This document shows positions 1 through 64,000 of a stretch of DNA of 64,000 nt, piece by piece (positions within the stretch are counted from its first letter, which is position 1; every line of letters begins with the position of its first letter). The stretch lies in assembly GCA_041493035.1 (NCBI GenBank), contig JBGPYB010000004.1, forward strand, positions 1,465 to 65,464, in the 5' to 3' direction. A program made the position numbers and the translations under genes. The stretch comes from Vicinamibacteria bacterium. GTDB taxonomy: Bacteria; Acidobacteriota; Vicinamibacteria; Fen-336. Under the pieces are notes generated by a model. That model worked only from the letters and a program-made list of their open reading frames with translations. It made no database searches and had not been told where the DNA came from.

Positions 1-1
1 G

Positions 2-823
2 CGGCCGCGCCGCGATCTCGTGGTGCGCTCCGTGGCCGTCCTGGGCAACTACGATTACGTCCTCGACTGGGTCTTCCTCCAGGACGGCAGCTTCAAGGTG
101 GTGGTGGGGGCCACCGGGGTTGTCGCCGTGAAGGGCGTCGCGGCTCGGACCGCGGCCGATACCCCGGGTGGGACCGGAGATCCCTACGGACGCTACGTGG
201 CTCCCCATACCGTCGCCATCAACCACGACCACTTCTTTTCCTATCGTCTCGACTTCGACGTGGACGGCACGTCCAACAGCTTCGAGCGCGACCTGTTCGT
301 GAAGAAGCGCACTCCGGAAGGGAACCTCCGCAGGAGTCTCTGGGCCGTTGAGTCGAGGATCGCCCACACGGAGCGTGACGGGATGGTCGATGTCATGGAA
401 CATTCCGAGGCGTTGCTCCGCGTCGTGAATCCAGCGGTGCGCGGACCCCTCGGCTATCCCGTGAGCTACGAGCTTCGCCCGGGCCACGGTGCCTCGATGC
501 TGCTCGACGCCGACGACTGGCCGCGCCGCCGCGCGGGCTTCGCTGACCACATGCTCTGGGTCACGCCCGAGCGCGACGACGAGCGGTACGCGGCGGGGGA
601 CTACGTCACCATGAGCCAGGGGGGCGACGGTCTCCCCAAGTGGACGAGCGCTAACCGGCCCATCGAGAAGACCGACATCGTGGTCTGGTACACGTTCGGG
701 ATGCACCACGCGCCGCGGGCCGAAGACTGGCCGATCATGCCGACGCTCTGGCACGAGCTGGAGATCCGGCCGTACGATTTCTTCGCCCGCAACCCAGCCC
801 TCGACCTCCCGCGGCCCAGGTAG
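2..823 (+). CDS. Copper amine oxidase, C-terminal catalytic domain (5'-partial, continues upstream of window)
   Basis: Frame is open to the window edge. TPQ consensus N-Y-D-Y (LGNYDYVLDW). His-rich copper-site motifs (VAINHDHFF, VWYTFGMHH). Confidence 0.8.
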   Translation, partial: RPRRDLVVRSVAVLGNYDYVLDWVFLQDGSFKVVVGATGVVAVKGVAARTAADTPGGTGDPYGRYVAPHTVAINHDHFFSYRLDFDVDGTSNSFERDLFVKKRTPEGNLRRSLWAVESRIAHTERDGMVDVMEHSEALLRVVNPAVRGPLGYPVSYELRPGHGASMLLDADDWPRRRAGFADHMLWVTPERDDERYAAGDYVTMSQGGDGLPKWTSANRPIEKTDIVVWYTFGMHHAPRAEDWPIMPTLWHELEIRPYDFFARNPALDLPRPR

Positions 824-2294
824 TCGTTCCGGGATCGAAGTCGGTGGTGGCGTACCATTCGGCGTAGAGGTTGTTCAGGGCCGCCGACACGTCGTCGGCG
901 TGACGGTCGCGGGCACAGAAGATGATCGTCTTCTGCTCGGGGCCTCCCGTGGCGACGAGCTGCGCGAAGAGATCCCGGCACATGGCCTCGACGCGGTCGG
1001 GCAAGAGAAGGCGATCTTCGAAGCTGCCGGGGTCGTATTGGTCGCGGGCCAGGTCTGCGCCGAGCAGCTCTCCCGTGAGCGCGTCTACCACGGTCTTGCC
1101 GGCAAGGTCGCGCTTGCTGACGCCGGTCTCTCGCTCACTCTGGGGATTCCGATCGAGGAAGATGTCGCGGCGTACTATCTCGCACGCGGCGAGATAGCCA
1201 TCGTCGATGCCCTGGCCGAGGTCGTACTCGTACGCGGGGTCGCCGAAATGACGCCTGTTGTCGGCCGAGAGTTGTTCGTCGGCCCGTGTTTCGGTGGTCG
1301 CCTCGCTCACTTCCAGCTCGCGTGGCGTCGCCGTGAGGCCCACCTGGACGGCGTCTGGGTTGCGGCGGAGGACCTCCGACCACTTGCCCCACGCCGACCG
1401 GTGGCACTCGTCGATGACGATGTGGCTGAAGTAGTCCTGGGGATAGTGGCGGTGCAGGAAGCTCGCGCTGCCGTCGTCGCTCGAGACGTCGAGGGTCTGG
1501 TACGTCGCGACGTGAATGCGCGCGTTGCGGGCGTGGTTGGCTCCGTCCGCGTCCTCGTAGACCTCGGCCGCATCGGCGCCGAAGACGCGTTGGAAGGCCG
1601 CAAGTCCCTGGCCACGCAGCTCGTCCCGGTCGCAGATGAAGAGGGCACGCCGGAGCTGACCGGCATCGGCGACGCGCTTCAGCAGGTTCACTGCGATGAA
1701 GGTCTTGCCTGAGCCGGTCGCGAGCGAGAGCAGCGCCCGCTTCTCGCCGCGGGCGAGCTTCTCCAAGACCGCTCGGATGGCGGCGTCCTGATAGTAGCGG
1801 CGCGTGGCCTCGCCACCCGCGTAGGGAACGAATAGCGGTCGGGCTGCCAAGTCGTCGAGGCTGAACCCGCGGTCACCCTCGTAACGCGCCCGGAGTTCCA
1901 TGGGCGCCGGAAGCTCGGCGAGTGGCCGCGGCTTCGACGTGAGGCCGTTCTTGCCGTCGAACTCGACGAAGAGGTAGCCGTTCGACGAGAAGACGAACGG
2001 GACGTTGAGCCGCTTGCAGGCGGCGTAGCCCTTCGCTTGCTCCAGGCCATGGCCGGGCGGGAGATCCTCGGACTTGGCCTCGATCAGGGCCACCGCCACC
2101 GGCTGCGAGCCCGGAGTCACGCGGATCCGGAGGACGTAGTCCGCTCGGCCGCGAGACTGCTTCCGGGGCTTCCCGTCGACGATTTCGATGGCCCCAGCCG
2201 TCTCCTCGCGCCGAATCAGGTCCTCGGTCCAGCCACGCGCGTGCAGAGCCGGGTCGAGCAGCTTCACCCGCGTGTCGGCTTCGCTGAGGGGCAT
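735..2294 (-). pseudogene. hsdR: Type I restriction enzyme R subunit (HsdR)-like, truncated after helicase domain 1
   Basis: N-terminus [22 protein letters not shown] (HsdR_N-type). Walker A LATGSGKTFIA, DECH box IVIDECHRSAW, motif III VGLTATP. Only about 485 aa of recognisable sequence before a nonsense tail that overlaps the convergent amine oxidase gene. No hsdM or hsdS in the window. Confidence 0.55.
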
Positions 2295-2390
2295 CGGGCG
2301 AATAGTGTATCCGGTCCTATCCTGTCCGCGCGTGGAGCTAGGCTTGGTTCAAATGCCAGGTCAGCCCAAGTTCGACGAGATCGGGTACTG

Positions 2391-3134
2391 ATGGCGCGCT
2401 CGGCGATTGAGTGGACGGAGTCGACGTGGAATCCGGTCACCGGCTGCGACAAGGTCAGCCCGGGCTGCAAACATTGCTACGCCGAGGTGATGGCGCGCCG
2501 CCTCAAGGGCATGGGGCAGCCCAACTACCGCAACGGCTTCGAGCTGACTCTACAGCCACAGATGTTGGAGCGGCCCCTCAGTTGGCGGCAGCCGCAAATG
2601 GTCTTCGTCAATTCCATGTCCGACCTGTTTCACAAGGACGTGCCTCTGTCCTACATCCGGCAGGTCTTCGACGTGATGCGGCGCGCGTCGTGGCACACGT
2701 TCCAGGTGCTGACGAAGCGCGCCGACCGACTGGAGGAACTCGCTCGCCGACTCGCTTGGCCCAGCAACGTCTGGATGGGTGTGAGCGTTGAGCGAGGAGA
2801 CTACGCGTTTCGTATCGACCATCTCAGGAGAACGCCCGCGTCCGTGCGGTTCCTGTCTCTGGAACCGCTGCTCGGGCCGCTTCCTCGATTGAACTTGGAA
2901 GGGATCGATTGGGTGATCGTCGGCGGTGAGTCGGGCCCTCGAGCGCGGCCGATGAAGGAGGAGTGGGCGCTCGAGATCCTTGGGCAGTGCCGGAACGCCG
3001 GCGTTCCCTTCTTCTTCAAGCAGTGGGGCGGACGGAACAAGAAAGCGGCGGGACGCCTCTTGAAGGGAAGGGCGTTCGACGAAATGCCGAGTCTTGGTCC
3101 GCTATCCGCAGACCACGCGAGCCCCTGTCAATGA
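2391..3134 (+). CDS. Phage Gp37/Gp68 family protein (DUF5131)
   Basis: 247 aa with N-terminal Cys cluster [19 protein letters not shown] and family-typical length. ATG at 2391 is the first start clear of the divergent hsdR-like gene. Confidence 0.7.
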
Positions 3135-3288
3135 GTTCAGTAGCGGACCAGTTGGCGTCGACGCCCTCTATCGCCGCCGGGCGTGCTTTCCCGCGAGGGA
3201 GCGAACGATCCCTTCGTCCATCTCCCGGACGCTGCGCGGTCGCCCACCCTTCCGGTAGAGCATGCCGTGCAGCTCCTTTACGTCGGGC

Positions 3289-3498
3289 CTAGATCCTCTT
3301 TCGCGTCTTGTCTGTCGCCCCATAGAAGTCCTCGCGGCTGAAGGTCGACTGCCGGATCATGCTCTTGATCAGGTCAACCGAAAACGATCGGATGGACTTG
3401 TCCACCGTGACTATCGCCCGCTTGTGGCCTTCGGAGGCGGGTCGTTCGTATTGAGCATGCGAGCCGTCTTGCCGTTTGAATGCGAAACCCAGAGCCAA
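3289..3498 (-). CDS. hicA: HicA-family toxin (type II TA mRNA interferase)
   Basis: 69 aa. GSHAQYERPASEGHKRAIVTV...LIKSMIRQ fits the HicA pattern GSH-x-Y...H...TVP.H...L...I.kQ. Confidence 0.65.
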   Translation of the reverse strand: MALGFAFKRQDGSHAQYERPASEGHKRAIVTVDKSIRSFSVDLIKSMIRQSTFSREDFYGATDKTRKRI

Positions 3499-3555
3499 GA
3501 CGATGGCAATTACCTCGCCCGAGTCAGGGGCGGGTAACGCCGTCGTCCCATTCAG

Positions 3556-3975
3556 TCAGCAGGGCCGAGGAGCGTGGGCCGACGATTCTGATGGCGAAAA
3601 GAGGTGTCGACGAAGCCGTAGGCGTTCAGGGAGGAATTTCAATGACCAGAGGTAGTACTTGACCCAATGCGTGAACGGCGCAGGCCGCATCACAAGATCC
3701 TCGGATGGCCCATCGAACGCGACGGCCAAGTAGCCGTGGACTGCTTCTTGGAGCTTGCCGATAGCCTCTTCTTCCGCATTGCCCTGAGTTAGCAGATCAA
3801 GATCAAGGCACTCGGCGATATAGGAGGGGCCGCTCCGATAGGTGAACCACCGGAGCGCGTGTTCTCGACCGCATGAGCAATGGAGCAACGGCATACGGAT
3901 GACGATGCCACCGCAGATGGGGCAATGGCGAACTTGCCGAAAGTCGCCCGCGTCTGCGACTGGATCCGTTGCCAT
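3556..3975 (-). CDS. hicB: HicB-family antitoxin-like protein with N-terminal zinc ribbon
   Basis: YIAECLDLDLLTQGNAEEEAIGKLQEAVHGYL matches the HicB_N/UPF0150 signature (Y.A..PDLPGC.TQGET.EEA..N..EAI...LE). Upstream CPICGG-x11-CSCG zinc ribbon. Start is ambiguous (ATG at 3975 or 4122). Lies upstream of hicA, the reverse of the canonical order. Confidence 0.5.
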   Translation of the reverse strand: MATDPVADAGDFRQVRHCPICGGIVIRMPLLHCSCGREHALRWFTYRSGPSYIAECLDLDLLTQGNAEEEAIGKLQEAVHGYLAVAFDGPSEDLVMRPAPFTHWVKYYLWSLKFLPERLRLRRHLFSPSESSAHAPRPC

Positions 3976-4133
3976 CGTTTCCCCTGTCTCCTGAGCCACT
4001 CCGCCCCGACTGCAAGTGCAAGCATATACCCCATCTGTCCCGAGCCGAGCAAGGCTACGAACTCGGCAAGGGTCCAAACGTGATCGATAACGCCCGTTTG
4101 CGCTGATGACCTCCGACGTCACCAGCCGGAACC

Positions 4134-5417
4134 CTACCGCCGCGCGAGGAGCGCGTATTCCTGCGGCGCGTACAGGAAGTCGTTCAGCTTGCGGAGGTTC
4201 TCGTTCAGGACCTCGAGCGCGCGGGGCGGAAGCTCCTCGGCCGGAACCTCCTGCAGTCGCGTCGCCGCGTCCACAGGCGAGCGTAGCTCGACGCGAACGT
4301 CGCTGAAGCCTGCCGCCGCCGCCAGGAACGACAGCGTGTCGGGGTGGAGGGGCTTCTCGTGGGTGAGGTCCCGGTTGTAGATCTCGAGGAACCCGAGGAC
4401 AGAGCGCGGGTTGATCGTCTCGAGAACGAGCAGGCCACCCTTGCGCAAGACGCGATGAGCCTCGCGGAGCGTCTCCTGGAGGACGGCCGGAGGAAGGTGC
4501 TCGGCTACCTGTGCGGCGAAGACCCCGCCGAATGATCCCTTGGTCCGCGCGCGCAGGAACGAGAGCAGATCGCCTGGCTCCACGTCGAGGCCTCGATCGA
4601 GTCCCTCGCGGACGAGGGCGGCGTTCCCTTCGACCCCGTGGGCCGCGATGGCGTTTTCCTTGAGCAGCTCGAGGAACTCCCCGCGTCCGCAGCCCAGATC
4701 GGCCACCGGTTCGAGACCGCGGAATAGATCCACGTACGACGCGAGACGCTCGCGGATTTCGTCGCGGCTTCCGCGATACCGGTTCTCGAATGCGATATAG
4801 GCGGAGTCGCTGGCCGCTTGCTCCGCCGCCGCTGCGACGCGTTCCGGGGGCGGCGAAGCGAGCGTTCCACGAAGGGCGCGCACCTCTTCCGACACGGCTT
4901 CGAGTCGGTCGCGCAGCGCGAGCAGCCCTTCGATGCGCCGGCCGAGCGACTCCTGCCGGCGGTCGAAGGCCTCGAGGATCAGCTCGGCTCTCGACGTCGC
5001 GAGGGCCGAAGCCATACGGTCGCGAGCATCCATCACCGGGAGGACGCGTTGGAGGTAGTGCATCAGAGCCGCGATCAGATCGCGGAGTCGGGCGTGGAGG
5101 CGGGCGGTCTCGTCGACATGGCCGTTGAGAATCTGAACGACCGTGGAGTTGAACTCGGCCTGCCGGTCGATCGCGGGAGCCATGACTCCCCAGATGCTTC
5201 TGTGGAACCGGCCGGTCAGCCCACTCCCCTGCGGCCCCGCCGGGGCGGTCCAGAGCGAGTTGAGGCGCGCCATCTGGTTCGGAAGGTCCGGGAGCTTCTC
5301 CGCCGGCAGGGGGAATGTGGCGAGGGCGTCGATGGCGGCCAACACCGAGGCGTAAGACGAGTCCTCTTCGTCGAGCTTCTTCCGGAGGGCGAGAAGATCC
5401 GGTGACTGGTCGTCCAA
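4134..5417 (-). CDS. Class I SAM-dependent methyltransferase with long N-terminal coiled-coil region
   Basis: Motif I DLGCGRGEFLELL, post-I acidic residue, LLVLE motif. About 200 aa N-terminal helical/coiled-coil region. Confidence 0.7.
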   Translation of the reverse strand: MDDQSPDLLALRKKLDEEDSSYASVLAAIDALATFPLPAEKLPDLPNQMARLNSLWTAPAGPQGSGLTGRFHRSIWGVMAPAIDRQAEFNSTVVQILNGHVDETARLHARLRDLIAALMHYLQRVLPVMDARDRMASALATSRAELILEAFDRRQESLGRRIEGLLALRDRLEAVSEEVRALRGTLASPPPERVAAAAEQAASDSAYIAFENRYRGSRDEIRERLASYVDLFRGLEPVADLGCGRGEFLELLKENAIAAHGVEGNAALVREGLDRGLDVEPGDLLSFLRARTKGSFGGVFAAQVAEHLPPAVLQETLREAHRVLRKGGLLVLETINPRSVLGFLEIYNRDLTHEKPLHPDTLSFLAAAAGFSDVRVELRSPVDAATRLQEVPAEELPPRALEVLNENLRKLNDFLYAPQEYALLARR

Positions 5418-5420
5418 GCG

Positions 5421-6200
5421 CTACCGGCCGACGACGCCTTCGAGGGGCGACGAAGCGGAAGCGTACATCTTCCGCGGGATCCGCCCTGCCAGGAACGCGT
5501 CGCGCCCCGCTTCGACGGCCTTGCGCATCGCCCGTGCCATCAGGACGGGGTCCGCCGCAAGGGCGATGGCCGTGTTCATCAGGACGCCGTCGGCGCCGAG
5601 CTCCATGGCGATGGCGGCGTCCGAGGCGGTGCCGACACCTGCGTCGACGATGACGGGGACGCCCACCGCCTCCTTGATGAGCTGGATGTTGATCCGGTTC
5701 TGGATCCCGAGGCCGCTGCCGATGGGCGCCCCGAGAGGCATCACCGACGCGGCGCCGGCATCCTCGAGCTTCTTGGCGATCACGACGTCGTCGGTGGTGT
5801 AGGGGAGGACGACGAAGCCCTCCTTGACCAGGATCCGCGTCGCGGCCAGCAGCCCCTCGACGTCGGGGTAGAGCGTCTTCTGGTCGCCGATCACCTCGAG
5901 CTTGACCCAGTGGCTGAGGCCCGCCTCACGGCCGAGGCGCGCGGTGCGCACGGCCTCGTCGGCGGTGTAGCAGGCGGCGGTGTTGGGGAGGATGAACATC
6001 CGGTCTGCGTCGATGTGGTCGAGGAGATTCTCCGGGCCGCGGTTGTTCAGGTCGACGCGGCGCACGGCCACCGTGACCATGTCGGCTCCCGAGGCCTCGT
6101 GGGCCTCGCGCATCACGCGGAAGCTCGGGTACTTGCCGGTGCCGACGATCAGGCGCGAGCGAAGCTCGCGGCCCGCGACGACGAGCGAGTCGCTTGCCAT
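5421..6200 (-). CDS. thiG: Thiazole synthase ThiG
   Basis: Full-length similarity ([44 protein letters not shown]). ATG at 6200 gives a ThiG-typical length. Confidence 0.9.
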
Positions 6201-6210
6201 GGGCTCGATG

Positions 6211-6435
6211 TTAGCACGCACCACCCCCGACGAAGGTCACGATCTCCAGGCGATCACCCGGGCTCAACCGCCGCGCAGGGTGTTCGGCGCGGGGGACGAC
6301 TTCGAGGTTCATTTCCACCGCGACTCGCCGTGGGTCGAGGGAAAGGCGACTCAGGAGATCGGCGATCGTGGAGCCTTCTGGGACCGACACACCATCGCCG
6401 TTGACCTGCACCTCGAACCCGGCTGGCCGCGACAA
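6211..6435 (-). CDS. thiS: Sulfur carrier protein ThiS with 2-residue C-terminal extension (…FVGGG-AC)
   Basis: 74 aa beta-grasp-size protein immediately upstream of thiG. Ends VTFVGGGAC instead of terminating at Gly-Gly. Confidence 0.7.
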
Positions 6436-6440
6436 ACGGG

Positions 6441-6818
6441 TTACTTGACGGCGGCGCGGGCCGCGAGATAGGCGAGGACGATCTCGTCCAGGGAGAGGTC
6501 CTCCATCACGGTCCGGTCACCTGCGGAGTCGAAGCGTCCCCGCTTGACCTCCATGATCATCCCCTTGTGCTGGTCCTCCATCAGCTTCGTGATGGCGGCC
6601 TCGTCGGAGTGGTCCTTGACCAGCTCCGCGTAGGGAAGGCGTCGCGAACCGAGGATCTCTCCACCCTTGTAGATGAGGGTCTCGATGAGGGGATTGGCTG
6701 TTCCTTTGTCCTCGGTCTGGACGTGGTAGACAACACCGCGGAACTTGACGTCGGTGTTGAAGCCGGTGATCACGAATGAATTCTGGGTTCCTCCGTCGCG
6801 GGTTGTCAAGCGGTCCAT
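6441..6818 (-). CDS. Hypothetical protein (conserved [10 protein letters not shown] motif), 5 nt upstream of thiS
   Basis: ORF with plausible ATG at 6818 ([10 protein letters not shown]...). Spacing suggests co-transcription with thiSG. No family assignable by eye. Confidence 0.4.
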
Positions 6819-6964
6819 AATGCCGGCGGAGGAAGCGTCTTGGACGACGAGGACAAGGTGCCGCTCTTCGGGACGTGGCGGCGGATCTACGCCGCGGTCG
6901 TCCTCTGCGCCCTCGCCTCGATGGGGCTCATCGCACTCTTCTCCCACTGGGACTACTGAGAGCC

Positions 6965-8638
6965 TTGTCCTCCCTCGATTGGGCCGTCCTTCTCGTCTAT
7001 CTCGTCGCCATCGTCTCCTTCGGCGTCTTCATGGGGCGAGGCAACAAGAAGATTTCCGACTTCTTTCTGGCCGGCCGGGAGATGCGGTGGTGGGCGGTGG
7101 GCCTGTCCGTCATGGCGACGCAGATCAGCGCCATCACCTTCGTGGGGACCACCGGGCAGGCCTACACCGACGGGATGCGCTTTCTCGTCGTCTACTTCGC
7201 ACTCCCCTTCGCCATGGTGATCCTCTGCGTCACCCTCGTGCCATTCTTCTACCGCGCCGGCGTCTTCACGGCGTACGAATACCTCGAGAAGCGCTTCGAC
7301 GGTCGTACGCGAACCCTCACGAGCCTCCTGTTCCTGATCTCGCGCGGTCTCTCGGTGGGCGTCACCCTCTACGCGCCGTCACTCGTGCTGTCGGTCATTC
7401 TTGGATGGAGTGAAGGGGCCACAATCCTGCTCATGGCGGGGACCACGATCGTCTACGTGATCTACGGCGGCAACAAGTCCGTCATCTGGACCGACGTGGT
7501 GCAGATGACGTTCATCTGGTTCGGGATCTTCCTCTGCGTCGGCATCGCCGTCAGCCATCTCCCCACGGGGGTCGGCCTGCGGGATGCGCTGGCCCTCGCC
7601 CAGACGACCGGGCGCCTGAGGATCTTCGACCTGTCGCCGAGTCTCACGAAGCCCTACACCTTCTGGAGCGGCCTCATCGGGGGGCTGTTCCTGATGCTCT
7701 CGTACTTCGGCTGCGACCAGAGCCAGGTGCAGCGCTATCTTTCCGGGAGCAGCCTGACCCAGAGCCGGCTCGCGCTGCTGTTCAGCGCATTTCTCAAGGT
7801 GCCGATGCAGTTCCTCATCCTGCTCACGGGGATCCTCGTTTTCGTCTTCTACCACTTTCAGCCACCGCCGCTCCTGTGGAATCCTGTCGCCCTCGCCCGT
7901 TTCGAGCGGGAAGCACCCAAGAACGACGTCGTGCGTCTCGAGGAACGCTACGCGAAGGCGGTGACCGAGCGGCGCGTCGCTGCCGAGGCCTATCTCGCCG
8001 CCCACCGCCGCAGCGGCTCGACAGGAGCCGAGGAATACCTGGGAGCGAGCCGGGAGGTGGACGCCGCGCGCAAGGAGGCCGCGGGGATCATGGGGCGGCT
8101 CGACGGAGCCGTCTACCGCGACACCAACTACATCTTCCCGACCTACATCGTCACGCAGCTTCCACGCGGCCTCGTCGGCCTGGTCATCGCCGTCATCTTC
8201 GCGGCAGCGATGTCGGCTCTTTCGGGGGAGCTGAGCGCCCTCGCGACGGCCTCGATGGTGGATTTCTACCGCCGCTTCGTGCGCACCGAGGGAGGAGACG
8301 CGCAGGAGCTCCTGGCGTCCCGCGTCCTCACCGGCGTGTGGGGCGGCTTCGCTTGCCTTGTCGCCCTGGAGGCGGGCCGCCTGGGCTCGGCTATCGAAGT
8401 GGTCAACAAGTTCGGATCGTACTTCTACGGCTCGATCCTCGGCGTCTTCGGCCTCGCCGTGTTGACGCCGACGGCCTCCGCAAGAGGGGCCTTCTATGGC
8501 CTGATCGTAGGCGTCGCGACGGTGGTCGCGGTCGCCACGCTCACCCCGATTCACTTCCTCTGGTACAACGTCGTCGGCGTCGTGACCGTCTTCGCCGTCG
8601 GCCTCGCGATCACCGCCCTCGCTCGGCCGAGGACCTAG
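6965..8638 (+). CDS. Sodium:solute symporter (SSS) family transporter with about 110-aa hydrophilic insertion
   Basis: Multiple TM helices and SSS-like motifs (GGNKSVIWTDVVQ, FGCDQSQVQRYL). Start is ambiguous: TTG at 6965 just before TM1, or GTG at 6875. Confidence 0.65.
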   Translation: MSSLDWAVLLVYLVAIVSFGVFMGRGNKKISDFFLAGREMRWWAVGLSVMATQISAITFVGTTGQAYTDGMRFLVVYFALPFAMVILCVTLVPFFYRAGVFTAYEYLEKRFDGRTRTLTSLLFLISRGLSVGVTLYAPSLVLSVILGWSEGATILLMAGTTIVYVIYGGNKSVIWTDVVQMTFIWFGIFLCVGIAVSHLPTGVGLRDALALAQTTGRLRIFDLSPSLTKPYTFWSGLIGGLFLMLSYFGCDQSQVQRYLSGSSLTQSRLALLFSAFLKVPMQFLILLTGILVFVFYHFQPPPLLWNPVALARFEREAPKNDVVRLEERYAKAVTERRVAAEAYLAAHRRSGSTGAEEYLGASREVDAARKEAAGIMGRLDGAVYRDTNYIFPTYIVTQLPRGLVGLVIAVIFAAAMSALSGELSALATASMVDFYRRFVRTEGGDAQELLASRVLTGVWGGFACLVALEAGRLGSAIEVVNKFGSYFYGSILGVFGLAVLTPTASARGAFYGLIVGVATVVAVATLTPIHFLWYNVVGVVTVFAVGLAITALARPRT

Positions 8639-9671
8639 CCTCGGCCGCCAGCAAGGCTCGCTTCCGTTCCACTCCCCAGCGATAACCTGTCATCGTCCCG
8701 CCCGCGCCGAGAGCGCGGTGGCATGGGATGGCGACCGCCACCGGGTTGGTGGCGCAGGCGCGTCCGACCGCGCGTGCGGCCTTCGGCACGCCAAGGCTCG
8801 CGGCGATCTGGCCGTAAGTCCGCGTCTCCCCACTTGGAATTTCGCGGAGAGCTTCGAAGACGCGCCACTGAAACGCCGTGACGCGAATGTCGACAGGCAC
8901 GTCGGCAGCATCGCCGCCTTTGACCCGTTTCGTGAGGCCGCGGACCCATGCGGCATGGGCTCCCTCCGCACGGTGGATCTCGGCCTCGGGGTACTCAAGG
9001 CGCAGGGCCTCCGCCAGCTTCGACTCGTTCTCGCCGAAATAGACCGCCGACACGCCGCGGTCCGTCGAGGCGACGAGCATCCGGCCGAGGGGGCATGGGG
9101 CGACGGTGTAACCGATCCGCATCCCTCGGCCGCCCCGCCGGTAGGTCGAGGGGGTCATGCCCAGGCGGGCGTCGGACTTCTCGTAGAGCCGGCTGCTGGA
9201 GCCGTACCCGGCTTCGTAGAGTGCATGCGTCACAGGCTGTCCCTCCTTGAGGTGCTTCTTGAGCGCACCGACTCGGCGCGCGTCGGCGTATTGCCGCGGG
9301 GTGATTCCCAGTGCTCCCTGAAAAACGCGTTGAACGTGACGCGGACTCAAGCCCACCGCCACACCCAGCTCTGCGAGCCGGACCGGCACATCCTCATCGA
9401 GGCGCTCTTCGATGAGGCGGCAGACACGCGCCACGAGGGCTGCCTGCGGAGCCGAGGGTGCTTCACGCGGCCGGCACCGTCGGCAGCTCCTGAACCCAGC
9501 ACCCTCGGCGTCGTCGGGCTTCGGGAAGAACGCGACGTTCGCGCGCTTCGCGTGCCGCGCCGGGCACGACGGCCGGCAGTAGATCCCCGTGGAGCGGACG
9601 GCAAAGACGAAGGCCCCGTCGAATCGCCGGTCCCGGTCGAGAACCGCTTGCCATTGCGCCCTGTCGGTCAA
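8610..9671 (-). CDS. ada: Bifunctional Ada: methylphosphotriester-DNA repair / AraC-type regulator / O6-methylguanine-DNA methyltransferase
   Basis: N-terminal Ada Zn-binding domain (FVFAVRSTGIYCRPSCPARHAKRAN), AraC HTH, C-terminal PCHR active site (AIPCHRAL). Confidence 0.85.
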   Translation of the reverse strand: MTDRAQWQAVLDRDRRFDGAFVFAVRSTGIYCRPSCPARHAKRANVAFFPKPDDAEGAGFRSCRRCRPREAPSAPQAALVARVCRLIEERLDEDVPVRLAELGVAVGLSPRHVQRVFQGALGITPRQYADARRVGALKKHLKEGQPVTHALYEAGYGSSSRLYEKSDARLGMTPSTYRRGGRGMRIGYTVAPCPLGRMLVASTDRGVSAVYFGENESKLAEALRLEYPEAEIHRAEGAHAAWVRGLTKRVKGGDAADVPVDIRVTAFQWRVFEALREIPSGETRTYGQIAASLGVPKAARAVGRACATNPVAVAIPCHRALGAGGTMTGYRWGVERKRALLAAEARSSAERGR

Positions 9672-9749
9672 CTCCCACCTCCGGACGTCAGGGTAGACGA
9701 GTCGAGCCTCCAGGGTCCATCCGAATCGGGACGTCGAAATCCAGGAGGC

Positions 9750-10517
9750 CTACGCGTCCTTGCCGATGAGTCCCTGAATGCGATCGCGGTAGCCGCGGGA
9801 CAAGGTGAGGGTCATTCCTGTTCGAAGCACCACGTCGTACTCGCCGTGGAATAGGGGTTGAAGCTCCTTGATCCGGTCGATGTTCACGATCGCGGTGCGG
9901 TGGATGCGAATGAAGCGAGCCGGGTCGAGCTTGGCTTCAATCCCGTTCATCGTCTCCCGCAGGAGATGAGACTCGGCGCCGACGTGGAGGCAGACATAGT
10001 TCCCCGAGGACTCGATCCAGTCGATCTCCTCGACCCGCAGGAAGAAGAGGCGGCCGGAGGACTTGACGACGAGGCGCTCCAGAGGCCCTTGGGGCGTCTT
10101 CAGGTCCTGGAGGAGTGCCACCAGGCGTTCGTTGACGTCGCCGTTCCGGCGGAGCTGAACAGCCTGCCGCGCCCGAGCCATGGCCTTCTGGAATCGGTCC
10201 TGGTCGAAGGGCTTCAGCAGGTAGTCGACGGCGTGGACCTCGAAGGCCTGGAGAGCGTACTGATCGTAGGCCGTCACGAAGACCACGACGGGCGTCTTGT
10301 CGAGGCCCACGCGCTCGATCACGCCGAAGCCATCGATCTCCGGGATCTGGACGTCGAGAAACACCAGGTCCGGGGCCTCGCGCTCCATGGAGGCCACGGC
10401 CTCGGCCCCGTCGCCGCACTCGCCCACAATGTCCACGTCCGCCTCCTCGGTCAGGAGCGCCCGAACACGCTCACGGGCCAAGGGCTCGTCGTCGACGATC
10501 AGCGTGCGTATCCTCAT
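9750..10517 (-). CDS. LytTR-family two-component response regulator
   Basis: REC domain (LIVDDEPLARE, D at LVFLDVQIP, KP) plus C-terminal LytTR DNA-binding domain. Confidence 0.85.
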   Translation of the reverse strand: MRIRTLIVDDEPLARERVRALLTEEADVDIVGECGDGAEAVASMEREAPDLVFLDVQIPEIDGFGVIERVGLDKTPVVVFVTAYDQYALQAFEVHAVDYLLKPFDQDRFQKAMARARQAVQLRRNGDVNERLVALLQDLKTPQGPLERLVVKSSGRLFFLRVEEIDWIESSGNYVCLHVGAESHLLRETMNGIEAKLDPARFIRIHRTAIVNIDRIKELQPLFHGEYDVVLRTGMTLTLSRGYRDRIQGLIGKDA

Positions 10518-10571
10518 ACACTTGTACAGAGCGATGTACGCGGGAGGAGACGCCCAGGTTCCGCGATCCTT

Positions 10572-11708
10572 CTATGGGCAGGGGCGGAAGGGGAATGCCA
10601 GAACCACCTCAAAGCCCCCCTCGGGGCGATTCGACAGCTCGAAACGATGATCCCGACCGTAGAGTTGCTCGAGGCGCGCCTGGCAGTTGGCGAGACCGAC
10701 GCCCCCACGCGTGGAGACACTGGCTCCCGTTGGAAGGCCGGGACCGTCGTCTCGGATCCGGAGGGCGAGCATGCCGTTGTCGCGCCAGGCGCGGAGCTCG
10801 ATGCGGCCGGCCCCCGCGCGACGGGCGATGCCGTGGCGGATCGCGTTCTCGACGAGGGGCTGGAGGATGAGGTTCGGCACCAGGGCGTCGAGGGTCTCGG
10901 GTGCGATCTCCTTGTCCACCACGAGACGGTCCTGGAACCGGGTCTGCTCGATCTCCAGGTAACGATCGAGGAAGTCCAGCTCCTGCTTCAGGGCCACCTC
11001 CTGCGCCCCCAGCTTCTCGAAGGAATCCCGGAGGAGATCGCCGAGCAGCGCCAGCATCCGATCCGCTGCGCGGACGTCCTTGTGGATGAGGGCCGAGATG
11101 GTGTTCAAGGTGTTGAAGAGGAAATGGGGATGGAGCTGCATCCGAAGGATCTGGAGCTGTGCCTGGGCGAGCTGGCTTTCGAGCCGGGAGGCAGAAAGAT
11201 CGCGAGCGGTGTACTCACGGTAGTAGTGCATCCCGTGACCGATGGCCAGCACCTGGGTATAGAGCAGAAGACCTTCGACGGCGACACGGAAGCCCATGGA
11301 GGCGGACATCTCCCGGAAGAGGCTCGCGTCGTCGAAGAAGACCGCCAGAACGAGACGGCTGGTCTGGAGCTGGGGAAGCCAGAAGGCGCTCGCTGCAAGT
11401 CCGGCCAGCAGATGAAACGGCACGGCCCTGCGCCATGTCCGGCGCTCGATCGGAACGCGAGAGACAGCGAGGAGGATGAACGGCGTCAGGAAGGCCCAGA
11501 AGGCGCTGTCGACGTAATCCCCCAGGAACTTGGGCCACGGAACCGGGATCCCCTTCTCGCGGTACCAACTGTAGTTCTGCGTCTGGACCAGCACGTCGAG
11601 GGCGACCCAGATGCCGAGGCTCACAACCCATGCCCGCCCCCAGCGTCGGATGTCCCGAGCTTCAGTCAGAAAGCGTTTCGCGCTGGTCAGTCCGTTCTTC
11701 GGCGTCAC
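10572..11708 (-). CDS. LytS/YehU-type sensor histidine kinase (His_kinase PF06580)
   Basis: LHPHFLFNTLNTISALI H-box, N/G-box ATPase motifs (QPLVENAIRHGI, DDGPGLP), N-terminal TM helices. GTG start at 11708 preferred over ATG at 11855, which overlaps the divergent gene. Confidence 0.75.
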   Translation of the reverse strand: MTPKNGLTSAKRFLTEARDIRRWGRAWVVSLGIWVALDVLVQTQNYSWYREKGIPVPWPKFLGDYVDSAFWAFLTPFILLAVSRVPIERRTWRRAVPFHLLAGLAASAFWLPQLQTSRLVLAVFFDDASLFREMSASMGFRVAVEGLLLYTQVLAIGHGMHYYREYTARDLSASRLESQLAQAQLQILRMQLHPHFLFNTLNTISALIHKDVRAADRMLALLGDLLRDSFEKLGAQEVALKQELDFLDRYLEIEQTRFQDRLVVDKEIAPETLDALVPNLILQPLVENAIRHGIARRAGAGRIELRAWRDNGMLALRIRDDGPGLPTGASVSTRGGVGLANCQARLEQLYGRDHRFELSNRPEGGFEVVLAFPFRPCP

Positions 11709-11812
11709 TGCAAACGTCAAGTCTAGCAGCGGTCCGTTCGGCGCGCGGGCCACTTTGGGACGAACGGGCCTTCTCAGCCCGCCAACGGCTCCCCCGGGGG
11801 TGACGAAGGTGT

Positions 11813-12277
11813 ATGTTGTCGACCTTGGACGCAAGAGCGACGAATCCTCGGGCACGCGAGATCTGGGCGCGGACGAAGCTTCACGTCTGGCCCGAGCGGT
11901 ACGTGCTGGCCAGCCTGCCGCTCGATCGTGCCGCCGCCGCCGCTGCGCTCATCGGGTCGCGCGCCGACGGCTTTGCCGCCCTCGTCGTCGAGCGTGACGA
12001 GGTCTCTGTCACCGTCGCTGAATCGGCGTGGACGGGGAGCGCTCTGGCCCCCGGGGCTCGCGTCTCGGGTCCGTTCCGTGCGATCACCCTCGACATCGAC
12101 GTCGATCTGGACGTCTGTGGCTACCTTGCGCCGGCCGCGACGCTCCTGGGCGAAGCTGGAGTCTCCATCGTCCCGCAGTGCGCCTTCCTGAAGGACCATC
12201 TCCTGGTTCACGAGGAGAAGCTGGAGATAGCCGTCGGCGTTCTGGACGACTGGATTCGCTCCTGCCGGCGGCTATAG
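11813..12277 (+). CDS. ACT-like domain protein (DUF2241-type), hypothetical
   Basis: 154-aa ORF divergent from the kinase gene. C-terminal ITLDIDVDLDVCGYLAPAATLLGEAGVSIVPQCAFLKDHLLV resembles ACT-type small-molecule-binding proteins. Confidence 0.45.
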   Translation: MLSTLDARATNPRAREIWARTKLHVWPERYVLASLPLDRAAAAAALIGSRADGFAALVVERDEVSVTVAESAWTGSALAPGARVSGPFRAITLDIDVDLDVCGYLAPAATLLGEAGVSIVPQCAFLKDHLLVHEEKLEIAVGVLDDWIRSCRRL

Positions 12278-12994
12278 GGAGCGCCCGCCCAGCGAGCAGA
12301 GATCGGAAATCGCGAGGGGTTCCCGGGTCACGAAGCCTTCGCCGAACTCGACACCGATGCGTTGTCCCTGTCGCCGCGCGGCCAGCTCCATGTTCGCGCG
12401 GAAGAGGTCGAGGGGGACGGCGACCGCCTCGCCGGCCGTCGGGGCGAACTGGCTCGCGAAAGCCCCGATGGCCTTCATCTTGGTCTTCCACACCGACGTG
12501 ACGTCGACCACGAAGGTCGGATGAACCTCCACGGCCTCCGTGGTGCTCGGCGCGTAGATCAACTTCCGCGGCCGAAACGCCGGGCCCAGATCGGGGCGGT
12601 AGTTGCGCAGCCCCGCCAGAAAGCTCGCGTCGTACACGATCCGACTGGCCGCGGTGTGGTCGGGGTGCCGCTGCTCCCAGTGTTGCAGCAGGACGACCGC
12701 GGGACGCAGCCGCCGGATCGCGGCGACGAGGGGATCCTTGTGCTCGGGAACGACGGCGAGGAGGCCGTCGGGGAGCCCGAGGGACTCCCGATGAGCGGCG
12801 CCAAGAATGCGCGCGGCATCGGCGGCCTCGGCCGCGCGCGTCTCCGGCGTTCCGCGGGTCCCGGACTCGCCGCGCGTGAGATCGATCATCGCCACGCGCC
12901 GGCCGCGGGCGGCCTCGAGAGCCAGAGTCCCGCCCATCACCAGCTCCGCGTCGTCGGGATGCGCACAGACTGCCGCAATGTCGAAATCAGCCAC
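12272..12994 (-). CDS. bshB1: Bacillithiol biosynthesis deacetylase BshB1 (PIG-L/LmbE family)
   Basis: AHPDDAE zinc motif, LmbE fold length. Directly downstream of bshA with an 8-nt overlap. Confidence 0.75.
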   Translation of the reverse strand: MADFDIAAVCAHPDDAELVMGGTLALEAARGRRVAMIDLTRGESGTRGTPETRAAEAADAARILGAAHRESLGLPDGLLAVVPEHKDPLVAAIRRLRPAVVLLQHWEQRHPDHTAASRIVYDASFLAGLRNYRPDLGPAFRPRKLIYAPSTTEAVEVHPTFVVDVTSVWKTKMKAIGAFASQFAPTAGEAVAVPLDLFRANMELAARRQGQRIGVEFGEGFVTREPLAISDLCSLGGRSL

Positions 12995-14111
12995 GCGCCA
13001 TCACCCTCTCGTAGAAGCGCTCGTATTGCGAGACGATCCGGTCGGCGCCGAAGAGGGACTCGGCGCGGCGCCGGCCGGCGCTCCCCATCTCGCGGCGCCG
13101 TTCGTCGTTCTTCAGGATCTCCAGCGTTCGAGCGGCCATCCCCTCGACGTCGCCGACGGGCAGGAGGAAACCGGTCTCGGTGTGCTGCACGACCTCCGGG
13201 AGGCCCCCTGCGTCGGAGCCGACGACGGGCACACCGCACGCCATGGCCTCGAGTGCCGACAGACCGAAGGACTCGAGCTCCGAAGGCAACAGGAACACGT
13301 CGGCCATTCCCACGATCTCCTCGACGCTTTCCTGCGTACCGAGGAAGCGGACCCGGTCCTGGATCCCCAGACGGCGCGCGAGGGCCTGTGCGGAAGACCG
13401 CTCGGGTCCTTCACCGACCATCAGCAAGACCGCCGGCGCCTCGCGGGTGACGCGGTCGAGGATCCGCACGACGTCGAAGACGCGCTTCACCGGCCGGAAG
13501 TTGGAGATATGGACGAGGATCTTCTCCTCCGGCTTCGCGAAGGCGGCGCGGTCCTTGTAGGCGCGGTTCGGCGAATAGTCGGAAAGGTCGATGAAGTTGT
13601 GGATCGTCTCGATATCGTTCTTGATCTGGAATTCCTGGAGCGTCATCTTCCGAAGGAACTCCGACACGGCCGTGACGCCGTCGGAGCGTTCGATGCCGAA
13701 GCGCGTGATCTCGAAGAAAGACCGATCCTGGCCCACGAGGGTGACGTCTGTGCCGTGAAGCGTCGTGACGAGCTTCGGCGCTTCGGTCCCGAGCATCTGC
13801 TGTGCGAGAAATCCGGCGATGGCGTGGGGGATCGCGTAGTGAACGTGGAGCAGATCGAGATCATGCTCCCGCGAGACCTCGGCCATCTTCGCCGCGAGAG
13901 CCAGGTCGTGGGGGGGATATTCGAAGAGGACGTAGGACGACACGTCCACCTCGTGGAACGAGATGTTCTGATGAAAGTCTCCGAGCCGGAACGGGAGGCG
14001 GTAGGAGATGAAGTGGATCGTGTGGCCCCGTCGCGCAAGCTGCTTTCCCAGCTCGACGGCGACCGCGCCGGATCCTCCCACGGTCGGATAGCAGGTGATG
14101 CCGATGTTCAC
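12987..14111 (-). CDS. bshA: N-acetyl-alpha-D-glucosaminyl L-malate synthase BshA (GT4 glycosyltransferase)
   Basis: Near full-length collinearity with BshA (NIGITCYPTVGGSG, HVHYAIPHA, VTTLHGTD, FLLPSELESFGLSALEAMACGVPVVGSDAGGLPEVV). GTG at 14111 overlaps the bshC stop (GTGA). Confidence 0.8.
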   Translation of the reverse strand: MNIGITCYPTVGGSGAVAVELGKQLARRGHTIHFISYRLPFRLGDFHQNISFHEVDVSSYVLFEYPPHDLALAAKMAEVSREHDLDLLHVHYAIPHAIAGFLAQQMLGTEAPKLVTTLHGTDVTLVGQDRSFFEITRFGIERSDGVTAVSEFLRKMTLQEFQIKNDIETIHNFIDLSDYSPNRAYKDRAAFAKPEEKILVHISNFRPVKRVFDVVRILDRVTREAPAVLLMVGEGPERSSAQALARRLGIQDRVRFLGTQESVEEIVGMADVFLLPSELESFGLSALEAMACGVPVVGSDAGGLPEVVQHTETGFLLPVGDVEGMAARTLEILKNDERRREMGSAGRRRAESLFGADRIVSQYERFYERVMARG

Positions 14112-15787
14112 AGGTAGATCACCTGATGTCCCGTGGCCCACGGGTCGAGGCGTTCGCCAATCGTGTCCACGACCGAGGCGCCGTGGCGGCAGAGCAGGCC
14201 GATGAAGCCGAGGCCCCGTTCCTGGAAGGCTCCGCCGGGGAAAAGCGCATCCCGGGTGCGACGAATGCGATCGGCACGCACCTGGTCCCTCTTCTTGAGG
14301 GCCCGCGTCGCTTTCTCGCGGAGCGTTTCGACCTGGTGCAGCGCCCGCCCCCGCGCCGCGTCAGCGGCCGCGCGGAGCGTCGGATCCAGGGCTGCGAGCC
14401 GGTTCTCCACGTCGGTCAGGTCTCGTTCGATCGACTCGCGGGCACGGGCGAAGGCTCCCTCCACTTCCGGGTAGGCCTCCCGTGCCCATTGCGCCACGAG
14501 AGCCTCGGGATCCCCCTGCAAGTCGGACAGCGCGAGGGCCTCCGCCTCGAGGACGCGGGCGTGCCCCGGCTCCACGAGGGTCGCCCCGGGACGCGGAAGA
14601 AGAGGCGAGCGGGGGATACCGAAATGAGCGTACGACGGGCCGATCTGCGCGTGGTAGGCGATCTCCGCCGGGCCCCCGACGTAACCGGCCGTGGGAAGCA
14701 AGTGGTCCTGGGCCAGAGGGCGAAGAAGCACCCCCGGACTCCACGCGGCTGGCTCCCGTTCGAGGAGGACCGCCGCATCCTCGATCGGGATGCGCCGCCC
14801 GACGCCGCGCACCTCGACGTCCCCGTTCTGAAGGCCGAGAGACCGACGCTCGCCGTCCATCACCACGAAAAGGTTGAGGAAGCCGGGGCGCACGGGGACC
14901 TGCTGGTGATAGCCGGCCGCGACCAGCCGCGCCCCCACGTCGGCGGCGAGACGAGACGTGGGTGATTGCTCTCGGATCTCGCGGGCGAGGACCGGAGCCA
15001 TCAGCGCTTTCAATTCCGGATCTGACGGGTCGAGGAAGACCAGGCCTGGAAAGACCGACGAGAGGAACGCGGCGAAGGCCCCTGAGAGCGTGGCGCCGGG
15101 GGCGTAACACTCGCTGAGGCGCCCAAGCATCGCGTCACGGAACGGGCTGTCGGGCAGACAGCGGCGCAGTTCGTCCACCAGACCTGTGACCGTGTCGTCG
15201 AGGACGATGCGCGACGCAGGCTGTCCCGCGGGCTCCCGGTGGGGCTCGTAGCGGATCGTGCGGAGCCGCCCGCTGTCATCGAGAGCGTTGACCGAACGCA
15301 CCTCGGCGAAGTCGTGGTCGTCGGAGGCGACCCAGAAGACGGGCACCACCGGCGCGCCGCGCTTGGCCTGGAGCGCGGCGGCCACCTTGATGGCGGCAAG
15401 GGCCTTGTAGAGCACGAAGAGCGGCCCTCCGAAGAGGCCCGCCTGCTGGCCTGTAACGACGACGACGGCGCCTGGCTCGCGGAGCGTGCGTGCGGCGGCG
15501 GCCGCTTGTCTAGCACCCCGTTGCTCCTGCTGCGGCGTGAGCGCAGCGACGAGCGCCTCGCGCTGACGGGGATGGTCAGCCGCTCGGCCGGCGCTCAGGG
15601 CGAGAGCGTCGAGATTCCACCGAGCGCCGTCGTAGAAGGGCCGAGCAGAAGGGCTCCCGGTCAGATAGTCACGGAAGAGCGCGTTCGGAGGGTGATGAAA
15701 CGCCCCGTAGTCCAGGACCGGGGAGGGGCGGTCCGCCATGAGGCCGTCATTATAGGGCATCGGTCCAGGGTACGACGGCGTCCCCAT
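14108..15787 (-). CDS. bshC: Bacillithiol biosynthesis cysteine-adding enzyme BshC
   Basis: About 540-560 aa with N-terminal VVTGQQAGLFGGPLFVLYKAL (BshC QQxGL..GP signature). Position upstream of bshA-bshB1. Start may be 15787 or 15739. Confidence 0.7.
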   Translation of the reverse strand: MGTPSYPGPMPYNDGLMADRPSPVLDYGAFHHPPNALFRDYLTGSPSARPFYDGARWNLDALALSAGRAADHPRQREALVAALTPQQEQRGARQAAAAARTLREPGAVVVVTGQQAGLFGGPLFVLYKALAAIKVAAALQAKRGAPVVPVFWVASDDHDFAEVRSVNALDDSGRLRTIRYEPHREPAGQPASRIVLDDTVTGLVDELRRCLPDSPFRDAMLGRLSECYAPGATLSGAFAAFLSSVFPGLVFLDPSDPELKALMAPVLAREIREQSPTSRLAADVGARLVAAGYHQQVPVRPGFLNLFVVMDGERRSLGLQNGDVEVRGVGRRIPIEDAAVLLEREPAAWSPGVLLRPLAQDHLLPTAGYVGGPAEIAYHAQIGPSYAHFGIPRSPLLPRPGATLVEPGHARVLEAEALALSDLQGDPEALVAQWAREAYPEVEGAFARARESIERDLTDVENRLAALDPTLRAAADAARGRALHQVETLREKATRALKKRDQVRADRIRRTRDALFPGGAFQERGLGFIGLLCRHGASVVDTIGERLDPWATGHQVIYL

Positions 15788-15846
15788 ACTTGTTCCGGAG
15801 AATCACCGCAAGCCCTTCCAACTCCGCAACTTGAACGGCTCCTGCG

Positions 15847-15875
15847 TTGACACCTTTTTACCTTGATGCTAGAGT
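15847..15875 (+). promoter_or_regulatory. Sigma70-like promoter candidate for the Ser/Thr kinase gene
   Basis: TTGACA (15847-15852), 17-nt spacer, TAGAGT (15870-15875), in the divergent bshC/kinase intergenic region. Confidence 0.35.
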
Positions 15876-15890
15876 CAGCATTCGCTGATC

Positions 15891-18317
15891 ATGAGCGAAA
15901 AAAGCGGCTCCGCCGAGCAGATGCCGGCCACTATTGGCCGCTACCAGGTCCAGGACAGCATTGGATATGGCGCCATGGGCGCTGTTTACAAGGCCTTCGA
16001 TCCGCTCATCAAGCGCACCCTCGCCATCAAGACCATCCGCCTCGACATCCCGCGCCAGAGCCCCCAGTACAAGTCCTTCATCGAGCGCTTCTACCACGAG
16101 GCTCGAATCTCGGGGACACTCTCCCATCCGAACATCGTCACCCTCTTCGACATCGGCGAGGAGGGGGGGATTCCCTACCTGGCGATGGAGTTTGTCGAGG
16201 GAGAGACCATCGCTTCTCTCGTGGAGAAGGGAATCCGCTTCCCTCCCGAGAAGGTCATCAGCCTCGTCAGCCAGATTGCCTCGGCCGTCGACTACGCCCA
16301 CACCAAGGGTGTGATCCACCGGGACATAAAGCCGTCGAACCTCATCCTCTTCGACGAGGATCGCGTCAAGGTTACCGACTTCGGGATTGCGAAGCTGGTG
16401 GACTCCGAGATGACGCAGGCGGGGACGCTCCTTGGGACGCCGTCGTACATGTCTCCCGAACAGGCCATGGGGGAGAAGCTCGACGGGCGGAGCGACATTT
16501 TCTCCCTGGGAGTCTGCGCCTTCGAGATGCTGGCGGGGGAGCAGCCTTTCCCCGGCGCCAACGTCACCTCGATCCTGTACAAGCTCGTTCACGTCCCGCC
16601 GGTCGAGCCTCCGAACCTCGAAATGAACGGCCTCGTTCCCCAGAAGTGGCACGAGGTGTTCGGCAAGGTTCTCGCCAAGAAGCCCGACGATCGATACCAG
16701 ACGGCCGGCGCCTTCGTGCAGGACCTTGAGTACTGCCTCGGCTCGTGGTTCGGCTCGGCCGTGGGCGACGAGACGATCCTCGAGAGTGCGCCGGCCAGTC
16801 CGGCCGCTCCCGTCGAGGAGCCGAAAGAGGCGCCGTCCGCGCCAGCCGTGATCAAGACCAGCCAGACCGCAAAGTTGGTCCCGCCGGGCGAGGAGGTGAC
16901 CGCGGCGATTCCCGCGGCACAACGCCCCTCTTCGCCGCCGGTCGCCCCGGGTCCGCCGCCACCTTCGCCGGCGCGTCCCGCGAAGGCGGCTCCGGCGCAA
17001 CCACCCGCCGCCGAACTCCCCGCCACGGTCTACATGAAGGCTGTCTCCGCCGAAGAGGGTGCTTTTCCGACGCAGCGAGTCAAGGCGCCGGAAGTGACGA
17101 TCGCAACGCGTCCTCCGGCACCCCCGGCAGCTCCGCTCGCAGCGAAGGTGGCGCCGCCGCGAGACACTGCCTCGACCCTGAAGTCGGCGGTGTCGGACGT
17201 CACCGTAGCCAATCGGGCCTCACCGCCGGTGCCGCCGCCACCTCCCGTCGTCGCGAAAACGTCGCCCCCCGCGCCGCCAAAGCGCGCGCCGCCACCTCCC
17301 GCTGCGCCGGTGCGAGTGCCCGCGACGTCCTACCCGCGCGAGCCTGGTCCGCCACGAAAGGGCGTGCCGGTCGCCCTCGTCGTGGGTGGCGCAGCGCTGC
17401 TCTTGTTGCTCATCTTCGGAGTCGGTGTCTTGCTGTTCCTGAGAAGCCGCCAGGCGGAGCCATCGCCCTCGCCTGTGGCAGAAGCCTCTCCTACGCCGGG
17501 CCCCAGTGCGACGCCGCCGCGGGTCGCGACCGGCACCCTCGTCATCGATACTCAGCCCACCGCAGCCTCGATCAGCGTCAACGGAGAGGCGAAAGGTCTT
17601 TCTCCCATCGAGTTGCCGGGCCTGCCCGTTGGGAACTACGACGTTCGCGCCGAGATGAAGGGCTTCGAACCCCGCAACCAGACGGCGACTGTGACGACCG
17701 ACGCCCCGCGTGCGGAGGTTCACTTCGTCCTCTCTCGCGTCGCTCCGGTCATGGGCTCGGCCGAGATCGTCTCGACCCCATCGGGTGCCGCTGTATCTGT
17801 GGACGGCACCCGGAGCGGGCAGACGCCGGTTGCCGACCTAAAGCTGCGGGCAGGAAACCATCGTGTCGAGTTGGCCAAGGACGGCTACGAGCCTTGGGAA
17901 GGGAACGTCTCGGTCGAGGCTGGAAAGAAGTCGAACGTCGACGCCGCTCTCAAGGCGACGGCGAAGGCGACACCGACGCCGACGCCCAAGCCGGAGGTGG
18001 ACCCGAACCACGCGTACGAGAACACGGCGGCCGACGTGGATGTGCTGGCCAAGAAGAAGGTCCCCAGTGTCTCGCCGGAGTACCCGAAGAGGAACGCCCC
18101 GAACCTCAAGTCGGGGCAGTCGGCCTCCGTGGCCGGCTCCTTCATCGTGACCGAGAAGGGCGAGGTTGAGGACATCAAGGTCCTGGAGTCCGCCGGGCGC
18201 GTCATCGACGATGCCGTCCTGGCCGCCGTGCGCCAATGGAAGTACGAACCCGCCCAGAAGCAGGGGCAGAAGGTCAAGGTCCGCATCAATTTCAAGCATA
18301 CCTTCCTGCAGGGTTAA
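15891..18317 (+). CDS. Hanks-type Ser/Thr protein kinase fused to Pro-rich linker, TM helix, two PEGA domains and a TonB C-terminal domain
   Basis: Kinase motifs IGYGAMGAVYKA, VAIK lysine region, HRDIKPSNLIL, DFGIAKL, SPEQ. TM LVVGGAALLLLLIFGVGVLLFL. PEGA repeats (GTLVIDTQP..., AEIVSTPSGAAVSVDG...). TonB_C-like tail (EYPKRNAPNLKSGQSASVAGSFIVTEKGEVEDIKVLESAGRVIDDAVLAAVRQWKYEP). Confidence 0.85.
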   Translation: MSEKSGSAEQMPATIGRYQVQDSIGYGAMGAVYKAFDPLIKRTLAIKTIRLDIPRQSPQYKSFIERFYHEARISGTLSHPNIVTLFDIGEEGGIPYLAMEFVEGETIASLVEKGIRFPPEKVISLVSQIASAVDYAHTKGVIHRDIKPSNLILFDEDRVKVTDFGIAKLVDSEMTQAGTLLGTPSYMSPEQAMGEKLDGRSDIFSLGVCAFEMLAGEQPFPGANVTSILYKLVHVPPVEPPNLEMNGLVPQKWHEVFGKVLAKKPDDRYQTAGAFVQDLEYCLGSWFGSAVGDETILESAPASPAAPVEEPKEAPSAPAVIKTSQTAKLVPPGEEVTAAIPAAQRPSSPPVAPGPPPPSPARPAKAAPAQPPAAELPATVYMKAVSAEEGAFPTQRVKAPEVTIATRPPAPPAAPLAAKVAPPRDTASTLKSAVSDVTVANRASPPVPPPPPVVAKTSPPAPPKRAPPPPAAPVRVPATSYPREPGPPRKGVPVALVVGGAALLLLLIFGVGVLLFLRSRQAEPSPSPVAEASPTPGPSATPPRVATGTLVIDTQPTAASISVNGEAKGLSPIELPGLPVGNYDVRAEMKGFEPRNQTATVTTDAPRAEVHFVLSRVAPVMGSAEIVSTPSGAAVSVDGTRSGQTPVADLKLRAGNHRVELAKDGYEPWEGNVSVEAGKKSNVDAALKATAKATPTPTPKPEVDPNHAYENTAADVDVLAKKKVPSVSPEYPKRNAPNLKSGQSASVAGSFIVTEKGEVEDIKVLESAGRVIDDAVLAAVRQWKYEPAQKQGQKVKVRINFKHTFLQG

Positions 18318-19637
18318 GTGTCGGCGCACTCCATGGCGAAGATCATCGTCAACCCGACCTCGTCCTCGCGGCGGGAGATCGCCCTTCCTCGTACGCTTCT
18401 CTCCATCGGCCGAGACCCGGGAAACGATCTGGTCCTGCCCGACGCGATGGTCTCGCGGCGACACGCCGTGATCGAGTTGCGTGGGAGCCAGTACTTCATT
18501 CGCGACTGCAACTCCTCCAACGGGTCGCTCGTCAATGGGGACCGCGTGAACGAACGGAGCCTCCGCGACGGCGACCTCGTCGCCATCGGCACGGCCCGAC
18601 TCCTCTTCCGCGACGACCTCGACGTTGAGGCCGGCGGCAAGGTGGTGCAGCATCCCTCGGCGCCGCGCCTCAACTGCCCCGCCTGCGGCGCGGATCATCG
18701 CAAGGGCGACCAGTTCTGCCGCCAGTGCGGCGGGGCATTGGCCCCCAGCCTTCCGCCGAAGGCCGTCTGCGTCTCCTGCGGAACCGCGGTTCTTCTCCCG
18801 GCGCGCTTCTGCACGGCCTGCGGCGGAGCCATCGCCGCTGCGCCCGGAGAGGCGGGCCCTGCTCCCGATGCGGAGGCTTCCGACCCTGCGCCACCGCCGG
18901 CCGCTCCCCCGGCTCACGCACCGGAGGCGGTCGTGGCGCCGAAGCGGTTCGTGTCGGCCGAGCCGCCAACGGCGCTGCCGTCGATTCCCGATCGGCCGCC
19001 GGTCGCCGTTGTGGAGCCGCGACCCGACGAGATCAAGGTCAAGCGCCCGCCGACACCTGCGGAGTCTTCAGTCCCGCCGCGGCCCGCGGCTCAGCCCTCT
19101 CGCGACGCCGCCGCCCGCGCGCCGATCGCCGGGCCGCAAAAGGCCAAGAAGTTCCCCGACACCTTTCGCGAGCGACAACCCACGCCATCGTCCTCCGAGC
19201 CCGCGGGGGCCGGCCGCCGCCTTCTCGCGGCGCTCGTCGACCACGCGATCATCGGGGTGATTCAGGGGGCCGTTCTCGCCCCCGTCCTCTGGTACTGGTG
19301 GTCGCGGCCCATTCCGTCGCAGGCGTCTCAGGTTCCCTTTGCCCCGGTGGCGGTCTCCCTCGCCCTCGTTCCCGTGGCCATCGTCCTGGGCTGCCTCTAC
19401 TTCATCTATGGCTGGGGCGTGCGGGGCGCCACCCCCGGGAAGCGGCTCCTTGGGATCGTCGTCGAGGGGCAGGACGGGGCGTTTCCGATCGGCGCCTCCC
19501 GGGCGGCCGCGCGGTTCCTGGGCTATCTGCTCTCGGGCGCATTCCTCGGCATCGGCTACGCGATGATCCTGTTCGGTGGCCGGGGACTCCACGACAGGAT
19601 CGCTGGTACCCGAGTGATGCCGCGAGAGAGGACCTGA
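18318..19637 (+). CDS. FHA domain / double zinc ribbon / RDD-family membrane protein
   Basis: N-terminal FHA (LSIGRDPGNDLVLPDAMVSRRHAVIE...NGSLVNG). Two CxxC-x-CxxC ribbons. C-terminal RDD domain (RRLLAALVDHAIIG ... RGLHDRIAGTRV) with TM helices. Start GTG 18318 or ATG 18333, abutting the kinase stop. Confidence 0.8.
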   Translation: MSAHSMAKIIVNPTSSSRREIALPRTLLSIGRDPGNDLVLPDAMVSRRHAVIELRGSQYFIRDCNSSNGSLVNGDRVNERSLRDGDLVAIGTARLLFRDDLDVEAGGKVVQHPSAPRLNCPACGADHRKGDQFCRQCGGALAPSLPPKAVCVSCGTAVLLPARFCTACGGAIAAAPGEAGPAPDAEASDPAPPPAAPPAHAPEAVVAPKRFVSAEPPTALPSIPDRPPVAVVEPRPDEIKVKRPPTPAESSVPPRPAAQPSRDAAARAPIAGPQKAKKFPDTFRERQPTPSSSEPAGAGRRLLAALVDHAIIGVIQGAVLAPVLWYWWSRPIPSQASQVPFAPVAVSLALVPVAIVLGCLYFIYGWGVRGATPGKRLLGIVVEGQDGAFPIGASRAAARFLGYLLSGAFLGIGYAMILFGGRGLHDRIAGTRVMPRERT

Positions 19638-19663
19638 CCCTGGAACCCACGGGCATCGAACCT

Positions 19664-20233
19664 GTGGCAAGAGACCCGAGCCTCGCCTTGGCGCCCTCTG
19701 AGCCCGGCGGCCGGAGCGCCCTCTGGCGGGCGCTTTGGGAGCTGGGGCACGATCTCTCGATCGCCGTCCTCTTCTGCTTCTTCCTCATCACCTTCGTGGC
19801 GCAGGCCTTTCGCGTCCAGGGAACGAGCATGCTTCCTCTCCTCGAGGACGGGGAACGGATCATCGTCAACAAGTTCGTCTACCGCTTTGGCGCCATCGAA
19901 CGGGGCGACGTGGTCGTCTTCTGGTACCCCAAGGACCCCTCCGTGTCCTTCATCAAGCGCGTCATAGGACTGCCAGGGGACGCCATCGAGCTGCGGCGGG
20001 GCGTTCTTTTCATCAACGGAACGGCTGTGCTGGAGGAGTACCTGAATCACCAGTTCCGAGACAGCGACACCTACCCTCCCGTTCAGGTTTCCAAAGGGTA
20101 TTATTACGTGCTCGGCGACCACCGGAACAGCAGTAACGACAGCCGGAGCTGGGGAGAGGTTCCCGAAAAGTACATCTACGGCAAGGCATTCCTTCGCTTC
20201 TGGCCGCTTTCCAAGATCGGGCTCATCCGCTGA
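19664..20233 (+). CDS. lepB: Signal peptidase I (LepB)
   Basis: Catalytic GTSMLP (Ser), [10 protein letters not shown] (Lys) and [15 protein letters not shown] boxes. Only the 3' part of the long ORF 18725-20233 is real. In-frame GTG at 19664 just after the FHA gene stop. Confidence 0.7.
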
Positions 20234-20265
20234 CCGACCGTCAGGCCTCTTCCGCCAACCCCAAG

Positions 20266-21387
20266 ATGACCACGAGCCCGCGAGCCATGCTGGCCCTCGA
20301 GGACGGTACTGTCTTCGAAGGGCGCGGCTTCGGCCGACAGGGTGAGACGGCGGGTGAGGTCGTCTTCAACACCGCCCTTTGCGGCTACCAGGAGGTCCTG
20401 ACCGACCCCTCGTATGCCGGCCAGATCGTCACGATGACCTACCCTCACATCGGCAACTACGGCGTCAATCCCGAGGACGTGGAGTCGTCGCGGCCGCAGG
20501 TGGCCGGGTTCGTTGTCCGAGAGGCTTCCACGGTGGCCTCGTCGTGGCGCTCCACCGGAAGCCTGAGCGGCTACCTCGACGACAACGGTATCGTCGGGAT
20601 CAGCGATCTCGACACCCGAGCCCTGACGCGGCACCTCCGCACCCATGGCGCCAAGCGCGGCGTGATCTCGACGCTCTCGAACGATGCCGCAGCCCTGGTC
20701 GCGCGCGCACAGGTGTCGCGCTCGATGGTCGGCCTCGATCTGGCGCGAGAGGTGACGTGCGCCAAGGCCTACGCGTTCGACGGGGTTCGCGGTGAGGTGG
20801 CGCGGCCGTACAAGGTCGTGGCCTACGACTTCGGGATGAAGCGGAACATCCTCCGGATGCTCGCGGCCGCTGGATGCGACGTCACCGTGGTGCCCGCAGC
20901 GACGACGGCGCAAGAGGCTCTAGCGTTCGGTCCCGACGGCATCTTCCTTTCCAACGGCCCAGGGGATCCGGAGCCGGTCACTTACGCCGTCGAGGCCGTG
21001 AAGGCTCTGATGGAGAAGAGACCAGTCTTCGGGATTTGCCTCGGCCACCAGATCCTGGGCCTCGCCTGCGGGGGAAAGACCTTCAAGCTCAAGTTCGGGC
21101 ACCGGGGCGCGAACCATCCGGTCAAGGATCTCCGGAGCGGGCGGATCGAAGTGACCTCGCAGAACCACGGGTTCGCGGTGGATCCGGCGTTGTTCGAGCG
21201 TCCCGAGTTCATCCTCACCCACGTCAATCTGAACGACGGGACCGTCGAGGGATTCCGCCACAGGGACCTGCCGATACTCTCCGTGCAGTACCACCCCGAA
21301 GCGAGCCCGGGTCCTCACGACAGCCACTACCTTTTCGGCGAGTTCATCGCCCTCATGAAGGCCCATCGGGATGGGCGGGCAGCATAG
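20266..21387 (+). CDS. carA: Carbamoyl-phosphate synthase small subunit CarA
   Basis: Full-length similarity. GATase triad region ([11 protein letters not shown]). Confidence 0.9.
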
Positions 21388-21394
21388 CCGCTAG

Positions 21395-24586
<3,192 letters not shown>

Positions 24587-24588
24587 GC

Positions 24589-25353
24589 GTGAAGCCACTC
24601 TATCTCGCTCTTTCCGGCGGTGGAGCCCACGCCGCTGCCCATGCGGGTGTTCTCCACGCCCTGGACCGCGCCGGCGTGCCGGTGGCCGGGATCGGGGGCG
24701 TGAGCGGCGGGGCCCTCGTGGCCGCTGCCTGGGCCGGCGGCGCTGACCTCGAACGTCTCGTGGAGCAAGCCTCGCATCTTCACCCGTGGATGTGGGTGCG
24801 CGGGTGGGGCGGGGGCCTTCTGTCGGGCTCCAAGCTGGGTGCGCTCATCGATGAGTTCCTCCCGATCCCCACCTTCGAGGGATTGCGCGTCCCTGTCTCG
24901 GTCCTCGCGACCGACGTCGATACCGGAGAGGCCGTCGTGCTAAGCGAGGGGAATCTGCGGGACGCTGTCCGGGCTTCCTGTAGTTTCCCCGGCGTCTTTC
25001 CGCCCATGATCCTCGGGGGGAGGCGTCTTTACGACGGCGGCATCACCGAGGTGATCCCGGTCCGCCTGGCCCGCGAGATGGCGGGGGAGGGGGGGGTCGT
25101 CGTGGCCGTCGACGCGAACAGCGGGACGAAGTGGCCCGGCGCCGATTCCTTCGTCGCCATCGCTCTCCGAGCGGGCCTCACCCTTCTTCGAGGACGAACC
25201 CGAGGAGAGCTCGCCGGCGCCGACCTCGTCATCGCTCCGGCGATGGGAGAGTCGGGATGGATGCGCCCAGCCAAGATCCCCAGGTTCTTCGCGGCAGGAG
25301 AGGAAGCATTGAGCGAGGCCCTTCCGGAGCTGCGCCGGCTGATCGAGGAATGA
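24589..25353 (+). CDS. Patatin-like phospholipase
   Basis: Oxyanion LSGGGAHAAAHAG, nucleophile elbow GVSGG, DGG Asp motif (YDGGITE). GTG start 3 nt after the carB stop. Confidence 0.7.
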   Translation: MKPLYLALSGGGAHAAAHAGVLHALDRAGVPVAGIGGVSGGALVAAAWAGGADLERLVEQASHLHPWMWVRGWGGGLLSGSKLGALIDEFLPIPTFEGLRVPVSVLATDVDTGEAVVLSEGNLRDAVRASCSFPGVFPPMILGGRRLYDGGITEVIPVRLAREMAGEGGVVVAVDANSGTKWPGADSFVAIALRAGLTLLRGRTRGELAGADLVIAPAMGESGWMRPAKIPRFFAAGEEALSEALPELRRLIEE

Positions 25354-26291
25354 AGGGTCGATATCTTGCCACGGGCTTCATCGCCGTGGCCCTCGCGGCT
25401 CTTCTCTTCTGGCCCGACACCCCGGCAGGGCCCACGAAACAGTGGCTGGCCAAGGCCGGGCTGGAGCCAAGGGTCGACGTCGTCGCGGGGCAGCGGGTCC
25501 GCTACGTGCGCTCGGGTCATGGCCCGGCGGTCGTTCTCATCCACGGCCTCGGATCGTCCCTCTACACATGGAAGGACGTCGTCGGGCCGCTGTCCCGATC
25601 CCACGAGGTCGTCGCGCTGGATCTGCCGGGCTTCGGCCAGTCGGATCTTCCCCCCGATCTGACCGCCGATGTCTTCCCCCGCGTGGTCCTCGGCCTGATG
25701 GACCATCTCGGCATTGCCAAGGCCAGCCTGGTCGGCCACAGCATGGGCGGGGCCGTGGCCACGGTGATTGCCGCGAGCTCTCCCGAGCGGGTCCAGCGTC
25801 TCGCCCTACTGGACGCCGCGGGCTTCAACCTGGCGCCCGCCGATCGTCCCTGGCTGCTGCGCCTCGTGGGCTCGGAGGCTGGAGGCGTCCTCGCGCGGCT
25901 CCCGCGGAAGCGTCTCCTCGTCACCCTCGTCCTGCGGCAGGTCTTCTTCGATCGCGACCACGTCACCGCCGACCGAATCGACGAGTACCTTGCTCCACTC
26001 GAGCGTCCGGGCGCTATCGACGCAATTCGATCGCTCCTCGGTTCGCGAGGGTTCGGAGCCTTCTCTTCCTTCGGAGACATCGCGGGGAGGGTCAGGGCCC
26101 CGACTCTCGTCGTATGGGGACGCGAGGACGCCTGGATACCCTTGAAGGACGCCGACCGCTTTCAGGCCGCACTGCCGTCGGCCCGGAGGGTCACTCTCGA
26201 GAAATGCGGCCACGTGCCGCAGGAGGAGCTCCCGGGAACGGTCACGAAGCTCCTCGAAGAGTTCTTGACCGAGCCGGCTGCTGGAACGTAG
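25350..26291 (+). CDS. Alpha/beta hydrolase with N-terminal signal/TM segment
   Basis: HGLGSS oxyanion, GHSMGG nucleophile elbow, C-terminal His (CGHVPQEE). ATG overlaps the patatin stop (ATGA). Confidence 0.75.
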   Translation: MKGRYLATGFIAVALAALLFWPDTPAGPTKQWLAKAGLEPRVDVVAGQRVRYVRSGHGPAVVLIHGLGSSLYTWKDVVGPLSRSHEVVALDLPGFGQSDLPPDLTADVFPRVVLGLMDHLGIAKASLVGHSMGGAVATVIAASSPERVQRLALLDAAGFNLAPADRPWLLRLVGSEAGGVLARLPRKRLLVTLVLRQVFFDRDHVTADRIDEYLAPLERPGAIDAIRSLLGSRGFGAFSSFGDIAGRVRAPTLVVWGREDAWIPLKDADRFQAALPSARRVTLEKCGHVPQEELPGTVTKLLEEFLTEPAAGT

Positions 26292-26316
26292 TCTCGAGTG
26301 CCCGGAGGCGAAGCGC

Positions 26317-27099
26317 ATGCGCTATGCCGACAAGGTCGTGCTCGTCACCGGCGGGAGTCAGGGGATCGGCGAAGGGTGCGTTCGCGTCTTTGCCGAGGCT
26401 GGCGCCACCGTCGTCCTCTGCGCGCGCCGAGCCGTGGAAGGGAAGGCCCTCGCGGCCGAGGTGAGCGCTCGTGGTCCCGGACGCGCCCACTTCATCCGGT
26501 CCGACGTCTCGAAGGAAGCCGACGTGCGGGCGCTCGTTCGGGAGACGGTGTCCCGTTTCGGACACCTCGACTGTCTGATCAACAACGCCGGTTGGCATCC
26601 ACCCCACAAACCCATCGACGATTTCACGAGCCAGCAGTTTCGGGACCTTCTGGAGCTGAACCTCGTCAGCATGTTCGTCGCTTGCCAGGAGGCGCTCCCG
26701 CACCTGCGCAAGGTGAAGGGGAACGTCATCAACATGTCGAGCCTCGTAGGCTCAATGGGGCAGCTCCACGCCACGACCTACGTCGCCACCAAAGGGGCGA
26801 TCACCGCTTTCACCAAGGCGCTGGCCATCGACGAAGCGGCCCACGGCGTGCGGGTCAACTGCGTTTCGCCAGGCAACGTCTGGACGCCCCTCTGGAAGGA
26901 GGCGGTCGACGCATCGCCTGATCCCGCGAAGACGCGTGCCGACGGAGACGCGGCGCAGCTCCTCGGACGAATGGGGACCGTCGAAGAAGCGGGACGTCTC
27001 TGCCTCTTCCTTGCCGCCGAGGGGACGTTCACCACGGGCGTCGACCACATCCTCTCGGGGGGCGCCGAGCTCGCCTACGGCAGAAAGAGCCGGATCTAA
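26317..27099 (+). CDS. SDR-family oxidoreductase
   Basis: TGGSQGIG Rossmann motif, NNAG, catalytic Y-x3-K (YVATKGA). GGAGG SD upstream. Confidence 0.85.
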   Translation: MRYADKVVLVTGGSQGIGEGCVRVFAEAGATVVLCARRAVEGKALAAEVSARGPGRAHFIRSDVSKEADVRALVRETVSRFGHLDCLINNAGWHPPHKPIDDFTSQQFRDLLELNLVSMFVACQEALPHLRKVKGNVINMSSLVGSMGQLHATTYVATKGAITAFTKALAIDEAAHGVRVNCVSPGNVWTPLWKEAVDASPDPAKTRADGDAAQLLGRMGTVEEAGRLCLFLAAEGTFTTGVDHILSGGAELAYGRKSRI

Positions 27100-27302
27100 C
27101 GCCCGGGCGCGAAATCGTTGCGCGCAGCCGCGCCACCCCGACTCCACATAAAACGCGCCTTTCGGTGTAAATCAGTCAGAACGCCCGTTTCGGACGTGAT
27201 CGCCCGGCCCGGAAGCCCGGGAGGAGGCGCCGGCCTGGATCTTGCTCTTCAGGGGGACGACCGCGGCATCCCGCCGCCGTCTCATCGAAGGAAGCGGATC
27301 TC

Positions 27303-28703
27303 ATGGAACTGACTCGAATCCAGCGAGCCGTTGCGCGTATGGCGCTCCTGTGGGTGTTGGCCCTTCCATTCGCCCGCCCCGTCCACGCCATACCCGCCTT
27401 CGCCCGCAAGTACCAGACGAGCTGTCAGACCTGTCACACGGTCTTTCCCAAGCTCAACTCCTTCGGGAACGCCTTCCGGCTGGCGGGCTACCGGATGCCC
27501 AAGGAGACCGAGGAGATGGTGAAGGACAAGCCGGTGAGCCTGGGGGCTCCGGCCTACAAGAAGCTCTGGCCCAACGCCGTGTGGCCCAGCGACATTCCGG
27601 GGCACGTTCCCGTGGCCATCAACCTCAAGTTCGCCGACGTCAACACGTCGAGCCTGAACGACGACGGCTCGGTCAGCAAGGTCAAGAACGACTTCCAGTT
27701 CCCTCAGGAGGCCAACATCTTCGCCGCCGGCACCCTCGGGGACAAATTCTCCGCCTACAGCGAGATCACCTTCGGCAACGATGCCGGATCCATCTCGACC
27801 GAGATCGAGCATGCCCACGTGGGGATCGACTCGCCCTTCGGGCCGGAGAACGCGTTTCATTTCAAGATCGGCAAGTTCACGCCCAACGTTGCGGCCGTCT
27901 TCCAGGAGGCCTTCCTGACGACGGACGCCGGCATCGACACGATCTTCAACTACAACCCGATCGGGCTGAACGGTGGCACGGGCCTGGGCGCCGACGAGGT
28001 CTCGCCCAATTCCATCGCTCTGCCCTCCCTCGTGAACGGGGTCGAGGCCTATGGCGTCCTGGGCCACCGCTTCATGTACACGGCGGGCGTGTGCAACGGC
28101 ATCTCGGCCGGCGACGGCCAGTTCGGCAACAACTCGAAGGACGTCTACGGCCGCATCGACTACAAGATCGGCGGGATGGGGCTGGACGGCGAGACCTTCG
28201 GAAAGGAGACCTCGGAGAAGAACTGGCGCGATGACTCGCTGCGCCTGGGCGCCTTCATCTACCACGGCAGCGCCAAGGACGTGGGGTTTGCCACGACCGA
28301 CGAGAACGGAGCCGACGTCATCCTGCGGGACGCCCACTTCCTTCGAACCGGCTTCTTCGCCAGCGCCTACATCAAAGACCTGAACCTCTTCGGTGGCTAC
28401 CTCCACGGCAGCGACACCCTGCAGCGGGTCGACCCGACCGACGGGACCCAGCTCAGCGAGATCCAGCCGACCTACAACGCCTGGTTCGCCCAGGCCGACT
28501 ACGTCTTCTACCCATGGCTTCACGGCGCGGCCCGATACGAGACCCTGACCCCCGCGGATCGCAGCGTCCAGAGCCTGCGGATCGGGACCTTCAACGTCAG
28601 CGCCCTGATCCGCGCCAACATCAAGGCGATCGTCGAGTACCAGAGGGACCTCAGGGAGGGAACGAATCACTCCCTCGACGCCGTCCTGCGCGTCGCCTTC
28701 TGA
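27303..28703 (+). CDS. Cyc2-like fused monoheme cytochrome c / outer-membrane beta-barrel porin
   Basis: Signal peptide, single CQTCH heme motif about 15 residues after the predicted cleavage site. About 420-aa body of alternating amphipathic strands rich in Gly/aromatics. C-terminal Phe (LRVAF) typical of OM beta-barrels. GAAGGAAG SD. Confidence 0.7.
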   Translation: MELTRIQRAVARMALLWVLALPFARPVHAIPAFARKYQTSCQTCHTVFPKLNSFGNAFRLAGYRMPKETEEMVKDKPVSLGAPAYKKLWPNAVWPSDIPGHVPVAINLKFADVNTSSLNDDGSVSKVKNDFQFPQEANIFAAGTLGDKFSAYSEITFGNDAGSISTEIEHAHVGIDSPFGPENAFHFKIGKFTPNVAAVFQEAFLTTDAGIDTIFNYNPIGLNGGTGLGADEVSPNSIALPSLVNGVEAYGVLGHRFMYTAGVCNGISAGDGQFGNNSKDVYGRIDYKIGGMGLDGETFGKETSEKNWRDDSLRLGAFIYHGSAKDVGFATTDENGADVILRDAHFLRTGFFASAYIKDLNLFGGYLHGSDTLQRVDPTDGTQLSEIQPTYNAWFAQADYVFYPWLHGAARYETLTPADRSVQSLRIGTFNVSALIRANIKAIVEYQRDLREGTNHSLDAVLRVAF

Positions 28704-28729
28704 GCCGCTTCTTCGAAGGAGAGAAAGTC

Positions 28730-29311
28730 ATGTTCGTTAGAGTCCTTGCGGGCGTCTCGTTCCTTACCCTGGCCGGGTCCGCCTTCGCCGGCTCCCTGTC
28801 CGGCACGGTGACTGCGACCGGCCAGCACGACAACGCCGACGCCGTGGTCTTCGTCGACGCCATTCCGGGAAAGACCTTCCCCCCCCCGGCGGCCCATGCC
28901 ACCGTGGACCAGGCCGGCATGAAGTTCGTCCCCAGGGTCGCGGCGGTCCTCGTCGGTACCACGGTCGACTTCGCCAACAGCGACAGCGTGAACCACAACG
29001 TCTTCACTCCCGACAAGTGCGCCGCGAGCTTCAACCTCGGAAGCTGGGGGCGCGGCGCGAGCAAGAGCCACACCTTCGACAAGACCTGCTTCGCGGCTCT
29101 CCTCTGCAACATCCACCCGGAGATGGAGGGCTTCGTGGCGGCGGTGCCGACACCCTACTTCGCCGTGACCGACAAGACGGGGGCGTACCAGATCAAGGAC
29201 GTGCCCGACGGGGCGTACACTCTGAGGGTGTGGCATCCGCGTCTCAAGGAAACCAGCAAGAAAGTGACGGTGAAGGACGCGACGCGGGAAGATTTCAAGC
29301 TCGAGAAGTAG
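28730..29311 (+). CDS. Periplasmic amicyanin/plastocyanin-like cupredoxin with C-terminal CarboxypepD_reg-like beta-sandwich
   Basis: Signal peptide. Type-1 Cu ligands: H in VNHNVF and C-x2-H-x2-M loop (LLCNIHPEM), spaced as in amicyanin (PHNVHF ... CTPHPFM). AGGAG SD upstream. Confidence 0.75.
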   Translation: MFVRVLAGVSFLTLAGSAFAGSLSGTVTATGQHDNADAVVFVDAIPGKTFPPPAAHATVDQAGMKFVPRVAAVLVGTTVDFANSDSVNHNVFTPDKCAASFNLGSWGRGASKSHTFDKTCFAALLCNIHPEMEGFVAAVPTPYFAVTDKTGAYQIKDVPDGAYTLRVWHPRLKETSKKVTVKDATREDFKLEK

Positions 29312-29331
29312 ACCGTGGAGGTTCGGCCGGC

Positions 29332-30255
29332 ATGGAGACCGCTTCCCGATTCCGTCGTTCGGCCATCTTCGTGGCGCTGCTGCTCATCGCAGCGCCACGA
29401 GGCGCTCGCAGCCAGTCTGCCGCGCCCGTGGCACCCAAGCCAGGGGAGGCTCCGCCGGCGGTGACTCCTCCCACCGGTCCGAGTTGGCTGGTGCGCCGCA
29501 ACCTCGTGATGCTCGACGCCTCCCTCGGCCGGATCGGCAACGTGGCCGTGCCCGCCGCGACGGCCCTTCCCCAGGGACCCGCGTGGCCTTGGCCGGCTCT
29601 TCGTGAACGCTGGACGCTGACCGGAGCCGACCTCTACCGCCTGAACTGCCGCTCGTGCCACAACGCCGAGGGGAGTGGCCTGCCCCCCGAGATCAATTCC
29701 GTCCTGGATCCGATGCGTGCCACGTCATCGGTTCTGCTCAGGAAGAGGATGGAGGAGAGGGGAAGGAGCCTCGACCCCCAGACCGCCCGCGAGATGGCGG
29801 CGCAGGCAGATGCGAACATCCGCAAGAGGCTTCACGACGGCGGGGAGAAGATGCCGGCCCTGCCCCACCTGACCATGGCCGACGTCGACGCGATCCTCGG
29901 TCACCTGGGGCATCTCGCCGGGCTCCCCCAGGCGGAGCACAAGGACCCGCGGCTCAGCCTCTCCACGGCCCAGGTAGGTCAGCACGTCGTCAAGGGGACG
30001 TGCCAGATCTGCCACGACACCTCGGGTCCGGGCACCTATTCCGGGCGGAACGGCAGCGGAAAGCTGATCCCGTCTCTCACGGCCATGGTCGAGACCAAGT
30101 CGATGCCCGACGTGATTCGGAAGGTGCACACGGGGTCGCCGTCGGCGGAGAGCCGGGGCGAGATGCCGCTCTTTCCGTATCTCAGCGACGAGGAGCTGGG
30201 TGCGGCCTACGTCTACCTGGTCTCGTACCCGCCGCAGTCCACGGCGTCCCGTTAG
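29332..30255 (+). CDS. Periplasmic diheme c-type cytochrome
   Basis: Signal peptide. Two CxxCH motifs (CRSCH, CQICH) in separate roughly 100-aa halves. Met candidates for axial ligation. Confidence 0.8.
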   Translation: METASRFRRSAIFVALLLIAAPRGARSQSAAPVAPKPGEAPPAVTPPTGPSWLVRRNLVMLDASLGRIGNVAVPAATALPQGPAWPWPALRERWTLTGADLYRLNCRSCHNAEGSGLPPEINSVLDPMRATSSVLLRKRMEERGRSLDPQTAREMAAQADANIRKRLHDGGEKMPALPHLTMADVDAILGHLGHLAGLPQAEHKDPRLSLSTAQVGQHVVKGTCQICHDTSGPGTYSGRNGSGKLIPSLTAMVETKSMPDVIRKVHTGSPSAESRGEMPLFPYLSDEELGAAYVYLVSYPPQSTASR

Positions 30256-31088
30256 CGCTGGCGTTCCAGAGCCAGGAGCGTCTCCTGGGCCCTCTGGGCA
30301 AACGGACTCTCCGGGTAGGTATCCACCACTTGCTTGAGCACCGGGCGGGCCTCGTCCAATCGCCCCCAGGCCTTGTAGATGCGGCCGAGGATGTAGAGGG
30401 TTTGCGCTTCGTAGGGTCCCGGCGGGGGAATGGAGAGAGCCTCCTTGAGCAGGGATTCGGCGTCGGGGTAGCGGTGCTCGTAGTGCCTTATGATCCCCAG
30501 CATCATCCGCCCCTGCTTCCGATCGTCGACCGGGCGGCTTCCGTCGACCCGCGTGGCTTGCACGAGGAGGTCGCGGCTCTCCTCGTAGGATTCCTGCTCG
30601 AAGAGATAGACGCCGAGACGCAGCAGCGCCTCGGCGTTCTTCGGATCCTTGTCGAGGGATGCTTCCCACCCGAGCACTTGGTTCGAGGCCTCCCGAGCGG
30701 CGGCCATGATCTGGGGGAACTGCCCGGGCCCCTGGAATCCCGATAGCCTCAAAATCGGTCGCCCCGAAGGAGATACGAAGGCAATCGTGGGGAGATCCGA
30801 GACGTTGTATTTCAACGCCACCAGGGTTTCGTTCCGTCCGCCCTCGGTGTTGACTTTGACCGGGACGAAGTCTTTGCTGAGACGGACGACCTCGGCGTCC
30901 ACGTACGTGGTCTCGTCGAGGCGATGGCACCAGCCGCACCAGTCTGCCCAGAAATCCACCATCAGCGGCTTGCGCTGCGACTTGGCCCTCTGAACGGCGG
31001 CCTCGAAGCTACGTTCCCAGTGGATGCCGGGGGAGGGGCTGGCCGGGGCGCCGCCAAGGACCAGGACTGCGACCAGAGGGAGCGTCAC
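30252..31088 (-). CDS. Exported thioredoxin-fold (WCGWCH) thiol-disulfide oxidoreductase fused to TPR repeats
   Basis: VTLPLVAVLVLGGAPAS signal peptide, DFWADWCGWCHRLD CxxC motif, C-terminal TPR region. GTG start at 31088 overlaps the upstream stop (GTGA). Confidence 0.7.
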   Translation of the reverse strand: MTLPLVAVLVLGGAPASPSPGIHWERSFEAAVQRAKSQRKPLMVDFWADWCGWCHRLDETTYVDAEVVRLSKDFVPVKVNTEGGRNETLVALKYNVSDLPTIAFVSPSGRPILRLSGFQGPGQFPQIMAAAREASNQVLGWEASLDKDPKNAEALLRLGVYLFEQESYEESRDLLVQATRVDGSRPVDDRKQGRMMLGIIRHYEHRYPDAESLLKEALSIPPPGPYEAQTLYILGRIYKAWGRLDEARPVLKQVVDTYPESPFAQRAQETLLALERQR

Positions 31089-31798
31089 GATGGAGCCGCC
31101 GCGGTGACCAATGCCTCGAACAGCTCGCCGAAGCCATCCGGACGATTCCAGAACGATTCCGGATGCCATTGGACCCCGACGACGAATCGCCTCTTCGGCA
31201 TCTCGATGGCTTCGACGACCTGGTCGCCCGAGGAATAGGCTGAGGCGATGAGGTCTCGCCCCAGTTGCTCGACGGCCTGGTGATGGAAGCTGTTCACGGC
31301 GACCGTCTCCCTCCCGAGGATGGCTCCAAGCCGCGTACCCTGTACGATCCTCACGTCGTGGGCGCGCTCCCAGCGTTCGCACCGGGCGTCGTGATCGGAA
31401 CCCCCTGTCACCTCAGACGGGATGTCCTGGACCAGAGTTCCTCCGCACGCAACGTTTAACACCTGATGTCCCCGGCAGATAGCCAGGATGGGCCGATCCA
31501 GAACAAGGGCCTCGCGGGTCAGCGCCAGCTCGAAATCGTCCCGTTCGCGGACGACGGTGCCCAGCTTCGGGTGGGGCGTCTCTCCGTAAAGCGCGGGGTC
31601 GATGTCGGACCCGCCGCTCAGGAGGAGACCGTCGACCCTTTCCAGCAGCTCGGCAGCGTCCCCCGGAGAGCCGGGCGCCAGAACCACCGGTAGGCCCCCG
31701 ACCTTCTCCACTGACTTGATGTAGTCCTCCCGCAGGACGTGGAGGCCCGACCGGCGGTCGTCGTAGCCGATCGTGATCCCGATGGCGGGGCGCTTCAC
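31085..31798 (-). CDS. Class I glutamine amidotransferase-like hydrolase (gamma-glutamyl-GABA hydrolase/PuuD, peptidase C26 family)
   Basis: Catalytic Cys in AICRGHQ and His in WHPE. 237 aa. Confidence 0.75.
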   Translation of the reverse strand: MKRPAIGITIGYDDRRSGLHVLREDYIKSVEKVGGLPVVLAPGSPGDAAELLERVDGLLLSGGSDIDPALYGETPHPKLGTVVRERDDFELALTREALVLDRPILAICRGHQVLNVACGGTLVQDIPSEVTGGSDHDARCERWERAHDVRIVQGTRLGAILGRETVAVNSFHHQAVEQLGRDLIASAYSSGDQVVEAIEMPKRRFVVGVQWHPESFWNRPDGFGELFEALVTAAAPS

Positions 31799-33750
31799 AT
31801 GCGGTCCGGGACTGGAATCCCGAGGAGATCGACCAGAGAAAGGACTTGTCGCAGGAAAGTGTCCACCACCAGCACGCGGAAGGCGCGAAGGTCCTCGGAT
31901 TCGGCGCGGAGGAGCGAGTAGGCCGGGTTCTGGTAATAGGAGTGGAAGGCTTGGGCCACCGCGAAAGTGTGCTTGGCGAGAAATGCCACCTCCTCGGCCC
32001 TTATCGCCTGTTCTGCCGCTTCTTCGCTGCGCGCGAGGAGGAGCAGGAGGGACCAGACCTCGTCCCCTTCCTCTCCGACGAGGAGGGCCGAGAGGTCGAG
32101 CTCCGCGGCTCGCTGCCGCAGGGCGGCGAGGTCGAGCCCTTCGGCTTCCATCTTGGCGAAGATGCTGCGCGCCCGCACGATGCCGTTCTGGATGTACGGG
32201 CCCGTCTCCCCGACAAACGCGAGGGCTTCCTCCATGTCGAAGGTGATGATCTTCGTGCGGCCGTATTTCAGCAGGAAGTAGCGCAAGGCTCCCGTCGCGA
32301 TGGCGGCCGCCGCGCGATCGCGCGCCGCCGCCTCACGACCGGGGTCCCTGGCTTCGATCTCCGCCCGCGCCTTCGCCACCAGGGCGTTCAGCAAGTCGTC
32401 GGCCTTCACGCCGAGGCCCTTTCGTCCGGACACCTTCACGGCCGTCTCATTCTCTGACACGGTGTAGCCCAGCGCCCGCGCCGTGGCGGGAGAAAGCACG
32501 ACCTTCTCATACCCCAGGTGGTGGCTCGCCTCGGCGGCCTCGGCATGCCCCAACGCCGCTACGCCCGCTCGCACCACTCGCTGCGGGTAGGACTGGCCGA
32601 CGTCGATCACGTTGTACACCCGGCGGGCGTGGCCGAAGGCAGGAGCCCCACTCTCCCCCGCCTCACTCGTCGTGGACCAGAGGACGTGGCCGTCCGGGTA
32701 GAGACGGTGACGCCGATAGCGGAAGTCGCGGTCGAGATGTCCGAGCTTCCAGAGCTGGTAGGCGATGTCCTTGCCGGTGTAGGTGACGGTGCCATTCGAC
32801 CGCACGATGATCTTGTCTTCGTCGTTGCCGTCCGCTTCCATCGCCAGGACCCAGCACCCCGCGCTCTTCCCTTCGGTGTCGAGGCGGATCGCTTTCGATC
32901 CCTTCAAGACCTCGAACGCACGGTCCCAGAAATGGAGGCGCAGGATGTCGCTCTCGTGGGCCAAAAGGTCGTAGCGGATGCCGAGGCGCTCCATCGTGGC
33001 GAGATGACAGTCCACGATGCGCGCCGCAATGTGCGCCGCCAGACGGGCCGTGTCGTTGTCCCCCGCTTCGATGGCGTGGAGCGTGTCCACCTGGAGCCCC
33101 TTGTTCTTCGGCTCCGCGGCATAGAAGTCCCCGACTTGGGCGTAGAGGTCCCAGCAGTAGTAATCGAAGGCCCCGCCCATGGCGGCCACCTCGCCCATGC
33201 CCTTCTTCTCGATCTGCTGGAAACCGACCACCACATCGGCGACCTGCACTCCGGTGTCGTCGATGTAGTTCTGGACGCCCACCTCGTACCCGCGGCTCCG
33301 GAGGACGCGCACGAACGTGTCTCCGAGGGTAGCGTTCCGCAGGTGGCCGATGTGCGCCGCCTTGTTGGGGTTGATGCTGGTGTGCTCGACGATGACGCGT
33401 TCGGCCCGTTTTGGCACGGAACCGCCCGCCGCCAGGGACGCCTGAAGGTCGCGTGCGAACCGGCCCCTGTCCAGGAACAGGTTCACATAGCCGCCCCCGG
33501 CCACCTCGGCCTTGCGGACGCCGGGGAGCGCCACAAGATCCTTCGCGAGCCCAAGGGCGATCTCGCGGGGCTTTCGCTTCAATGTCTTCGCAAGCTCGAA
33601 AGGCGCCGTCACGGCCAGGTCGCCCAGATCCGTCCGAGGCGGGTACTGGAACGTCACGGCGGCAAGCTCCACCCCGAGGGAATCACGGACGATGCCCCGG
33701 ATCTTCGCAGCCAGTCGCGCGTGGAGGTCGAGGATCATGGACGCAAACAC
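31795..33750 (-). CDS. argS: Arginine--tRNA ligase
   Basis: HIGH-type motif INPNKAAHIGHLR, DALR anticodon-binding C-terminus, full length. Confidence 0.9.
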   Translation of the reverse strand: MFASMILDLHARLAAKIRGIVRDSLGVELAAVTFQYPPRTDLGDLAVTAPFELAKTLKRKPREIALGLAKDLVALPGVRKAEVAGGGYVNLFLDRGRFARDLQASLAAGGSVPKRAERVIVEHTSINPNKAAHIGHLRNATLGDTFVRVLRSRGYEVGVQNYIDDTGVQVADVVVGFQQIEKKGMGEVAAMGGAFDYYCWDLYAQVGDFYAAEPKNKGLQVDTLHAIEAGDNDTARLAAHIAARIVDCHLATMERLGIRYDLLAHESDILRLHFWDRAFEVLKGSKAIRLDTEGKSAGCWVLAMEADGNDEDKIIVRSNGTVTYTGKDIAYQLWKLGHLDRDFRYRRHRLYPDGHVLWSTTSEAGESGAPAFGHARRVYNVIDVGQSYPQRVVRAGVAALGHAEAAEASHHLGYEKVVLSPATARALGYTVSENETAVKVSGRKGLGVKADDLLNALVAKARAEIEARDPGREAAARDRAAAAIATGALRYFLLKYGRTKIITFDMEEALAFVGETGPYIQNGIVRARSIFAKMEAEGLDLAALRQRAAELDLSALLVGEEGDEVWSLLLLLARSEEAAEQAIRAEEVAFLAKHTFAVAQAFHSYYQNPAYSLLRAESEDLRAFRVLVVDTFLRQVLSLVDLLGIPVPDRM

Positions 33751-33823
33751 ACCATTATAGCGGGAGGCCGCCTCCTGTGACGGCTGTCACGGCCGACGCG
33801 CAGCATCGGCGTGATGCTTCGGT

Positions 33824-34072
33824 ATGGACCCCCTCCCTCCCTTTCCCGACCCACGCGCCGTCGCAGCGGTCCACCTGAGCCGCGCTCTCGCCCTCGAACG
33901 CACGGGCCACCGCGAGGAAGCCGCGGAAGCCTACGGGCGGGCGGTCCGCCTCAACCCCGACGACCCCGAGGCTCAGACGCGCCTCGGCATAGTGCTTCGG
34001 GAATTGGGTCGCGACGAAGAGGCGAACCGCGCTTTCCAGTCGGCCTTGCGGCTCCGCGAAGCCCTCGCGTAA
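33824..34072 (+). CDS. Small TPR-repeat protein
   Basis: 82-aa ORF with two TPR-like helical repeats (ALALERTGHREEAAEAYGRAVRLNPDDPEA...). Confidence 0.4.
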   Translation: MDPLPPFPDPRAVAAVHLSRALALERTGHREEAAEAYGRAVRLNPDDPEAQTRLGIVLRELGRDEEANRAFQSALRLREALA

Positions 34073-34126
34073 GGGTGTTCGCTGGGCTCCAGGGTCGGAC
34101 TCGCCCGCGTCTGTTACGATGAACCA

Positions 34127-34567
34127 ATGAGAACGCTCGTTGCCGCCGGGGCGTTTGCCCTATTGTGGGCCTCGCCAGCGGGTCCCCAGCACTTCACGCT
34201 TTCCGCCTCCTACACTCCTCGCGCGAAGCCGGGAGTCGATGGCACCATCGCCGTGACCTTCACGCCGCGTGACGCGGATGTTCACATCAACGAGAACCCG
34301 CCCGCGCGCCTGAAGCTCGATCCGGAGCAAAAGGTGCTGGTGGACAAGCAGCCCCCGGCGCCGCCCCGCGTCGAACCCTTCGACCCCGAGAAGGTTCGGT
34401 ACATCGACCTGGCGGTGCCCCTGATCTTTCCGGTGGCGGTAGCCGCTGGTGCTCCAAAGGGCGTTCAAAGCATCAAGGCGACGGTCGTGTATTTCTACTG
34501 TTCCAAGAGCCAGAGTTGGTGCCGACGGGGGTCCACCGATATCGACGTCTCCGTCAACGTTCGCTGA
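34127..34567 (+). CDS. Exported hypothetical protein
   Basis: N-terminal signal peptide (MRTLVAAGAFALLWASPAG), 146 aa, C-terminal CSKSQSWC pair. Confidence 0.45.
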   Translation: MRTLVAAGAFALLWASPAGPQHFTLSASYTPRAKPGVDGTIAVTFTPRDADVHINENPPARLKLDPEQKVLVDKQPPAPPRVEPFDPEKVRYIDLAVPLIFPVAVAAGAPKGVQSIKATVVYFYCSKSQSWCRRGSTDIDVSVNVR

Positions 34568-35135
34568 GCGCGCTCAAATCCGACGGGGCGTTCAGATTGC
34601 GGAACAGGGCCGCAGGGTCCCCGAATGGGGCGATCTCGTCTTGCTCGAACACTCTCACGCGCACGTCGGGCCAGAACGTCGTGACCTTGCGTTCACCTGC
34701 CAGCAGGCGCCGGCCGATCGGCTCGAGACAGGCCGGACCATAGACCGCGCAGAGCGGCTCCGCGCCGCCGGCGTGAACCGGCACCACGGCGTCGAACTCC
34801 TCGGCGGCCGCCAGAAGCCGCGCCAGCAGTGGCACCGGAACGAACGGCAGATCCACCGCCAGGAAGAGGCCGTTCCTCTCGCCGAGACCCGCGAGGCCTG
34901 AATGGATTCCCGCAAGCGGGCCGGCGTCGGCGAACGTATCGGTCGCAACGGTGACGCCGCGATCCTCGTAGCGTCGCTCGGGGCCCGACAGGATGCGGAC
35001 CTCCGCACAGGTCGAACGAAGCCTTGCCAACGTGTGGTCGAGGAGCGTCGCTCCCTGCCACGGGAGGAGCGCCTTGTCGCGTCCCATCCGGCGACTTCGC
35101 CCGCCGGCCACCGCGAATCCAACCACGCTCGACAA
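34554..35135 (-). CDS. mobA: Molybdenum cofactor guanylyltransferase MobA
   Basis: AVAGGRSRRMGRDKALL N-terminal motif, length about 190 aa. Apparent TTG start. Confidence 0.75.
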   Translation of the reverse strand: MSSVVGFAVAGGRSRRMGRDKALLPWQGATLLDHTLARLRSTCAEVRILSGPERRYEDRGVTVATDTFADAGPLAGIHSGLAGLGERNGLFLAVDLPFVPVPLLARLLAAAEEFDAVVPVHAGGAEPLCAVYGPACLEPIGRRLLAGERKVTTFWPDVRVRVFEQDEIAPFGDPAALFRNLNAPSDLSALSER

Positions 35136-35241
35136 AGGCGTTGCGTGCCCCTCTCAAAATCAGGTCTTGGCGCGAGTGTAGCGCCCCCCTGCTGGAGCGG
35201 GCAAGACGCTGCGGCCGCGAGGCTCTCTATAATCGTCGGCG

Positions 35242-37029
35242 GTGCTCAACGAGAAGCTGGATTCGCTACCGACGCGTTCCGGCGTCTATCTCTTCAAGGA
35301 CGCCGAGGGTCGGATCCTCTATGTGGGCAAGGCCCGCGTCCTGCGCGACCGCGTGCGCTCCTATTTCCAGGCCTCCCGCAGCTGGGATCCTCACAAGGGA
35401 GCGATGGTCTCCGAGATCGCCGATCTCGATCTCGTGGTCACCGACACCGAGATGGAAGCCCTCGCTCTCGAGAACAACCTCATCAAGCGCCACAAGCCGC
35501 GCTACAACGTTCTTCTTCGCGACGACAAGAATCACCCTTTCCTCAAGCTGACCCTGGCCGAGGAGTACCCGCGTCTCCACATCGTGCGACGGCCTGCCGA
35601 AGACAAGAACGCCTACGGCGGCCCCTACATCCCGGCGAGCCTCGGCCGGAAGACGGCGTCCCTGGTCCACAAGATCTTCGGCGTAAGGTCCTGCAAGGAA
35701 GCCCTCGACGGCCATCGACCGCGCCCGTGCCTCCAGCACCAGATCCATCGCTGCATCGCTCCGTGTGTGGTCGAGGTTTGCTCTCTCGACCGCTACCGGC
35801 AGGCCTGCGACGACGCGCGCCTCTTTCTCGAGGGGAGGACCGATGAGGTTTTGCGGCGCATGCGCGCGCAGATGGCCGCTGCCGCCGTAGACGAACGCTT
35901 CGAGGAGGCGGCGAGCCTGCGCGACCAGATCCGGACGCTCGAGCGCCTGGAGACTCCCCAGAAAATCACCACCACCGATATCGAAGAGCGGGACCTCGTT
36001 GCGGCGCACGTCGAAGGGGAAAGAGCGGCGCTCCAGATCTTTTCCGTCCGCGACGGGAAAGTCGTCGCGCGGGAGGGATACCTCCTCGACCACCTCGCCG
36101 AGCCCGAGGCCGTCGTCTCGTCGGCCTTGCAGCAGTACTATGCGCAGGGACGCTACGTCCCTCGCGAGATCCTCGTCCCGGAGGAAGTCCCCGACCGGGA
36201 GCTGCTCGAGGCGTGGCTCTCGACGCGTCGGGGCAGCGCCGTGCGCATCCGCGTGCCGCAACGGGGCGAGAAAGTCCGCCTCCTCGAGCTGGTGATCAGC
36301 AACGCGCGCCTGGCTTTCGATCTCGAATGGAAGCATCCGCGCCGCCAGTCCCAGGAGATTCTCCGTGCCCTCCGCGACCTCCTCGATCTCGAGATGGAGC
36401 CGCGCCGTATCGAATGCTTCGACATCTCCAACATCCAGGGCTCCGACATCGTGGCCTCGATGGTCGCCTTTGTGGACGGGGCCCCGAAGAAGTCCGACTA
36501 CCGCAAGTTCCGGATCAAGGACGTCGTGGGTGCCCCCGATGACTTCGCGTCGATGCGCGAGGTCGTGGGCCGGCGCTATCGCCGTCTGCTCGAGGAAGGG
36601 AAGGACCTTCCCGATCTCGTCCTCATCGATGGGGGCAAGGGGCAGCTCGGCGCGGCCGTCGAAGCGTTGGAGACCCTCGGCCTCGGCGAACAGCCCGTTG
36701 CGAGCCTCGCCAAGCGCGAGGAGCTGATCTTCGTGCGTGGGCGTCAGGAGCCGATCGCGCTCCCGCGGGCATCACCGATCCTTCAGCTCGTCCAACGCGT
36801 TCGGGACGAGGCGCATCGTTTCGCCGTGGGCTTCCACCGGCAAGCCCGGAAAGCACGGACCCTCCAGTCAGAGCTGGACGACATCCCGGGCGTGGGGCCC
36901 ACGAAGCGCCGCAAGCTCCTGTCGCGCTTCGGTTCGGTCCGAGGCGTCCGCGGCGCGAGCGAGGTGGAGCTGGCCTCAGCCGTTGGCAAAGCCACGGCGG
37001 CGCGCGTCCGCGGCCACTTCGATCGCTGA
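35242..37029 (+). CDS. uvrC: Excinuclease ABC subunit C
   Basis: GIY-YIG (GVYLFKD...LYVGKA), Cys-rich region, UvrBC-interaction and C-terminal RNase H-like/HhH domains. 595 aa. Confidence 0.9.
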   Translation: MLNEKLDSLPTRSGVYLFKDAEGRILYVGKARVLRDRVRSYFQASRSWDPHKGAMVSEIADLDLVVTDTEMEALALENNLIKRHKPRYNVLLRDDKNHPFLKLTLAEEYPRLHIVRRPAEDKNAYGGPYIPASLGRKTASLVHKIFGVRSCKEALDGHRPRPCLQHQIHRCIAPCVVEVCSLDRYRQACDDARLFLEGRTDEVLRRMRAQMAAAAVDERFEEAASLRDQIRTLERLETPQKITTTDIEERDLVAAHVEGERAALQIFSVRDGKVVAREGYLLDHLAEPEAVVSSALQQYYAQGRYVPREILVPEEVPDRELLEAWLSTRRGSAVRIRVPQRGEKVRLLELVISNARLAFDLEWKHPRRQSQEILRALRDLLDLEMEPRRIECFDISNIQGSDIVASMVAFVDGAPKKSDYRKFRIKDVVGAPDDFASMREVVGRRYRRLLEEGKDLPDLVLIDGGKGQLGAAVEALETLGLGEQPVASLAKREELIFVRGRQEPIALPRASPILQLVQRVRDEAHRFAVGFHRQARKARTLQSELDDIPGVGPTKRRKLLSRFGSVRGVRGASEVELASAVGKATAARVRGHFDR

Positions 37030-37088
37030 GAAGGGGGTGGGTCTCTGCTACCCGACGCGAACGTTCTCTGAGCAAAGCTCAGGGGGAT

Positions 37089-37826
37089 ATGCGGCCCTAC
37101 GGCGGAAAAGGACCACTGGAATTTCGTGTTACCATCCGAGGTTCTTTTGGAGGACGGTTGCCCGAGCTGACAGCCGAGACCATCGCTACGGGCCTGACGA
37201 CCTACATCGTGCTCCTCTTCAGCCTGTCCTTTCATGAGGCGGCTCACGCCTGGGCGGCGCTTCGAATGGGAGACGACACGGCGATGCGTCAGGGACGAAT
37301 CACCCTGAACCCGATCGTCCACATCGATCCTCTCGGGACCGTTCTGCTGCCCTTGATGATGTTCTTGTCGAGTGGCACGCCTCTCTTCGGGTGGGCCAAG
37401 CCCACTCCCTACAACCCGGCCAACTTTCGCCGCGACCGGACTGTGGGACAGGGCCACGTTCTCGTGGCCAGCGCGGGTCCGCTGTCGAATCTGCTCCTGG
37501 CCGTTCTGTTCACCGCGGCGCTCGTCGTCGCGGTTCGCGCGGGTCTCGTCCGATCCAACCGCGATCCCGTCCTGAGACTCCTCGTGGCCGGCGTGCAGAT
37601 CAACGTGATCCTTGCCGTCTTCAATCTCGTGCCCCTCCCGCCCCTCGACGGCTCGAAGGTCGCGGCTTGGGGCCTACCGAGAAGCCTGGCGGACGCCTAT
37701 GTGCGGGTCATGGAGCCGTACGGATCCTGGATCCTGCTGCTTCTCTTCGCGACGGGCGTTTTGAGCATGGTGTTATCACCGCTTACAGGCTTGCTGACCA
37801 CGATCCTCTTCAGCATGGTCCGCTGA
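37089..37826 (+). CDS. Site-2 protease family (M50) zinc metalloprotease
   Basis: HEAAH zinc motif within a TM helix, NLVPLPPLDG motif, multiple TM segments. Start uncertain. Confidence 0.65.
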   Translation: MRPYGGKGPLEFRVTIRGSFGGRLPELTAETIATGLTTYIVLLFSLSFHEAAHAWAALRMGDDTAMRQGRITLNPIVHIDPLGTVLLPLMMFLSSGTPLFGWAKPTPYNPANFRRDRTVGQGHVLVASAGPLSNLLLAVLFTAALVVAVRAGLVRSNRDPVLRLLVAGVQINVILAVFNLVPLPPLDGSKVAAWGLPRSLADAYVRVMEPYGSWILLLLFATGVLSMVLSPLTGLLTTILFSMVR

Positions 37827-37827
37827 C

Positions 37828-38832
37828 GTGGCCCGTCCCCGCATCCTCTCCGGCATGCGCCCGACGGGGCCGCTGCACCTGGGCAACCTCATGGGAGCCC
37901 TCGACAACTGGGTGGGCTTGCAGGACTCGTACGAGTGCTTCTTCCCCATCGTGGACTGGCACTCCCTGACAACCGACTACTCGGACACGTCGGCGATCCG
38001 CCAGAACATCCTCGAAGTGGCCACCGACTGGCTCGCAGCCGGTCTCGACCCGGCGCGCTCCGCCCTGTTCATCCAGAGCCTCGTCCCGGAGCACGCGGAG
38101 CTTCATCTGCTGCTATCGATGATCACGCCCCTCGGCTGGCTCGAGCGCGTGCCGACGTACAAGGAAGTGCAGCAGCAGCTCGCCGAACGGGACCTCTCGA
38201 CGTTCGGGTTCTTGGGCTACCCGCTCTTGCAGACGGCGGACATCATCGTCTACAAGGCCAACGCGGTCCCCGTGGGAGAGGACCAGGCGGCCCACGTGGA
38301 GCTGACTCGCGAGATCGTCCGGCGCTTCAACAACCTCTACGGCCCGGTCTTCCCCGAGCCGAAGACCCTCCACACCGAGGCGAAGCGGATCCCGGGGACC
38401 GATGGACGCAAGATGTCCAAGTCCTACGGCAATGCCATCTACCTCAAGGACGACCCGGAGACGGTGCGGCAGAAGCTCAAGCCCATGCTGACCGACCCGG
38501 CCCGCAAGCGGCGGACGGACGCCGGCAATCCCGACATCTGCCCCGTGTTCGACCTCCACAAGGCCTTCTCCCCCGAGGCGACCCAGGCCTGGGCCGCGGC
38601 CGGATGCCGGAGCGCCGGAATCGGCTGCCTCGACTGCAAGGCGCGCCTCACCGACCACATGCTCGAGCGCCTGGCCGACATCCACGCCCGCCGTCCCGAA
38701 TACGCCACTCGCCCCGACACCGTGTGGGACATCCTGGCCGACGGGTCGAAGCGCGCCCGCGCGGTGGCCCAGGCCACGATGGACGAGGTCCGGACGGCCA
38801 TGAAGATCCGTTACGATCTCACGCCAGCGTGA
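37828..38832 (+). CDS. trpS: Tryptophan--tRNA ligase
   Basis: SGMRPTGPLHLGN (HIGH-type) and KMSKS motifs. 334 aa. Confidence 0.9.
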   Translation: MARPRILSGMRPTGPLHLGNLMGALDNWVGLQDSYECFFPIVDWHSLTTDYSDTSAIRQNILEVATDWLAAGLDPARSALFIQSLVPEHAELHLLLSMITPLGWLERVPTYKEVQQQLAERDLSTFGFLGYPLLQTADIIVYKANAVPVGEDQAAHVELTREIVRRFNNLYGPVFPEPKTLHTEAKRIPGTDGRKMSKSYGNAIYLKDDPETVRQKLKPMLTDPARKRRTDAGNPDICPVFDLHKAFSPEATQAWAAAGCRSAGIGCLDCKARLTDHMLERLADIHARRPEYATRPDTVWDILADGSKRARAVAQATMDEVRTAMKIRYDLTPA

Positions 38833-39701
38833 TCGACGAGCCGGAGGACGACGACGTGTCCGACGAGAGCCCGGTGCTCCGCCCCACAGCGCCTCCGGCG
38901 CCGACGGAGCCAGTCACGGTTCCGGAAGGGGTCGAGTCGCAGCTCCCCGAGGACGCTCCCCGTATCCACCTCCCCGTCTTCGACGGGCCCCTGGACCTGC
39001 TCCTCTACCTCCTGCGTCGCGACAAGATCGACATCTACGACATCCCCATCGCTCCCATCACGCGCCAGTACATGGAGTACCTGGAGCTGATGCAGGAGAT
39101 GAACCTGGACGTGGCCGGCGAGTTCATGGTGATGGCCGCGACCCTCATCCACATCAAGTCCAAGATGCTCGTCCCTGTGGACCCGACCGAAGCCGTGGGA
39201 GACGAGGACGCCGTAGACCCGCGGGACGAGCTGGTACAGCGCCTCCTGGAGTTCCAGCGATACAAGGAAGCTGCGGGCGTGCTCCATCAGAAGGGTCAGA
39301 TCCGGGCGGCCACCTGGACTCGCCCCGACACCGTCCTTCCGCGCTTCGACGACGCCGGCGAAGAGATGCTCGAGGCCGGGCTCTTCGATCTCATCAGCGC
39401 CTTCAAGGAGCTGCTCGAGCGGCGCAAGACACTTCTCGCCCACGAGATCGCGGGCCAGGGAAAAAGCGTCGAGGAGCGGATGGAGGAGCTGCTCGTCCTG
39501 ATCAAGGAAGGGGAGTCGGTGGAATTCCTCGAGCTCTTCGCGGCCGAGGAGACGAAGGGTGGGATGATCGTGACGTTTCTGGCCCTCCTGGAGCTGATCC
39601 GGCTGAAGCACGTCAAGGTCTACCAGCGCGGCGCTTTCGGCCCGATCCGGGTCTTCCGTCCCGTCGGGCCGGAGGGGGGAGCGCCGCAACCCGCGGTCTG
39701 A
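38829..39701 (+). CDS. scpA: Segregation and condensation protein A
   Basis: FDGPLDLLLYLLRRDKIDIYDIPIAPITRQY signature. GTG start overlaps the trpS stop (GTGA). Acidic N-terminal extension. Confidence 0.8.
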   Translation: MIDEPEDDDVSDESPVLRPTAPPAPTEPVTVPEGVESQLPEDAPRIHLPVFDGPLDLLLYLLRRDKIDIYDIPIAPITRQYMEYLELMQEMNLDVAGEFMVMAATLIHIKSKMLVPVDPTEAVGDEDAVDPRDELVQRLLEFQRYKEAAGVLHQKGQIRAATWTRPDTVLPRFDDAGEEMLEAGLFDLISAFKELLERRKTLLAHEIAGQGKSVEERMEELLVLIKEGESVEFLELFAAEETKGGMIVTFLALLELIRLKHVKVYQRGAFGPIRVFRPVGPEGGAPQPAV

Positions 39702-39712
39702 GGAAGGAACAC

Positions 39713-40459
39713 TTGGAAGAGAACGACAAGCCCGAAGAAGTGAAGCCGCCCGAGGAGCCCCAGGAAGGCGAGCCTCGGGAGGAAGGGCCGGTGCTTCCTC
39801 CTCAGGAAGTCCGAGCTGTGCTGGAGGCGCTGATCTTCGCCTCACCGCAGCCCATCACGCCACGCGAGATCACGCGAGTTCTCGGCGGGATCCCGAAGGA
39901 AGCCTGGGAGGCGGGCATCGAGGAGCTGAAAGCCGACTTCGCTCGGGACGGCCGGGGGTTGCAGCTCGTGGAGGTCGCGGCGGGGTACCAGATCACGACG
40001 CGTCCCGAGTACAACGACTGGATCCGTGAGCTGCTAGACCCCAAGAGTCCCACGCGTCTTTCGATCCAGGCTCTCGAAACGCTGGCGGTCATCGCCTACA
40101 AGCAGCCCGTCACGCTTCCCGAGATCATCGAGCTGCGCGGGGTGAAGTCGGGCGGCGTCCTCAAGACGCTCCTCGAAAAGCGACTCATCCGGATCACCGG
40201 CCGGAAGGAAGTCGTGGGGCGACCGATCCTTTACGGCACCACCAAGGAGTTCCTGCTCCACTTCGGCCTCAAGGATCTGGGAGAGCTCCCCAAGATCGAG
40301 GAGTTCGCCGAGGTGCTGGGGGAAGAGGTGGACGTGGTCGGCCTGAAGAAGGCCATCGAGGCGCCGAGGCCCGTGGAAATTCATCTATCCGAAGGGGATA
40401 TGTCCGAGGCTCAGGACGCAGAGGCTGAGCCGGAGGCAGAGGAGTCAGATCTCAAGTAA
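39713..40459 (+). CDS. scpB: Segregation and condensation protein B
   Basis: LEALIFASPQPIT winged-helix tandem, acidic C-terminus. Confidence 0.85.
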   Translation: MEENDKPEEVKPPEEPQEGEPREEGPVLPPQEVRAVLEALIFASPQPITPREITRVLGGIPKEAWEAGIEELKADFARDGRGLQLVEVAAGYQITTRPEYNDWIRELLDPKSPTRLSIQALETLAVIAYKQPVTLPEIIELRGVKSGGVLKTLLEKRLIRITGRKEVVGRPILYGTTKEFLLHFGLKDLGELPKIEEFAEVLGEEVDVVGLKKAIEAPRPVEIHLSEGDMSEAQDAEAEPEAEESDLK

Positions 40460-40461
40460 TA

Positions 40462-40493
40462 CTTGACATTAACCTTCTAACTATCTATTATAA
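40462..40493 (+). promoter_or_regulatory. Near-consensus sigma70 promoter in a short AT-rich island
   Basis: TTGACA (40462-40467) with TATTAT at 17 nt or TATAAT at 20 nt spacing. Local GC far below the window average. Directly upstream of the (SP)n lipoprotein gene. Confidence 0.5.
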
Positions 40494-40502
40494 TGGCGTT
40501 TT

Positions 40503-41354
40503 ATGATGAGACGATCCGGCTCCTCCGCGGTCTTTGTCTTATTGCTGCTCTGTGAGGGCTGTGGCCTCGCCGATAAGCTGACCGGTCCCGACACCCTCAC
40601 GATCCAGAAGTTCGTGGCGACCCCGAGCCAGATCGATCCTGGCTCGACGGTCATGCTGATCTGGGACGTGGCGGGCGCCGAATCCGTACAGATCAGCGGC
40701 GGCGTGGGGACGGTGGGGGCGAAGGGTTCGCATCCCGTCCGCCCGAACGCCACGACGGACTACCTGCTCACGGCGCGAGCCGGAACGTCGTCCGCCACGG
40801 CGACGGTGGAGGTGCTCGTGTCGGGCAGCGGGCCGGCGCCTTCTCCGAGCCCCGAGCCCTCTCCGTCGCCCAGCCCGTCACCATCGCCGAGCCCGTCCCC
40901 CTCACCCAGTCCATCGCCGTCACCGAGCCCGTCGCCTTCACCCAGCCCATCGCCCTCACCTTCTCCGAGCCCGGAGCCATCCCCTTCTCCGCAGCCGGTG
41001 AGCTGTGGTGTCCCTGTCAATCTCGCAGGAAGTTGTGGGCTGACGATCCGGAAACCCGACGCGCTTTCGTCAGCGGAGTGCATAGAGCTGACCGACATTC
41101 GAACGAGCAGCGACTGCCCCGTGAGTTTTGGCGTCCCACTCTCGGTGAGCTTCGCGGTGTCGGCGTCGTCGAGCCACAGCTTCACGTGGAAGCAGGCCCC
41201 CGGCAAGAACGACGTCCTGACCCCGGCTTCCGGGACCGTCTCCGGCACCGGAGCCACGAGCGTCACGCTCTCCGACATCGTCCTCGACAGCGCCCTGTCC
41301 ATCGAAGTGATCTACGGCGACAAGGTCTACCTGGTCTTCAGCCTCGAGCACTGA
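40503..41354 (+). CDS. Secreted/lipoprotein candidate with (Ser-Pro)n linker and C-terminal Cys-containing domain
   Basis: Signal peptide MMRRSGSSAVFVLLLLCEGC. About 25 consecutive SP/EP dipeptides. Four Cys in the C-terminal domain. Confidence 0.65.
   Translation: MMRRSGSSAVFVLLLLCEGCGLADKLTGPDTLTIQKFVATPSQIDPGSTVMLIWDVAGAESVQISGGVGTVGAKGSHPVRPNATTDYLLTARAGTSSATATVEVLVSGSGPAPSPSPEPSPSPSPSPSPSPSPSPSPSPSPSPSPSPSPSPSPSPSPEPSPSPQPVSCGVPVNLAGSCGLTIRKPDALSSAECIELTDIRTSSDCPVSFGVPLSVSFAVSASSSHSFTWKQAPGKNDVLTPASGTVSGTGATSVTLSDIVLDSALSIEVIYGDKVYLVFSLEH
40836..40995 (+). repeat. Imperfect tandem hexanucleotide repeat (CCSAGC/CCGTCR) encoding (Ser-Pro)n
   Basis: Directly visible as agcccgtca / ccatcgccg iterations within the lipoprotein CDS. 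Confidence 0.7.
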
Positions 41355-41401
41355 AGGGCGCCGCGCGGCGTCGCGACCTTACCAACTGATATGATCGGTT
41401 C

Positions 41402-42121
41402 GTGGAAGAGCGACTTCAGAAGATTCTGTCGCGCGCCGGCGTGGCGTCGCGACGCTCAGCCGAGAAGATCATGCTCGAGGGGCGCGTTACCCTCAACGGC
41501 ACGCCGGCCAAGCAGCTCGGGACGAAGGCCGACCTCGACCACGACGACATTCGCGTCGATGGCGTCCGGATCAAGCCGCCCCAGAAGCCCGTCTACCTGC
41601 TCCTGAACAAGCCCAAGGGCGTCGTGAGCACGCGCCACGACCCGTCGGGCCGCCAGACCGTGATGGACCTGGTCCCCGCAGTCGCCGGCCTCTTCCCGGT
41701 GGGCCGCCTCGACGTGACCACCGAGGGCCTGCTGCTCCTCACCAACGACGGCGCCTTCGCGCAGCGCGTCGCACATCCACGCTACGAGGTGCCGCGCGTC
41801 TACCAGGCGAAGGTCCGTGGCGTTCCGACGGCCGAGACCCTCGCGCGGCTGCGCGCCGGCATTCGCGTCGACGGGGAACGCATGGCGGTGGATCGGGTGC
41901 GCGTCATCGAAGGGGAAGGGAATGCGTGGGTCGAGGTCACGCTCCACGAAGGCAAGCACCACGAGGTCAAGCGTCTCCTCGAGGCCGTGGGGCATCCCGT
42001 TTCGAAGCTCAAACGGGTCGGGTTGGGGATCCTGACGAGCCGGGGCCTGGAGCCCGGGGAGTTTCGCCACCTCACGCCGCGCGAGATCCGGACGCTTCGG
42101 GGCGAGGGCGTGCGGGGATGA
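41402..42121 (+). CDS. rluB: 23S rRNA pseudouridine synthase, RluB/RsuA family
   Basis: S4 domain (RLQKILSRAGVASRRSAEKIM) and catalytic GRLD motif (FPVGRLDVTTEGLLLLTNDG). GTG start. Confidence 0.8.
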   Translation: MEERLQKILSRAGVASRRSAEKIMLEGRVTLNGTPAKQLGTKADLDHDDIRVDGVRIKPPQKPVYLLLNKPKGVVSTRHDPSGRQTVMDLVPAVAGLFPVGRLDVTTEGLLLLTNDGAFAQRVAHPRYEVPRVYQAKVRGVPTAETLARLRAGIRVDGERMAVDRVRVIEGEGNAWVEVTLHEGKHHEVKRLLEAVGHPVSKLKRVGLGILTSRGLEPGEFRHLTPREIRTLRGEGVRG

Positions 42122-43221
42122 CCGCCTCGCGTGCGGAGGCGCTCTCACTTCCTCCACATCTCCGCGGACTCGACCGCTACGAGTCGGGCTTGCCCATCGA
42201 ACAGGTGCGGTCCCGATCGGGCATCGCCCGCGTCGTGAAGTTGGCGTCGAACGAGAACCCCCTGGGCCCGTCGCGTCTCGCTTTGAGCGCTGTGGCCGAG
42301 GCGCTCCCGACGCTCCATCGCTATCCGGACGGGCCCGCCACCGCGTTGCGGGGCGCGCTGGCCTCTCGGCTCGGCGTCGACCTGGCGCAGGTCGTGATCG
42401 GCAACGGCTCCACCGATCTGATCGACCTCCTGGCCCGCGCCTTCCTCGGGCCGGAGAACAACGCCGTTATCTCCGAGCAGGCCTTCGCCCGTTTCGGGCA
42501 GGTCGTCCAGGCGCGCAACGGCCGTCCGAAGCTCGTTCCCATGCGGGCGTCCACCCACGATCTGGAGGCCATGGCCGCCGCCGTCGACCCGGACACGCGG
42601 CTCCTCTACGTCGCGAACCCGAACAATCCCACGGGCACATGGAATCGCCGGCGCGAGATCGAGGCGCTCATCGACGCGCTCCCGCCCGCCGTTCTCCTGG
42701 TCATCGACGAGGCCTACTTCGAGTACGCCGACGATCCCGATTACCCCAACGGTATCGACTACGTGCGGCTTGGCGCGCCCGTCATCGTCCTCCGCACCTT
42801 CTCGAAGATCTACGGCCTCGCCGGTCTCCGCATCGGCTACGGAATCGCCGCTCCCCAGGTCATAGAGAGTCTCGACATGGTTCGCGAGCCCTTCAACTCG
42901 AACTCCCTCGCACAGGTCGCGGCCTTGGCGGCGCTCCAAGACAGAGAGCACGTGGAGCGGGCTCTCGCGCTCAACCGGAGCGAGAAGGCACGTCTCCTCG
43001 CCGAGCTTCGCCGGCGCGGCCTCGAGCCGCAGCCGAGCCTCGCGAATTTCCTGTGCGTGGATCTGCGGCGAGAGGCGGCGCCTGTCTTCCGGCGTCTCCT
43101 CGACCGCGGTGTCATCGTGCGCCCGCTTCGTGCCTACCACCTCCCCGACGCGCTCCGGGTCTCCGTCGGCACGGGCGAAGAGAACGACATCTTTCTCACG
43201 GCCCTCGACGCGGCGCTCTGA
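42118..43221 (+). CDS. hisC: Histidinol-phosphate aminotransferase
   Basis: LASNENPLGPS N-terminal motif, PLP lysine in TFSKIYGLAGLRIGY. ATG overlaps the rluB stop (ATGA). Confidence 0.85.
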   Translation: MTASRAEALSLPPHLRGLDRYESGLPIEQVRSRSGIARVVKLASNENPLGPSRLALSAVAEALPTLHRYPDGPATALRGALASRLGVDLAQVVIGNGSTDLIDLLARAFLGPENNAVISEQAFARFGQVVQARNGRPKLVPMRASTHDLEAMAAAVDPDTRLLYVANPNNPTGTWNRRREIEALIDALPPAVLLVIDEAYFEYADDPDYPNGIDYVRLGAPVIVLRTFSKIYGLAGLRIGYGIAAPQVIESLDMVREPFNSNSLAQVAALAALQDREHVERALALNRSEKARLLAELRRRGLEPQPSLANFLCVDLRREAAPVFRRLLDRGVIVRPLRAYHLPDALRVSVGTGEENDIFLTALDAAL

Positions 43222-43239
43222 GCAGGAACGTTCACCCGG

Positions 43240-43911
43240 TTGGCTCGCTCTCTCGTCATCGCGATCGATGGACCCTCGGGAGCGGGGAAGTCGACGGCGG
43301 GGCGCGCCCTCGCGTCTCGCCTCGGCTACGTGTTTGTCGACACCGGCGCCATGTACCGCGCGCTGGCGCTCAAGGCCCTTCGCGCCGGCATCCCGTTGGA
43401 GGATGGCGAGGCACTGGGGCGCCTCGCCCACGCCTCGAAGATCGAGCTGACCGCCGGCGGGCGCGGCGTCTCCCTGGATGGCGAGGACGCGACCACGGGA
43501 ATTCGTACCCGCGAGGTCAGCGCCGCGGCCTCGCGCGTCTCGGTCCATCCCGCGGTGCGGCGTGAGATGGTGGTGCGCCAGCGCGAGATGGGGGGACGCG
43601 GCGGCGTCGTTCTGGACGGCCGCGACATAGGGACAGCCGTCTTCCCGGCCGCTGACGTGAAGTTCTACGTCGACGCCGATCCCGTCCGTCGCGCGCGGCG
43701 CCGGGCCGACGAGCTGTCGGCCGCCGCCTCGCCCTTCGACCTGGCCGCCATCGAGCGCGACATCCGCGACCGGGACCACGCCGACATGACCCGGCCCGAT
43801 TCCCCGTTGACCCGGGCGCCTGATGCGATCCTTCTCGACACGACCGACCTCACGCCCGAACAGGTCCTCGATCGGATGTGGGAGGTCGTCTCGGCGAAAC
43901 GGCGGGAGTAG
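43240..43911 (+). CDS. cmk: Cytidylate kinase
   Basis: P-loop IAIDGPSGAGKST, DTGAMYRA motif. Apparent TTG start. Confidence 0.85.
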   Translation: MARSLVIAIDGPSGAGKSTAGRALASRLGYVFVDTGAMYRALALKALRAGIPLEDGEALGRLAHASKIELTAGGRGVSLDGEDATTGIRTREVSAAASRVSVHPAVRREMVVRQREMGGRGGVVLDGRDIGTAVFPAADVKFYVDADPVRRARRRADELSAAASPFDLAAIERDIRDRDHADMTRPDSPLTRAPDAILLDTTDLTPEQVLDRMWEVVSAKRRE

Positions 43912-43920
43912 TGCCCCCGG

Positions 43921-45522
43921 CTACAGTCGCAGTTTGGCGAACTCGTCGAAGTTCGTGATTCCCTGGGTGACGAGACTCAGGCATCGCTCGCGGAGGGTCT
44001 TCATCCCCGCGCCGACGGCGAGGGACTCGATCTCCGCGTGGGGAAGGCCGTTCTGGACGGCGGAACGCACCTCGGGCGCGCCGCTCATCACCTCGAAGAT
44101 CGCCCGCCGGCCGCGATAGCCCACCTTGTTGCAGCTCGGGCATCCCTTCCCGCGGAAGAACTTGAGCTTGGCGGCCTCCTCGGCGCCGATCCCATGGTGG
44201 GCCAGTGTCTGGGGGGCCGGAGGCTCCGACGGCTCGCGACAGATCGTGCAGATCTGCCGCACCAGGCGCTGGCACGTCGCCGCGGCGAGCGACCCGGCCA
44301 GGAGCTGAGGCGGCACTCCCATCTCCAGGAGCGAGGTCACGCCCTGGCCAGCGGTCTGCCCCGTCACGACGGCGACCACCAGGACGCTCGACGCGAGCTG
44401 AGTCGCAAGGAGCCCCGTGGCCTTGTCGGGGATCGACGAGAGCACGATGACCTCAGGGCGCACCGCCACCACCGAGCGGAGCGTCTCCTCCATCTTCAGC
44501 CCCTTGGTGTCGGCCTCGACCTCGACCTGGCGGACGCCCTCGAGGGGCCAGTGGACCGGAGACTCGAGAGAGACCACATCCCGCTGCGCCTGCACCAGGA
44601 AGTTCATGATCGAGTAGAGCGTCGTCCCGGCCCCGCTGAAGACCGGCGCCGTCACCAGGATGAAGCCGAAGGACGCCCGCAGCTCTTCGAGGAGGCGCAC
44701 GCGGTCGTCGATCTCGAGGCCCAGCGACGTAAAGTCCTTGATGAAGGTGGCGCGGTTGATGAGCTTGATCGTCGCGCTCGTTCCGTGAGAGGTCGGCAGG
44801 GTCTGGGCCACGAGATCGAAGTCGGCGTCGGCCAGGCGACCGCTCGTACGCGAGGTCTGAGGGCGGTTCTCCTTGGACGTGTCGAGGCGGAAGGCCTCGA
44901 AGAGCTTCTGCGTCAGCGATGGCTGGAAGCGCTTGGGGATGGGATCCACGCGGAAGAAGAAGCCGTCGATCCTGTACTTGACCGAGACGGCGTCCTCCGT
45001 CGGCTCGATGTGGACGTCGGAAGCTCCCTTGCGGGCGGCCAGCGAGAGGATGTATTGGATGATCGCGTCGGGTCCGCTCTGCTCCCAGACGGGGCTGGCG
45101 GCATACTCCATCCCGACTGTGTCGGTCAAGGGATTCACACCCTGGCTCTTGAGGGCCGCCTGGATGTCCTCAGGGCGCACCATCTTGCGGTCCACGAGGA
45201 TCTCGCCGATGCGCTTGCCGGTGGCTTTCTGCTCGACGAGCACCTCGAGGAGCTGAGGAGTCGTGATTTTCTTCATCCGGATGAGGATGTCGCCGAGGCG
45301 GTCCTTGCTCCGGCTCAACGTCTGGATCTCGTCCAGCAGCCGAGGAGGCGCGTGCTTCCAGAACTCCTGCTTGTATTTCTCGCTGGCGTCGCAGAAGCAC
45401 CGGAAGCAGAATGGACACAGCTTCGTCGGGTTCTTGGGGTCGTCCGAACACCAGACGGCGTTCAGGGCATCGAACTCACCCAGGCAGTTCCAGCACGTCG
45501 CGAGATAGTTCTCAGCGGCCAC
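43921..45522 (-). CDS. GspE/PilB-family secretion ATPase homolog with degenerate catalytic motifs, MshEN-type N-domain and extra N-terminal Cys-rich finger
   Basis: Collinear with GspE. Walker A reads LVTAPVFSGAGTTLY (Lys to Ala), Walker B EVIVLSSIPD (Glu to Ser), His box absent. C-terminal CxxC...CxxC retained. Two RLGxxL...Q 24-mer MshEN motifs. Confidence 0.75.
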   Translation of the reverse strand: MAAENYLATCWNCLGEFDALNAVWCSDDPKNPTKLCPFCFRCFCDASEKYKQEFWKHAPPRLLDEIQTLSRSKDRLGDILIRMKKITTPQLLEVLVEQKATGKRIGEILVDRKMVRPEDIQAALKSQGVNPLTDTVGMEYAASPVWEQSGPDAIIQYILSLAARKGASDVHIEPTEDAVSVKYRIDGFFFRVDPIPKRFQPSLTQKLFEAFRLDTSKENRPQTSRTSGRLADADFDLVAQTLPTSHGTSATIKLINRATFIKDFTSLGLEIDDRVRLLEELRASFGFILVTAPVFSGAGTTLYSIMNFLVQAQRDVVSLESPVHWPLEGVRQVEVEADTKGLKMEETLRSVVAVRPEVIVLSSIPDKATGLLATQLASSVLVVAVVTGQTAGQGVTSLLEMGVPPQLLAGSLAAATCQRLVRQICTICREPSEPPAPQTLAHHGIGAEEAAKLKFFRGKGCPSCNKVGYRGRRAIFEVMSGAPEVRSAVQNGLPHAEIESLAVGAGMKTLRERCLSLVTQGITNFDEFAKLRL

Positions 45523-45639
45523 GGCTCACGAGGCTCCTGCTGGCGACAATCAACCACAATTATACCTCATAACTCCTTTTGGATCAAAGCACTGCAAACG
45601 TTGACCCTCAGTCGAGCCGTGTGGTAGTTTGGCCTTGCC

Positions 45640-46731
45640 TTGAAGAAAACACCGCTCAACGAGGCCCATCGGGCGTCGGGCGCCAAGATGGTCCCCTTCG
45701 GCGGTTGGGATATGCCCGTCGAGTACTCGGGGCTCATCGCCGAGCACAACGCGGTCCGGAAGGCGGCTGGCCTCTTCGACGTATCTCACATGGGGGAGTT
45801 CGAGATCGAAGGCCCGGGCGCCGTCGCCTTTCTGCAGCGCGTGGCGAGCAACAACGTGGCCAAGCTCGCTGACGGCCAGGCCCAGTACTCGGCGCTGCCC
45901 ATGCCGAGCGGCGCGCCGGTCGATGACGTCATCCTGTACCGGCGTGCTGCCGACCGATACCTGATGGTGGTCAACGCGGGGAATCTCGAGAAAGACTTTC
46001 TCTGGCTCCAGGCCCAGCGCCCGGAAGCGTGCACCCTCCGTGATCGCAGCGATGACTACGCTCTCCTCGCGCTCCAGGGGCCGCGCGCACAGGAAATCCT
46101 GGGAGGGCTCACGACCCTTGACCTTCCCGGCATCGCCTTTTACCACTTTGCCGAAGGGGAGGTGGCCTCGCACCCCGCGACCGTGGCGCGTACGGGCTAC
46201 ACGGGGGAGGATGGCTTCGAGTTGTTCGTCGCCCCCGACAGGGCCGTCGCGCTCTGGCACGCTCTCCTCGAGGCGGGGCGCGAGCGGGGTCTCATCCCTG
46301 CCGGCCTCGGAGCCCGTGACACGCTCCGGCTCGAAGCTCGGATGTGCCTCTACGGCAACGACATGGACGAGACGACCTCGCTGGTCGAGGCCGGCCTCGG
46401 CTGGATCGTGTCGCTGGACGAAGGGAAGGGAGACTTTCCCGGCCGCGCCATTCTGGAGTCGCAGAAGAAGAACGGTGTCTCGCGGAAGCTCGTAGGGTTC
46501 GAGATGGTCGGTCGTGGGATCGCCCGCCACGGTTATCCGGTCTTCGTGGGCGAAGACTCGGCCGGCAAGGTCTGCTCCGGCACCTACGCTCCCTTCCTCC
46601 AGAAGAGCATCGGCCTCTGCTATCTGCCGACGCCCCGCGCGGGCGTCGGCACGGCCTTCGACGTCGAGGTACGGGGTCGCCGAGTGGCGGCCCGGGTCGT
46701 CCCCACGCCTTTCTACAAGCGGCCGCGCTAG
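45640..46731 (+). CDS. gcvT: Glycine cleavage system T protein (aminomethyltransferase)
   Basis: [30 protein letters not shown]-terminus, full length. Apparent TTG start. Confidence 0.9.
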
Positions 46732-46749
46732 AGCCGCGCGAGGAGCGCC

Positions 46750-47136
46750 ATGGTTCCCGACAACCTTCGCTACACCAAGGACCACGAATGGATCCGCGTC
46801 GAGGGAGACCGCGGCACCATCGGCATCACCGACTACGCCCAGAACCAGCTCGGGGACGTGGTCTTCATCGAGTTGCCGGCCGTGGGGCGCGCCGTGTCCG
46901 CCGGCGAAACCTTCGGCACGGTGGAGTCGGTCAAGGCGGTCTCGGAGCTCCTCTCTCCCGTGAACGGCGAGGTGTTGGAGATAAACGGCGCCCTCGTGTC
47001 GGCTCCCGAAGCCGTGAACACCGACCCCTACGGCAAGGGATGGATGCTGGTCGTGAAGATTGAGGACGCCGCCCAGGTCGCGGGCCTCATGGACGCCGCC
47101 GCCTATCAGGCCCTGGTCGAGAGCGAGGGGAAGTGA
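46750..47136 (+). CDS. gcvH: Glycine cleavage system H protein
   Basis: Lipoyl-lysine motif ESVKAVSEL, 128 aa. Confidence 0.9.
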
Positions 47137-50030
47137 ACGAGCCGTCCCCCGTGTCGCGCGGGTCCGAAACGGGCAACCTCCTGGCGCCCTGCGACACGTT
47201 CCTGGGGAGGCACATCGGTCCCTCGGACGCCGAGATTGCGGAGATGCTGGCGAGCCTGGGCGCGGCGTCCCTCGACGGTCTCATGGCGGAAACCGTGCCC
47301 GGCAGCATCCGTCGCGGGCCCATGAGGCTTCCCGAGCCACGCGGCGAACACGAACTCCTCGACGAGCTTCGAGCCATGGCTCAGCGGAACGAGGTCTTCC
47401 GGTCGCTCATCGGGATGGGCTACCACGGCTGCATCCTCCCCGCCGTCATCCAGCGCAACATCCTGGAAAACCCCGCGTGGTACACCGCCTACACGCCGTA
47501 CCAGGCCGAGATCGCCCAGGGGCGCTTGGAAGCCCTCCTGAACTACCAGACGATGATCGCCGATCTCACGGCGCTTCCGCTGGCCAATGCGTCTCTTCTC
47601 GACGAAGCGACGGCGGCCGCAGAGGCCATGCACATGTGCCACGCCCTGGCGGGCGCGGGCAGAAAGGTCTTCTTCGTCGCGGCCGACTGCCATCCGCAGA
47701 CGTTGGCCGTCGTGCGCACCCGCGCCGCACCTCTCGGGATCGAAGTCCGCGTCGGCGATCCGGCGACGGTCGACCTGGTCGCTCAGAACGCCTTCGGCGT
47801 TCTCGTCCAGTACCCGACGACCGACGGTCGCGTGACCGACTACGCCGGTTTGGCTGGCCGCGTTCACGAGGCGGGCGCTGTCTTCGTCGTGGCGGCGGAC
47901 CTTCTGGCACTCACGCTGTTGCGCCCGCCCGGGGAGTTCGGCGCGGACGTGGCCGTGGGCTCGTCACAGCGCTTCGGCGTACCGATGGGCTTCGGCGGCC
48001 CTCACGCTGCGTTCCTGGCCACCAAGGACGAGTTCAAGCGGCAGATGCCGGGGCGAATCATCGGTGCCTCGAAGGATGCCGAGGGACGTCTCGCCTACCG
48101 CATGGCCCTTCAGACCCGCGAGCAGCACATCCGCCGCGAGAAGGCCACGAGCAACATCTGCACGGCGCAGGTTCTTCTGTCGGTCATGGCCAGCATGTAC
48201 GCCGTCTATCACGGCCCCGAGGGGCTGCGGCGCATCGCGCACCGGATCCACGCCCTGACTGCGCTGCTGGCCGCGGGCTTGAAGCGCCTTGGTTACGACG
48301 TGGGCTCGGCGCCTTTCTTCGACACGCTCCGGGTGCGCCTTGCCCCGAGCCAAGGAGCCAAGGTGCGCTCCGAGGCTCGCGCCCGCCGCATCAACCTTCG
48401 CGCCTACGATGACGGCTCGGTCGGTATCGCGCTCGACGAGACGACGCTCTCTCGGCATCTCGGTCGCCTCTTCGAGGTCTTCGCCGACGGCCATCCTGTT
48501 TCGTTCTCGGTCGACGACCTGATCCGTGAGGCCAACTTCGACTTCGCGCCACCCCTCGCCCGCACGAGCCCCTTCCTAACCCACGAGGTCTTCGCACGCC
48601 ACCACCCGGAGCACGAGATGCTCCGTTACATGCAGCGTCTCCAGGAGCGGGACCTCACCCTCGCGACGTCGATGATCCCGTTGGGCTCGTGCACGATGAA
48701 GCTCAACGGCAGCTCGGAGATGATCCCGGTCACCTGGCCCGAGTTCGCGCGGCTCCATCCCTTCGCGCCGGTCGAACAGACCCAGGGGTACGCGGAGCTC
48801 TTCCGGCAACTCGAAGCGTGGCTCGCCGAGATCACGGGCTTTGCCGCGGTATCGCTCCAGCCCAACGCCGGCTCGCAAGGTGAGTACGCGGGGCTCTTGA
48901 CGATCCGGGCCTATCACGAGAGCCGCGGCGAGGGGGATCGCACAGTCTGCCTGATTCCCGTCTCGGCGCACGGAACGAACCCGGCGAGCGCGGTGATGGC
49001 GGGGTTCAAGGTCGTCGCCGTCGCGTGCGACGAGCGCGGCAACATCGACGTGGCCGACCTGCGGGCGAAGGCCCTTGCCCACAAGGCCGATCTGGGTGCG
49101 TTCATGGTCACGTACCCGTCGACCCACGGCGTCTTCGAGGAAGCGATCCGGGAGATCTGCGCCATCGTCCACGAGAACGGCGGCCAGGTGTACATGGACG
49201 GCGCGAACATGAACGCCCAGGTCGGCATCACCAGCCCCGGCACCATCGGCGCCGACGTATGCCACCTGAACCTCCACAAGACGTTCTGCATCCCCCACGG
49301 CGGCGGAGGCCCGGGGATGGGACCGATCGGCGTGGCGTCGCACCTGGCGCCGTTCCTGCCGGGGCATCCCGTCACGGGGATGGGTGGGCCGCGCTCGTTC
49401 GGCACCGTCTCCGCTGCGCCCTACGGGAGCCCGAGCATCCTCACGATCTCGTGGGTCTACATCGCTCTCATGGGGAGCGCCGGGCTCAAGAAGGCCACCG
49501 AGGTCGCGATACTCAACGCGAACTACATGGCGAAGCGTCTCGAGGGACATTACCCGGTGCTCTACAGGGGCTCCCGCGGCCGCGTCGCCCACGAGTTCAT
49601 CCTGGACGCGCGTCCGTTCAAGGCCGCGGGCATCGAGGTGGACGACATCGCGAAGCGCCTCATGGACTACGGCTTCCACGCGCCCACGATGTCGTTTCCG
49701 GTGGCGGGGACGCTGATGATCGAGCCGACCGAGAGCGAGTCGAAAGCCGAGCTGGACCGTTTCTGCGACGCCATGATCGCCATCCGCGGGGAGATCCGCG
49801 CCGTCGAGAACGGCACGATCGACCGCCAGAACAACCCGCTGAAGCGCGCTCCCCACACGATGCACGCCGTGACCGCGAGCGATTGGGACCGGCCGTACAG
49901 CCGCGAGCAGGCCGCCTTCCCGGCGCCCTGGGTGCGGGCCCACAAGTTCTGGCCCTGGGTCGCCCGCATCGACAACACCTACGGCGACCGTAACCTCGTC
50001 TGCACCTGCCCCCCGGTCGAGAGTTACTAG
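47133..50030 (+). CDS. gcvP: Glycine dehydrogenase (decarboxylating), single-chain GcvP
   Basis: 965 aa, both P-protein halves present, PLP Lys region ([22 protein letters not shown]). Confidence 0.92.
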
Positions 50031-50041
50031 CGGAGGTGGCC

Positions 50042-50263
50042 ATGAAGTTCGCCGTTCTGGATACGGTGGTTTTGAATCGTGACCTCCCGGAGCATGGCCT
50101 CCGTGCCGGGGATCTCGGAGCCGTTGTCGAGATCCTCCGGGCGGACGGAGTTGAGGTGGAGTTCGTCCAACCTTCGGGCCAGACCAAAGGGCTGGTCACC
50201 CTCCGGTCGCTGGACCTGAGTTCCGTCTCCGAAAGCGACATCCTCGCCGTTCGCCGCGGGTAG
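50042..50263 (+). CDS. DUF4926 domain protein
   Basis: MKFAVLDTVVLNRDLPEHGLRAGDLGAVVEI...EVEFV matches the DUF4926 signature. GGAGG SD 5 nt upstream of ATG at 50042. Confidence 0.7.
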   Translation: MKFAVLDTVVLNRDLPEHGLRAGDLGAVVEILRADGVEVEFVQPSGQTKGLVTLRSLDLSSVSESDILAVRRG

Positions 50264-50364
50264 ATCGGTATGCCGAGCGGCACGACGCGGTCAAGTCGCC
50301 TCCACCATCGCCACCACCACCCCTGGCAAAGGAGCAGCTGGAGGCACTCCGCTATACTGGCTCT

Positions 50365-50604
50365 GTGAAGGCCATTCGCGCGAAGCTTTTTCAGAACGGC
50401 GGCAGTCAGGCGGTACGCCTCCCCAAGGAGTGCCGTTTCGTGGCTCAGCGGGAGGTCTTGGTGCGACGTGAAGGGCGTCGCGTGATCCTCGAGCCAGTAG
50501 ATCAATGGTCAGCGGAGTTCCGAGCCTGTCTGGGCTCGTGGTCGGGCGACATCCCGCGGCCGAAGCAGCGGAAGATCAGCGACCCGCGAAATCCGTCCGC
50601 GTGA
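50365..50604 (+). CDS. vapB: AbrB/SpoVT-domain antitoxin (VapB-like), orphan
   Basis: KLFQNGGSQAVRLPKECRF swapped-hairpin motif. GTG start. No PIN-domain ORF downstream. Confidence 0.65.
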   Translation: MKAIRAKLFQNGGSQAVRLPKECRFVAQREVLVRREGRRVILEPVDQWSAEFRACLGSWSGDIPRPKQRKISDPRNPSA

Positions 50605-50822
50605 TTGCGGCGCCGTGCGCCCGACGCCGACACCGCCGTGACCGCCTGAGGCACGCCGCTCCCCCCGCGCATAGGCGGGCTTTCAGCCTGGCGATTCATT
50701 CCCCAGGCTGGGCGAGGGCGTAGTGTCTCGCGAAGATGGAACAACGCCGAATTCAAGGCGTACGTAGTCGGAGTGGACGCGGCGCGCGCTTCGGGCGCAG
50801 AATCGGTGCTTAGACGCACACA

Positions 50823-51059
50823 ATGCCTCTCACCTCGGGCAGCCGTCTCGGCCCTTACGAGGTCGTGTCCCCGCTCGGCGCGGGGGGCATGGGCGAGGTT
50901 TACCGCGCCCGCGACAGTCGGCTGGGCCGGGACGTAGCGGTCAAGGTCCTGCCCGCGGGCCTTCTCGCCGACGAGAGCGCCCGGAGCCGGTTTCGCAAGG
51001 AAGCAAAGGCGCTCTCGCGCCTGAGCTCGCGGTGTACCTCGACGATGGTTCTGGAATAG
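50823..51059 (+). pseudogene. Ser/Thr protein kinase N-lobe fragment (about 67 aa of kinase sequence, then out-of-family tail)
   Basis: [23 protein letters not shown] (Gly loop), VAVKVL (beta3 Lys), then truncated. No catalytic loop or DFG. Confidence 0.55.
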
Positions 51060-51064
51060 GTCGG

Positions 51065-51205
51065 ATGATCGTTATCGGCACGTCGCTCCGTGAGCGGGTG
51101 CTCTATGTGGTTCACGTCGAGCGCGGTGAGCGAGATCGCATCATCAGCGCACGGTCAGCTACGGCAGCCGAGCGAGCGGTATACGAAACTGGAGGTCAGA
51201 CATGA
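51065..51205 (+). pseudogene. BrnT-like (DUF497) ribonuclease toxin, C-terminal half only
   Basis: MIVIGTSLRERVLYVVHVERGERDRIISARSATAAERAVYE matches the DUF497 C-terminus (…RILVVVYTERGDRIRIISARKATKKERKQYE). N-terminal half absent in all frames. Stop overlaps the downstream ATG (ATGA). Confidence 0.55.
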
Positions 51206-51600
51206 GCATGTCGGCAAAGCGACATCTTCCACCTGAGACGGGGCCCGTACGCGTGCTCGGGCGCGGCCTTCGAGCGCAGCGCGGCGTGCGCCTTACGATG
51301 CGAGTGGTACGCGAAGCGGCGGGAAGGACGCAGGTTGACGTTGCTGCCGAGTCGCAGATGGACCAAGCAGATGTGTCTCGACTCGAGAGCCGAGCGGCGT
51401 TCGACGACTGCCAGGTATCTACCCTTCAGCGGTACGTGACGGCGCTGGGGGGGAACCTTGAGCTGGTTGCGGCTTTCGGCAACAAGAAGATCGTGCTATG
51501 CGGTGTGGAATCTGGAGTTCCCGAGACGACGCCGGCTAGGAACCAGATGCGGCGGACGAGGCCCGCGCGAGCGACGAAGCCTCGCCGCCGATCCGGGTGA
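51202..51600 (+). CDS. XRE-family HTH protein, probable antitoxin partner of the BrnT-like remnant
   Basis: HTH segment AAGRTQVDVAAESQMDQADVSRLE. GGAGG SD 6 nt upstream. Toxin-antitoxin overlap geometry. Confidence 0.55.
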   Translation: MSMSAKRHLPPETGPVRVLGRGLRAQRGVRLTMRVVREAAGRTQVDVAAESQMDQADVSRLESRAAFDDCQVSTLQRYVTALGGNLELVAAFGNKKIVLCGVESGVPETTPARNQMRRTRPARATKPRRRSG

Positions 51601-51649
51601 TAGCCTGCTTCTCTCGCCCTTGGCGCCCGGTCGATGCACTGAAACCTCG

Positions 51650-52066
51650 TCAGGGCTTGGGTTCGTGGCGGCGCTTGCGGGCGAGGGGGCCGTCGGCGGT
51701 GAGGAAGAGGCCGACCATGTTGAGCAGCTTGGCGGCGAGGACTGGCTTGACCAGGTAGAGGTCGCTCCCGGCGTCCTGCCCCTCGGCCATGTCCATGAGC
51801 AGTCCCTTCGCCGTGAGGAAGATGACGGGCGTGTCCTCGGTCTGGGGGTGTTCCCGGATCTTCCGGCAGAGGTCGAAACCCGACATGCCGGGCATCGCGA
51901 CGTCCAGGATGAAAAGGTCGAAGGTGGACGACTCGAGAAGCGGCAGCGCGCCCTCGCCGGACGGCGCCGTCGTCACGTCGTAGCCCTTCTGCAAGAGAAT
52001 CTGACGCAACGCACCCAGAGCGGTGGCGTCGTCGTCGACCGCGAGTATCTTCTTCTTGGAAGCCAC
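51650..52066 (-). CDS. Single-domain (CheY-like) response regulator
   Basis: KKILAVDDD, phospho-acceptor D in FDLFILDVAMPGMSG, T/K motifs. GTG at 52066 avoids overlap with rarA. ATG at 52285 is the alternative. Confidence 0.7.
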   Translation of the reverse strand: MASKKKILAVDDDATALGALRQILLQKGYDVTTAPSGEGALPLLESSTFDLFILDVAMPGMSGFDLCRKIREHPQTEDTPVIFLTAKGLLMDMAEGQDAGSDLYLVKPVLAAKLLNMVGLFLTADGPLARKRRHEPKP

Positions 52067-52139
52067 GTGGAGGCACCTCGACCCGGACGCCGGGGAGGGC
52101 CGGCCCACGGATCCTACACCATCGCGGTGTGACTTTTGG

Positions 52140-53426
52140 TCAAGATCGGTCCGGCTTTCCGCGCTGTCGAATTGCCCGCGCGGCTTCGAGGCGCGCCGCC
52201 ATGTTAGCCTCGGCGCCGCGGTCCGTCGGGTGGTAGTACCGTCGCCCCGCCAGCGCCTCAGGTAGACAGTCCATGGCTGCGACACCCTCGGCCTCGTCGT
52301 GGGCGTATCGGTATCCCTTGCCGTAGCCGAGGTCCTTCATCAGCCCTGTCGGCGCGTTGCGGATCCAGAGCGGAACAGGATCGGCTCGCGTCTCCAAAGC
52401 GTCCTGCGCGGCGTCGCCGTAGGCCTTGTACACGGCGTTGCTCTTCGGCGCGGCGGCCAGGTAGACGACCAGCTCCGCCAGGGCCAGAGCACCCTCCTGC
52501 AGGCCGATGAAGTGGACGGCCTGTTGCGCCGCCATCGCCACGACCAGCGCCTGCGGATCGGCAAGCCCTACGTCCTCCGACGCGAAGCGCACGAGACGGC
52601 GGGCGATGTAGAGCGGATCCTCGCCGGCCTCGATCATCCGCGCGAGCCAGTAGAGGCCCGCGTCGGCGTCGGAGTTGCGGATCGACTTGTGGAGAGCGCT
52701 GATGATGTTGAAGTGCTCCTCGCCGGCGCGGTCATAGAGGAGCGCCTTGCGGGCGAAGGCCTGCTTCATCCAATCGAGGTCCAGGTACCGGCCACCCGCT
52801 GTGTGGGTCGGCGCGGTCGTCACGGCCATCTCAAGGACGTTGAGAGCCGTCCTCGCGTCGCCGTCCGAAGCGCGGGCCAGGAAGACGAGTGCGTCCTCGG
52901 AGACCTCGGCCGCGGCCGAGGCGAGGCCGCGATCGATGTCGGCCAGGGCGCGGCGCAGGATTTCGACCACGCGCTCCTGGGGCAGAGGCTTCAGCACCAC
53001 GACGCGCGATCGCGAGAGAAGCGCCGCGTTCACCTCGAAGGACGGATTCTCCGTGGTCGCGCCGATGAGGACGATGTCGCCCGACTCGACATGCGCGAGA
53101 AGAGCGTCCTGCTGCCCCTTGTTGAAGCGGTGGATCTCGTCGATGAAGACGATGGTCCGGCGGCCGTCGTGTCGCCGACGGGTCTCTGCCGCCTTCAGGA
53201 TCTCGCGCAGCTCCTTGACGCCGGAGAGCACGGCGCTCATCGCCTCGAAGTGGGCGCGGGTGGCCCGGCGGATGACCTTGGCCAGTGTCGTCTTGCCCGA
53301 TCCCGGCGGCCCCCACAGGATCAGCGAGCGGAGGGCGTCGGTCTCGATGGCGCGGCGAAGGGGCGTGCCGGGGCCGAGGGCCTCCTCCTGTCCCAGGATC
53401 TCGTCGAGCGAGCGAGGCCGCATCCG
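52140..53426 (-). CDS. rarA: Replication-associated recombination protein A (AAA+ ATPase)
   Basis: [14 protein letters not shown]-terminus, Walker [10 protein letters not shown], Walker [13 protein letters not shown], MgsA C-terminal domain. Upstream extension of the ORF would collide with trmH-family gene. Confidence 0.85.
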
Positions 53427-53521
53427 GTCGGCGAGAGGCGCATTGGCGCGTTCAGCGGCATCGACGGCCGGCCGCTCCTCGGGAAAGAGTGAACCCGAAG
53501 GACCGTGGTCACGCCCTTGGC

Positions 53522-54328
53522 TCACCGGTCCTGACGCCTTTGGCGCGCGGCCTCGAAGAGCAGCACGCCGGCGGCCACGCCCACGTTGAGGCTCTCGACG
53601 CTGCCGCGCATCGGGATCGAGACGCGCTGATCGGTCCCGCGGATGACCTCTTGAGACAGTCCCGCTCCCTCGTTGCCGAAGACGAACGCCACCGGTCCGT
53701 GCAGATCGGCCTCGTCGTAGCGCACCGAGGCGGTGGCATAGGCGGCGAGAGTGCGCACCCCGCGGCGGTGGAGAAGATCGATGGCGTGCTCGGGGCTCAG
53801 GTCTCTCAGGTGGGGGAGGCGAAAGGCGCTTCCCATGGAGCCCCGCAGCGCCTTCCACGAGAAAGGATCGACCGTTCCTTCGGTGAGAACCGCCCCCGTG
53901 GCGCCCGCGGCTTCGGCGGTGCGAAGGAGACCCCCGAGGTTCCCCGGGTTCTGGATCCCGACGGCGACGAGAAGCAATGGAGTCCCGCGGAAGAGAGCGT
54001 CCTCCGCAAACGTGGGTCGCTCGGCGAGAGCGAGGATCCCCTGGCTCGCCTCCATCTCCGAGATCGCGTCCAGGAGGCGGTCTTCCAGAAAGCGCACGGG
54101 GACGCCGCGATCGGTGAGACTGCGCAACAGGGCTCGCCCTTGTGGCGACTGTTGGACCCTCGTCGAGGCGGCCGCCTCGCGAAGGACGACCCCCGCTTGC
54201 CGTGCCTCCTCGAGGAGACGCACGCCCTCGACCAGGGCGAGATCGTCGGCGCCCCGATCCTTGAGCTGCAACAGACGCTTGAAGAAAGGGTTGGCGCGGC
54301 TCCGGATGACCTCGGTCGCGGCCTCCAT
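53522..54328 (-). CDS. TrmH/SpoU-family RNA 2'-O-methyltransferase
   Basis: SPOUT motifs ([45 protein letters not shown]). Confidence 0.75.
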
Positions 54329-54342
54329 GGAAGGACGCGATC

Positions 54343-55815
54343 CTACCACGCGCCGGGATGGCCCCCGGCGATCTCGACCACGGTGAACGGAGCCGACGCC
54401 AGCGCGATATCGCTATCGTCCTTCAGCAGATAGGCCCTGTAGTCACCGGCGGGAAGGGGCCAGCCCCCGCCTTCGGTCGCCGCATCGAGCGTCGCGGTTC
54501 CTTCGATGGCGGTGTCCAGGTGGCGCCACAGGAGAGAGCTTTCCCTCTCGGGGCTAGCGGTGGCCTTGTACACACCCACCCAGTCCCAGCGATTCCCCGG
54601 TGCGCGACGCCAGGTCACGACGATCGGCTCACCGGAGGCGTAGCGCGACTGGGATAGAGTGATCTCCGGCTTCGCGTCCCTGGTCTGGACCCAGAACGGG
54701 AACGCGGCGAGGACGCCTCCTTGGGCGTCGCGAAGCGCCGCCCTGTAGGCTCCTGGCTTCATGTCGGCGGTTCGGAAGCCCAGGGTACCGTCGGTCGGCG
54801 CGTTCTGTCCGGTCGGCTGGATTGGAGGCGGCGCGAGTTTCGAGCCGCCGTCGGCAGGCAGGACCGCCACGCTCTCGCCAGTCTTTCCCAGCGCGTGGAA
54901 CCTCACCTCGAAGGCCTCTCCGACGGTGACCAGCCGCGGCTGAACCGAGACCAGCACGGGAGTGGGCGCCGGCGTGACCTCGAACGTCGATACGACGCCG
55001 CGATGATCCGAAGGCCATGGAGGCGCCACGGCGATATCCACACCGGGCCGGCCGCTCTCGCCGACGATGCGGCTGGCCTTCGCCACCGCGGGTCCCGCGG
55101 CAAAGACGAAGTCGATGCGGTCCTCGGGATCCTGGGGTCCCGGGTTCCAGCCGGGGAGCTGCGGTCTTCGCGCCCACCACGTCAGTCCCGGATACGTGAG
55201 AGGGTCGGGATGGACCTCGCGATAGGAGTCGCGAAAGCCCGCGCTCTCCACGGCCTCGGTCTCGGGCCACCGCAGCGGAAACCGGAGCTGCGGCCTGCGA
55301 CCCACCATGGCCGCGGTCCAGTCGCGGTGGGAGGGGACGTTGAAATCGCCTGTCAGGAAGACCGGGATCCCGCGTCGCGCAAGGTCCTGCAAGACCCCGA
55401 GTTGAGAAACGACATGCGGGACTCGCATTCGCCTCTCGAGTACCAGCGCCTCCTCGGCTGAGGCACCCTTGGCGATGACTTCAGGGCCGTACGGGTCCGA
55501 CGGCAGATGAACGTTGGCCATGGCAACGACCCGACCCGGGGACGTTTCGACGAAGACGTAGATGCCCTGTCCCGCCGGCGGATCCAGGATCCGATACTTC
55601 GACACGACTTGCAGCCGCGCGCTGGCGTAGGGCCAGCCGAGAGCCACCGCGAGGCGCTCGACCTGTCCCTCCCCCTCCTCGACGCCGACCACGTCGGCGC
55701 CGCTCAGGCGCACCGCCTCGACGACCTTGCCAAAGTCGACGCCTGTGCCCCCGTACTCGACGTTGAAGACCATGACGTTGAGGGTGATGGTGGCTGCGGC
55801 GATGGGCATGAGCAT
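54343..55815 (-). CDS. Endonuclease/exonuclease/phosphatase (EEP) family protein with C-terminal beta-rich domain
   Basis: EEP motifs ([32 protein letters not shown]). Confidence 0.55.
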
Positions 55816-55907
55816 GTTGCATCCTCTCCCGAAATCGGTGACCCAGGCGTGACGCAGGCTATCCCGTTTCCCTTCCGTCGTGGGCGGGGTTAGGATGATC
55901 GCCGGCC

Positions 55908-56396
55908 ATGGACGTTATCAAGAAAAAGCTCGACGATGAGATCCGGGCGCTGGAGTACGAACTGAGGGTCCAGCTCCCCAGGGAAATCCTCAAGGCCAGG
56001 GAGCACGGCGACCTCCGCGAGAACGCCGAGTACAAGTCGGCCAAGGAGCGCCAGAAGTTCCTCGAGGCGCGGGTCTCGCAGCTCCACCAGCGCCTCGCGG
56101 CCCTGTCCCTCGTGAACCTCGACAGGATCCCTCACGACAAGGTGGGACTCGGCTCCACCGTCAGCCTGCGCCACACCGGCAACGGCGAGGAGATCGTCTA
56201 CCAGATCGTGACGACCGAAGAGTCGGATCCGCCGACGGGTCGCATCTCTCCCTCGTCGCCCATCGGCAAGTGCCTCCTCAATCATGGAGAAGGGGACACC
56301 GTCGAGGTCAAGGTCCCGTCGGGGACCAAGGAATACGAGATCATCAAGCTCGTGACCATGCACGATCAGGTCAAGGACACACCCGCGGAGACGTGA
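55908..56396 (+). CDS. greA: Transcription elongation factor GreA
   Basis: Coiled-coil N-domain with DLRENAEYKSAKERQ, C-terminal FKBP-like domain. 162 aa. Confidence 0.9.
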   Translation: MDVIKKKLDDEIRALEYELRVQLPREILKAREHGDLRENAEYKSAKERQKFLEARVSQLHQRLAALSLVNLDRIPHDKVGLGSTVSLRHTGNGEEIVYQIVTTEESDPPTGRISPSSPIGKCLLNHGEGDTVEVKVPSGTKEYEIIKLVTMHDQVKDTPAET

Positions 56397-56412
56397 CGCG
56401 GCCCGGGCGTCC

Positions 56413-57420
56413 GTGACCTCGCTGCGCATGACGTCGGTCCCACTCTCCGGGGACGTCGCCCAGGCGCTCGCAGCGGTCCCCGCCGTCCCCGGCGTGGGGC
56501 AAATCGTCGGCCCAGACGGAAGCAACCTCGTGATCGGCCGCGGCGCCCATCTGCGGCGCTGGGCCGCCTCGCATCTTGGGGCCGGCAAGCCGCCTCGTCC
56601 CGGCATTCGTCCGCCCACGAATCTGGCACCCATCGCCACGGCGATCGCGTTTGCCGAGACGACGTCCGCCTTCCACCAGCGTCTCGTCTACGAGCGGTTG
56701 ATGGCTCGCTACGTGCCGGCCTCGGCGCGACGCGACCTCAAGCCTCCGGTCTACCTTCACCTGGATCCTGCCGAGCGCTTTCCCCGGATCGTGGTGCGGT
56801 CGTCGAACGATGGCCGAGAGGGCCTCTACGGCCCGTTCCGCGATCGTCGCACGGCCGAGGCGGCCCGCCAGCGTCTCCACAAGCTCTTTCCCCTGCGCCC
56901 CTGCGACTATGTCTTCGAGCCGGACCCGAACCTTGCTCTCGGACAGGGCTGCGTCTACGCGCAGGTCAGGACCTGCGCTGCGCCCTGCTTGTCGCGGACC
57001 TCCGAAGAGGCGTATCGGGAGCTTGCGTCGGAGACGGCCGCCCTCCTGTCCCGAGTCTCGGCGCGGCTGCCTGAGGTCGAGGACGTCGTCCCCCCGTGGG
57101 TCGCGGCGTTTCAGGGGAGTGCCGGGCTCGTGGCCGAGGCTGGCACCCGCGGGATCGAGCTTTACCCGATACGCGAGGGGACGGTTCTCGACGAGAGCTG
57201 CGTTCGGGTGGGCGCGGACGAGCCATTGGGCGATGCGCTCGCGATCCTGCGATGGACGCCGGTCGCCGGCGGTGCGCCGCCCGACGACGCTCCCTGGCTC
57301 TCCGCATGGCTTCACGCTCCCCGGCGGACGGGGGTCTTTGTTACGGTCGATCTGCCTGCATCGGGGGCGGCTCTTCGCGAGCGACTGCGTGATAAGTTAG
57401 GGCGTCCCGAGGATCGATGA
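56413..57420 (+). CDS. Degenerate UvrC N-terminal-region paralog (GIY-YIG-like plus Cys-rich region), catalytic Tyr residues replaced
   Basis: Collinear with the N-terminal about 200 aa of the window's own uvrC: PGVGQIV.. vs SGVYLFK.., NLVIGRGAHLRRW vs ILYVGKARVLRDRV, KLFPLRPC...CVYAQVRTCAAPC vs KIFGVRSC...CLQHQIHRCIAPC. Start GTG 56413 or ATG 56428. Confidence 0.6.
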   Translation: MTSLRMTSVPLSGDVAQALAAVPAVPGVGQIVGPDGSNLVIGRGAHLRRWAASHLGAGKPPRPGIRPPTNLAPIATAIAFAETTSAFHQRLVYERLMARYVPASARRDLKPPVYLHLDPAERFPRIVVRSSNDGREGLYGPFRDRRTAEAARQRLHKLFPLRPCDYVFEPDPNLALGQGCVYAQVRTCAAPCLSRTSEEAYRELASETAALLSRVSARLPEVEDVVPPWVAAFQGSAGLVAEAGTRGIELYPIREGTVLDESCVRVGADEPLGDALAILRWTPVAGGAPPDDAPWLSAWLHAPRRTGVFVTVDLPASGAALRERLRDKLGRPEDR

Positions 57421-58901
57421 AAGAGTACTCGCCGAAAAGGCGCACCGCGCTGGTCCTCACGGGGAGTGGCACGTCGGGGGCGTATCACGCCGGGGCACTG
57501 AAGGCCCTCGACGAAAGCGGCGTCAAGATCGACCTAATCGTCGGTTCCGGCATCGGTTCGGTGGCCGCGGCCTTCGGCGCGGTGGCCGGGGGCGCGCGCC
57601 TCTATGGACGCGGTGGATTCTGGGACGGCGCCCGGTGGAGCTCTTTCTATCGGCTGCGGCCGTTTCTGCGTTCTGTGCTTGGCCTCCTCGCCGCAATCCT
57701 GGGCGTGTTCCTGGTTCCCGCGACGGTCGCGCTCGTGGTCGGCCTTCTGTCGCCGCTGCTGCTCATCGTTTGGCTCGTTTGGTCGCGGGTTCACGCGGAC
57801 TTTCCGAGTTGGGTGGGTCTCGACCCAGGGCTGCTCCCGACGGTCTACGTCGCCGCCCTCGCCATCCCCGCCTTCGCTCTCGGCCTCCTCGTCGTGGTCT
57901 TTCTGTGTCGCCTCGCCTACCGCGATCGGAAGAGGATGGGCGAGGCCTTCGAGGCGGTGCTCGACGCGCGCCGTGGCTCCGAGCGTCTCTGCCGCGCTCT
58001 CTGGGAGGTGGCTCGTGGCCCTGCGGTCAGCGCCGCGCCCCCTTCGGAAACGGAGCTCGGGAAGCGCTTTGTCGCCCTCGCCTCGGAGAACCTCGGGCAG
58101 CCGGGTTTCAGGGAGCTGATCCTTCGGACCGCGGACTTGGACACAGGCAGCTCGCTCCCCTTCGTCCTCTTGCAGGATGCTCACCGTGCCGCGTTTGCCG
58201 TGGCCCGCTCTCGCGGAGCACGCTCGCGCCTCGACGGCCTTCCGGGCGCCGTCGACCTCCGCGCCTCAGGGTACGACGTCCTTCTCTTCGACGCGGTGGT
58301 GACGGGTCTCCTGCCACCCCTGGCCGCTCCGGTGCGTAGGGTCGCCTTCCCTCGCGGTGGCCTGTACGCGGGCGAGGTTCACCGGCTCGCCGACGCGAGC
58401 GTCGTGGCGGGCTCCGGCATCTCCGAAGCCCTGGCCGCGGGCGCCGACCAGGTGATCCTGGTCTCAGGCGTTCCGCAGATCGCCGCCGCTCCTCCGCGCC
58501 GGCGTGGGCCGCGCGCCCTGGCCGACGGGATCCTCGCGACCCTCGAGCGTCAAGCGGTGGATCGCGACGTGGACGGTGCGGAACGGGTCAACCGCATGGT
58601 CGAGACGCTGGGACATCGCACGGAAGACGGCGGGCGTGCGTGGCAGGACCCGGCCACGGGACGCCTCTACCGCGACTTCGGCCTCTACGTCATCCGCCCC
58701 GAGAGGCGCGCCTTGGGTCCGCTCGAGTTCGATGGCGCGCAGGATCCGACCAGCGAGGTCCTGGAGACGCCGGCGGACCTCGTCGAGCAGGGATACCGGG
58801 ATGCGTACCGCTTGTTCGTCGAGCCTGTCGTCGGCGGCGCGCCCGAGCCGCGCCCTTCGGGTTCGCAGGCCGAGGAAGAGGGGCAACCCATCGGCCTCTG
58901 A
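57417..58901 (+). CDS. Patatin-like phospholipase domain membrane protein (atypical VGSGI nucleophile elbow)
   Basis: N-terminal LVLTGSGTSGAYHAGAL oxyanion region. IVGSGIGSVAAAFGA in place of the GxSxG elbow. Three or four TM helices mid-protein. ATG overlaps the upstream stop (ATGA). Confidence 0.55.
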   Translation: MKEYSPKRRTALVLTGSGTSGAYHAGALKALDESGVKIDLIVGSGIGSVAAAFGAVAGGARLYGRGGFWDGARWSSFYRLRPFLRSVLGLLAAILGVFLVPATVALVVGLLSPLLLIVWLVWSRVHADFPSWVGLDPGLLPTVYVAALAIPAFALGLLVVVFLCRLAYRDRKRMGEAFEAVLDARRGSERLCRALWEVARGPAVSAAPPSETELGKRFVALASENLGQPGFRELILRTADLDTGSSLPFVLLQDAHRAAFAVARSRGARSRLDGLPGAVDLRASGYDVLLFDAVVTGLLPPLAAPVRRVAFPRGGLYAGEVHRLADASVVAGSGISEALAAGADQVILVSGVPQIAAAPPRRRGPRALADGILATLERQAVDRDVDGAERVNRMVETLGHRTEDGGRAWQDPATGRLYRDFGLYVIRPERRALGPLEFDGAQDPTSEVLETPADLVEQGYRDAYRLFVEPVVGGAPEPRPSGSQAEEEGQPIGL

Positions 58902-58919
58902 GCCGCGAGGGAGCAGGCC

Positions 58920-60089
58920 ATGGTGGGGCAGGGAATCGGGACGCGGGCCGTTCACGGCGGCGGCCGGCCGAAGAGCGGGCCGCTCACGACGCCGATCGTC
59001 CAGTCCTCGCCTTTCGTCTTCGAGTCCGCCGCCGAGATGCGACGCTACCTCGAAGGGGACGACGCGCTCTATCTGTACACGCGCTACGCGAACCCGACGC
59101 TCCAAGCGCTCGAAACGGCTCTGGCCGATCTCGAGGGAGGCGAGGCGGCGCTGGTGCTCGCCTCGGGAATGGCGGCGATGACGACGGCGCTCCTGTCTCT
59201 GGTCAAGGCCGGGGACGAGATCCTGGCCAGCGCCTCGCTCTATGGTGGAACGACCCGTCTGGTGCGCGACGTCCTGCCGGGCCTCGGGGTGTCGTCGCGC
59301 CTCGTCCCCGCGGCGGACCTTCCGCGAGTGAACGAACTGGCGGGACCCGAGACACGGGTCCTGGTCTTCGAGACGCCCACGAACCCCATCGTGTCCATCG
59401 TCGACATCCAGAAGGTCGCGGCCGCAGCTCACGAGCGGGGCCTCGTCGTCGTCGTCGACAACACCTTCGCGACCCCGATGGTCCAGCGGCCGCTCTCCCT
59501 CGGGGCCGACCTTGTGATGCACAGCCTGACCAAGGCGCTGTCAGGGCACAGCGACATCATCGGCGGCGCGCTGGTCGGGTCGCGGGGCAGGATCGACGCG
59601 GCGCGGAGCATGCTCAAGGTTCTCGGCGGATGTATGGACCCCCATCCCGCCGCCCTGGCGCTGCGTGGCCTGAAGACCCTGCATCTGCGCGTCGCTCGTC
59701 ACTGCGAGAACGCCATGGCCCTGGCCTCCCATCTGGAGCGGCATCCGAAGGTCACGCGGGTGATCTATCCGGGGCTCGCGTCCCACGAAGGCCACGAGGT
59801 GGCCCGGCGCCAGATGGCGGGGTTTGGCGGCCTGGTGACGATCATCGTCGCCGGTGGGCTGGCGGCGGCCGAGCGCTTCTACGACGGCCTGAACGTGATC
59901 GCGCGAGCGGCAAGTCTGGGCGGCGTCGAGTCTCTCGTGAGCCTTCCGGTTCACACCTCCCACTACGGCTACACTGCCGAGCAGTTGGCCGCGGCGGGAA
60001 TCGACCCGGGAATGGTCCGCATCTCACTGGGGGTGGAGGACGCCGCGGACCTCATCGAGGACGTCGATCGGGCTCTGGCCGGTGTCTGA
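58920..60089 (+). CDS. Cys/Met-metabolism PLP-dependent enzyme (cystathionine gamma-synthase / methionine gamma-lyase family)
   Basis: PLP lysine in HSLTKALSGHSD, NPT motif (YANPT), 389 aa. Confidence 0.8.
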   Translation: MVGQGIGTRAVHGGGRPKSGPLTTPIVQSSPFVFESAAEMRRYLEGDDALYLYTRYANPTLQALETALADLEGGEAALVLASGMAAMTTALLSLVKAGDEILASASLYGGTTRLVRDVLPGLGVSSRLVPAADLPRVNELAGPETRVLVFETPTNPIVSIVDIQKVAAAAHERGLVVVVDNTFATPMVQRPLSLGADLVMHSLTKALSGHSDIIGGALVGSRGRIDAARSMLKVLGGCMDPHPAALALRGLKTLHLRVARHCENAMALASHLERHPKVTRVIYPGLASHEGHEVARRQMAGFGGLVTIIVAGGLAAAERFYDGLNVIARAASLGGVESLVSLPVHTSHYGYTAEQLAAAGIDPGMVRISLGVEDAADLIEDVDRALAGV

Positions 60090-60110
60090 CTCGCACGAGG
60101 GATTCTGGGC

Positions 60111-60647
60111 TTGGCTTCGAACGAGACCGTACTGACCGTCGTTCTTGTTGGCCTCGGCCTCTATTTCTCCGTCCTGCTCGTTCGAGGGCTCGTGGGCTAC
60201 ATGCGTTTCCGCCGCGTTCGCCCCACCGCGCTCATTACGTGGCCCGCTCCGCGGCCGGCGCACTTCCGCTTCCTTGTCCTCCTCGGCGTGCTGTCGGCGG
60301 CCGTCGCCGCCTTGAACGGCTTCATGCAGCGCCCCTTCCACCACGTGTTGTCACAGGGGTTGATGTCGCTCTACTTCGTCCTCGTGGTTCCCCTCTCGGC
60401 GCGAATCCAACTCGGCCTCTACCGGGACGGCGTCTGGGCCGACGCGGGTTTTCTCTCGTGGGCCGAGATCGGCCGGATGGCCTTTCGCGAAACACCCGAG
60501 ATCGTCCTGCTCCTCCTGCCCAAAGGCGGATCGGCTTCCTTTCGCCTGCCGGTTCCCGCGGCCGAGTACGGCGCGGTGCGCAAGACGCTCGAGGAGAAGG
60601 TCCGCGCCCGTGTCCTGAACGTCGAGGCGGGAATCCTCGGCCTCTGA
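60111..60647 (+). CDS. Hypothetical membrane protein
   Basis: Four predicted TM helices. No recognisable family. Confidence 0.45.
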   Translation: MASNETVLTVVLVGLGLYFSVLLVRGLVGYMRFRRVRPTALITWPAPRPAHFRFLVLLGVLSAAVAALNGFMQRPFHHVLSQGLMSLYFVLVVPLSARIQLGLYRDGVWADAGFLSWAEIGRMAFRETPEIVLLLLPKGGSASFRLPVPAAEYGAVRKTLEEKVRARVLNVEAGILGL

Positions 60648-60673
60648 GCCTTCTCCGGGAGTATCCTGTCGGC

Positions 60674-60892
60674 GTGAATGAGCCCGTGGTGACGGTCACC
60701 GTGACGCGGCGCCGAGGTCGCGAAGCCGTGGACACGGAACTGCCTGTTGGTAGCCTCGAAGAACTCTTCGAGATCTGCCGCGAGGTGGCTCCGTCGGAGA
60801 GCGTCTGGGTTTCCCTGAAGCGCGGCGGCGGCGAGGTCCGCTTGAACTTCGCGAGCTTCATCCGAACGTCTGTTTCGCCGAAGCTGCCGTAG
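60674..60892 (+). CDS. Small hypothetical protein
   Basis: 72-aa GTG-start ORF in a compact gene spacing. Weak call. Confidence 0.25.
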   Translation: MNEPVVTVTVTRRRGREAVDTELPVGSLEELFEICREVAPSESVWVSLKRGGGEVRLNFASFIRTSVSPKLP

Positions 60893-61021
60893 GACGGCAC
60901 CACAACGGAAACGGAAACCGCGGAAACACGGAGGCACGGAGAAGAACTGGAGATCGACTCACTGCCGCGAAGCCCCTTGCTCGCTGACGCCGGCTTTCCG
61001 TGTCATGGGCGGGCTCGCGCG

Positions 61022-61051
61022 TTGACAGGGTCGCGCGGGGACACCTATCAT
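61022..61051 (+). promoter_or_regulatory. Sigma70-like promoter candidate for the aspartokinase leader
   Basis: TTGACA (61022-61027), 18-nt spacer, TATCAT (61046-61051). Confidence 0.4.
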
Positions 61052-61062
61052 CCGATCGTTCA

Positions 61063-61164
61063 ATGACGATCTCGACGCAAACCCGGCGCGCTTCTTCTCG
61101 AACGTCGCTCTCCGTGTCGATGCGAACCATTACGAGCGACGACTCGGGGGACGCTCCGATCTAG
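61063..61164 (+). other. Candidate Thr/Ile/Ser-rich leader peptide ORF (33 codons)
   Basis: ATG 61063 to TAG 61162-61164 encodes MTISTQTRRASSRTSLSVSMRTITSDDSGDAPI. Ends 28 nt before the terminator-like hairpin. Confidence 0.3.
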
Positions 61165-61192
61165 GCGCGCAGCAAGCGAGATCGAAGCGAGA

Positions 61193-61224
61193 CCCCCGAG
61201 GGTGACCTCGGGGGTTTTCGTTTT
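61193..61224 (+). terminator. Intrinsic-terminator-like hairpin plus U-tract immediately upstream of the aspartokinase start (attenuator candidate)
   Basis: 9-bp GC stem CCCCCGAGG / CCTCGGGGG with GTGA tetraloop, followed by TTTTCGTTTT. Start codon is 6 nt downstream. Confidence 0.5.
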
Positions 61225-61229
61225 AGGGG

Positions 61230-63740
61230 GTGTTCTTGGCGACTTCGAAGACGCGGCCGCTTCAAGTCTGGAAGTTCGGCGGGGCCTCGGTGGCGGACGC
61301 CGCGGCCATCCGGCGCGTCGCGGGCCTGATCCGGCCGCATCGCGGGCCTGTGGTGGTCGTTGTCTCCGCCCTGTATGGCGTCACCGATGCCCTGCTGGAC
61401 GGCGCCCGGCGCTCGGCGGCGGGAGATGCGGGTGCGGGCGCGGCCGTCGCTTCGGCTTTCCTGCGCAAGCACCGCGCCGTCATCGAGGGGCTCGTCCCGC
61501 GCGGGGCCGCCCGTCGCCGGCTGCTGGCCCAAGCCGACGCCGCGGCCCGCGAGTACCGCGATCTGGCCCGGGCCGTTGCATCACTCCGCGAGGTGCCCGC
61601 GCGAGCCAGCGACATGCTCGTCTCTCGTGGCGAGCGCCTCGCCGGTGGAATCGTGGCGGCGGTCCTGACGGTGGTCGGGCGACCAGCGGTCTATGTCGAT
61701 CCGGTGGAGGTCGTCGTCACCGACGGCCACCACGGCGCCGCGTCTCCCGATATCCCGGCCACGCGTCGTAGCGCGTCCCGCGTCCTCCGTCCGCTCCTCC
61801 ACCGTGGCGTCACGCCGGTCGTTCCGGGCTTCCTGGGCGCCGGGCCTGACGGTAGCCTCACGACCCTCGGCCGCGGTGGCTCCGACCTGACGGCGACGCT
61901 CCTCGGCCGCTGCCTGGGCGCGCGCCGCGTGGTCCTCTGGAAGGACGTCCCCGGCATCCTGACCGCCGATCCGCGCACGGTTCCCGACGCGCGCCTCATC
62001 CCGCAGCTCCATCACCGCGAGGCGGCCGAGGTCGCGTACTACGGCGCCAAGGTGCTTCATCCGCGGGCGCTCATTCCCCTGGCCGGCACGCGGGTCGTTC
62101 TCGACGTCCGCTCCTTCGTCCATCCCGACCGCCCGGGGACCGAGATCTCGAGCCGCAAGACCCTCGCCAAGTACCCCGTGAAGGCCCTCGCGACCGTGGG
62201 GCATCAGGCGATCGTGACCGTAGCGGGGAAGGGAATGGTTGGCGTTCCCGGTATCGCCGCACGCACCTTCAGCGCCGTCCACGCCGAGGGACTTTCGGTC
62301 TCCACGATCTTCCAGGCGTCGTCCGAGAGCTCCATCGGCTTCACGCTGGCCGAGTCCGAGGCGCCGCGCGCGGTGGCGGCGCTCAGGAAGGCGTTCCGCG
62401 AGGAGCTGGCGGCGGGACTCATCGACAACGTGACGTCGCGCCATGGGCTCGCGGTGATGGCCGTGGTCGGCGAGGGGATGGTAGGGACACCAGGGATCGC
62501 GGGCCGGGTCTTTTCGTCCCTGGCGGGAGCGGGAGTGAACGTCATCGCCATTGCCCAGGGCTCGTCGGAGCGGAACATTTCCTTCGCCCTGACCGCCACT
62601 GGATCGGCCGAAGCGGCTCGGCGGATCCACGACGCCTTCCAGCTCTCGAAGATCGGTGGCGGCCGTGCCGACGAAGCTCCGAGGCGCGACGTCGTGCTCC
62701 TCGGCTTCGGGCGCGTGGGGCGCGCGCTGGCCGACCAGCTCGGGGCCCAGGACGGTTCGGCCGGCGTCCGCGTCGTGGGTCTCCTCGACCGCTCAGGGTA
62801 CGTCTTCGATCCGAAGGGCCTTTCGCACCGTCGTCTTCTGCGCCTCGCCAAGGGCAAGGACGAAGGGGCGCTCCTCAAGTCGCTGGGCGGGAAGCCCGCC
62901 TCCGCCGCCACGGCTCTCGCCGACATCGCGAGCCACGCCGTCTCTCGTCCTGTCCTCGTGGACGTGACCGCCGAAGAGACGGGGGACCTGCTGCGCTCGG
63001 CTCTGGGCCACGGATTCGACCTCGTCCTCGCCAACAAGAAGCCTCTCGCCGGTTCCGCCGAGAGCCATGCGCGTCTCCTCGAGACAGCCCGGGTGAAGGA
63101 GCGTCGCATCCTCTTCGAAGCGACCGTGGGCGCCGGCCTGCCGATCCTGGACACGTACCGGAAGCTCGTCGAGAGCGGTGACCGCGTCCTGCGCGTCGAA
63201 GGGTGCGTCAGCGGCACCCTCGGCTACGTTCTCTCGGCTGTCTCCGAGGGGAAGCCCTTCTCGGAAGCGGTTGGCGAGGCGGTCGACCGCGGCTATGCCG
63301 AGCCCGATCCACGCGAGGATCTCTCGGGACGGGACGTGGCCCGCAAGGGACTCATCCTGGCCCGTTTGCTGGGGTACAAGGGCGATCCGCTTCCGGCCGA
63401 AGACCTGGTGCCTCCGTCGCTACGTCGCGTTCCGCTCCCCGCCTTCATGGCGAAGCTTCCGTCCCTCGACGACGACTGGCGCCGGCGGGTCGAACGCGCC
63501 ACGGCGCGCGGCCGAGTCTTGCGCTACGTGGTGGTCGCCACTCGAGGTGGCGTGCGGGCGCACCTCGCGGCGGTGCCCGCGTCGAGCCCCGCGGCATCGC
63601 TGCGCGGAACCCGCAACCTCATCTCGTTCACCACGCGCCGCTACCGAGTCGAGCCCCTCGTCATCATGGGCCCCGGCGCGGGAGCCGAGGTCACGGCCGC
63701 GGGCATCCTGAACGACATCCAACAGCTCGCCGCGCGATAG
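61230..63740 (+). CDS. thrA: Bifunctional aspartokinase / homoserine dehydrogenase
   Basis: AK N-terminus VWKFGGASV, two ACT domains, C-terminal HSD domain (VVLLGFGRVGRALADQL ... catalytic region). 836 aa. Start GTG 61230 or TTG 61236. Confidence 0.85.
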   Translation: MFLATSKTRPLQVWKFGGASVADAAAIRRVAGLIRPHRGPVVVVVSALYGVTDALLDGARRSAAGDAGAGAAVASAFLRKHRAVIEGLVPRGAARRRLLAQADAAAREYRDLARAVASLREVPARASDMLVSRGERLAGGIVAAVLTVVGRPAVYVDPVEVVVTDGHHGAASPDIPATRRSASRVLRPLLHRGVTPVVPGFLGAGPDGSLTTLGRGGSDLTATLLGRCLGARRVVLWKDVPGILTADPRTVPDARLIPQLHHREAAEVAYYGAKVLHPRALIPLAGTRVVLDVRSFVHPDRPGTEISSRKTLAKYPVKALATVGHQAIVTVAGKGMVGVPGIAARTFSAVHAEGLSVSTIFQASSESSIGFTLAESEAPRAVAALRKAFREELAAGLIDNVTSRHGLAVMAVVGEGMVGTPGIAGRVFSSLAGAGVNVIAIAQGSSERNISFALTATGSAEAARRIHDAFQLSKIGGGRADEAPRRDVVLLGFGRVGRALADQLGAQDGSAGVRVVGLLDRSGYVFDPKGLSHRRLLRLAKGKDEGALLKSLGGKPASAATALADIASHAVSRPVLVDVTAEETGDLLRSALGHGFDLVLANKKPLAGSAESHARLLETARVKERRILFEATVGAGLPILDTYRKLVESGDRVLRVEGCVSGTLGYVLSAVSEGKPFSEAVGEAVDRGYAEPDPREDLSGRDVARKGLILARLLGYKGDPLPAEDLVPPSLRRVPLPAFMAKLPSLDDDWRRRVERATARGRVLRYVVVATRGGVRAHLAAVPASSPAASLRGTRNLISFTTRRYRVEPLVIMGPGAGAEVTAAGILNDIQQLAAR

Positions 63741-63765
63741 CGGTGCTAGACTCGGTTTGACAACG

Positions 63766-64000
63766 ATGAGCAAGGCCCAGGCCGCTAGCGTGAAGCCTTT
63801 TCTCGATCGGCTCGCCGAGGGAGTCGTGGTCTGCGACGGCGCCATGGGGACGATGCTCTACGCCCGGGGCGTTTTCGTGAACCGCTGCTTCGACGAGTTG
63901 AACCTCTCGAGTGCCAACCTCGTGCGCGCGGTCCACGAGGACTACCTCGAGGCCGGGGTCGACGTCATCGAGACGAACACCTTCGGGGCCCACCGCTACA
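63766..64000 (+). CDS. Homocysteine S-methyltransferase domain protein (MetH N-terminal-like), 3'-partial
   Basis: VCDGAMGTML ... GVDVIETNTFGA motifs of the Hcy-binding domain. Runs off the window end. Confidence 0.6.
   Translation, partial: MSKAQAASVKPFLDRLAEGVVVCDGAMGTMLYARGVFVNRCFDELNLSSANLVRAVHEDYLEAGVDVIETNTFGAHRY

Follow-up and report, generated by a model that had tools for sequence, protein, structure and literature searches.

The locus and its shared intergenic region

The gene described here lies in a 64-kb stretch of DNA (the window), where it occupies positions 43921..45522 of the minus strand. This coding sequence, taken from the open reading frame list, runs from a GTG start to a stop at 43921-43923 and encodes a protein of 533 aa, an identical copy of which (P0001) occurs in public data. 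It is located between cmk (43240-43911, plus strand) and gcvT (45640-46731, plus strand), which opens a divergent gcvT-gcvH-gcvP operon (45640..50030, plus strand). The initial annotation had placed the gene between these two flanks and away from any pilus or T2SS gene. Indeed, no such gene was found among the ORFs scanned in the window. A long antisense ORF (44038-45627, plus strand) overlaps the gene.

A sigma-70-like promoter of this gene is predicted at 45559..45587 on the minus strand (TTGATC-17-TATAAT, 10/12 matches), the scan having returned one promoter where 0.1 was expected. The -35 element and the spacer element AAGGAGTTAT are conserved in the orthologous intergenic regions. On the opposite strand, a promoter-like element of gcvT was read from the sequence at 45601..45630 (plus strand; TTGACC-N18-(TG)gTAGTTT). 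The group A loci share its conserved elements CGTTGACC and TGTGGTAG, and it presumably works as a promoter. The two promoters are arranged back to back, about 14 nt apart. Rfam produced no match over the whole window at the gathering threshold, nor over 43700-45900 at E<=1, so that no glycine riboswitch or other RNA is predicted in the shared intergenic region. On the downstream side, neighbor clustering revealed no conserved operon partner: the genes vary in group B (AAA_28 kinase, histidine kinase, transposases, SpoVG) and are housekeeping genes in group C (selA, pyk, PBP1, comEC, ftsX). The gene is predicted to be monocistronic, with a promoter of its own.

The PilB/GspE-type core and its catalytic motifs

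Pfam T2SSE (PF00437) matches aa 154-528 of the protein (E=2.1e-60), and the predicted model adopts the N2D+CTD fold of PilB/GspE, with a TM-score of 0.87 against Geobacter PilB. A Foldseek search with this model gave TM-scores, normalized to the target, of 0.87 to 5tsh_E and 0.88 to 5zfr_B. An N2D-like domain can be delimited at aa 150-262 (44737..45075, minus strand) from Pfam T2SSE and from the Foldseek matches to PilB and PilF; the YRIDG motif (R184, I185, D186, G187) is retained in it, R184 being invariant across the broad family. It is followed at aa 263-533 (43924..44736, minus strand) by the CTD, a RecA-like ATPase fold that is catalytically degenerate according to Pfam, alignments and Foldseek. 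The protein stays under the NCBIfam curated cutoffs of both the PilB equivalog TIGR02538 (260.4 bits for a cutoff of 675.65) and the GspE equivalog TIGR02533 (258.3 bits for 630.25). The end-to-end alignment with canonical ATPases that was first described must be amended, as the protein lacks the MshEN_C subdomain and PilB/GspE contain nothing equivalent to its aa 1-72.

The catalytic motifs were read by residue-level alignment to Geobacter PilB, Thermus PilF and 150 family representatives, and were followed through 120 close orthologs and 154 full-length members. All of them are degenerate, in agreement with the initial annotation, which had listed a Walker A without lysine, a Walker B Glu changed to Ser and a vanished His box. 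The Walker A (aa 291-301; 44620..44652, minus strand) reads TAPVFSGAGTT in place of TGPTGSGKTTT, with the changes G292A, G295F, K298A and T299G. The APVFSGAG stretch stands, with its positions corrected so that A298 is the equivalent of the Lys and G299 that of the Thr. In the 120 orthologs residue 298 is A94/S20/G5/V1 and never K, and an intact GxxxxGK[ST] was found in 0/120 close orthologs and 0/154 full-length members, including proteins only 28-37% identical. The Asp box (aa 318-325; 44548..44571, minus strand) is SLESPVHW instead of T[IV]EDP[IV]EY; EDPVE has become ESPVH, and only the invariant E320 remains. In the Walker B (aa 355-366; 44425..44460, minus strand), RPEVIVLSSIPD stands for DPD[IV]IM[IV]GEIRD, with a Ser in place of the catalytic Glu (imiGEiRD to IVLSSIPD). 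The His box (aa 375-391; 44350..44400, minus strand) is represented by QLASSVLVVAVVTGQTA, to be compared with xAxLTGHLVLSTLHTNDA; tGHlvlsTlHTnda is changed to SSVLVVAVVTGQTA, and both His are absent in the alignments to PilB/PilF and the representatives. The tetracysteine motif of PilB/GspE-type ATPases, C425-x2-C428...C461-x2-C464 (44131..44250, minus strand), is retained as a predicted zinc site, as annotated. Its four Cys show no variation, either among the 120 orthologs or across the broad family, and GYRGR comes next.

Judged from these motifs, this PilB/GspE-type protein is predicted to have permanently lost ATP hydrolysis, and ATP binding is probably lost as well. It appears very unlikely that a non-canonical active site has preserved NTPase activity or binds some other nucleotide. 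The remodelled P-loop is conserved in itself (P293, F295, G297, T300, T301, Y303) and, together with the invariant E320, this remnant suggests that the pocket still does something. However, every member lacks the Lys and Thr of Walker A, the Glu of Walker B, the second Glu of the Asp box and the two His of the His box.

The loss of the catalytic motifs and the overlapping antisense ORF could also be the signs of a decaying pseudogene, or of an annotation artefact in a high-GC genome. The chances of this are negligible. The called frame has a GC3 of 0.90, about 70 species-level genomes carry the ORF at full length, the mean column identity of 45 orthologs is 74%, and the promoter and start are conserved. 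The dN/dS ratio between orthologs is 0.05-0.22 in the dead core. The pseudogene hypothesis was ruled out on the basis of dN/dS, intact species-level genomes and column identity. As the motif loss is fixed in the 154 members and the dead core evolves at a dN/dS of 0.05-0.2, the gene is taken to encode a maintained pseudoenzyme.

The cysteine module and the predicted c-di-GMP module of the N-terminus

The N-terminal end is occupied by a Cys module (aa 8-46; 45385..45501, minus strand) of pattern C10-x2-C13-x11-C25-x-[D/H/C]27-x8-C36-x2-C39-x2-C42-x-C44. C10, C13, C25, C36, C39, C42 and C44 are invariant in the 120 orthologs; in the 154 members the spacings are fixed and residue 27 is only D, C or H (98/35/21). 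This is the most conserved region of the protein, with a mean identity to the query of 0.91 (short form) or 0.68 (broad family), and it co-occurs strictly with dead ATPases. The AF2 model has a pLDDT of 79-93 here, with beta-hairpins around the CxxC knuckles, and the module is predicted to bind metal, as a two-metal (zinc-ribbon-like) or Fe-S site. Pfam found no match to it at E<=10 in 20 members. The N-terminal 72 aa belong to no family by Pfam/NCBIfam and have no relative by PDB profile search. A word-index search with a profile of the module returned solely N-terminal fragments of the same family and no other architecture at that sensitivity. The Cys7+(D/H/C) module can be considered a putative new 8-ligand domain without Pfam or PDB relative. 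The Cys-rich finger of the initial annotation is therefore present; it was said to be retained, but appears instead to be an acquisition by the family, because aa 1-72 are absent from PilB/GspE. The module is followed by a two-helix connector (aa 47-72; 45307..45384, minus strand; AF2 helices 48-56 and 60-71), in which K51, F54, W55, A58 and P59 form invariant columns.

The predicted c-di-GMP-binding module, MshEN_N, covers aa 75-127 (45142..45300, minus strand). It contains the two 24-residue repeats of the MshE type that had been recognized initially: motif I (RLGDILIRMKKITTPQLLEVLVEQ, aa 75-98) and motif II (RIGEILVDRKMVRPEDIQAALKSQ, aa 104-127) are separated by the canonical 5-residue spacer (aa 99-103) in a 53-residue module. 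The ligand-contacting positions are R75, L76, G77, L91, L95 and Q98 in motif I, and R104, I105, G106, I120, L124 and Q127 in motif II. They depart from the R,L,G...L,L,Q consensus by conservative I-for-L swaps only, and all 12 are at least 95% conserved in the 120 orthologs, with the exception of R104, where R alternates with K. The predicted N-domain adopts the four-helix-bundle fold of MshEN_N and superimposes best on the c-di-GMP-bound MshE N-domain (5htl) and PilF GSPII-B (8pdk).

The N-domain does match a model of the MshE type. The NCBIfam model NF053729 ('c-di-GMP_motif, MshE-related') scores 56.5 bits for a curated cutoff of 38 (E=1.8e-15), whereas the Pfam MshEN model PF05157 has no match in the protein, the region that it models being deleted. 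In the long-form relative P0158, PF05157 matches aa 132-214, past the C-terminal end of the c-di-GMP motifs, in the alpha/beta subdomain MshEN_C. This subdomain of about 90 aa is replaced in the present protein by a flexible linker (aa 128-149; 45076..45141, minus strand), with a pLDDT <50 at aa 128-144 and an alignment gap relative to the long-form proteins. MshEN_N by itself binds c-di-GMP with a KD of 0.35 uM, MshEN_C being dispensable (Wang et al. 2016, PMC5013675).

Some positions nevertheless deviate. The turn Gly and the hydrophobic residue found in MshE from motif position 10 onward (G18-I19) are absent in motif I, where K84-K85 are found. In motif II the turn position is K113, a G in 51/120 orthologs, and M/L comes next. 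Positions 10-11 are structural and lie outside the ligand contacts. A change of the I19R type is listed among those of the non-binder XpsE (PMC5013675); in our alignment PilF GSPII-C, a c-di-GMP binder, has a K at the I19-equivalent position, and PilF GSPII-B binds at 6 nM with K or L at motif position 1 (PMC11731258). In one family representative (P0155) the MshEN motifs are clearly degenerate and the Cys module is intact, for which reason c-di-GMP may not be the universal or primary ligand of the family.

The K84 and K85 deviations, the degenerate motifs of this representative and the existence of many non-binders among MshEN-like domains, such as XpsE (PMC5013675) and PilF GSPII-A (PMC11731258), could point to a structural or regulatory paralog of the pilus machine that does not bind c-di-GMP. 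Its MshEN_N would be just a structural or docking domain as in XpsE/GspE N1, and the protein itself either an inert subunit or a competitor of PilB at the PilM/PilC platform. T4P ATPase genes do adjoin some long-form loci. However, the conservation of the 12 ligand-contacting positions in 120 orthologs is far above that of known non-binders, NF053729 exceeds its cutoff and the best structural matches are liganded binders, which makes such a paralog unlikely.

Family, gene neighborhood and proposed role

Nearly all the members found belong to Acidobacteriota; those of Vicinamibacteria have the short form and those of Thermoanaerobaculia the long form. Proteins of about 1000 aa (340-420 bits) were considered as closer active relatives and rejected as sister groups, since the two that were scanned carry a tandem pair of T2SSE domains, by which their score is probably raised. 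As far as the searches reach, the family is conserved and confined to Acidobacteriota, with the Cys module as its hallmark. Literature searches retrieved no description of a dead PilB/GspE-like MshEN protein.

The neighborhoods of the relatives were compared over loci of about 17 kb. The gcvTHP operon is the sole neighbor conserved with the gene across Vicinamibacteria: among loci with enough upstream sequence, gcvT-H-P is adjacent and divergent in 39/39 of group A and 15/18 of group B, and the pairing persists down to 43-47% protein identity. The cmk flank is not conserved (13/34 in group A; 2/19 in group B, neither adjacent). No platform, pilin, secretin or other pilus gene was found near the gene in 60 Vicinamibacteria loci. 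In the long-form clade, T4P adjacency amounts to about 3 independent loci of 20: pilB-pilT-pilC lies 2.8 kb downstream in L063, and L066 and L082 have an adjacent DUF4388-MshEN-T2SSE gene with intact Walker A and B.

From this pairing, one might propose a regulator tied to glycine cleavage or one-carbon metabolism, which would sense c-di-GMP and/or metal or redox state and modulate either the expression of gcvTHP or the activity of the GCS; the divergent pair would then form a regulatory unit. The conservation of gcvTHP contrasted with that of cmk argues in this direction, as do the closely spaced back-to-back promoters with their conserved elements, the lack of a glycine riboswitch in Rfam to account otherwise for gcv control, and a distant long-form locus (L080, 30% identity) that shares the arrangement. 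Among the 16 long-form loci whose upstream sequence is long enough, this is however the only one to do so, the gcv genes being absent nearby in the other 15. Neither Pfam nor NCBIfam recognized a DNA- or RNA-binding domain, and tightly packed divergent promoters resist rearrangement without any functional link, all short-form loci belonging moreover to a single class. Such a regulator is quite improbable.

We favor a maintained, non-catalytic pseudoenzyme of the PilB/GspE type, converted into a signalling receptor or adaptor for c-di-GMP and perhaps metal, with a probability of roughly 0.6. This reading rests on the MshEN_N signature, the conserved fold, the fixed loss of motifs, purifying selection and the strict co-occurrence of the Cys module. 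It is also favored by the sufficiency of isolated MshEN_N for binding, by the K or L tolerated at motif position 1 in PilF GSPII-B, by the precedent of M. xanthus PilB, by the proximity of some long-form loci to T4P genes and by the predicted monocistronic gene with its own promoter. It is weakened by K84-K85 in motif I, by the degenerate P0155, by the absence of pilus genes near the Vicinamibacteria loci and by the small number of long-form loci (about 3 of 20) that adjoin T4P genes. The catalytically dead and possibly c-di-GMP-binding regulator or receptor proposed initially is in this respect supported, as a prediction, by motif loss and the NF053729 match. In the mechanism envisaged for this receptor, c-di-GMP would be bound by the separate MshEN_N module, with the dead domain acting as output or scaffold. 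With a pair of bound metal ions, or perhaps an Fe-S cluster, the Cys7+(D/H/C) module (aa 8-46) would serve either as a second sensor or for docking. In the dead N2D-CTD body the PilB fold is preserved along with the zinc tetracysteine and inter-domain motifs; this body would form an oligomeric scaffold, resembling a permanent nucleotide-free state of PilB, whose conformation or partner binding would shift with ligand occupancy. The output would be a protein-protein interaction, the likeliest partners being T4P components (PilB, PilT, PilC, PilM-type) or a surface/biofilm pathway, and a non-pilus target is conceivable. A bolder version, to which we attach little credence, is a PilB-derived, probably oligomeric signalling hub that would integrate c-di-GMP with metal or redox status and control a non-pilus output, in Vicinamibacteria the gcv operon and with it one-carbon/glycine metabolism.

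Several known systems can be compared with this receptor. MshE (Vibrio cholerae VC0405) shares the PilB/GspE-type N2D+CTD with its tetracysteine zinc motif, but is an active motor with four intact motifs encoded in a pilus operon; the present protein has lost the four motifs and MshEN_C, has gained the N-terminal Cys7 module and is encoded outside a pilus operon. In M. xanthus, the nucleotide-free, hydrolysis-deficient form of PilB sends a signal to EPS production without any need for pilus assembly (Black et al. 2017, PMC5544727). This PilB also carries the MshEN c-di-GMP motif and is a precedent for the possible role of a permanently dead PilB, but it is a bifunctional active ATPase, whereas in the dead family evolution would have fixed a state capable of signalling alone; no evidence links this family to the Dif/EPS pathway. 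The closest sequences of the c-di-GMP module are those of Thermus thermophilus PilF GSPII-B/C, and these domains show that a K, L or P at motif position 1 still allows binding in the nM-uM range (PMC11731258). PilF differs by having three complete GSPII domains, C-subdomains included, on an active ATPase. The N-terminal domain of Xanthomonas XpsE/GspE presents the reciprocal situation, having lost the c-di-GMP residues on an active ATPase. FimX and Filp are c-di-GMP receptors with degenerate GGDEF/EAL domains, and FimX regulates PilB. There too, an enzyme fold deprived of catalysis is kept as a c-di-GMP-dependent adaptor. Their folds are however unrelated and the degenerate enzyme domain itself binds c-di-GMP, a task that would fall to a separate MshEN_N in the dead PilB family.

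MshEN is one of two widespread c-di-GMP receptor modules and, to our knowledge, is always carried by an active motor in characterized secretion-type ATPases. If the receptor reading is true, this would be the first family in which the motor has been turned into a non-catalytic scaffold, and a natural 'separation-of-function' version of the signalling role proposed for PilB. The family also brings in a novel and extremely conserved 8-ligand cysteine domain. It is apparently a hallmark of two abundant, poorly studied soil and sediment classes of Acidobacteriota, in which, as far as we know, hardly any output of c-di-GMP signalling has been described; its conserved association with gcvTHP provides a concrete lead toward a metabolic output.

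A maintained pseudo-ATPase with the PilB fold

The pseudo-ATPase gene (43921..45522, minus strand, GTG start) encodes 533 residues, and its third-position GC of 0.90 in a 67% GC sequence marks it as a real gene. An overlapping antisense ORF (44038-45627) was rejected as the usual high-GC artefact. Residues 154-528 match Pfam T2SSE (E=2e-60), and the AF2 model (pLDDT 81.9) superposes on Geobacter PilB and Thermus PilF with TM values up to 0.87-0.88. The protein is a member of the T2SSE superfamily by fold, and as modelled it keeps the fold of PilB. The initial annotation had described an enzyme stripped of its catalytic motifs, which is borne out by residue-level alignments with the solved PilB and PilF and 150 diverse representatives. 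Walker A has changed from TGPTGSGKT to TAPVFSGAG, both GxxxxG glycines being substituted, K298 replaced by A and T299 by G; the Asp box reads ESPVH for EDPVE, Walker B SS for GE, and neither His of the His box is left. The C-terminal CxxC...CxxC motif, also said to be retained, is indeed unbroken. Since all its catalytic motifs are lost and the score of about 260 bits against the NCBIfam PilB and GspE equivalog models lies far under both cutoffs (676 and 630), neither PilB nor GspE is a proper annotation for the protein, although many of its orthologs carry such a label from JGI.

The same loss extends to the orthologs. At least 120 full-length ones (66-100% identity) were found among 5.8 billion proteins, the few labelled ones among those listed being Vicinamibacteria. 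No Lys occurs at position 298 in the 120 listed, and the degenerate motifs are themselves kept (TAPVF[NS]GAxTT, SLE[SA]P[VI]HW, RPEVxxLSSxPD). In one ortholog of 71% identity, P0091, the motif reads SPVFNGAKTT: a Lys stands where Walker A has its Thr (residue 299), displaced by one residue from the canonical Lys, and both GxxxxG glycines are still missing. A sharp boundary emerged when 1.84 billion representatives at 50% identity were searched with a profile: wherever the N-terminal Cys module is present the ATPase is degenerate, in every protein, whereas module-less matches are mostly canonical (GPTGSGKT, GE[IM]RD, both His) with a few degenerate exceptions. The degenerate, module-bearing group takes in a long form of 600-630 residues, only 28-37% identical to the target, and GxxxxGK[ST] is found in none of the 154 full-length module-bearing members among all proteins collected. 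Close ortholog pairs give dN/dS values of 0.04-0.21 over the whole protein, and of 0.05-0.22 when only the dead N2D and CTD domains are counted. The dead core is thus under purifying selection, and the protein is therefore a maintained pseudoenzyme whose motif loss is no chance event in a single genome. In a few MAG loci (L043, L050, L056 and L060) the gene looks truncated or frameshifted in the matching region, probably through assembly error and not real pseudogenisation.

The two N-terminal modules

MshE-type c-di-GMP motifs had been proposed for the N-domain. Residues 75-127 match NF053729 ('cyclic di-GMP-binding domain, MshE-related', 53 positions) with 56.5 bits for a cutoff of 38; Pfam PF05157 'MshEN' does not match the target. 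In the long-form protein P0158, PF05157 falls on residues 132-214, the subdomain absent from the target. Six contact residues per motif matter in MshEN (Wang et al., PMC5013675); they correspond here to R75, L76, G77, L91, L95 and Q98 in motif I and, after a KATGK spacer, to R104, I105, G106, I120, L124 and Q127 in motif II. All 12 positions are conserved in orthologs, R104 alternating with K. Two deviations were noted: K84-K85 occupy the turn-Gly and hydrophobic positions of motif I, and the short form found in Vicinamibacteria has a disordered linker (residues 128-149) in place of the deleted alpha/beta MshEN_C subdomain. Neither is disqualifying for binding, since MshEN_N(1-62) on its own binds c-di-GMP at 0.35 uM (PMC5013675), PilF GSPII-B binds at 6 nM although its motifs have K and L in position 1 (PMC11731258), and in GSPII-C, also a binder (PMC11731258), the residue equivalent to I19 is a K in the alignment of the target to PilB and PilF. 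The target has the sequence and fold characteristics of MshEN_N, and c-di-GMP binding is strongly predicted. The motifs are decayed in one divergent representative, P0155, and c-di-GMP sensing may not be universal across the family.

The Cys module (residues 8-46) follows the pattern C10-x2-C13-x11-C25-x-X27-x8-C36-x2-C39-x2-C42-x-C44 with fixed spacings; X27 is restricted to three residues across 154 members, D in 98, C in 35 and H in 21. Seven Cys and X27 thus provide eight potential ligands, which would suffice for two tetrahedral metal sites. In the AF2 model, CWNC and CPFC sit at the knuckles of two beta-hairpins in a zinc-ribbon-like manner. No other part of the protein is as conserved: mean identity to the query reaches 0.91 here among short-form members and 0.68 in the broad family, versus 0.35-0.45 for the other domains. 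No family was found for it in Pfam or NCBIfam, no sequence relative in the PDB and no structural match, and the only further proteins with the module that a profile search gave were fragments of the same family. The module is a new domain and the hallmark of the family. Zn2 is the default reading of its metal content; an Fe-S cluster is a possible alternative, considering the CPxCxxCxC motif and its aromatic environment.

Gene neighbourhood and distribution

The gene forms a monocistronic unit and has a sigma-70-like promoter of its own (TTGATC-17-TATAAT, 45559-45587, minus strand). This promoter adjoins, in back-to-back orientation, a conserved promoter-like element of gcvT (TTGACC-N18-TGgTAGTTT; 45601-45642 with the start, plus strand). 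The latter lies only about 10 nt upstream of the gcvT TTG start at 45640, which would leave the gcvT mRNA of the source genome almost without a leader; this spacing is longer in orthologous loci. No glycine riboswitch was detectable near gcvT. The spacer of the target's promoter holds AAGGAGTTAT, an element conserved across Vicinamibacteria loci, which might be bound by a regulator or belong to an alternative promoter. Divergent gcvT-H-P adjoins the gene in 39/39 and 15/18 Vicinamibacteria loci with sufficient flank, and the cmk flank is variable. Such a pairing across the class suggests an output in glycine cleavage or one-carbon metabolism, but the target lacks any recognisable nucleic-acid-binding domain. 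Among long forms, one distant locus (L080) has the same adjacent operon.

The window holds only housekeeping genes (thiG, bshBAC, carAB, argS, uvrC, trpS, scpAB, rluB, hisC, cmk, gcvTHP, mgsA, greA and a thrA-like gene), and no pilus, T2SS or c-di-GMP-turnover gene occurs among the ORFs scanned across its 64 kb, in agreement with the initial annotation of the flanks. In a row on the minus strand (12272-15787) stand genes for a PIG-L deacetylase, a GT4 glycosyltransferase and BshC, apparently the full bshB-bshA-bshC set for bacillithiol biosynthesis in an acidobacterium. A Ser/Thr kinase-PEGA-TonB_C fusion followed by an FHA/double zinc ribbon/RDD membrane protein (15891-19637, plus strand) is likely a kinase-FHA signalling pair. 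A lipoprotein-like ORF (40503-41354, plus strand) has a hydrophobic Cys-containing N-terminus and a long (SP)n/PSPEPSP low-complexity repeat, mirrored by an antisense ORF.

The remaining long-form loci show varied housekeeping contexts, with three independent arrangements near T2SSE-type genes: pilB-pilT-pilC 2.8 kb downstream (L063), a neighbouring DUF4388-MshEN-T2SSE gene with intact motifs (L066 and L082), and a second family member in tandem (L074). If a genome carries a few T2SSE genes, chance alone is estimated to place one in roughly 1-2% of 16-kb windows, so about three independent cases in 20 loci are suggestive of a real association, not conclusive. Both members of the L074 pair (4215-7790, plus strand; 571 and about 619 residues) have the Cys module and lack Walker A. 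The shorter one has a Pro/Ala/Ser-rich linker in place of the MshEN_C region. A similar pair is the probable source of two other family proteins, P0159 and P0169, and such tandems hint at hetero-oligomers. An unusual double-motor architecture was seen in P0165 and P0168 (about 1000 residues), with two complete T2SSE ATPase domains in tandem, of which the aligned copy has canonical motifs.

A pattern scan of one genome per species (185,579 species) yielded 186 relatives. Among the best 80, 76 are labelled Acidobacteriota MAGs, the short form in Vicinamibacteria, including Ca. Marinacidobacterales, and the long form in Thermoanaerobaculia and allies; the other four are three 'uncultured bacterium' and one doubtful 'Clostridia'. 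The MAG contigs of L070 (titled Thermoanaerobaculum aquaticum, 37.7% GC) and L081 (titled Clostridia, 36.7% GC) have labels that look doubtful; their long-form members cluster with Acidobacteriota sequences.

Proposed role

The analysis shows a protein that has the fold of PilB but no catalytic residues, is under purifying selection and bears both an MshEN_N signature and a conserved eight-ligand Cys module; its gene has an independent promoter. In the proposed mechanism, c-di-GMP would be bound at residues 75-127 and metal at residues 8-46, and the inert N2D-CTD body, possibly hexameric, would serve as a scaffold whose interactions depend on the ligand. Functionally, the nearest precedent is Myxococcus xanthus PilB, which in its nucleotide-free, hydrolysis-deficient state signals to EPS production independently of pilus assembly (PMC5544727); the family may represent a hard-wired version of that state. 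On the basis of ancestry and the long-form gene contexts, a pilus or surface-behaviour target is the favoured output. Full-text literature searches found no published account of the N-terminal Cys module, nor of any MshEN protein of the PilB/GspE type with dead catalysis. The target is rated as a putative c-di-GMP receptor that uses a degenerate enzyme as its scaffold and carries a novel accessory domain, and the dead PilB-like family is real, conserved and experimentally tractable.

Follow-up and report, generated by a model that had tools for sequence, protein, structure and literature searches.

Why would a bacterium that already encodes a complete UvrC keep a second, shorter gene resembling the N-terminal half of that protein, and what could the product of such a gene do? 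The locus that raises this question lies in a stretch of 64,000 nucleotides from a Vicinamibacteria genome (contig JBGPYB010000004.1), which we call the window. An earlier note, made from the sequence alone, had described the gene, here called gene X, as a nuclease-dead-looking paralog of the UvrC N-terminal region. The host belongs to the soil Acidobacteria, and the genuine uvrC lies 19 kb from gene X:

35242–37029, + strand: genuine uvrC (Pfam GIY-YIG, UVR, UvrC_RNaseH, UvrC_RNaseH_dom and HHH_5)
56413–57420, + strand: gene X, encoding a putative UvrC-N/Cho-like pseudo-nuclease of 335 aa (GTG start; alternative ATG at 56428)

Gene X is a conserved homolog of the UvrC N-terminal region

NCBI places the start of gene X at the ATG at 56428, which gives a protein of 330 aa (P0001); the N-terminus obtained with the GTG start agrees with orthologs, for example P0121. 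Contigs were also searched for the exact sequences of P0001 and P0185, with no match. At least 877 clusters of gene X homologs carry the label PF27096 UvrC_M, and this label comes from precomputed annotations only, a local Pfam scan of the gene X protein having given no match. A sequence search of the PDB with the same protein returned only a chance antibody match.

Gene X is a real gene, conserved and under purifying selection. Among 59 members, 31 columns are invariant and about 45 more are near-invariant, and the open reading frame is intact in nearly all of 52 species-level genomes. The dN/dS ratio is 0.18–0.27 overall, 0.12–0.26 in the degenerate GIY-YIG domain and about 0.2 across every domain, and gene X is therefore not a decaying gene. 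It does evolve faster than its neighbors, with identities across loci of 45–60%, where GreA reaches about 73% and RarA about 80% at the same loci. The AF2 model of the full protein is confident (pLDDT 90.4, pTM 0.88). All members come from uncultured MAGs; at a few long-read MAG loci, the matches to gene X are fragmented.

The claim that gene X is a second copy of the UvrC N-terminal region held up well. BLASTP aligns it with the UvrC of the same window at E 2e-9 over 206 aa, and hhalign of the gene X family against UvrC gives a probability of 99.8% and an E value of 4.6e-30, pairing gene X residues 18–326 with UvrC residues 5–356. NCBIfam models for UvrC, Cho and DEDD-Cho also match gene X, down to E 1e-24, and with these three comparisons spurious low-complexity matching can be set aside. 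Gene X is a true homolog of the N-terminal ~350 residues of UvrC. The other copy is a genuine uvrC, as had been proposed: its product has GIY-YIG, UVR (Pfam, E 3.5e-7), both RNase H-like domains and HhH, aligns to 1yd6/1ycz, and has its catalytic residues Y16, Y27, K30, R37, E77 and N89 intact in invariant UvrC alignment columns. The earlier note had also held gene X to be collinear with only the GIY-YIG and Cys-rich parts of UvrC. Collinearity through those parts is borne out; the restriction to them is not, as the alignment continues as far as UvrC residue ~356, skipping the deleted UVR part, the C-terminal part being weakly supported when taken alone.

By the classification scheme for Cho-like proteins in PMC1564403, gene X has a Cho-like architecture, with GIY-YIG, four-cysteine and C-terminal domains and no EndoV-HhH part. 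The suggestion of a Cho-like standalone module agrees with the NCBIfam ranking, in which the Cho-like half of DEDD-exonuclease fusions comes first (NF005907, positions 226–415 of 584, E 1.4e-24), followed by UvrC and then Cho. The E. coli Cho model (NF007833) matches weakly (E 4e-5, far below its cutoff, residues 17–203 only), and gene X is not an E. coli-type Cho. In an NJ tree, gene X is monophyletic at 100% on a separate long branch, apart from two other sets of degenerate UvrC-N-like proteins, Terriglobia group B and group C, which fall together at 72%; this tree is too crude to tell a UvrC from a Cho-like ancestor as the source of gene X.

The GIY-YIG fold appears to persist without its catalytic residues

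56452–56724, + strand: degenerate GIY-YIG-fold domain of gene X, about residues 14–104 (from Foldseek, hhalign and residue counts)

[quoted passage not shown] Its top PDB matches in Foldseek are the UvrC GIY-YIG structures 1yd6 and 1ycz (TM normalized to the target 0.66–0.73, rmsd 2.8–4.0 Å, probability 1.00); the full model, searched in the same way, gave no PDB match outside this domain.

Residue by residue, gene X has G29, V40, R43, W50, H54 and Y93 where T. maritima UvrC has Y19, Y29, K32, R39, Y43 and E76. Both GIY-YIG tyrosines are replaced, as the earlier note had noticed, with the 'GVG' (G29) and 'LVIG' (V40) of gene X occupying exactly the GVY and LYVG positions of UvrC. The loss of both tyrosines is shared by the whole family. 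At the GIY position we counted Gly in 111 members, Ala in 31, Val in 4, Leu in 2, and Ile and Lys in 1 each (Tyr in 0 of 150), and at the YIG position Val in 78, Leu in 45, Ile in 13, Met in 8, Thr in 5, Ser in 2 and His in 1 (Tyr in 0 of 152); no ortholog among the ~150 retains a catalytic Tyr. The catalytic Arg position, on which BLAST, MAFFT and hhalign agree (W50), holds Trp in 148 members and Phe in 4. The conserved Asn (T. maritima N88) falls within a two-residue deletion in gene X ('PRYN' vs 'PA--'), and the corresponding column of the multi-family alignment shows A, L or R.

The metal-binding Glu (T. maritima E76) is harder to place. Its position corresponds to Y93 by MAFFT and hhalign (Tyr in 92 members, Phe in 60, Cys in 3) and to Q89 by BLAST, and an invariant E94 stands one residue past the MAFFT/hhalign position, the register of the glutamate helix not being fully settled. 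All bona fide UvrC and Cho-like proteins in the same alignment have Y, Y, K, R, E and N, and at E ≤ 1 Pfam GIY-YIG matches 0 of 59 gene X members. Judged by sequence, the canonical catalytic residues all appear to be lost, that of the Glu depending on the alignment register, and gene X looks catalytically compromised, as had been suspected. In active enzymes, the GIY tyrosine is conserved and acts as general base (PMC3045582), and the E72A substitution leaves D. radiodurans UvrC-N completely inactive (PMC10085695).

The domain is very basic (pI 11.6, net charge +8). On the former active-site face, R48, R49, W50, Q89, R90, E94 and R95 are invariant or near-invariant, with R48 and R49 one to two residues before the catalytic Arg position. 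A conserved loop, residues 55–71, is specific to the gene X family. The UvrC-N of D. radiodurans binds dsDNA with a Kd of 0.4 µM (PMC10085695).

Four cysteines are kept and the UvrB-binding hairpin is deleted

56725–57084, + strand: middle region of gene X, residues 105–224 (RRDLK linker, three-stranded beta motif, two helices beside a Cys-rich loop)
56902–56988, + strand: four-cysteine motif C164-x15-C180-x3-Q184-x3-C188-x3-C192, putative Fe-S cluster ligands
57085–57417, + strand: C-terminal domain, residues 225–335 (beta-beta-beta-alpha-alpha-beta-alpha; invariant D292/W295/W299, 'DDxPWLxxWL')

The middle region aligns with UvrC residues 101–208 (hhalign, E 1e-23), and the model places strands at 113–116, 127–130 and 138–142 and helices at 145–158 and 198–213. 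Its motif cysteines are retained in 166–168 of ~170 members; for Q184 the count is 168 of 171. The UvrC Cys-rich consensus, CX6-14CX3H/QX3CX3C, has been given an Fe-S role in UvrC (PMC10085695), and the gene X motif fits it save for the first spacer, which is one residue beyond the quoted range. The earlier note was right that the cysteine cluster is kept and wrong about its pattern, given as CxxxC...CxxPC; the real one is C164-x15-C180-x7-C188-x3-C192 (RPC...GC...TCAAPC). The four cysteines may well still bind an Fe-S cluster, and a structural Zn site would fit them equally well.

The UVR (UvrB-binding) hairpin is absent from gene X, deleted after about residue 215. The hhalign gap faces UvrC residues ~201–236 (UVR helices alpha7-alpha8), the model has just one short helix in this region (220–223), and Pfam UVR at E ≤ 1 matches 0 of 59 members. 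The UVR motif is also lacking in E. coli Cho (PMC1564403).

The C-terminal domain, modelled alone, reaches a pLDDT of 89. It probably corresponds to the Cho-like CTD and the UvrC RNase H1 domain, on weak similarities: alone, it matches the CTD of the DEDD-Cho-like fusions at E 1.3e-4 (prob 54%) and UvrC at only E 0.017, yet in collinear position (261–357). A Foldseek search of the PDB with this domain gave nothing significant, the best matches having E 0.09 (ATP-citrate lyase, actin; low TM). The EndoV-like RNase H-type 5' endonuclease and (HhH)2 are absent, as gene X ends at residue 335, the alignment stops at UvrC 356 and there is no Pfam match to these parts.

Gene X and UvrC have in common the GIY-YIG fold, the three-stranded beta motif with flanking helices, the CX(n)CX3QX3CX3C motif and probably a C-terminal domain, which in gene X occupies the RNase H1 position and shares an 'L..WL...R.G' motif. 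Gene X differs in lacking the UVR helices, the RNase H2 endonuclease, (HhH)2 and apparently all the catalytic residues, in having the 55–71 loop, and in its C-terminal domain, which is smaller, with four strands, and shows little similarity. Cho and Cho-like proteins, including the DEDD-exonuclease-Cho-like fusions (NF005907/PRK07883; 'Cho-like+Exo' of PMC1564403), share with gene X a standalone UvrC N-module without the EndoV/RNase H2-HhH half, and the CTD of the fusions is the most similar to the gene X C-terminal domain. However, these proteins are active 3' nucleases that keep Y, Y, K, R, E and N, none of which gene X appears to have, and the fusions carry an exonuclease domain that gene X lacks.

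Gene X lies between greA and a patatin-like gene

55908–56396, + strand: greA (Pfam GreA_GreB_N and GreA_GreB), 16 nt upstream of gene X
57417–57420, + strand: ATGA stop/start overlap of gene X and the downstream gene (TGA 57418–57420, ATG at 57417)
57417–58901, + strand: Pat, encoding a 494-aa membrane patatin-like protein with an apparently degenerate active site (Pfam Patatin, E 1e-7)

Both neighbors that the earlier note had pointed to, greA and a membrane patatin-like gene overlapping by ATGA, are real and recur. The genome loci found for gene X, 52 of 52, come from Vicinamibacteria-type Acidobacteriota MAGs, with the gene order rarA, spoU, greA, X, Pat. In every locus reaching that far, greA is upstream of gene X, at a median gap of 9 nt and with 4-nt overlaps in 7 loci. 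Pat is adjacent downstream in 40 of 45 loci, the X-Pat gap has a median of -4 nt, and the 4-nt overlap is present in 28 of the 45. Gene X is without an adjacent Pat in L042, L048 and L051; L048 and L051 are the two most divergent members, and in L051 a response regulator takes the place of Pat. A terminator scan found no terminator-like sites between greA, X and Pat, and Rfam and sigma-70 promoter/terminator scans of 54–61 kb gave nothing informative. Since the genes of this neighborhood are tightly packed and keep their order throughout one bacterial class, the linkage of gene X to greA and Pat may reflect shared ancestry and not function. Other neighbors in this string of genes within the window are also tightly packed, with gaps of 16–21 nt.

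The Pfam Patatin match of Pat is above cutoff and covers residues 12–58 only, or 50 of 191 profile positions; hydrophobic segments follow at ~residues 80–165. Its motifs are degenerate, with GSGIG for GxSxG and GSGTSG for GGxRG. Aligned with PlpD (5fqu), GSGIG faces GTSMG and TGSGTSG faces SGGAARG, and Gly45, invariant in 39 orthologs, stands at the nucleophile Ser. Pat thus appears from its sequence to be a pseudo-patatin that has lost its nucleophilic serine. The Pat family has the same narrow, Vicinamibacteria-type taxonomic range as gene X. A defence-system reading of the locus was rejected, as no PADLOC model matches X, Pat or the downstream TM protein and the locus is core-genome syntenic.

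A non-cutting binding protein and its alternatives

With the cutting residues apparently lost and the four cysteines kept, gene X most likely encodes a non-cutting binding or scaffold protein. Our overall best explanation, which we think probable, is a pseudo-nuclease that would keep a putative Fe-S and nucleic-acid-binding scaffold and be co-expressed with GreA and the pseudo-patatin. Gene X would then be a UvrC N-half paralog with Cho-like architecture, specific to Vicinamibacteria-type Acidobacteriota and incapable of DNA incision by the GIY-YIG mechanism. It would act as a non-catalytic binder or scaffold through its remodelled, very basic former active-site face; its charge and ancestry suggest nucleic acid or another anionic molecule as the most likely ligand. 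It would be co-transcribed with greA and function with the translationally coupled membrane pseudo-patatin. Candidate processes are excision-repair regulation, redox or iron sensing, and a membrane-associated role.

Gene X could instead be a non-catalytic regulator or partner in NER, either pairing with UvrC via the central region that the two proteins share, in the manner of the eukaryotic dead-nuclease partners ERCC1 and EME1, or sitting on UvrB-DNA pre-incision complexes without cutting them, and in this way modulating repair. In UvrC, the central region is the dimerisation and UvrB-binding region (PMC10085695). The genuine uvrC in the same genome and the retention of a putative Fe-S module and a basic N-domain would suit such a partner. 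Moreover, E. coli Cho is without the UVR domain, yet it reportedly acts on UvrB-DNA complexes. However, gene X has lost the UVR hairpin, which is the known UvrB contact, and it is not linked in the genome to uvrA, uvrB or uvrC; its conserved neighbors are greA and the patatin-like gene. We consider this role unlikely.

Another alternative takes gene X outside DNA metabolism: its product would form a membrane complex with the pseudo-patatin and serve there as the soluble Fe-S subunit, sensing redox state or iron, and its old phosphodiester-binding cleft would take up another anionic ligand, for example a nucleotide or the head group of a lipid. The frequent overlap and adjacency of X and Pat, their shared narrow range, the apparent loss of catalytic residues in both, and the remodelling of the cleft by Trp50 and the new conserved loop are all consistent with this. 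Yet Pat is not adjacent in L042, L048 and L051, and genes throughout this string are closely spaced; such a complex seems to us quite unlikely. One could also imagine X and Pat as a so far undescribed two-pseudo-enzyme module, co-transcribed with the gene for the transcript-cleavage factor GreA, in which the Fe-S cluster and cleft of X sense redox or DNA/RNA state and relay this signal to RNA polymerase or the membrane. This idea is quite unlikely; if it were true, the UvrC Fe-S/central region would have an incision-independent role.

That gene X is still an active endonuclease, making a Cho-like alternative 3' incision from a non-canonical site (E94 as metal ligand, with R48/R49/R95), is in our judgment very improbable. 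The invariant E94-R95 pair lies beside the canonical Glu position, R48 and R49 are near-invariant on the arginine helix, and the GIY-YIG domain is under strong purifying selection. Some variation of the motif is also tolerated elsewhere: Hpy188I has a Lys in place of the YIG Tyr, and Slx1 lacks the Asn (PMC3045582; PMC1564403). Against this, 142 of 150 members have Gly or Ala at the position of the general-base Tyr, leaving no side chain able to replace the role of Tyr, the YIG Tyr has given way to hydrophobic residues and the catalytic Arg to Trp, Pfam GIY-YIG recognizes none of the members searched, and the UvrB-docking motif is missing.

Finally, a functionless, decaying relic of a duplicated uvrC or cho would account for the lost catalytic residues and UVR motif and for the faster evolution relative to the neighbors, but we rejected this scarcely credible reading on dN/dS and conservation, given the intact reading frames, a dN/dS of ~0.2 in every domain, the many invariant and near-invariant columns and the confident predicted fold.

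Related paralogs and significance

The closest matches to gene X outside its own family (E ~1e-16 to 1e-13) are UvrC-N-like proteins of Terriglobia group B (e.g., Acidipila sp. EB88 WP_124847423.1) and of group C (Hc1-neighbor contigs), for which UvrC_M is the only precomputed Pfam match. In both groups, the catalytic Glu and Asn are gone, together with at least some of the Tyr and Arg residues. In contrast to gene X, they are longer (375–470 aa), mostly keep the UVR motif and lie in other contexts, downstream of pmbA/tldD or of a fabA-like gene; group B, moreover, keeps the YIG Tyr and Arg. Catalytic loss in UvrC-N-like paralogs is therefore seen in several lineages (the gene X family, Terriglobia group B and group C), which suggests a recurrent, so far undescribed non-catalytic use of the UvrC-N scaffold. 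Our literature search found no paper linking Vicinamibacteria with UvrC and none on catalytically dead UvrC/Cho homologs.

Repair-nuclease paralogs that keep the fold, have lost the catalytic residues and are maintained by selection are familiar as dead-nuclease partners, ERCC1 with XPF and EME1 with MUS81. Their nuclease fold is unrelated to that of gene X (ERCC4, not GIY-YIG), and the likeness is one of analogy only.

What the Fe-S cluster, beta motif and RNase H1 domain do in UvrC is described as an open question in PMC10085695. Gene X offers a natural separation-of-function case, in which the cysteines and the beta motif are kept and the catalytic and UvrB-docking parts appear to have been dropped. 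Proteins of the gene X family and of comparable degenerate families are annotated 'hypothetical protein' or, like WP_124847423.1, 'excinuclease ABC subunit C', and the latter label wrongly suggests a second NER nuclease.

Gene X and its surroundings

X is an ORF related to the N-terminal half of UvrC, and the features of the window that bear on it are as follows.

35242-37029: uvrC, full-length (Pfam GIY-YIG, UVR, two RNase H-like domains and HhH)
54343-55815, minus strand: 490-aa Exo_endo_phos-family gene, between the spoU-type methyltransferase gene and greA
55908-56396: greA, with both Gre Pfam domains, ending 16 nt upstream of X
56413-57420, plus strand: X, GTG start, 335 aa
57417-58901: Pat, the patatin-like gene (494-aa ORF), its ATG overlapping the X stop TGA (ATGA)

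The earlier note had described X as lying beside greA and coupled to Pat through ATGA, in a window that also holds a genuine uvrC, and all of this is present in the sequence. The NCBI version of X (P0001) begins at an ATG at 56428 and has 330 aa. The N-terminus from the GTG start agrees with orthologs such as P0121 in the alignment, and the choice of start does not affect the later results on X. No terminator-like site was found between greA, X and Pat in a scan of the window, where packing is tight throughout (16-21 nt between the other genes of the string). The Exo_endo_phos-family gene is shared by the window and its closest relative (loci L003/L004) and missing from the remaining ~50 syntenic loci, which suggests that it was inserted recently into a conserved string.

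Relatives of X fall into at least 877 clusters of a 90%-cluster database. Among the best 120 of these, identity is 55-100%, and the few that carry organism names are Acidobacteria/Vicinamibacteria. An exhaustive search of 50% representatives with X gave ~48 above E 1e-30, followed by a gap and then ordinary UvrC/Cho-like proteins at E ~1e-16. The 52 X loci identified in GTDB species genomes are all from Acidobacteriota/Vicinamibacteria MAGs, including one labelled Hyphomicrobium that is probably mis-binned, and the family is known from uncultured genomes only.

Gene order is near-invariant. Two minus-strand genes, rarA and one for a spoU-type methyltransferase, come first, followed by greA, X and Pat; beyond Pat lie a gene for a small membrane protein and, usually before it, one for a Cys/Met-metabolism PLP enzyme. 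Between greA and X the median spacing is 9 nt, seven loci having a 4-nt overlap, and X and Pat overlap by 4 nt in 28 of 45 loci. Because the family is limited to one class, common descent rather than function could account for this synteny. Pat is missing downstream in L048 and L051, the two members that diverge most; in the one inspected, L051 (6850-8256), a 468-aa protein lies 7 nt after X and carries two receiver domains (response regulator) and a C-terminal DUF4388/PATAN-like region. In five long-read MAG contigs (L003, L027, L028, L030 and L032), greA, X, Pat and adjacent genes are fragmented or broken as if by frameshifts: GDC-P is split, CGS is short and some 'gaps' are negative by hundreds of nt. 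The probable cause is assembly error, not biology, and these loci were handled as outliers in the spacing statistics.

Homology to UvrC and predicted structure

BLASTP aligns 206 residues of X with the UvrC of the window (23% identical, E 2e-9). The best NCBIfam match of X is to the Cho-like part of the DEDD-exonuclease fusion model NF005907 (positions 226-415 of the 584 in the profile, E 1.4e-24), followed by several UvrC models (down to E 7.6e-14) and, third, the E. coli-type Cho model (E 4.4e-5), all far below full-length cutoffs. When an alignment of 59 X members was compared with one of 18 UvrC members using hhalign, X 18-326 aligned with UvrC 5-356 at 99.8% probability (E 4.6e-30). The similarity is real, not spurious low-complexity matching. 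By domain, E was 1.6e-10 for the N-terminal 110 residues and 1e-23 for residues 105-224. On their own, the last 111 residues were not significant (E 0.017), with their best alignment at the collinear UvrC 261-357; they matched the C-terminal domain of the DEDD-Cho-like fusions better (E 1.3e-4, probability 54%), and these fusions are themselves collinear with UvrC 8-347. The collinearity proposed earlier thus holds for the GIY-YIG and Cys-rich regions, but not the restriction to them, since the alignment extends to UvrC 356.

The AlphaFold2 model of X from the family alignment has a pLDDT of 90.4 and a pTM of 0.88, and confidence drops only across residues 161-200, the cysteine loop, as would be expected for a model without metal. 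The top PDB matches are the UvrC GIY-YIG crystal structures 1yd6 and 1ycz and its mutants (target-normalised TM 0.66-0.73, rmsd 2.8-4.0 Å, probability 1.00). After the GIY-YIG-like domain come short strands (113-116, 127-130, 138-142) and helices 145-158 and 198-213 on either side of the cysteine loop, in agreement with the 'beta-sheet motif' and helices alpha5/alpha6 of D. radiodurans UvrC (PMC10085695). Unlike UvrC, X is without the next two helices of the four-helix bundle, the UVR/UvrB-binding hairpin: opposite it hhalign leaves a gap and the model has only a four-residue helix. No Pfam UVR match was found in the 59 members at E<=1. Modelled alone, the C-terminal domain (pLDDT 89) is beta-beta-beta-alpha-alpha-beta-alpha, with no significant PDB neighbour in a structure search.

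Catalytic positions across the family

Catalytic positions of T. maritima UvrC (numbering from the PDB alignment) and their counterparts in X and in 171 aligned family sequences, ~150 of which cover each N-terminal column.
Y19, GIY Tyr: X G29; family G111, A31, V4, L2, I1, K1
Y29, YIG Tyr: X V40; family V78, L45, I13, M8, T5, S2, H1
K32: X R43; family mostly R
R39, catalytic Arg: X W50; family W148, F4
Y43: X H54; family H/Q/R/N
E76, metal-binding Glu: X Y93; family Y92, F60, C3
N88: deleted in X, within a two-residue deletion

The suggestion that X is catalytically compromised, with both GIY-YIG tyrosines replaced, extends to the whole family: none of the ~150 orthologs covering each column has a tyrosine at the GIY or YIG position, Arg is replaced and N88 deleted. 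In a similar alignment, the bona fide UvrC and Cho-like proteins among the next-best database matches all have Y, Y, K, R, E and N. BLAST, MAFFT and hhalign are not unanimous on the register of the glutamate helix, and an invariant Glu-Arg pair (E94-R95) directly follows the position aligned with E76. The alignments favour the MAFFT/hhalign register, in which E76 would be replaced, because an invariant Pro after the helix is common to both families. Even with E94 equivalent to E76, the canonical GIY-YIG mechanism is closed to X; in D. radiodurans UvrC-N, E72A alone abolishes all activity (PMC10085695).

What X retains

The cysteine cluster is kept, as the earlier note had it, but its pattern is C164-x15-C180-x3-Q184-x3-C188-x3-C192 in place of CxxxC...CxxPC, with the four Cys and the Gln in 166-168 of ~170 members. 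Apart from its first spacer of x15, the motif fits the UvrC consensus CX6-14CX3H/QX3CX3C, the proposed Fe-S cluster site of UvrC (PMC10085695). On the former active-site face, a new set of residues (R48, R49, W50, Q89, R90, E94, R95) is conserved, together with a Pro/Arg/Gly-rich loop, residues 55-71, in which G56, R66, P67 and L71 are invariant; the N-domain has a pI of 11.6 and a net charge of +8. This family-specific, highly conserved loop (window 56575-56625, LGxGxPxRxGxRPPTDL) stands in place of a variable UvrC GIY-YIG segment. It is modelled at pLDDT above 94 without regular secondary structure and may serve as a new interaction surface.

The dN/dS values between ortholog pairs, 0.18-0.27 overall and 0.12-0.26 in the dead GIY-YIG-like domain, where constraint is no weaker than elsewhere, all but exclude a dead relic; both the protein and its surface are maintained.

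The downstream gene Pat

Pat has a Patatin Pfam match above threshold, over the first ~50 profile positions only, and long hydrophobic stretches at ~residues 80-165 that appear to interrupt the patatin fold. Compared to PlpD (5fqu), GSGIG lies opposite the nucleophile elbow GTSMG, and TGSGTSG opposite the oxyanion motif SGGAARG, whose Arg is gone. All 39 orthologs compared have Gly at the nucleophile-Ser position, and the family shares the Vicinamibacteria-type range of X. Judging from these motifs, Pat is probably a pseudo-enzyme like X, which would couple X to a second apparent pseudo-enzyme.

Possible roles

Conserved and under selection, X is a Cho-like derivative of the UvrC N-terminal half in which the fold and cysteine module are kept and the catalytic residues and UvrB-docking hairpin are absent. 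We infer that it does not cut DNA. It may bind an Fe-S cluster and probably acts as a non-catalytic binder or scaffold through its basic, remodelled cleft; it would be made alongside GreA and in stoichiometric amounts with the membrane pseudo-patatin. Three roles are conceivable for such a protein: it could assist or regulate NER by pairing with UvrC or with UvrB-DNA, sense redox state or iron while bound to the membrane protein Pat, or serve as an RNAP-linked factor. It is unlikely that X is active as a nuclease through some novel site. A defence system was also considered and rejected, because X has no PADLOC match and lies in a core syntenic locus.

UvrC/Cho relatives have been classified as domain variants of active nucleases (PMC1564403), and so have the five Cho classes cited in PMC10085695; our literature search found no description of catalytically dead UvrC/Cho members or of the X family. 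X represents a clean natural separation of the UvrC Fe-S/central scaffold from nuclease activity and UvrB binding, and is a caution against labelling such genes 'excinuclease ABC subunit C'.

Other degenerate UvrC-N-like proteins

Two further UvrC-N-like sets with catalytic residues partly or wholly lost are among the closest non-family matches of X, and in both UvrC_M is the sole precomputed Pfam label. The Terriglobia set, for example Acidipila sp. EB88 WP_124847423.1 (P0185/P0271), annotated 'excinuclease ABC subunit C', retains the YIG Tyr and the Arg; its Glu and Asn are gone. The other set is on contigs with an Hc1 histone-like neighbour (Planctomycete/Chlamydia-like).

Degenerate UvrC_M-only genes, locus coordinates.
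L056/L057: 6001-7332
L058: 6001-7128
L059: 6001-7275

Compared to X, both sets are longer, mostly keep the UVR motif and lie in unrelated contexts, after pmbA/tldD or fabA-like genes. A crude NJ tree, too coarse to resolve the origin of X, shows X as monophyletic (100%) and apart from both sets; catalytic loss in the UvrC-N scaffold therefore seems recurrent.

Follow-up and report, generated by a model that had tools for sequence, protein, structure and literature searches.

The question raised by this locus is how thrA is controlled in a Vicinamibacteria bacterium. The window, meaning the whole 64,000-nt stretch analysed (GCA_041493035.1 JBGPYB010000004.1:1465-65464), carries, within 60893-63740, thrA and an element upstream of it. 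With a probability of roughly 0.78, this element is a ribosome-mediated leader-peptide transcription attenuator which would tune thrA to the supply of charged tRNA-Thr and, here, also tRNA-Ile. The layout of a thr leader attenuator put forward in the original prediction was recovered (promoter, ORF, alternative hairpins and a U-tract before thrA) and the same arrangement is found in nine related loci. These nine leaders come from Vicinamibacteria-like Acidobacteriota whose thrA has 69-84% identity to that of the window. With the window they give the 10 sequences compared, which represent about 6 independent lineages. Sequence and comparison show the parts and how they are conserved and spaced, as well as the alternative pairings.

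61236..63740, + strand: thrA, bifunctional aspartate kinase / homoserine dehydrogenase I, TTG start, assigned by NF006959
61225..61230, + strand: thrA Shine-Dalgarno sequence AGGGGG, read from the sequence, 5 nt upstream of the TTG

The thrA product matches NF006959 with 683.6 bits (E = 3.5e-205). The gene most likely starts at TTG 61236 and not at GTG 61230, because the identical public protein has 834 aa, because relatives have either TTG or GTG at the start-codon position, and because of the Shine-Dalgarno spacing. GGGGG is conserved at the Shine-Dalgarno place in relatives. A homocysteine methyltransferase gene follows thrA.

61022..61051, + strand: sigma-70-type promoter TTGACA-N18-TATCAT, 11 of 12 consensus positions
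60996..61008, + strand: conserved motif TTCCGTGTCATGG, 13 nt upstream of the -35 box and unique within the window

The TTGACA-N18-TATCAT promoter had been predicted and is indeed present and near-consensus, with the -35 box TTGACA at 61022-61027, a spacer of 18 nt and the -10 box TATCAT at 61046-61051. It is the sole sigma-70-like site on either strand of 58000-64000 (0.2 expected from shuffles). All nine related leaders keep TTGAC(A/G/C), a 17-18 nt spacer and a TAT-type -10 box. Transcription is predicted to start near G61058, which would give the leader ORF a 5' UTR of about 5 nt. Motif TTCCGTGTCATGG recurs at equal spacing in L020, L046, L085, L106 and L122, and variants of it are found in L096, L112, L115, L116 and L001. 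It could serve as a transcription-factor or UP-like site; the attenuator model does not require it. Three copies of CGGAAAC had also been pointed out further upstream. They exist, at 60906-60912, 60912-60918 and 60921-60927, and therefore span 60906-60927 and not 60907-60945. As a part of the element they were rejected as unconserved and at chance level. The triplet is probably incidental, because the window contains 10 copies against 10.3 expected by chance and because the three are absent from the closest relative, L020.

61063..61164, + strand: leader ORF, 33 codons plus TAG, peptide MTISTQTRRASSRTSLSVSMRTITSDDSGDAPI, with homologous ORFs in 9 related loci
61127..61135, + strand: regulatory codons ACC AUU ACG (Thr22-Ile23-Thr24), from the peptide alignment

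The leader ORF runs from ATG 61063 to TAG 61162-61164 and sits between the promoter (61022-61051) and thrA (61236). Its predicted near-leaderless character agrees with what had been claimed: the ATG lies 11 nt past the -10 hexamer, relatives having 9-12 nt here, and no Shine-Dalgarno sequence was found before ATG 61063, with the transcription start itself only predicted. The description of the 33-residue peptide as rich in Thr, Ile and Ser holds for composition (6 Thr, 3 Ile, 8 Ser, as well as 4 Arg), but its Thr/Ile codons form no long tandem run. The cluster is T22-I23-T24, and T2, I3, T5, T7 and T14 are found elsewhere. Codons for the end product are clustered in the window, in a cluster weaker than in most textbook leaders.

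Among the related loci the ORFs have 27-35 codons and the Thr-run consensus is SMRTTT, of which MRTIT is the window counterpart. At the position of Thr22-Thr24 most relatives have TTT or TTTT. The peptides of L052 (TATTTT) and L108 (TTLTTI) are otherwise dissimilar but carry their Thr runs at the corresponding position. In all 10 loci the Thr run is 7-12 nt upstream of a run of five G. The Thr codons at the run vary synonymously (ACC, ACG, ACU), and in the SVSMRTTT block Val is encoded by all four of its codons, and Arg and Thr by three each. The synonymous share of differing codon pairs is 23.6% in frame vs 13.9% and 13.2% in the shifted frames. Length differences within the ORF are multiples of 3, and the distance from the ATG to the G-run is 77, 80, 83 or 86 nt among the 8 core members, which is one common frame. 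The codon variation suggests that the leader ORF is translated. Conservation of the small ORF had been named as a check, and the 9 related loci keep it, together with the Thr cluster, the G-run and the terminator.

61189..61224, + strand: intrinsic terminator (OFF state) of predicted activity, from folding and conservation

The strong GC hairpin with a GNRA loop and a U-tract, proposed to follow the ORF stop, is present at 61189-61224. The stem pairs 61189-61201 with 61206-61218 and has a core of 9 GC-rich pairs. Its 5' arm is CCCCCGAGG (61193-61201), its 3' arm is CCUCGGGGG (61206-61214), the GNRA loop is GUGA (61202-61205), and the U-tract UUUUCGUUUU occupies 61215-61224. Folded alone, 61187-61224 reaches -27.5 kcal/mol (z = -5.8; 0/200 shuffles as stable). 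The terminator pattern was found once in 64 kb vs 0.03 expected, and 96% of the cells of the helix are paired across the 10 sequences. In related loci the C5...G5 terminator lies 25-30 nt past the stop codon, and in the window the C-run begins 28 nt past it. A simple terminator scanner did not report the hairpin at 61189-61224, probably because G-U and A-U pairs extend the stem into the U-tract. No second copy of the element was found elsewhere in the 64-kb window. The U-tract had been said to end 6 nt before the thrA start; with the start assigned to TTG 61236 the actual gap is 11 nt. The thrA Shine-Dalgarno sequence at 61225-61230 is outside the terminator stem (61189-61218), which therefore does not mask the ribosome-binding site.

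61143..61150, + strand: antiterminator 5' strand CUCGGGGG, within the ORF, a sequence copy of the terminator 3' arm
61141..61202, + strand: full antiterminator hairpin (ON state), 62 nt, from folding
61067..61074, + strand: 5' strand of helix LR, CGAUCUCG, parts of codons 2-4 (Thr-Ile-Ser), pairing with 61177-61184
61177..61184, + strand: shared 3' strand CGAGAUCG, pairing alternately with 61157-61162 (P2, ON) or 61067-61074 (LR, OFF)

A mutually exclusive antiterminator, the structural check set by the original prediction, was found. CUCGGGGG at 61143-61150 pairs with CCCCCGAG at 61193-61200, which belongs to the terminator 5' arm, and the two hairpins therefore share a strand. The antiterminator is completed by a middle helix (61152-61155 with 61186-61189) and by P2 (61157-61162 with 61179-61184), which includes the leader stop codon. 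The hairpin has -34.9 kcal/mol (z = -4.9; 0/200 shuffles as stable) vs -27.5 kcal/mol for the terminator in the window. Its equivalent is stabler than the terminator in 10/10 loci, with L112 marginal (-27.7 vs -27.5). The internal copy of the terminator 3' arm is kept in 10/10 loci and the G5:C5 core is invariant across them. The G5 run ends 11 nt before the stop in 8/10 loci, and 9 or 10 nt before it in the other two.

When the window transcript is cut short of the 3' arm, the fold of lowest energy is the antiterminator one, at -55.2 vs -52.3 for the LR fold. In the full-length window leader LR plus terminator reaches -77.0 vs -63.9 with the antiterminator forced. The leader RNA is bistable, because the minimum-free-energy fold differs between the truncated and the full-length transcript. 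LR belongs to the full-length minimum-free-energy fold; across the 10 sequences 80.6% of its cells are paired, with one compensatory pair (UA in 4, GC in 5). In this folding model LR is a candidate anti-antiterminator.

Nascent states of the 10 leaders were folded on transcripts truncated before the terminator 3' arm, with a ribosome represented by a 28-nt mask, an assumed footprint. With no ribosome the C-run pairs with the G-run in 10/10 loci. A ribosome placed on the first of the run's Thr codons leaves the antiterminator intact in 9/10 loci, and one on the stop codon removes it in 10/10. In these folds, with the footprints assumed, a stall permits the antiterminator and a finishing ribosome prevents it. 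Equilibrium folds of the whole leader contain the terminator under every ribosome mask. They were set aside as uninformative, because attenuation is decided co-transcriptionally, and were replaced by the truncated-transcript folds. Since the terminator fold wins at equilibrium under all masks, the model depends on co-transcriptional kinetics.

Covariation gives the helices little support, with roughly one compensatory event in each. In the antiterminator helix a single pair covaries (CG in 4, UA in 3, unpaired in 3). From the antiterminator segment RNAalifold obtained just the invariant G5:C5 helix, with no compensatory pairs; MAFFT leaves the inner helices of the two subgroups out of register. 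P2 was rejected as a family-wide feature: it is kept solely in the subgroup of the window (65% paired).

The proposed mechanism would begin with transcription starting about 5 nt before the AUG and a ribosome translating the near-leaderless 33-codon ORF behind RNA polymerase. When Thr is plentiful, the ribosome would reach UAG 61162, covering the G-run CUCGGGGG and the 5' half of P2. The C-run 61193-61201 would emerge with the ribosome still at the stop, and its only partner left would be 61206-61214. The terminator hairpin and U-tract would form, transcription would halt 11 nt before thrA, and the freed strand 61177-61184 would pair with 61067-61074 (LR), locking the OFF fold. When Thr or Ile is scarce, the ribosome would stall at Thr22-Ile23-Thr24 (61127-61135); alternative stall sites would be Thr/Ile codons 2-7, which overlap the LR 5' strand. 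The naked G-run would then pair with the new C-run to form the 62-nt antiterminator, stabler than the terminator, and the polymerase would continue into thrA and the homocysteine methyltransferase gene. It is also conceivable, if unlikely, that the terminating ribosome actively sequesters the antiterminator: its anti-Shine-Dalgarno sequence would clamp the G-run, and the decision would be made by a Shine-Dalgarno mimic read at termination. This clamp on the antiterminator 5' strand is proposed because the G-run, GGGGGA, resembles the thrA Shine-Dalgarno sequence and because in 8/10 loci exactly 8 nt separate its end from the codon that occupies the P site when a ribosome waits on the stop codon, the usual Shine-Dalgarno-to-start spacing. 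On the same unlikely reading the SVSMR block, which is conserved at the amino-acid level just before the Thr codons, could act as an arrest-enhancing nascent peptide.

The leader might instead report translation capacity and not Thr, since anything that slows the leading ribosome (shortage of Ser or Arg, general translation stress, uncoupling from the polymerase) would leave the antiterminator in place. The naked transcript does default to the antiterminator in 10/10 loci, the window peptide has 8 Ser and 4 Arg vs 6 Thr, and L085 retains one Thr at the key position. However, Thr is the sole run-forming residue and the sole one enriched in 10/10 peptides (4-7 per 27-35 residues), while Ser falls to 2-4 in six of the ten. 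Thr runs also stand at the same distance from the G-run in the otherwise unrelated peptides of L052 and L108, and the other leaders of the clade are plainly Thr/Ile runs before thr genes. A general translation sensor is therefore rather improbable. The amino-acid specificity should still be regarded as not proven: the window has three consecutive Thr/Ile codons, and its peptide is equally Ser-rich and also contains Arg.

Two further explanations leave the ORF without a role. A constitutive, partly leaky terminator could set the thrA level or insulate it from upstream transcription, the ORF being a by-product of high GC. At 65% GC a 33-codon open frame is not rare (estimated at about 0.4 per frame), the terminator is present in all equilibrium folds, and L020 and L046 keep promoter and terminator without a Thr run or G-run. 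This explanation is very unlikely: the distances from ATG to -10, stop to G-run and stop to C-run are held in 10 loci, the SVSMRTTT block varies synonymously, indels keep the frame, and the internal copy of the 3' arm would be roleless in a constitutive terminator yet is kept in 10/10 loci. A translation-independent RNA switch, in which a small molecule, a protein or a tRNA bound to the leader picks the fold while the ORF is idle, is the least probable explanation and highly doubtful. It would suit a bistable RNA with a small gap before the 3' arm (-55.2 vs -52.3), and L001 and L048 have the terminator and the G-run copy without a Thr ORF. The nucleotide sequence of the ORF start is also conserved (ACGAUCUCGAU), because the ORF start supplies one side of helix LR. 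Yet no Rfam family matched at E <= 1 in 58000-64000 (4227 families) and none reached the gathering score in 12 related loci, where no riboswitch or T-box was found; the earlier statement that no T-box, SAM or lysine riboswitch hallmarks were seen is in keeping with these empty scans. The antiterminator interior has no conserved core beyond its helices and its register differs between subgroups, unlike a ligand pocket. Without a ribosome there would be no explanation for the coding signature or for the spacing of the stop codon.

Most documented cases of leader-peptide attenuation in amino-acid operons are from Proteobacteria, Actinobacteria and a few Firmicutes. The enterobacterial ThrL peptide has 21 residues with a long Thr/Ile run, whereas the window peptide has 33 residues and a T-I-T cluster (TTT or TTTT in relatives). 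The window element, from the phylum Acidobacteriota and class Vicinamibacteria, further differs from thrL in its near-leaderless ORF without a Shine-Dalgarno sequence and in its antiterminator 5' strand inside the ORF, 11 nt before the stop. Its untranslated transcript is predicted to default to read-through and not to super-attenuation. In 58000-64000 the Thr_leader covariance model (RF00506) was not matched at E <= 1; the two leaders are similar neither in sequence nor by covariance model, and the likeness is in mechanism and layout only. Shared with thrL are the target enzyme, aspartokinase I / homoserine dehydrogenase I, and a promoter, a short Thr/Ile ORF, alternative hairpins and a U-tract just before thrA. 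In the E. coli thrL attenuator efficient leader translation leads to termination and stalling at Thr codons to read-through (PMC4132733), the same logic as is proposed here.

The ilvBNC attenuator of Corynebacterium glutamicum has a leaderless leader peptide and an experimentally tested three-hairpin model (PMC11857589). The window ORF resembles it in its predicted near-leaderless start, and terminator, antiterminator and anti-antiterminator compete in that system and are predicted to compete here. The antiterminator and terminator overlap in both, allowing low-energy switching, and the anti-antiterminator uses the very start of the ORF, which makes LR (61067-61074 with 61177-61184) analogous to H1. 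By this analogy LR could block leaderless initiation as H1 does. In contrast, ilvBNC concerns branched-chain amino acids in another phylum without sequence similarity, LR is a long-range helix over about 100 nt and not a local hairpin, and the window element is known from sequence and predicted folds. As is proposed for the window, the mycobacterial polycysteine attenuators have a sensory leaderless short ORF at the start of an operon for amino-acid biosynthesis, and a ribosome stalled at the cognate codons rearranges the RNA structure downstream (bioRxiv 10.1101/834739), but the output in the window is an intrinsic terminator with a U-tract, whose stem excludes the thrA Shine-Dalgarno sequence. 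No description of a thr leader in Acidobacteriota, or of this sequence family, was found in the full-text literature searched; the cross-phylum attenuator survey of Lopatovskaya et al. 2010 (Mol Biol 44:128, cited in PMC4833913) was outside its scope. The mechanism itself is textbook.

A blind scan of both strands of 114 loci and the window, looking for a short ORF rich in Thr/Ile with a terminator after it, gave 9 matches, each upstream of thrA and on the same strand as that gene. Among them are MAVTITTSIITI..., MQTHPSAATTIVITTTT... and MSTGGATTITTTK..., the last of which heads a thrB-PALP-PALP-thrA operon. At stricter thresholds the same scan gave 0 matches. The relaxed scan did not return the leader of the window, because its Thr cluster is short. 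Like the window, the leaders of L010, L016, L113 and of L009, L011, L013, L019 have a short Thr/Ile ORF and a terminator followed by thrA or a thrB-...-thrA operon. The antiterminator 5' strand overlaps the ORF end in L010, L016 and L113, and in L019 and L013, the two with an identified promoter, the ORF is near-leaderless. Unlike the window, these other clade leaders have much longer Thr/Ile runs and unrelated peptides, antiterminators and terminators, with GGCCAUCAUCC or GCCGGCC stems instead of C5/G5. Judging by these sequences, there are at least three unrelated Thr-leader families preceding thr genes in Vicinamibacteria, and apparently all are near-leaderless.

In the two closest relatives, L020 (91% thrA identity) and L046 (89%), the sensing part has been deleted: the Thr run and the G-run are gone and promoter and terminator are kept. 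L001 and L048 possess the same terminator and an upstream G-run copy and no Thr ORF. No leader was found before thrA in L037, L002, L003, L005 and L117-L121; P0008, P0009, P0010, P0011 and P0015 have no leader. The deletions in L020 and L046 and the missing leaders in other relatives indicate that the switch is dispensable and quickly evolving.

The locus provides a concrete regulatory model for thrA in an uncultured soil lineage. The set contains a natural series of full switch, deleted sensor and no leader, which is usable for studying the rise and decay of such switches. Neither annotation nor Rfam includes the leader ORFs or the terminator, and the ten aligned sequences could seed a family model.

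The region between a small conserved ORF and thrA, the gene for bifunctional aspartate kinase / homoserine dehydrogenase I (NF006959, 683.6 bits), contains every element on which the original prediction based its thr-type attenuator: a promoter, a short ORF and a GC hairpin followed by a U-tract. The features (window positions, forward strand) are:

60893-61235: intergenic region between the small conserved ORF (end 60892) and thrA
61022 (TTGACA)-N18-61051 (TATCAT): sigma-70-like promoter, 11/12 positions match
Leader ORF of 33 codons: MTISTQTRRASSRTSLSVSMRTITSDDSGDAPI, stop codon TAG at 61162-61164
61193-61224: terminator hairpin CCCCCGAGG-GUGA-CCUCGGGGG, then the tract UUUUCGUUUU
61143-61150: G-run CUCGGGGG within the ORF, antiterminator 5' strand
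61152-61155 with 61186-61189: middle helix of the antiterminator
61157-61162 with 61179-61184: helix P2 of the antiterminator, including the stop codon
61067-61074 (inside ORF codons 2-4) with 61177-61184: long-range helix LR

The promoter is the sole sigma-70-like site on both strands between 58000 and 64000, where 0.2 are expected. The leader ATG is located 11 nt past the -10 hexamer and has no Shine-Dalgarno sequence. The C-run forming the 5' arm of the terminator starts 28 nt after the stop codon. Folded in isolation, 61187-61224 reaches -27.5 kcal/mol (z = -5.8), and the terminator motif occurs once in 64 kb (0.03 expected).

Two details had to be corrected. The start of thrA, previously placed at a GTG (61230), is most likely the TTG at 61236, since a public protein identical to the product has 834 aa, relatives use either TTG or GTG as the start at this point, and AGGGGG (61225-61230) provides the Shine-Dalgarno sequence for the TTG. 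The three reported CGGAAAC copies are present, at 60906-60927 instead of the range first reported. They lie inside 22 nt directly 3' of the upstream ORF's stop. Although clustered locally, the motif is at chance level window-wide, and L020, the closest relative, lacks the repeat, which probably arose by slippage.

The G-run is a sequence copy of the terminator's 3' arm and base-pairs with CCCCCGAG (61193-61200). RNA folding thus predicts an antiterminator that shares the C-run with the terminator, so that the two are mutually exclusive. The antiterminator hairpin (62 nt, -34.9 kcal/mol, z = -4.9) is more stable than the terminator, and the equivalent hairpin is more stable in all ten loci of the leader family, in L112 by a slight margin. 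When the transcript is truncated before the terminator's 3' arm, the antiterminator is the minimum (-55.2 kcal/mol; -52.3 kcal/mol with LR forced). In the full-length leader, LR plus terminator is the minimum (-77.0 kcal/mol; -63.9 kcal/mol with the antiterminator forced). These energies suggest a bistable RNA whose outcome is set kinetically, as in classical attenuators.

Nascent transcripts of the ten loci were also folded with a 28-nt mask mimicking the ribosome. The C-run paired with the G-run in 10/10 loci with no ribosome, in 9/10 with the run's first Thr codon in the A site and in 0/10 with the ribosome on the stop codon. A ribosome reaching the stop codon would cover the G-run while a closely coupled polymerase starts the terminator. 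The spacings (11 nt from G-run to stop, 25-30 nt from stop to C-run) are those that a ribosome-mediated mechanism would need.

Conservation was assessed in 123 loci gathered from genome and metagenome collections and by exact-protein look-ups. The thrA relatives place the window among Vicinamibacteria-like Acidobacteriota. Both the leader peptide and the hairpin are kept in nine related loci (L096, L112, L116, L122, L106, L115, L085, L052, L108), whose thrA is 69-84% identical to that of the window. In all ten leaders the -35 box is TTGAC(A/G/C), the -10 box is of TAT type and the ATG lies 9-12 nt past the latter. The ORF has 27-35 codons, 25-30 nt separate its stop codon from the C5 run, and the C5...G5 terminator hairpin with its U-tract precedes a GGGGG Shine-Dalgarno sequence and the thrA start. 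Between the end of the G5 run and the stop codon lie exactly 11 nt in eight of them; the remaining two have 9 or 10 nt. The Thr cluster reads SMRTTT in five loci, SMRTTTT in L115 and MRTIT in the window. The others have MRMTT (L096), TATTTT (L052), TTLTTI (L108) and merely PTM (L085).

Three observations point towards translation of the leader ORF, judging by its coding pattern. First, across the eight members that can be aligned, the block S-V/A-S-M-R-T-T-T is constant in amino acids and variable in codons (Val: GTG, GTC, GTT, GTA; Arg: CGA, CGG, CGC; Thr: ACC, ACG, ACT). Second, of the codon pairs that differ, 23.6% are synonymous when read in the frame of the ORF, vs 13.9% and 13.2% in the other two frames. 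Third, the distance from ATG to G-run is 77, 80, 83 or 86 nt, so every length change keeps the frame. The peptides of L052 and L108 are otherwise dissimilar, yet their Thr runs stand at equivalent spacing from the G-run. Amino-acid conservation of the S-V/A-S-M-R portion (window 61117-61135 and aligned relatives), directly N-terminal of the Thr codons, is unusual in leader peptides; the block might influence stalling through the nascent peptide.

Covariation fits the attenuator model without proving it. The terminator is 96% paired over ten sequences with almost no variation. LR is 80.6% paired; its one fully compensatory pair is UA in four of the sequences and GC in five. The antiterminator helix, 90% paired, has a single covarying pair (CG in four, UA in three, unpaired in three). 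Since these sequences share ancestry, each of the two pairs probably goes back to one event. P2 is retained in the window's own subgroup only, and RNAalifold returned only the invariant G5:C5 helix. Antiterminator interiors out-fold their shuffled versions in 10/10 loci, with a clear difference in just three of them (window, L096, L116). Most of the weight for a putative attenuator comes from the conserved positions of its parts, the duplicated terminator arm inside the ORF and the coding signature.

The full switch is absent from several relatives and is thus non-essential. The two closest relatives by thrA identity, L020 (91%; leader 3903-3990) and L046 (89%; leader 290-370), still have promoter, LR/P2 hairpin and terminator, the last with a weaker U-tract (UUUCGUGUUU). 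They have lost around 95 nt comprising the Thr cluster and the G-run of the antiterminator, and the L020 remnant ATGACGATCTCGATCTAG codes for MTISI*. The full element is present in more distant members, so the deletions are the derived state. In L037, L002, L003, L005, L117/118, L119 and L120 the promoter directly precedes thrA and there is no leader. The same C5/G5 terminator, with a G-run copy upstream of it, occurs in L001 and L048, where no Thr-rich ORF accompanies it. Their common leader (L001:3760-3960, ~190 nt) carries a CUCGGGGGG copy within a CGGGGGGC/GCCCCCCG hairpin, and its sole ATG ORF (MAATESTSGAAYRGPRG) extends into the terminator stem. Such a leader may work without translation or be wired differently. 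L053 (2790-2985) has a ~87-nt direct tandem duplication (GCACTTGGGGGTCTGGGGGCGAAGGCGCGCAGCGCTGGTAAGCCCCCAGTGCGGCGGTCCGGGCCGTGCCCGGACCGCATAGC) with G5/C5 runs directly upstream of thrA.

A scan of 114 loci and the window, covering both strands, looked for short ORFs that contain a Thr/Ile-rich stretch and precede a hairpin and T-tract. All nine hits are on the thrA strand and upstream of thrA; none was found on the opposite strand in this set. Two are family members (L052, L108). The others belong to two further leader types, unrelated in sequence to the window's family and without an Rfam match:

Directly before thrA: L010:1775-1915 (MAVTITTSIITIDG...), L016:3809-3950 (MQTHPSAATTIVITTTT...), L113:1522-1655 (MFTPLTARITTVTTT...)
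About 3.7 kb upstream of thrA, at the head of a thrB-PALP-PALP-thrA operon: L011 (...PITAITKTT...), L019:205-350 (MSTGGATTITTTK...), L009 (...TITPMTT...), L013 (...TPMTMTTT...)

In the direct type the antiterminator strand overlaps the ORF end, as in the window. The L019 leader ATG lies just 9 nt past the -10 box, and the operon continues with a GHMP kinase (homoserine-kinase-like thrB), two PLP-dependent enzymes and thrA. The recurrence of Thr leaders in the clade makes the Thr reading of the window's shorter cluster much more secure. Metagenome-assembled records L010, L015 and L024 are labelled 'Bifidobacteriaceae' and L016 'Cyanobacteriota'; their thrA is 60-66% identical to the window's in a GC-rich acidobacterial-type context, and these labels look wrong.

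Several neighbouring features were recorded. TTCCGTGTCATGG (60996-61008) occurs once in the window, 13 nt 5' of the -35 box. It is kept at equal spacing in related leaders and is found reverse-complemented, ~18 nt from the -35 box, in L002, L003 and L005, relatives in which thrA follows a promoter without any leader. This placement suggests a candidate transcription-factor site, which may add a second layer of thrA control. A homocysteine S-methyltransferase-type gene (63765-64000; fused to an MTHFR domain in relatives) begins 24 nt past the thrA stop with no terminator between, so the Thr leader probably also governs this methionine-pathway gene. Upstream are a Cys/Met-metabolism PLP enzyme (58920-60089), a 178-aa predicted membrane protein (60111-60647) and a 71-aa protein (60677-60892). 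The latter two have no Pfam or NCBIfam match, and the pair is conserved directly upstream of thrA in L020, L037, L046, L057, L076, L116 and L119-L121.

Among known systems, the E. coli thrL attenuator acts on the same enzyme (PMC4132733). The proposed likeness to the enterobacterial thr leader holds for functional layout, logic and enzyme controlled; it does not extend to sequence-family membership, because no Rfam family matched at E <= 1. The same scan agrees with the reported absence of T-box, SAM and lysine riboswitches. Closest in design is the Corynebacterium glutamicum ilvBNC attenuator, which is leaderless and built of three elements. Its anti-antiterminator includes the beginning of the leaderless ORF (PMC11857589) and would correspond to LR in the present model. 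Mycobacterial leaderless polycysteine ORFs differ in that they act on translation, unmasking a ribosome-binding site (bioRxiv 10.1101/834739). No published report of a thr leader in Acidobacteria was found, with an earlier prediction possible in a cross-phylum survey (Lopatovskaya et al. 2010, cited in PMC4833913). Naville and Gautheret observed that hardly any of the attenuators predicted in acidobacteria had an assigned function (PMC2965389).

Layout, alternative folds and conservation together support the attenuator interpretation, and the leader is quite probably (about 0.78) a ribosome-mediated Thr(/Ile) transcription attenuator. Transcription start, translation, termination and the Thr/Ile response are all steps that we infer. 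We are less sure of the modelled role of LR, the default-ON behaviour and Thr specificity vs general translation speed. The mechanism is unsurprising; as an annotation the leader is sound and useful, and it is a candidate for a new RNA family. Judged from these loci, predicted Thr leader-peptide control of thr genes is a recurrent solution in the lineage.
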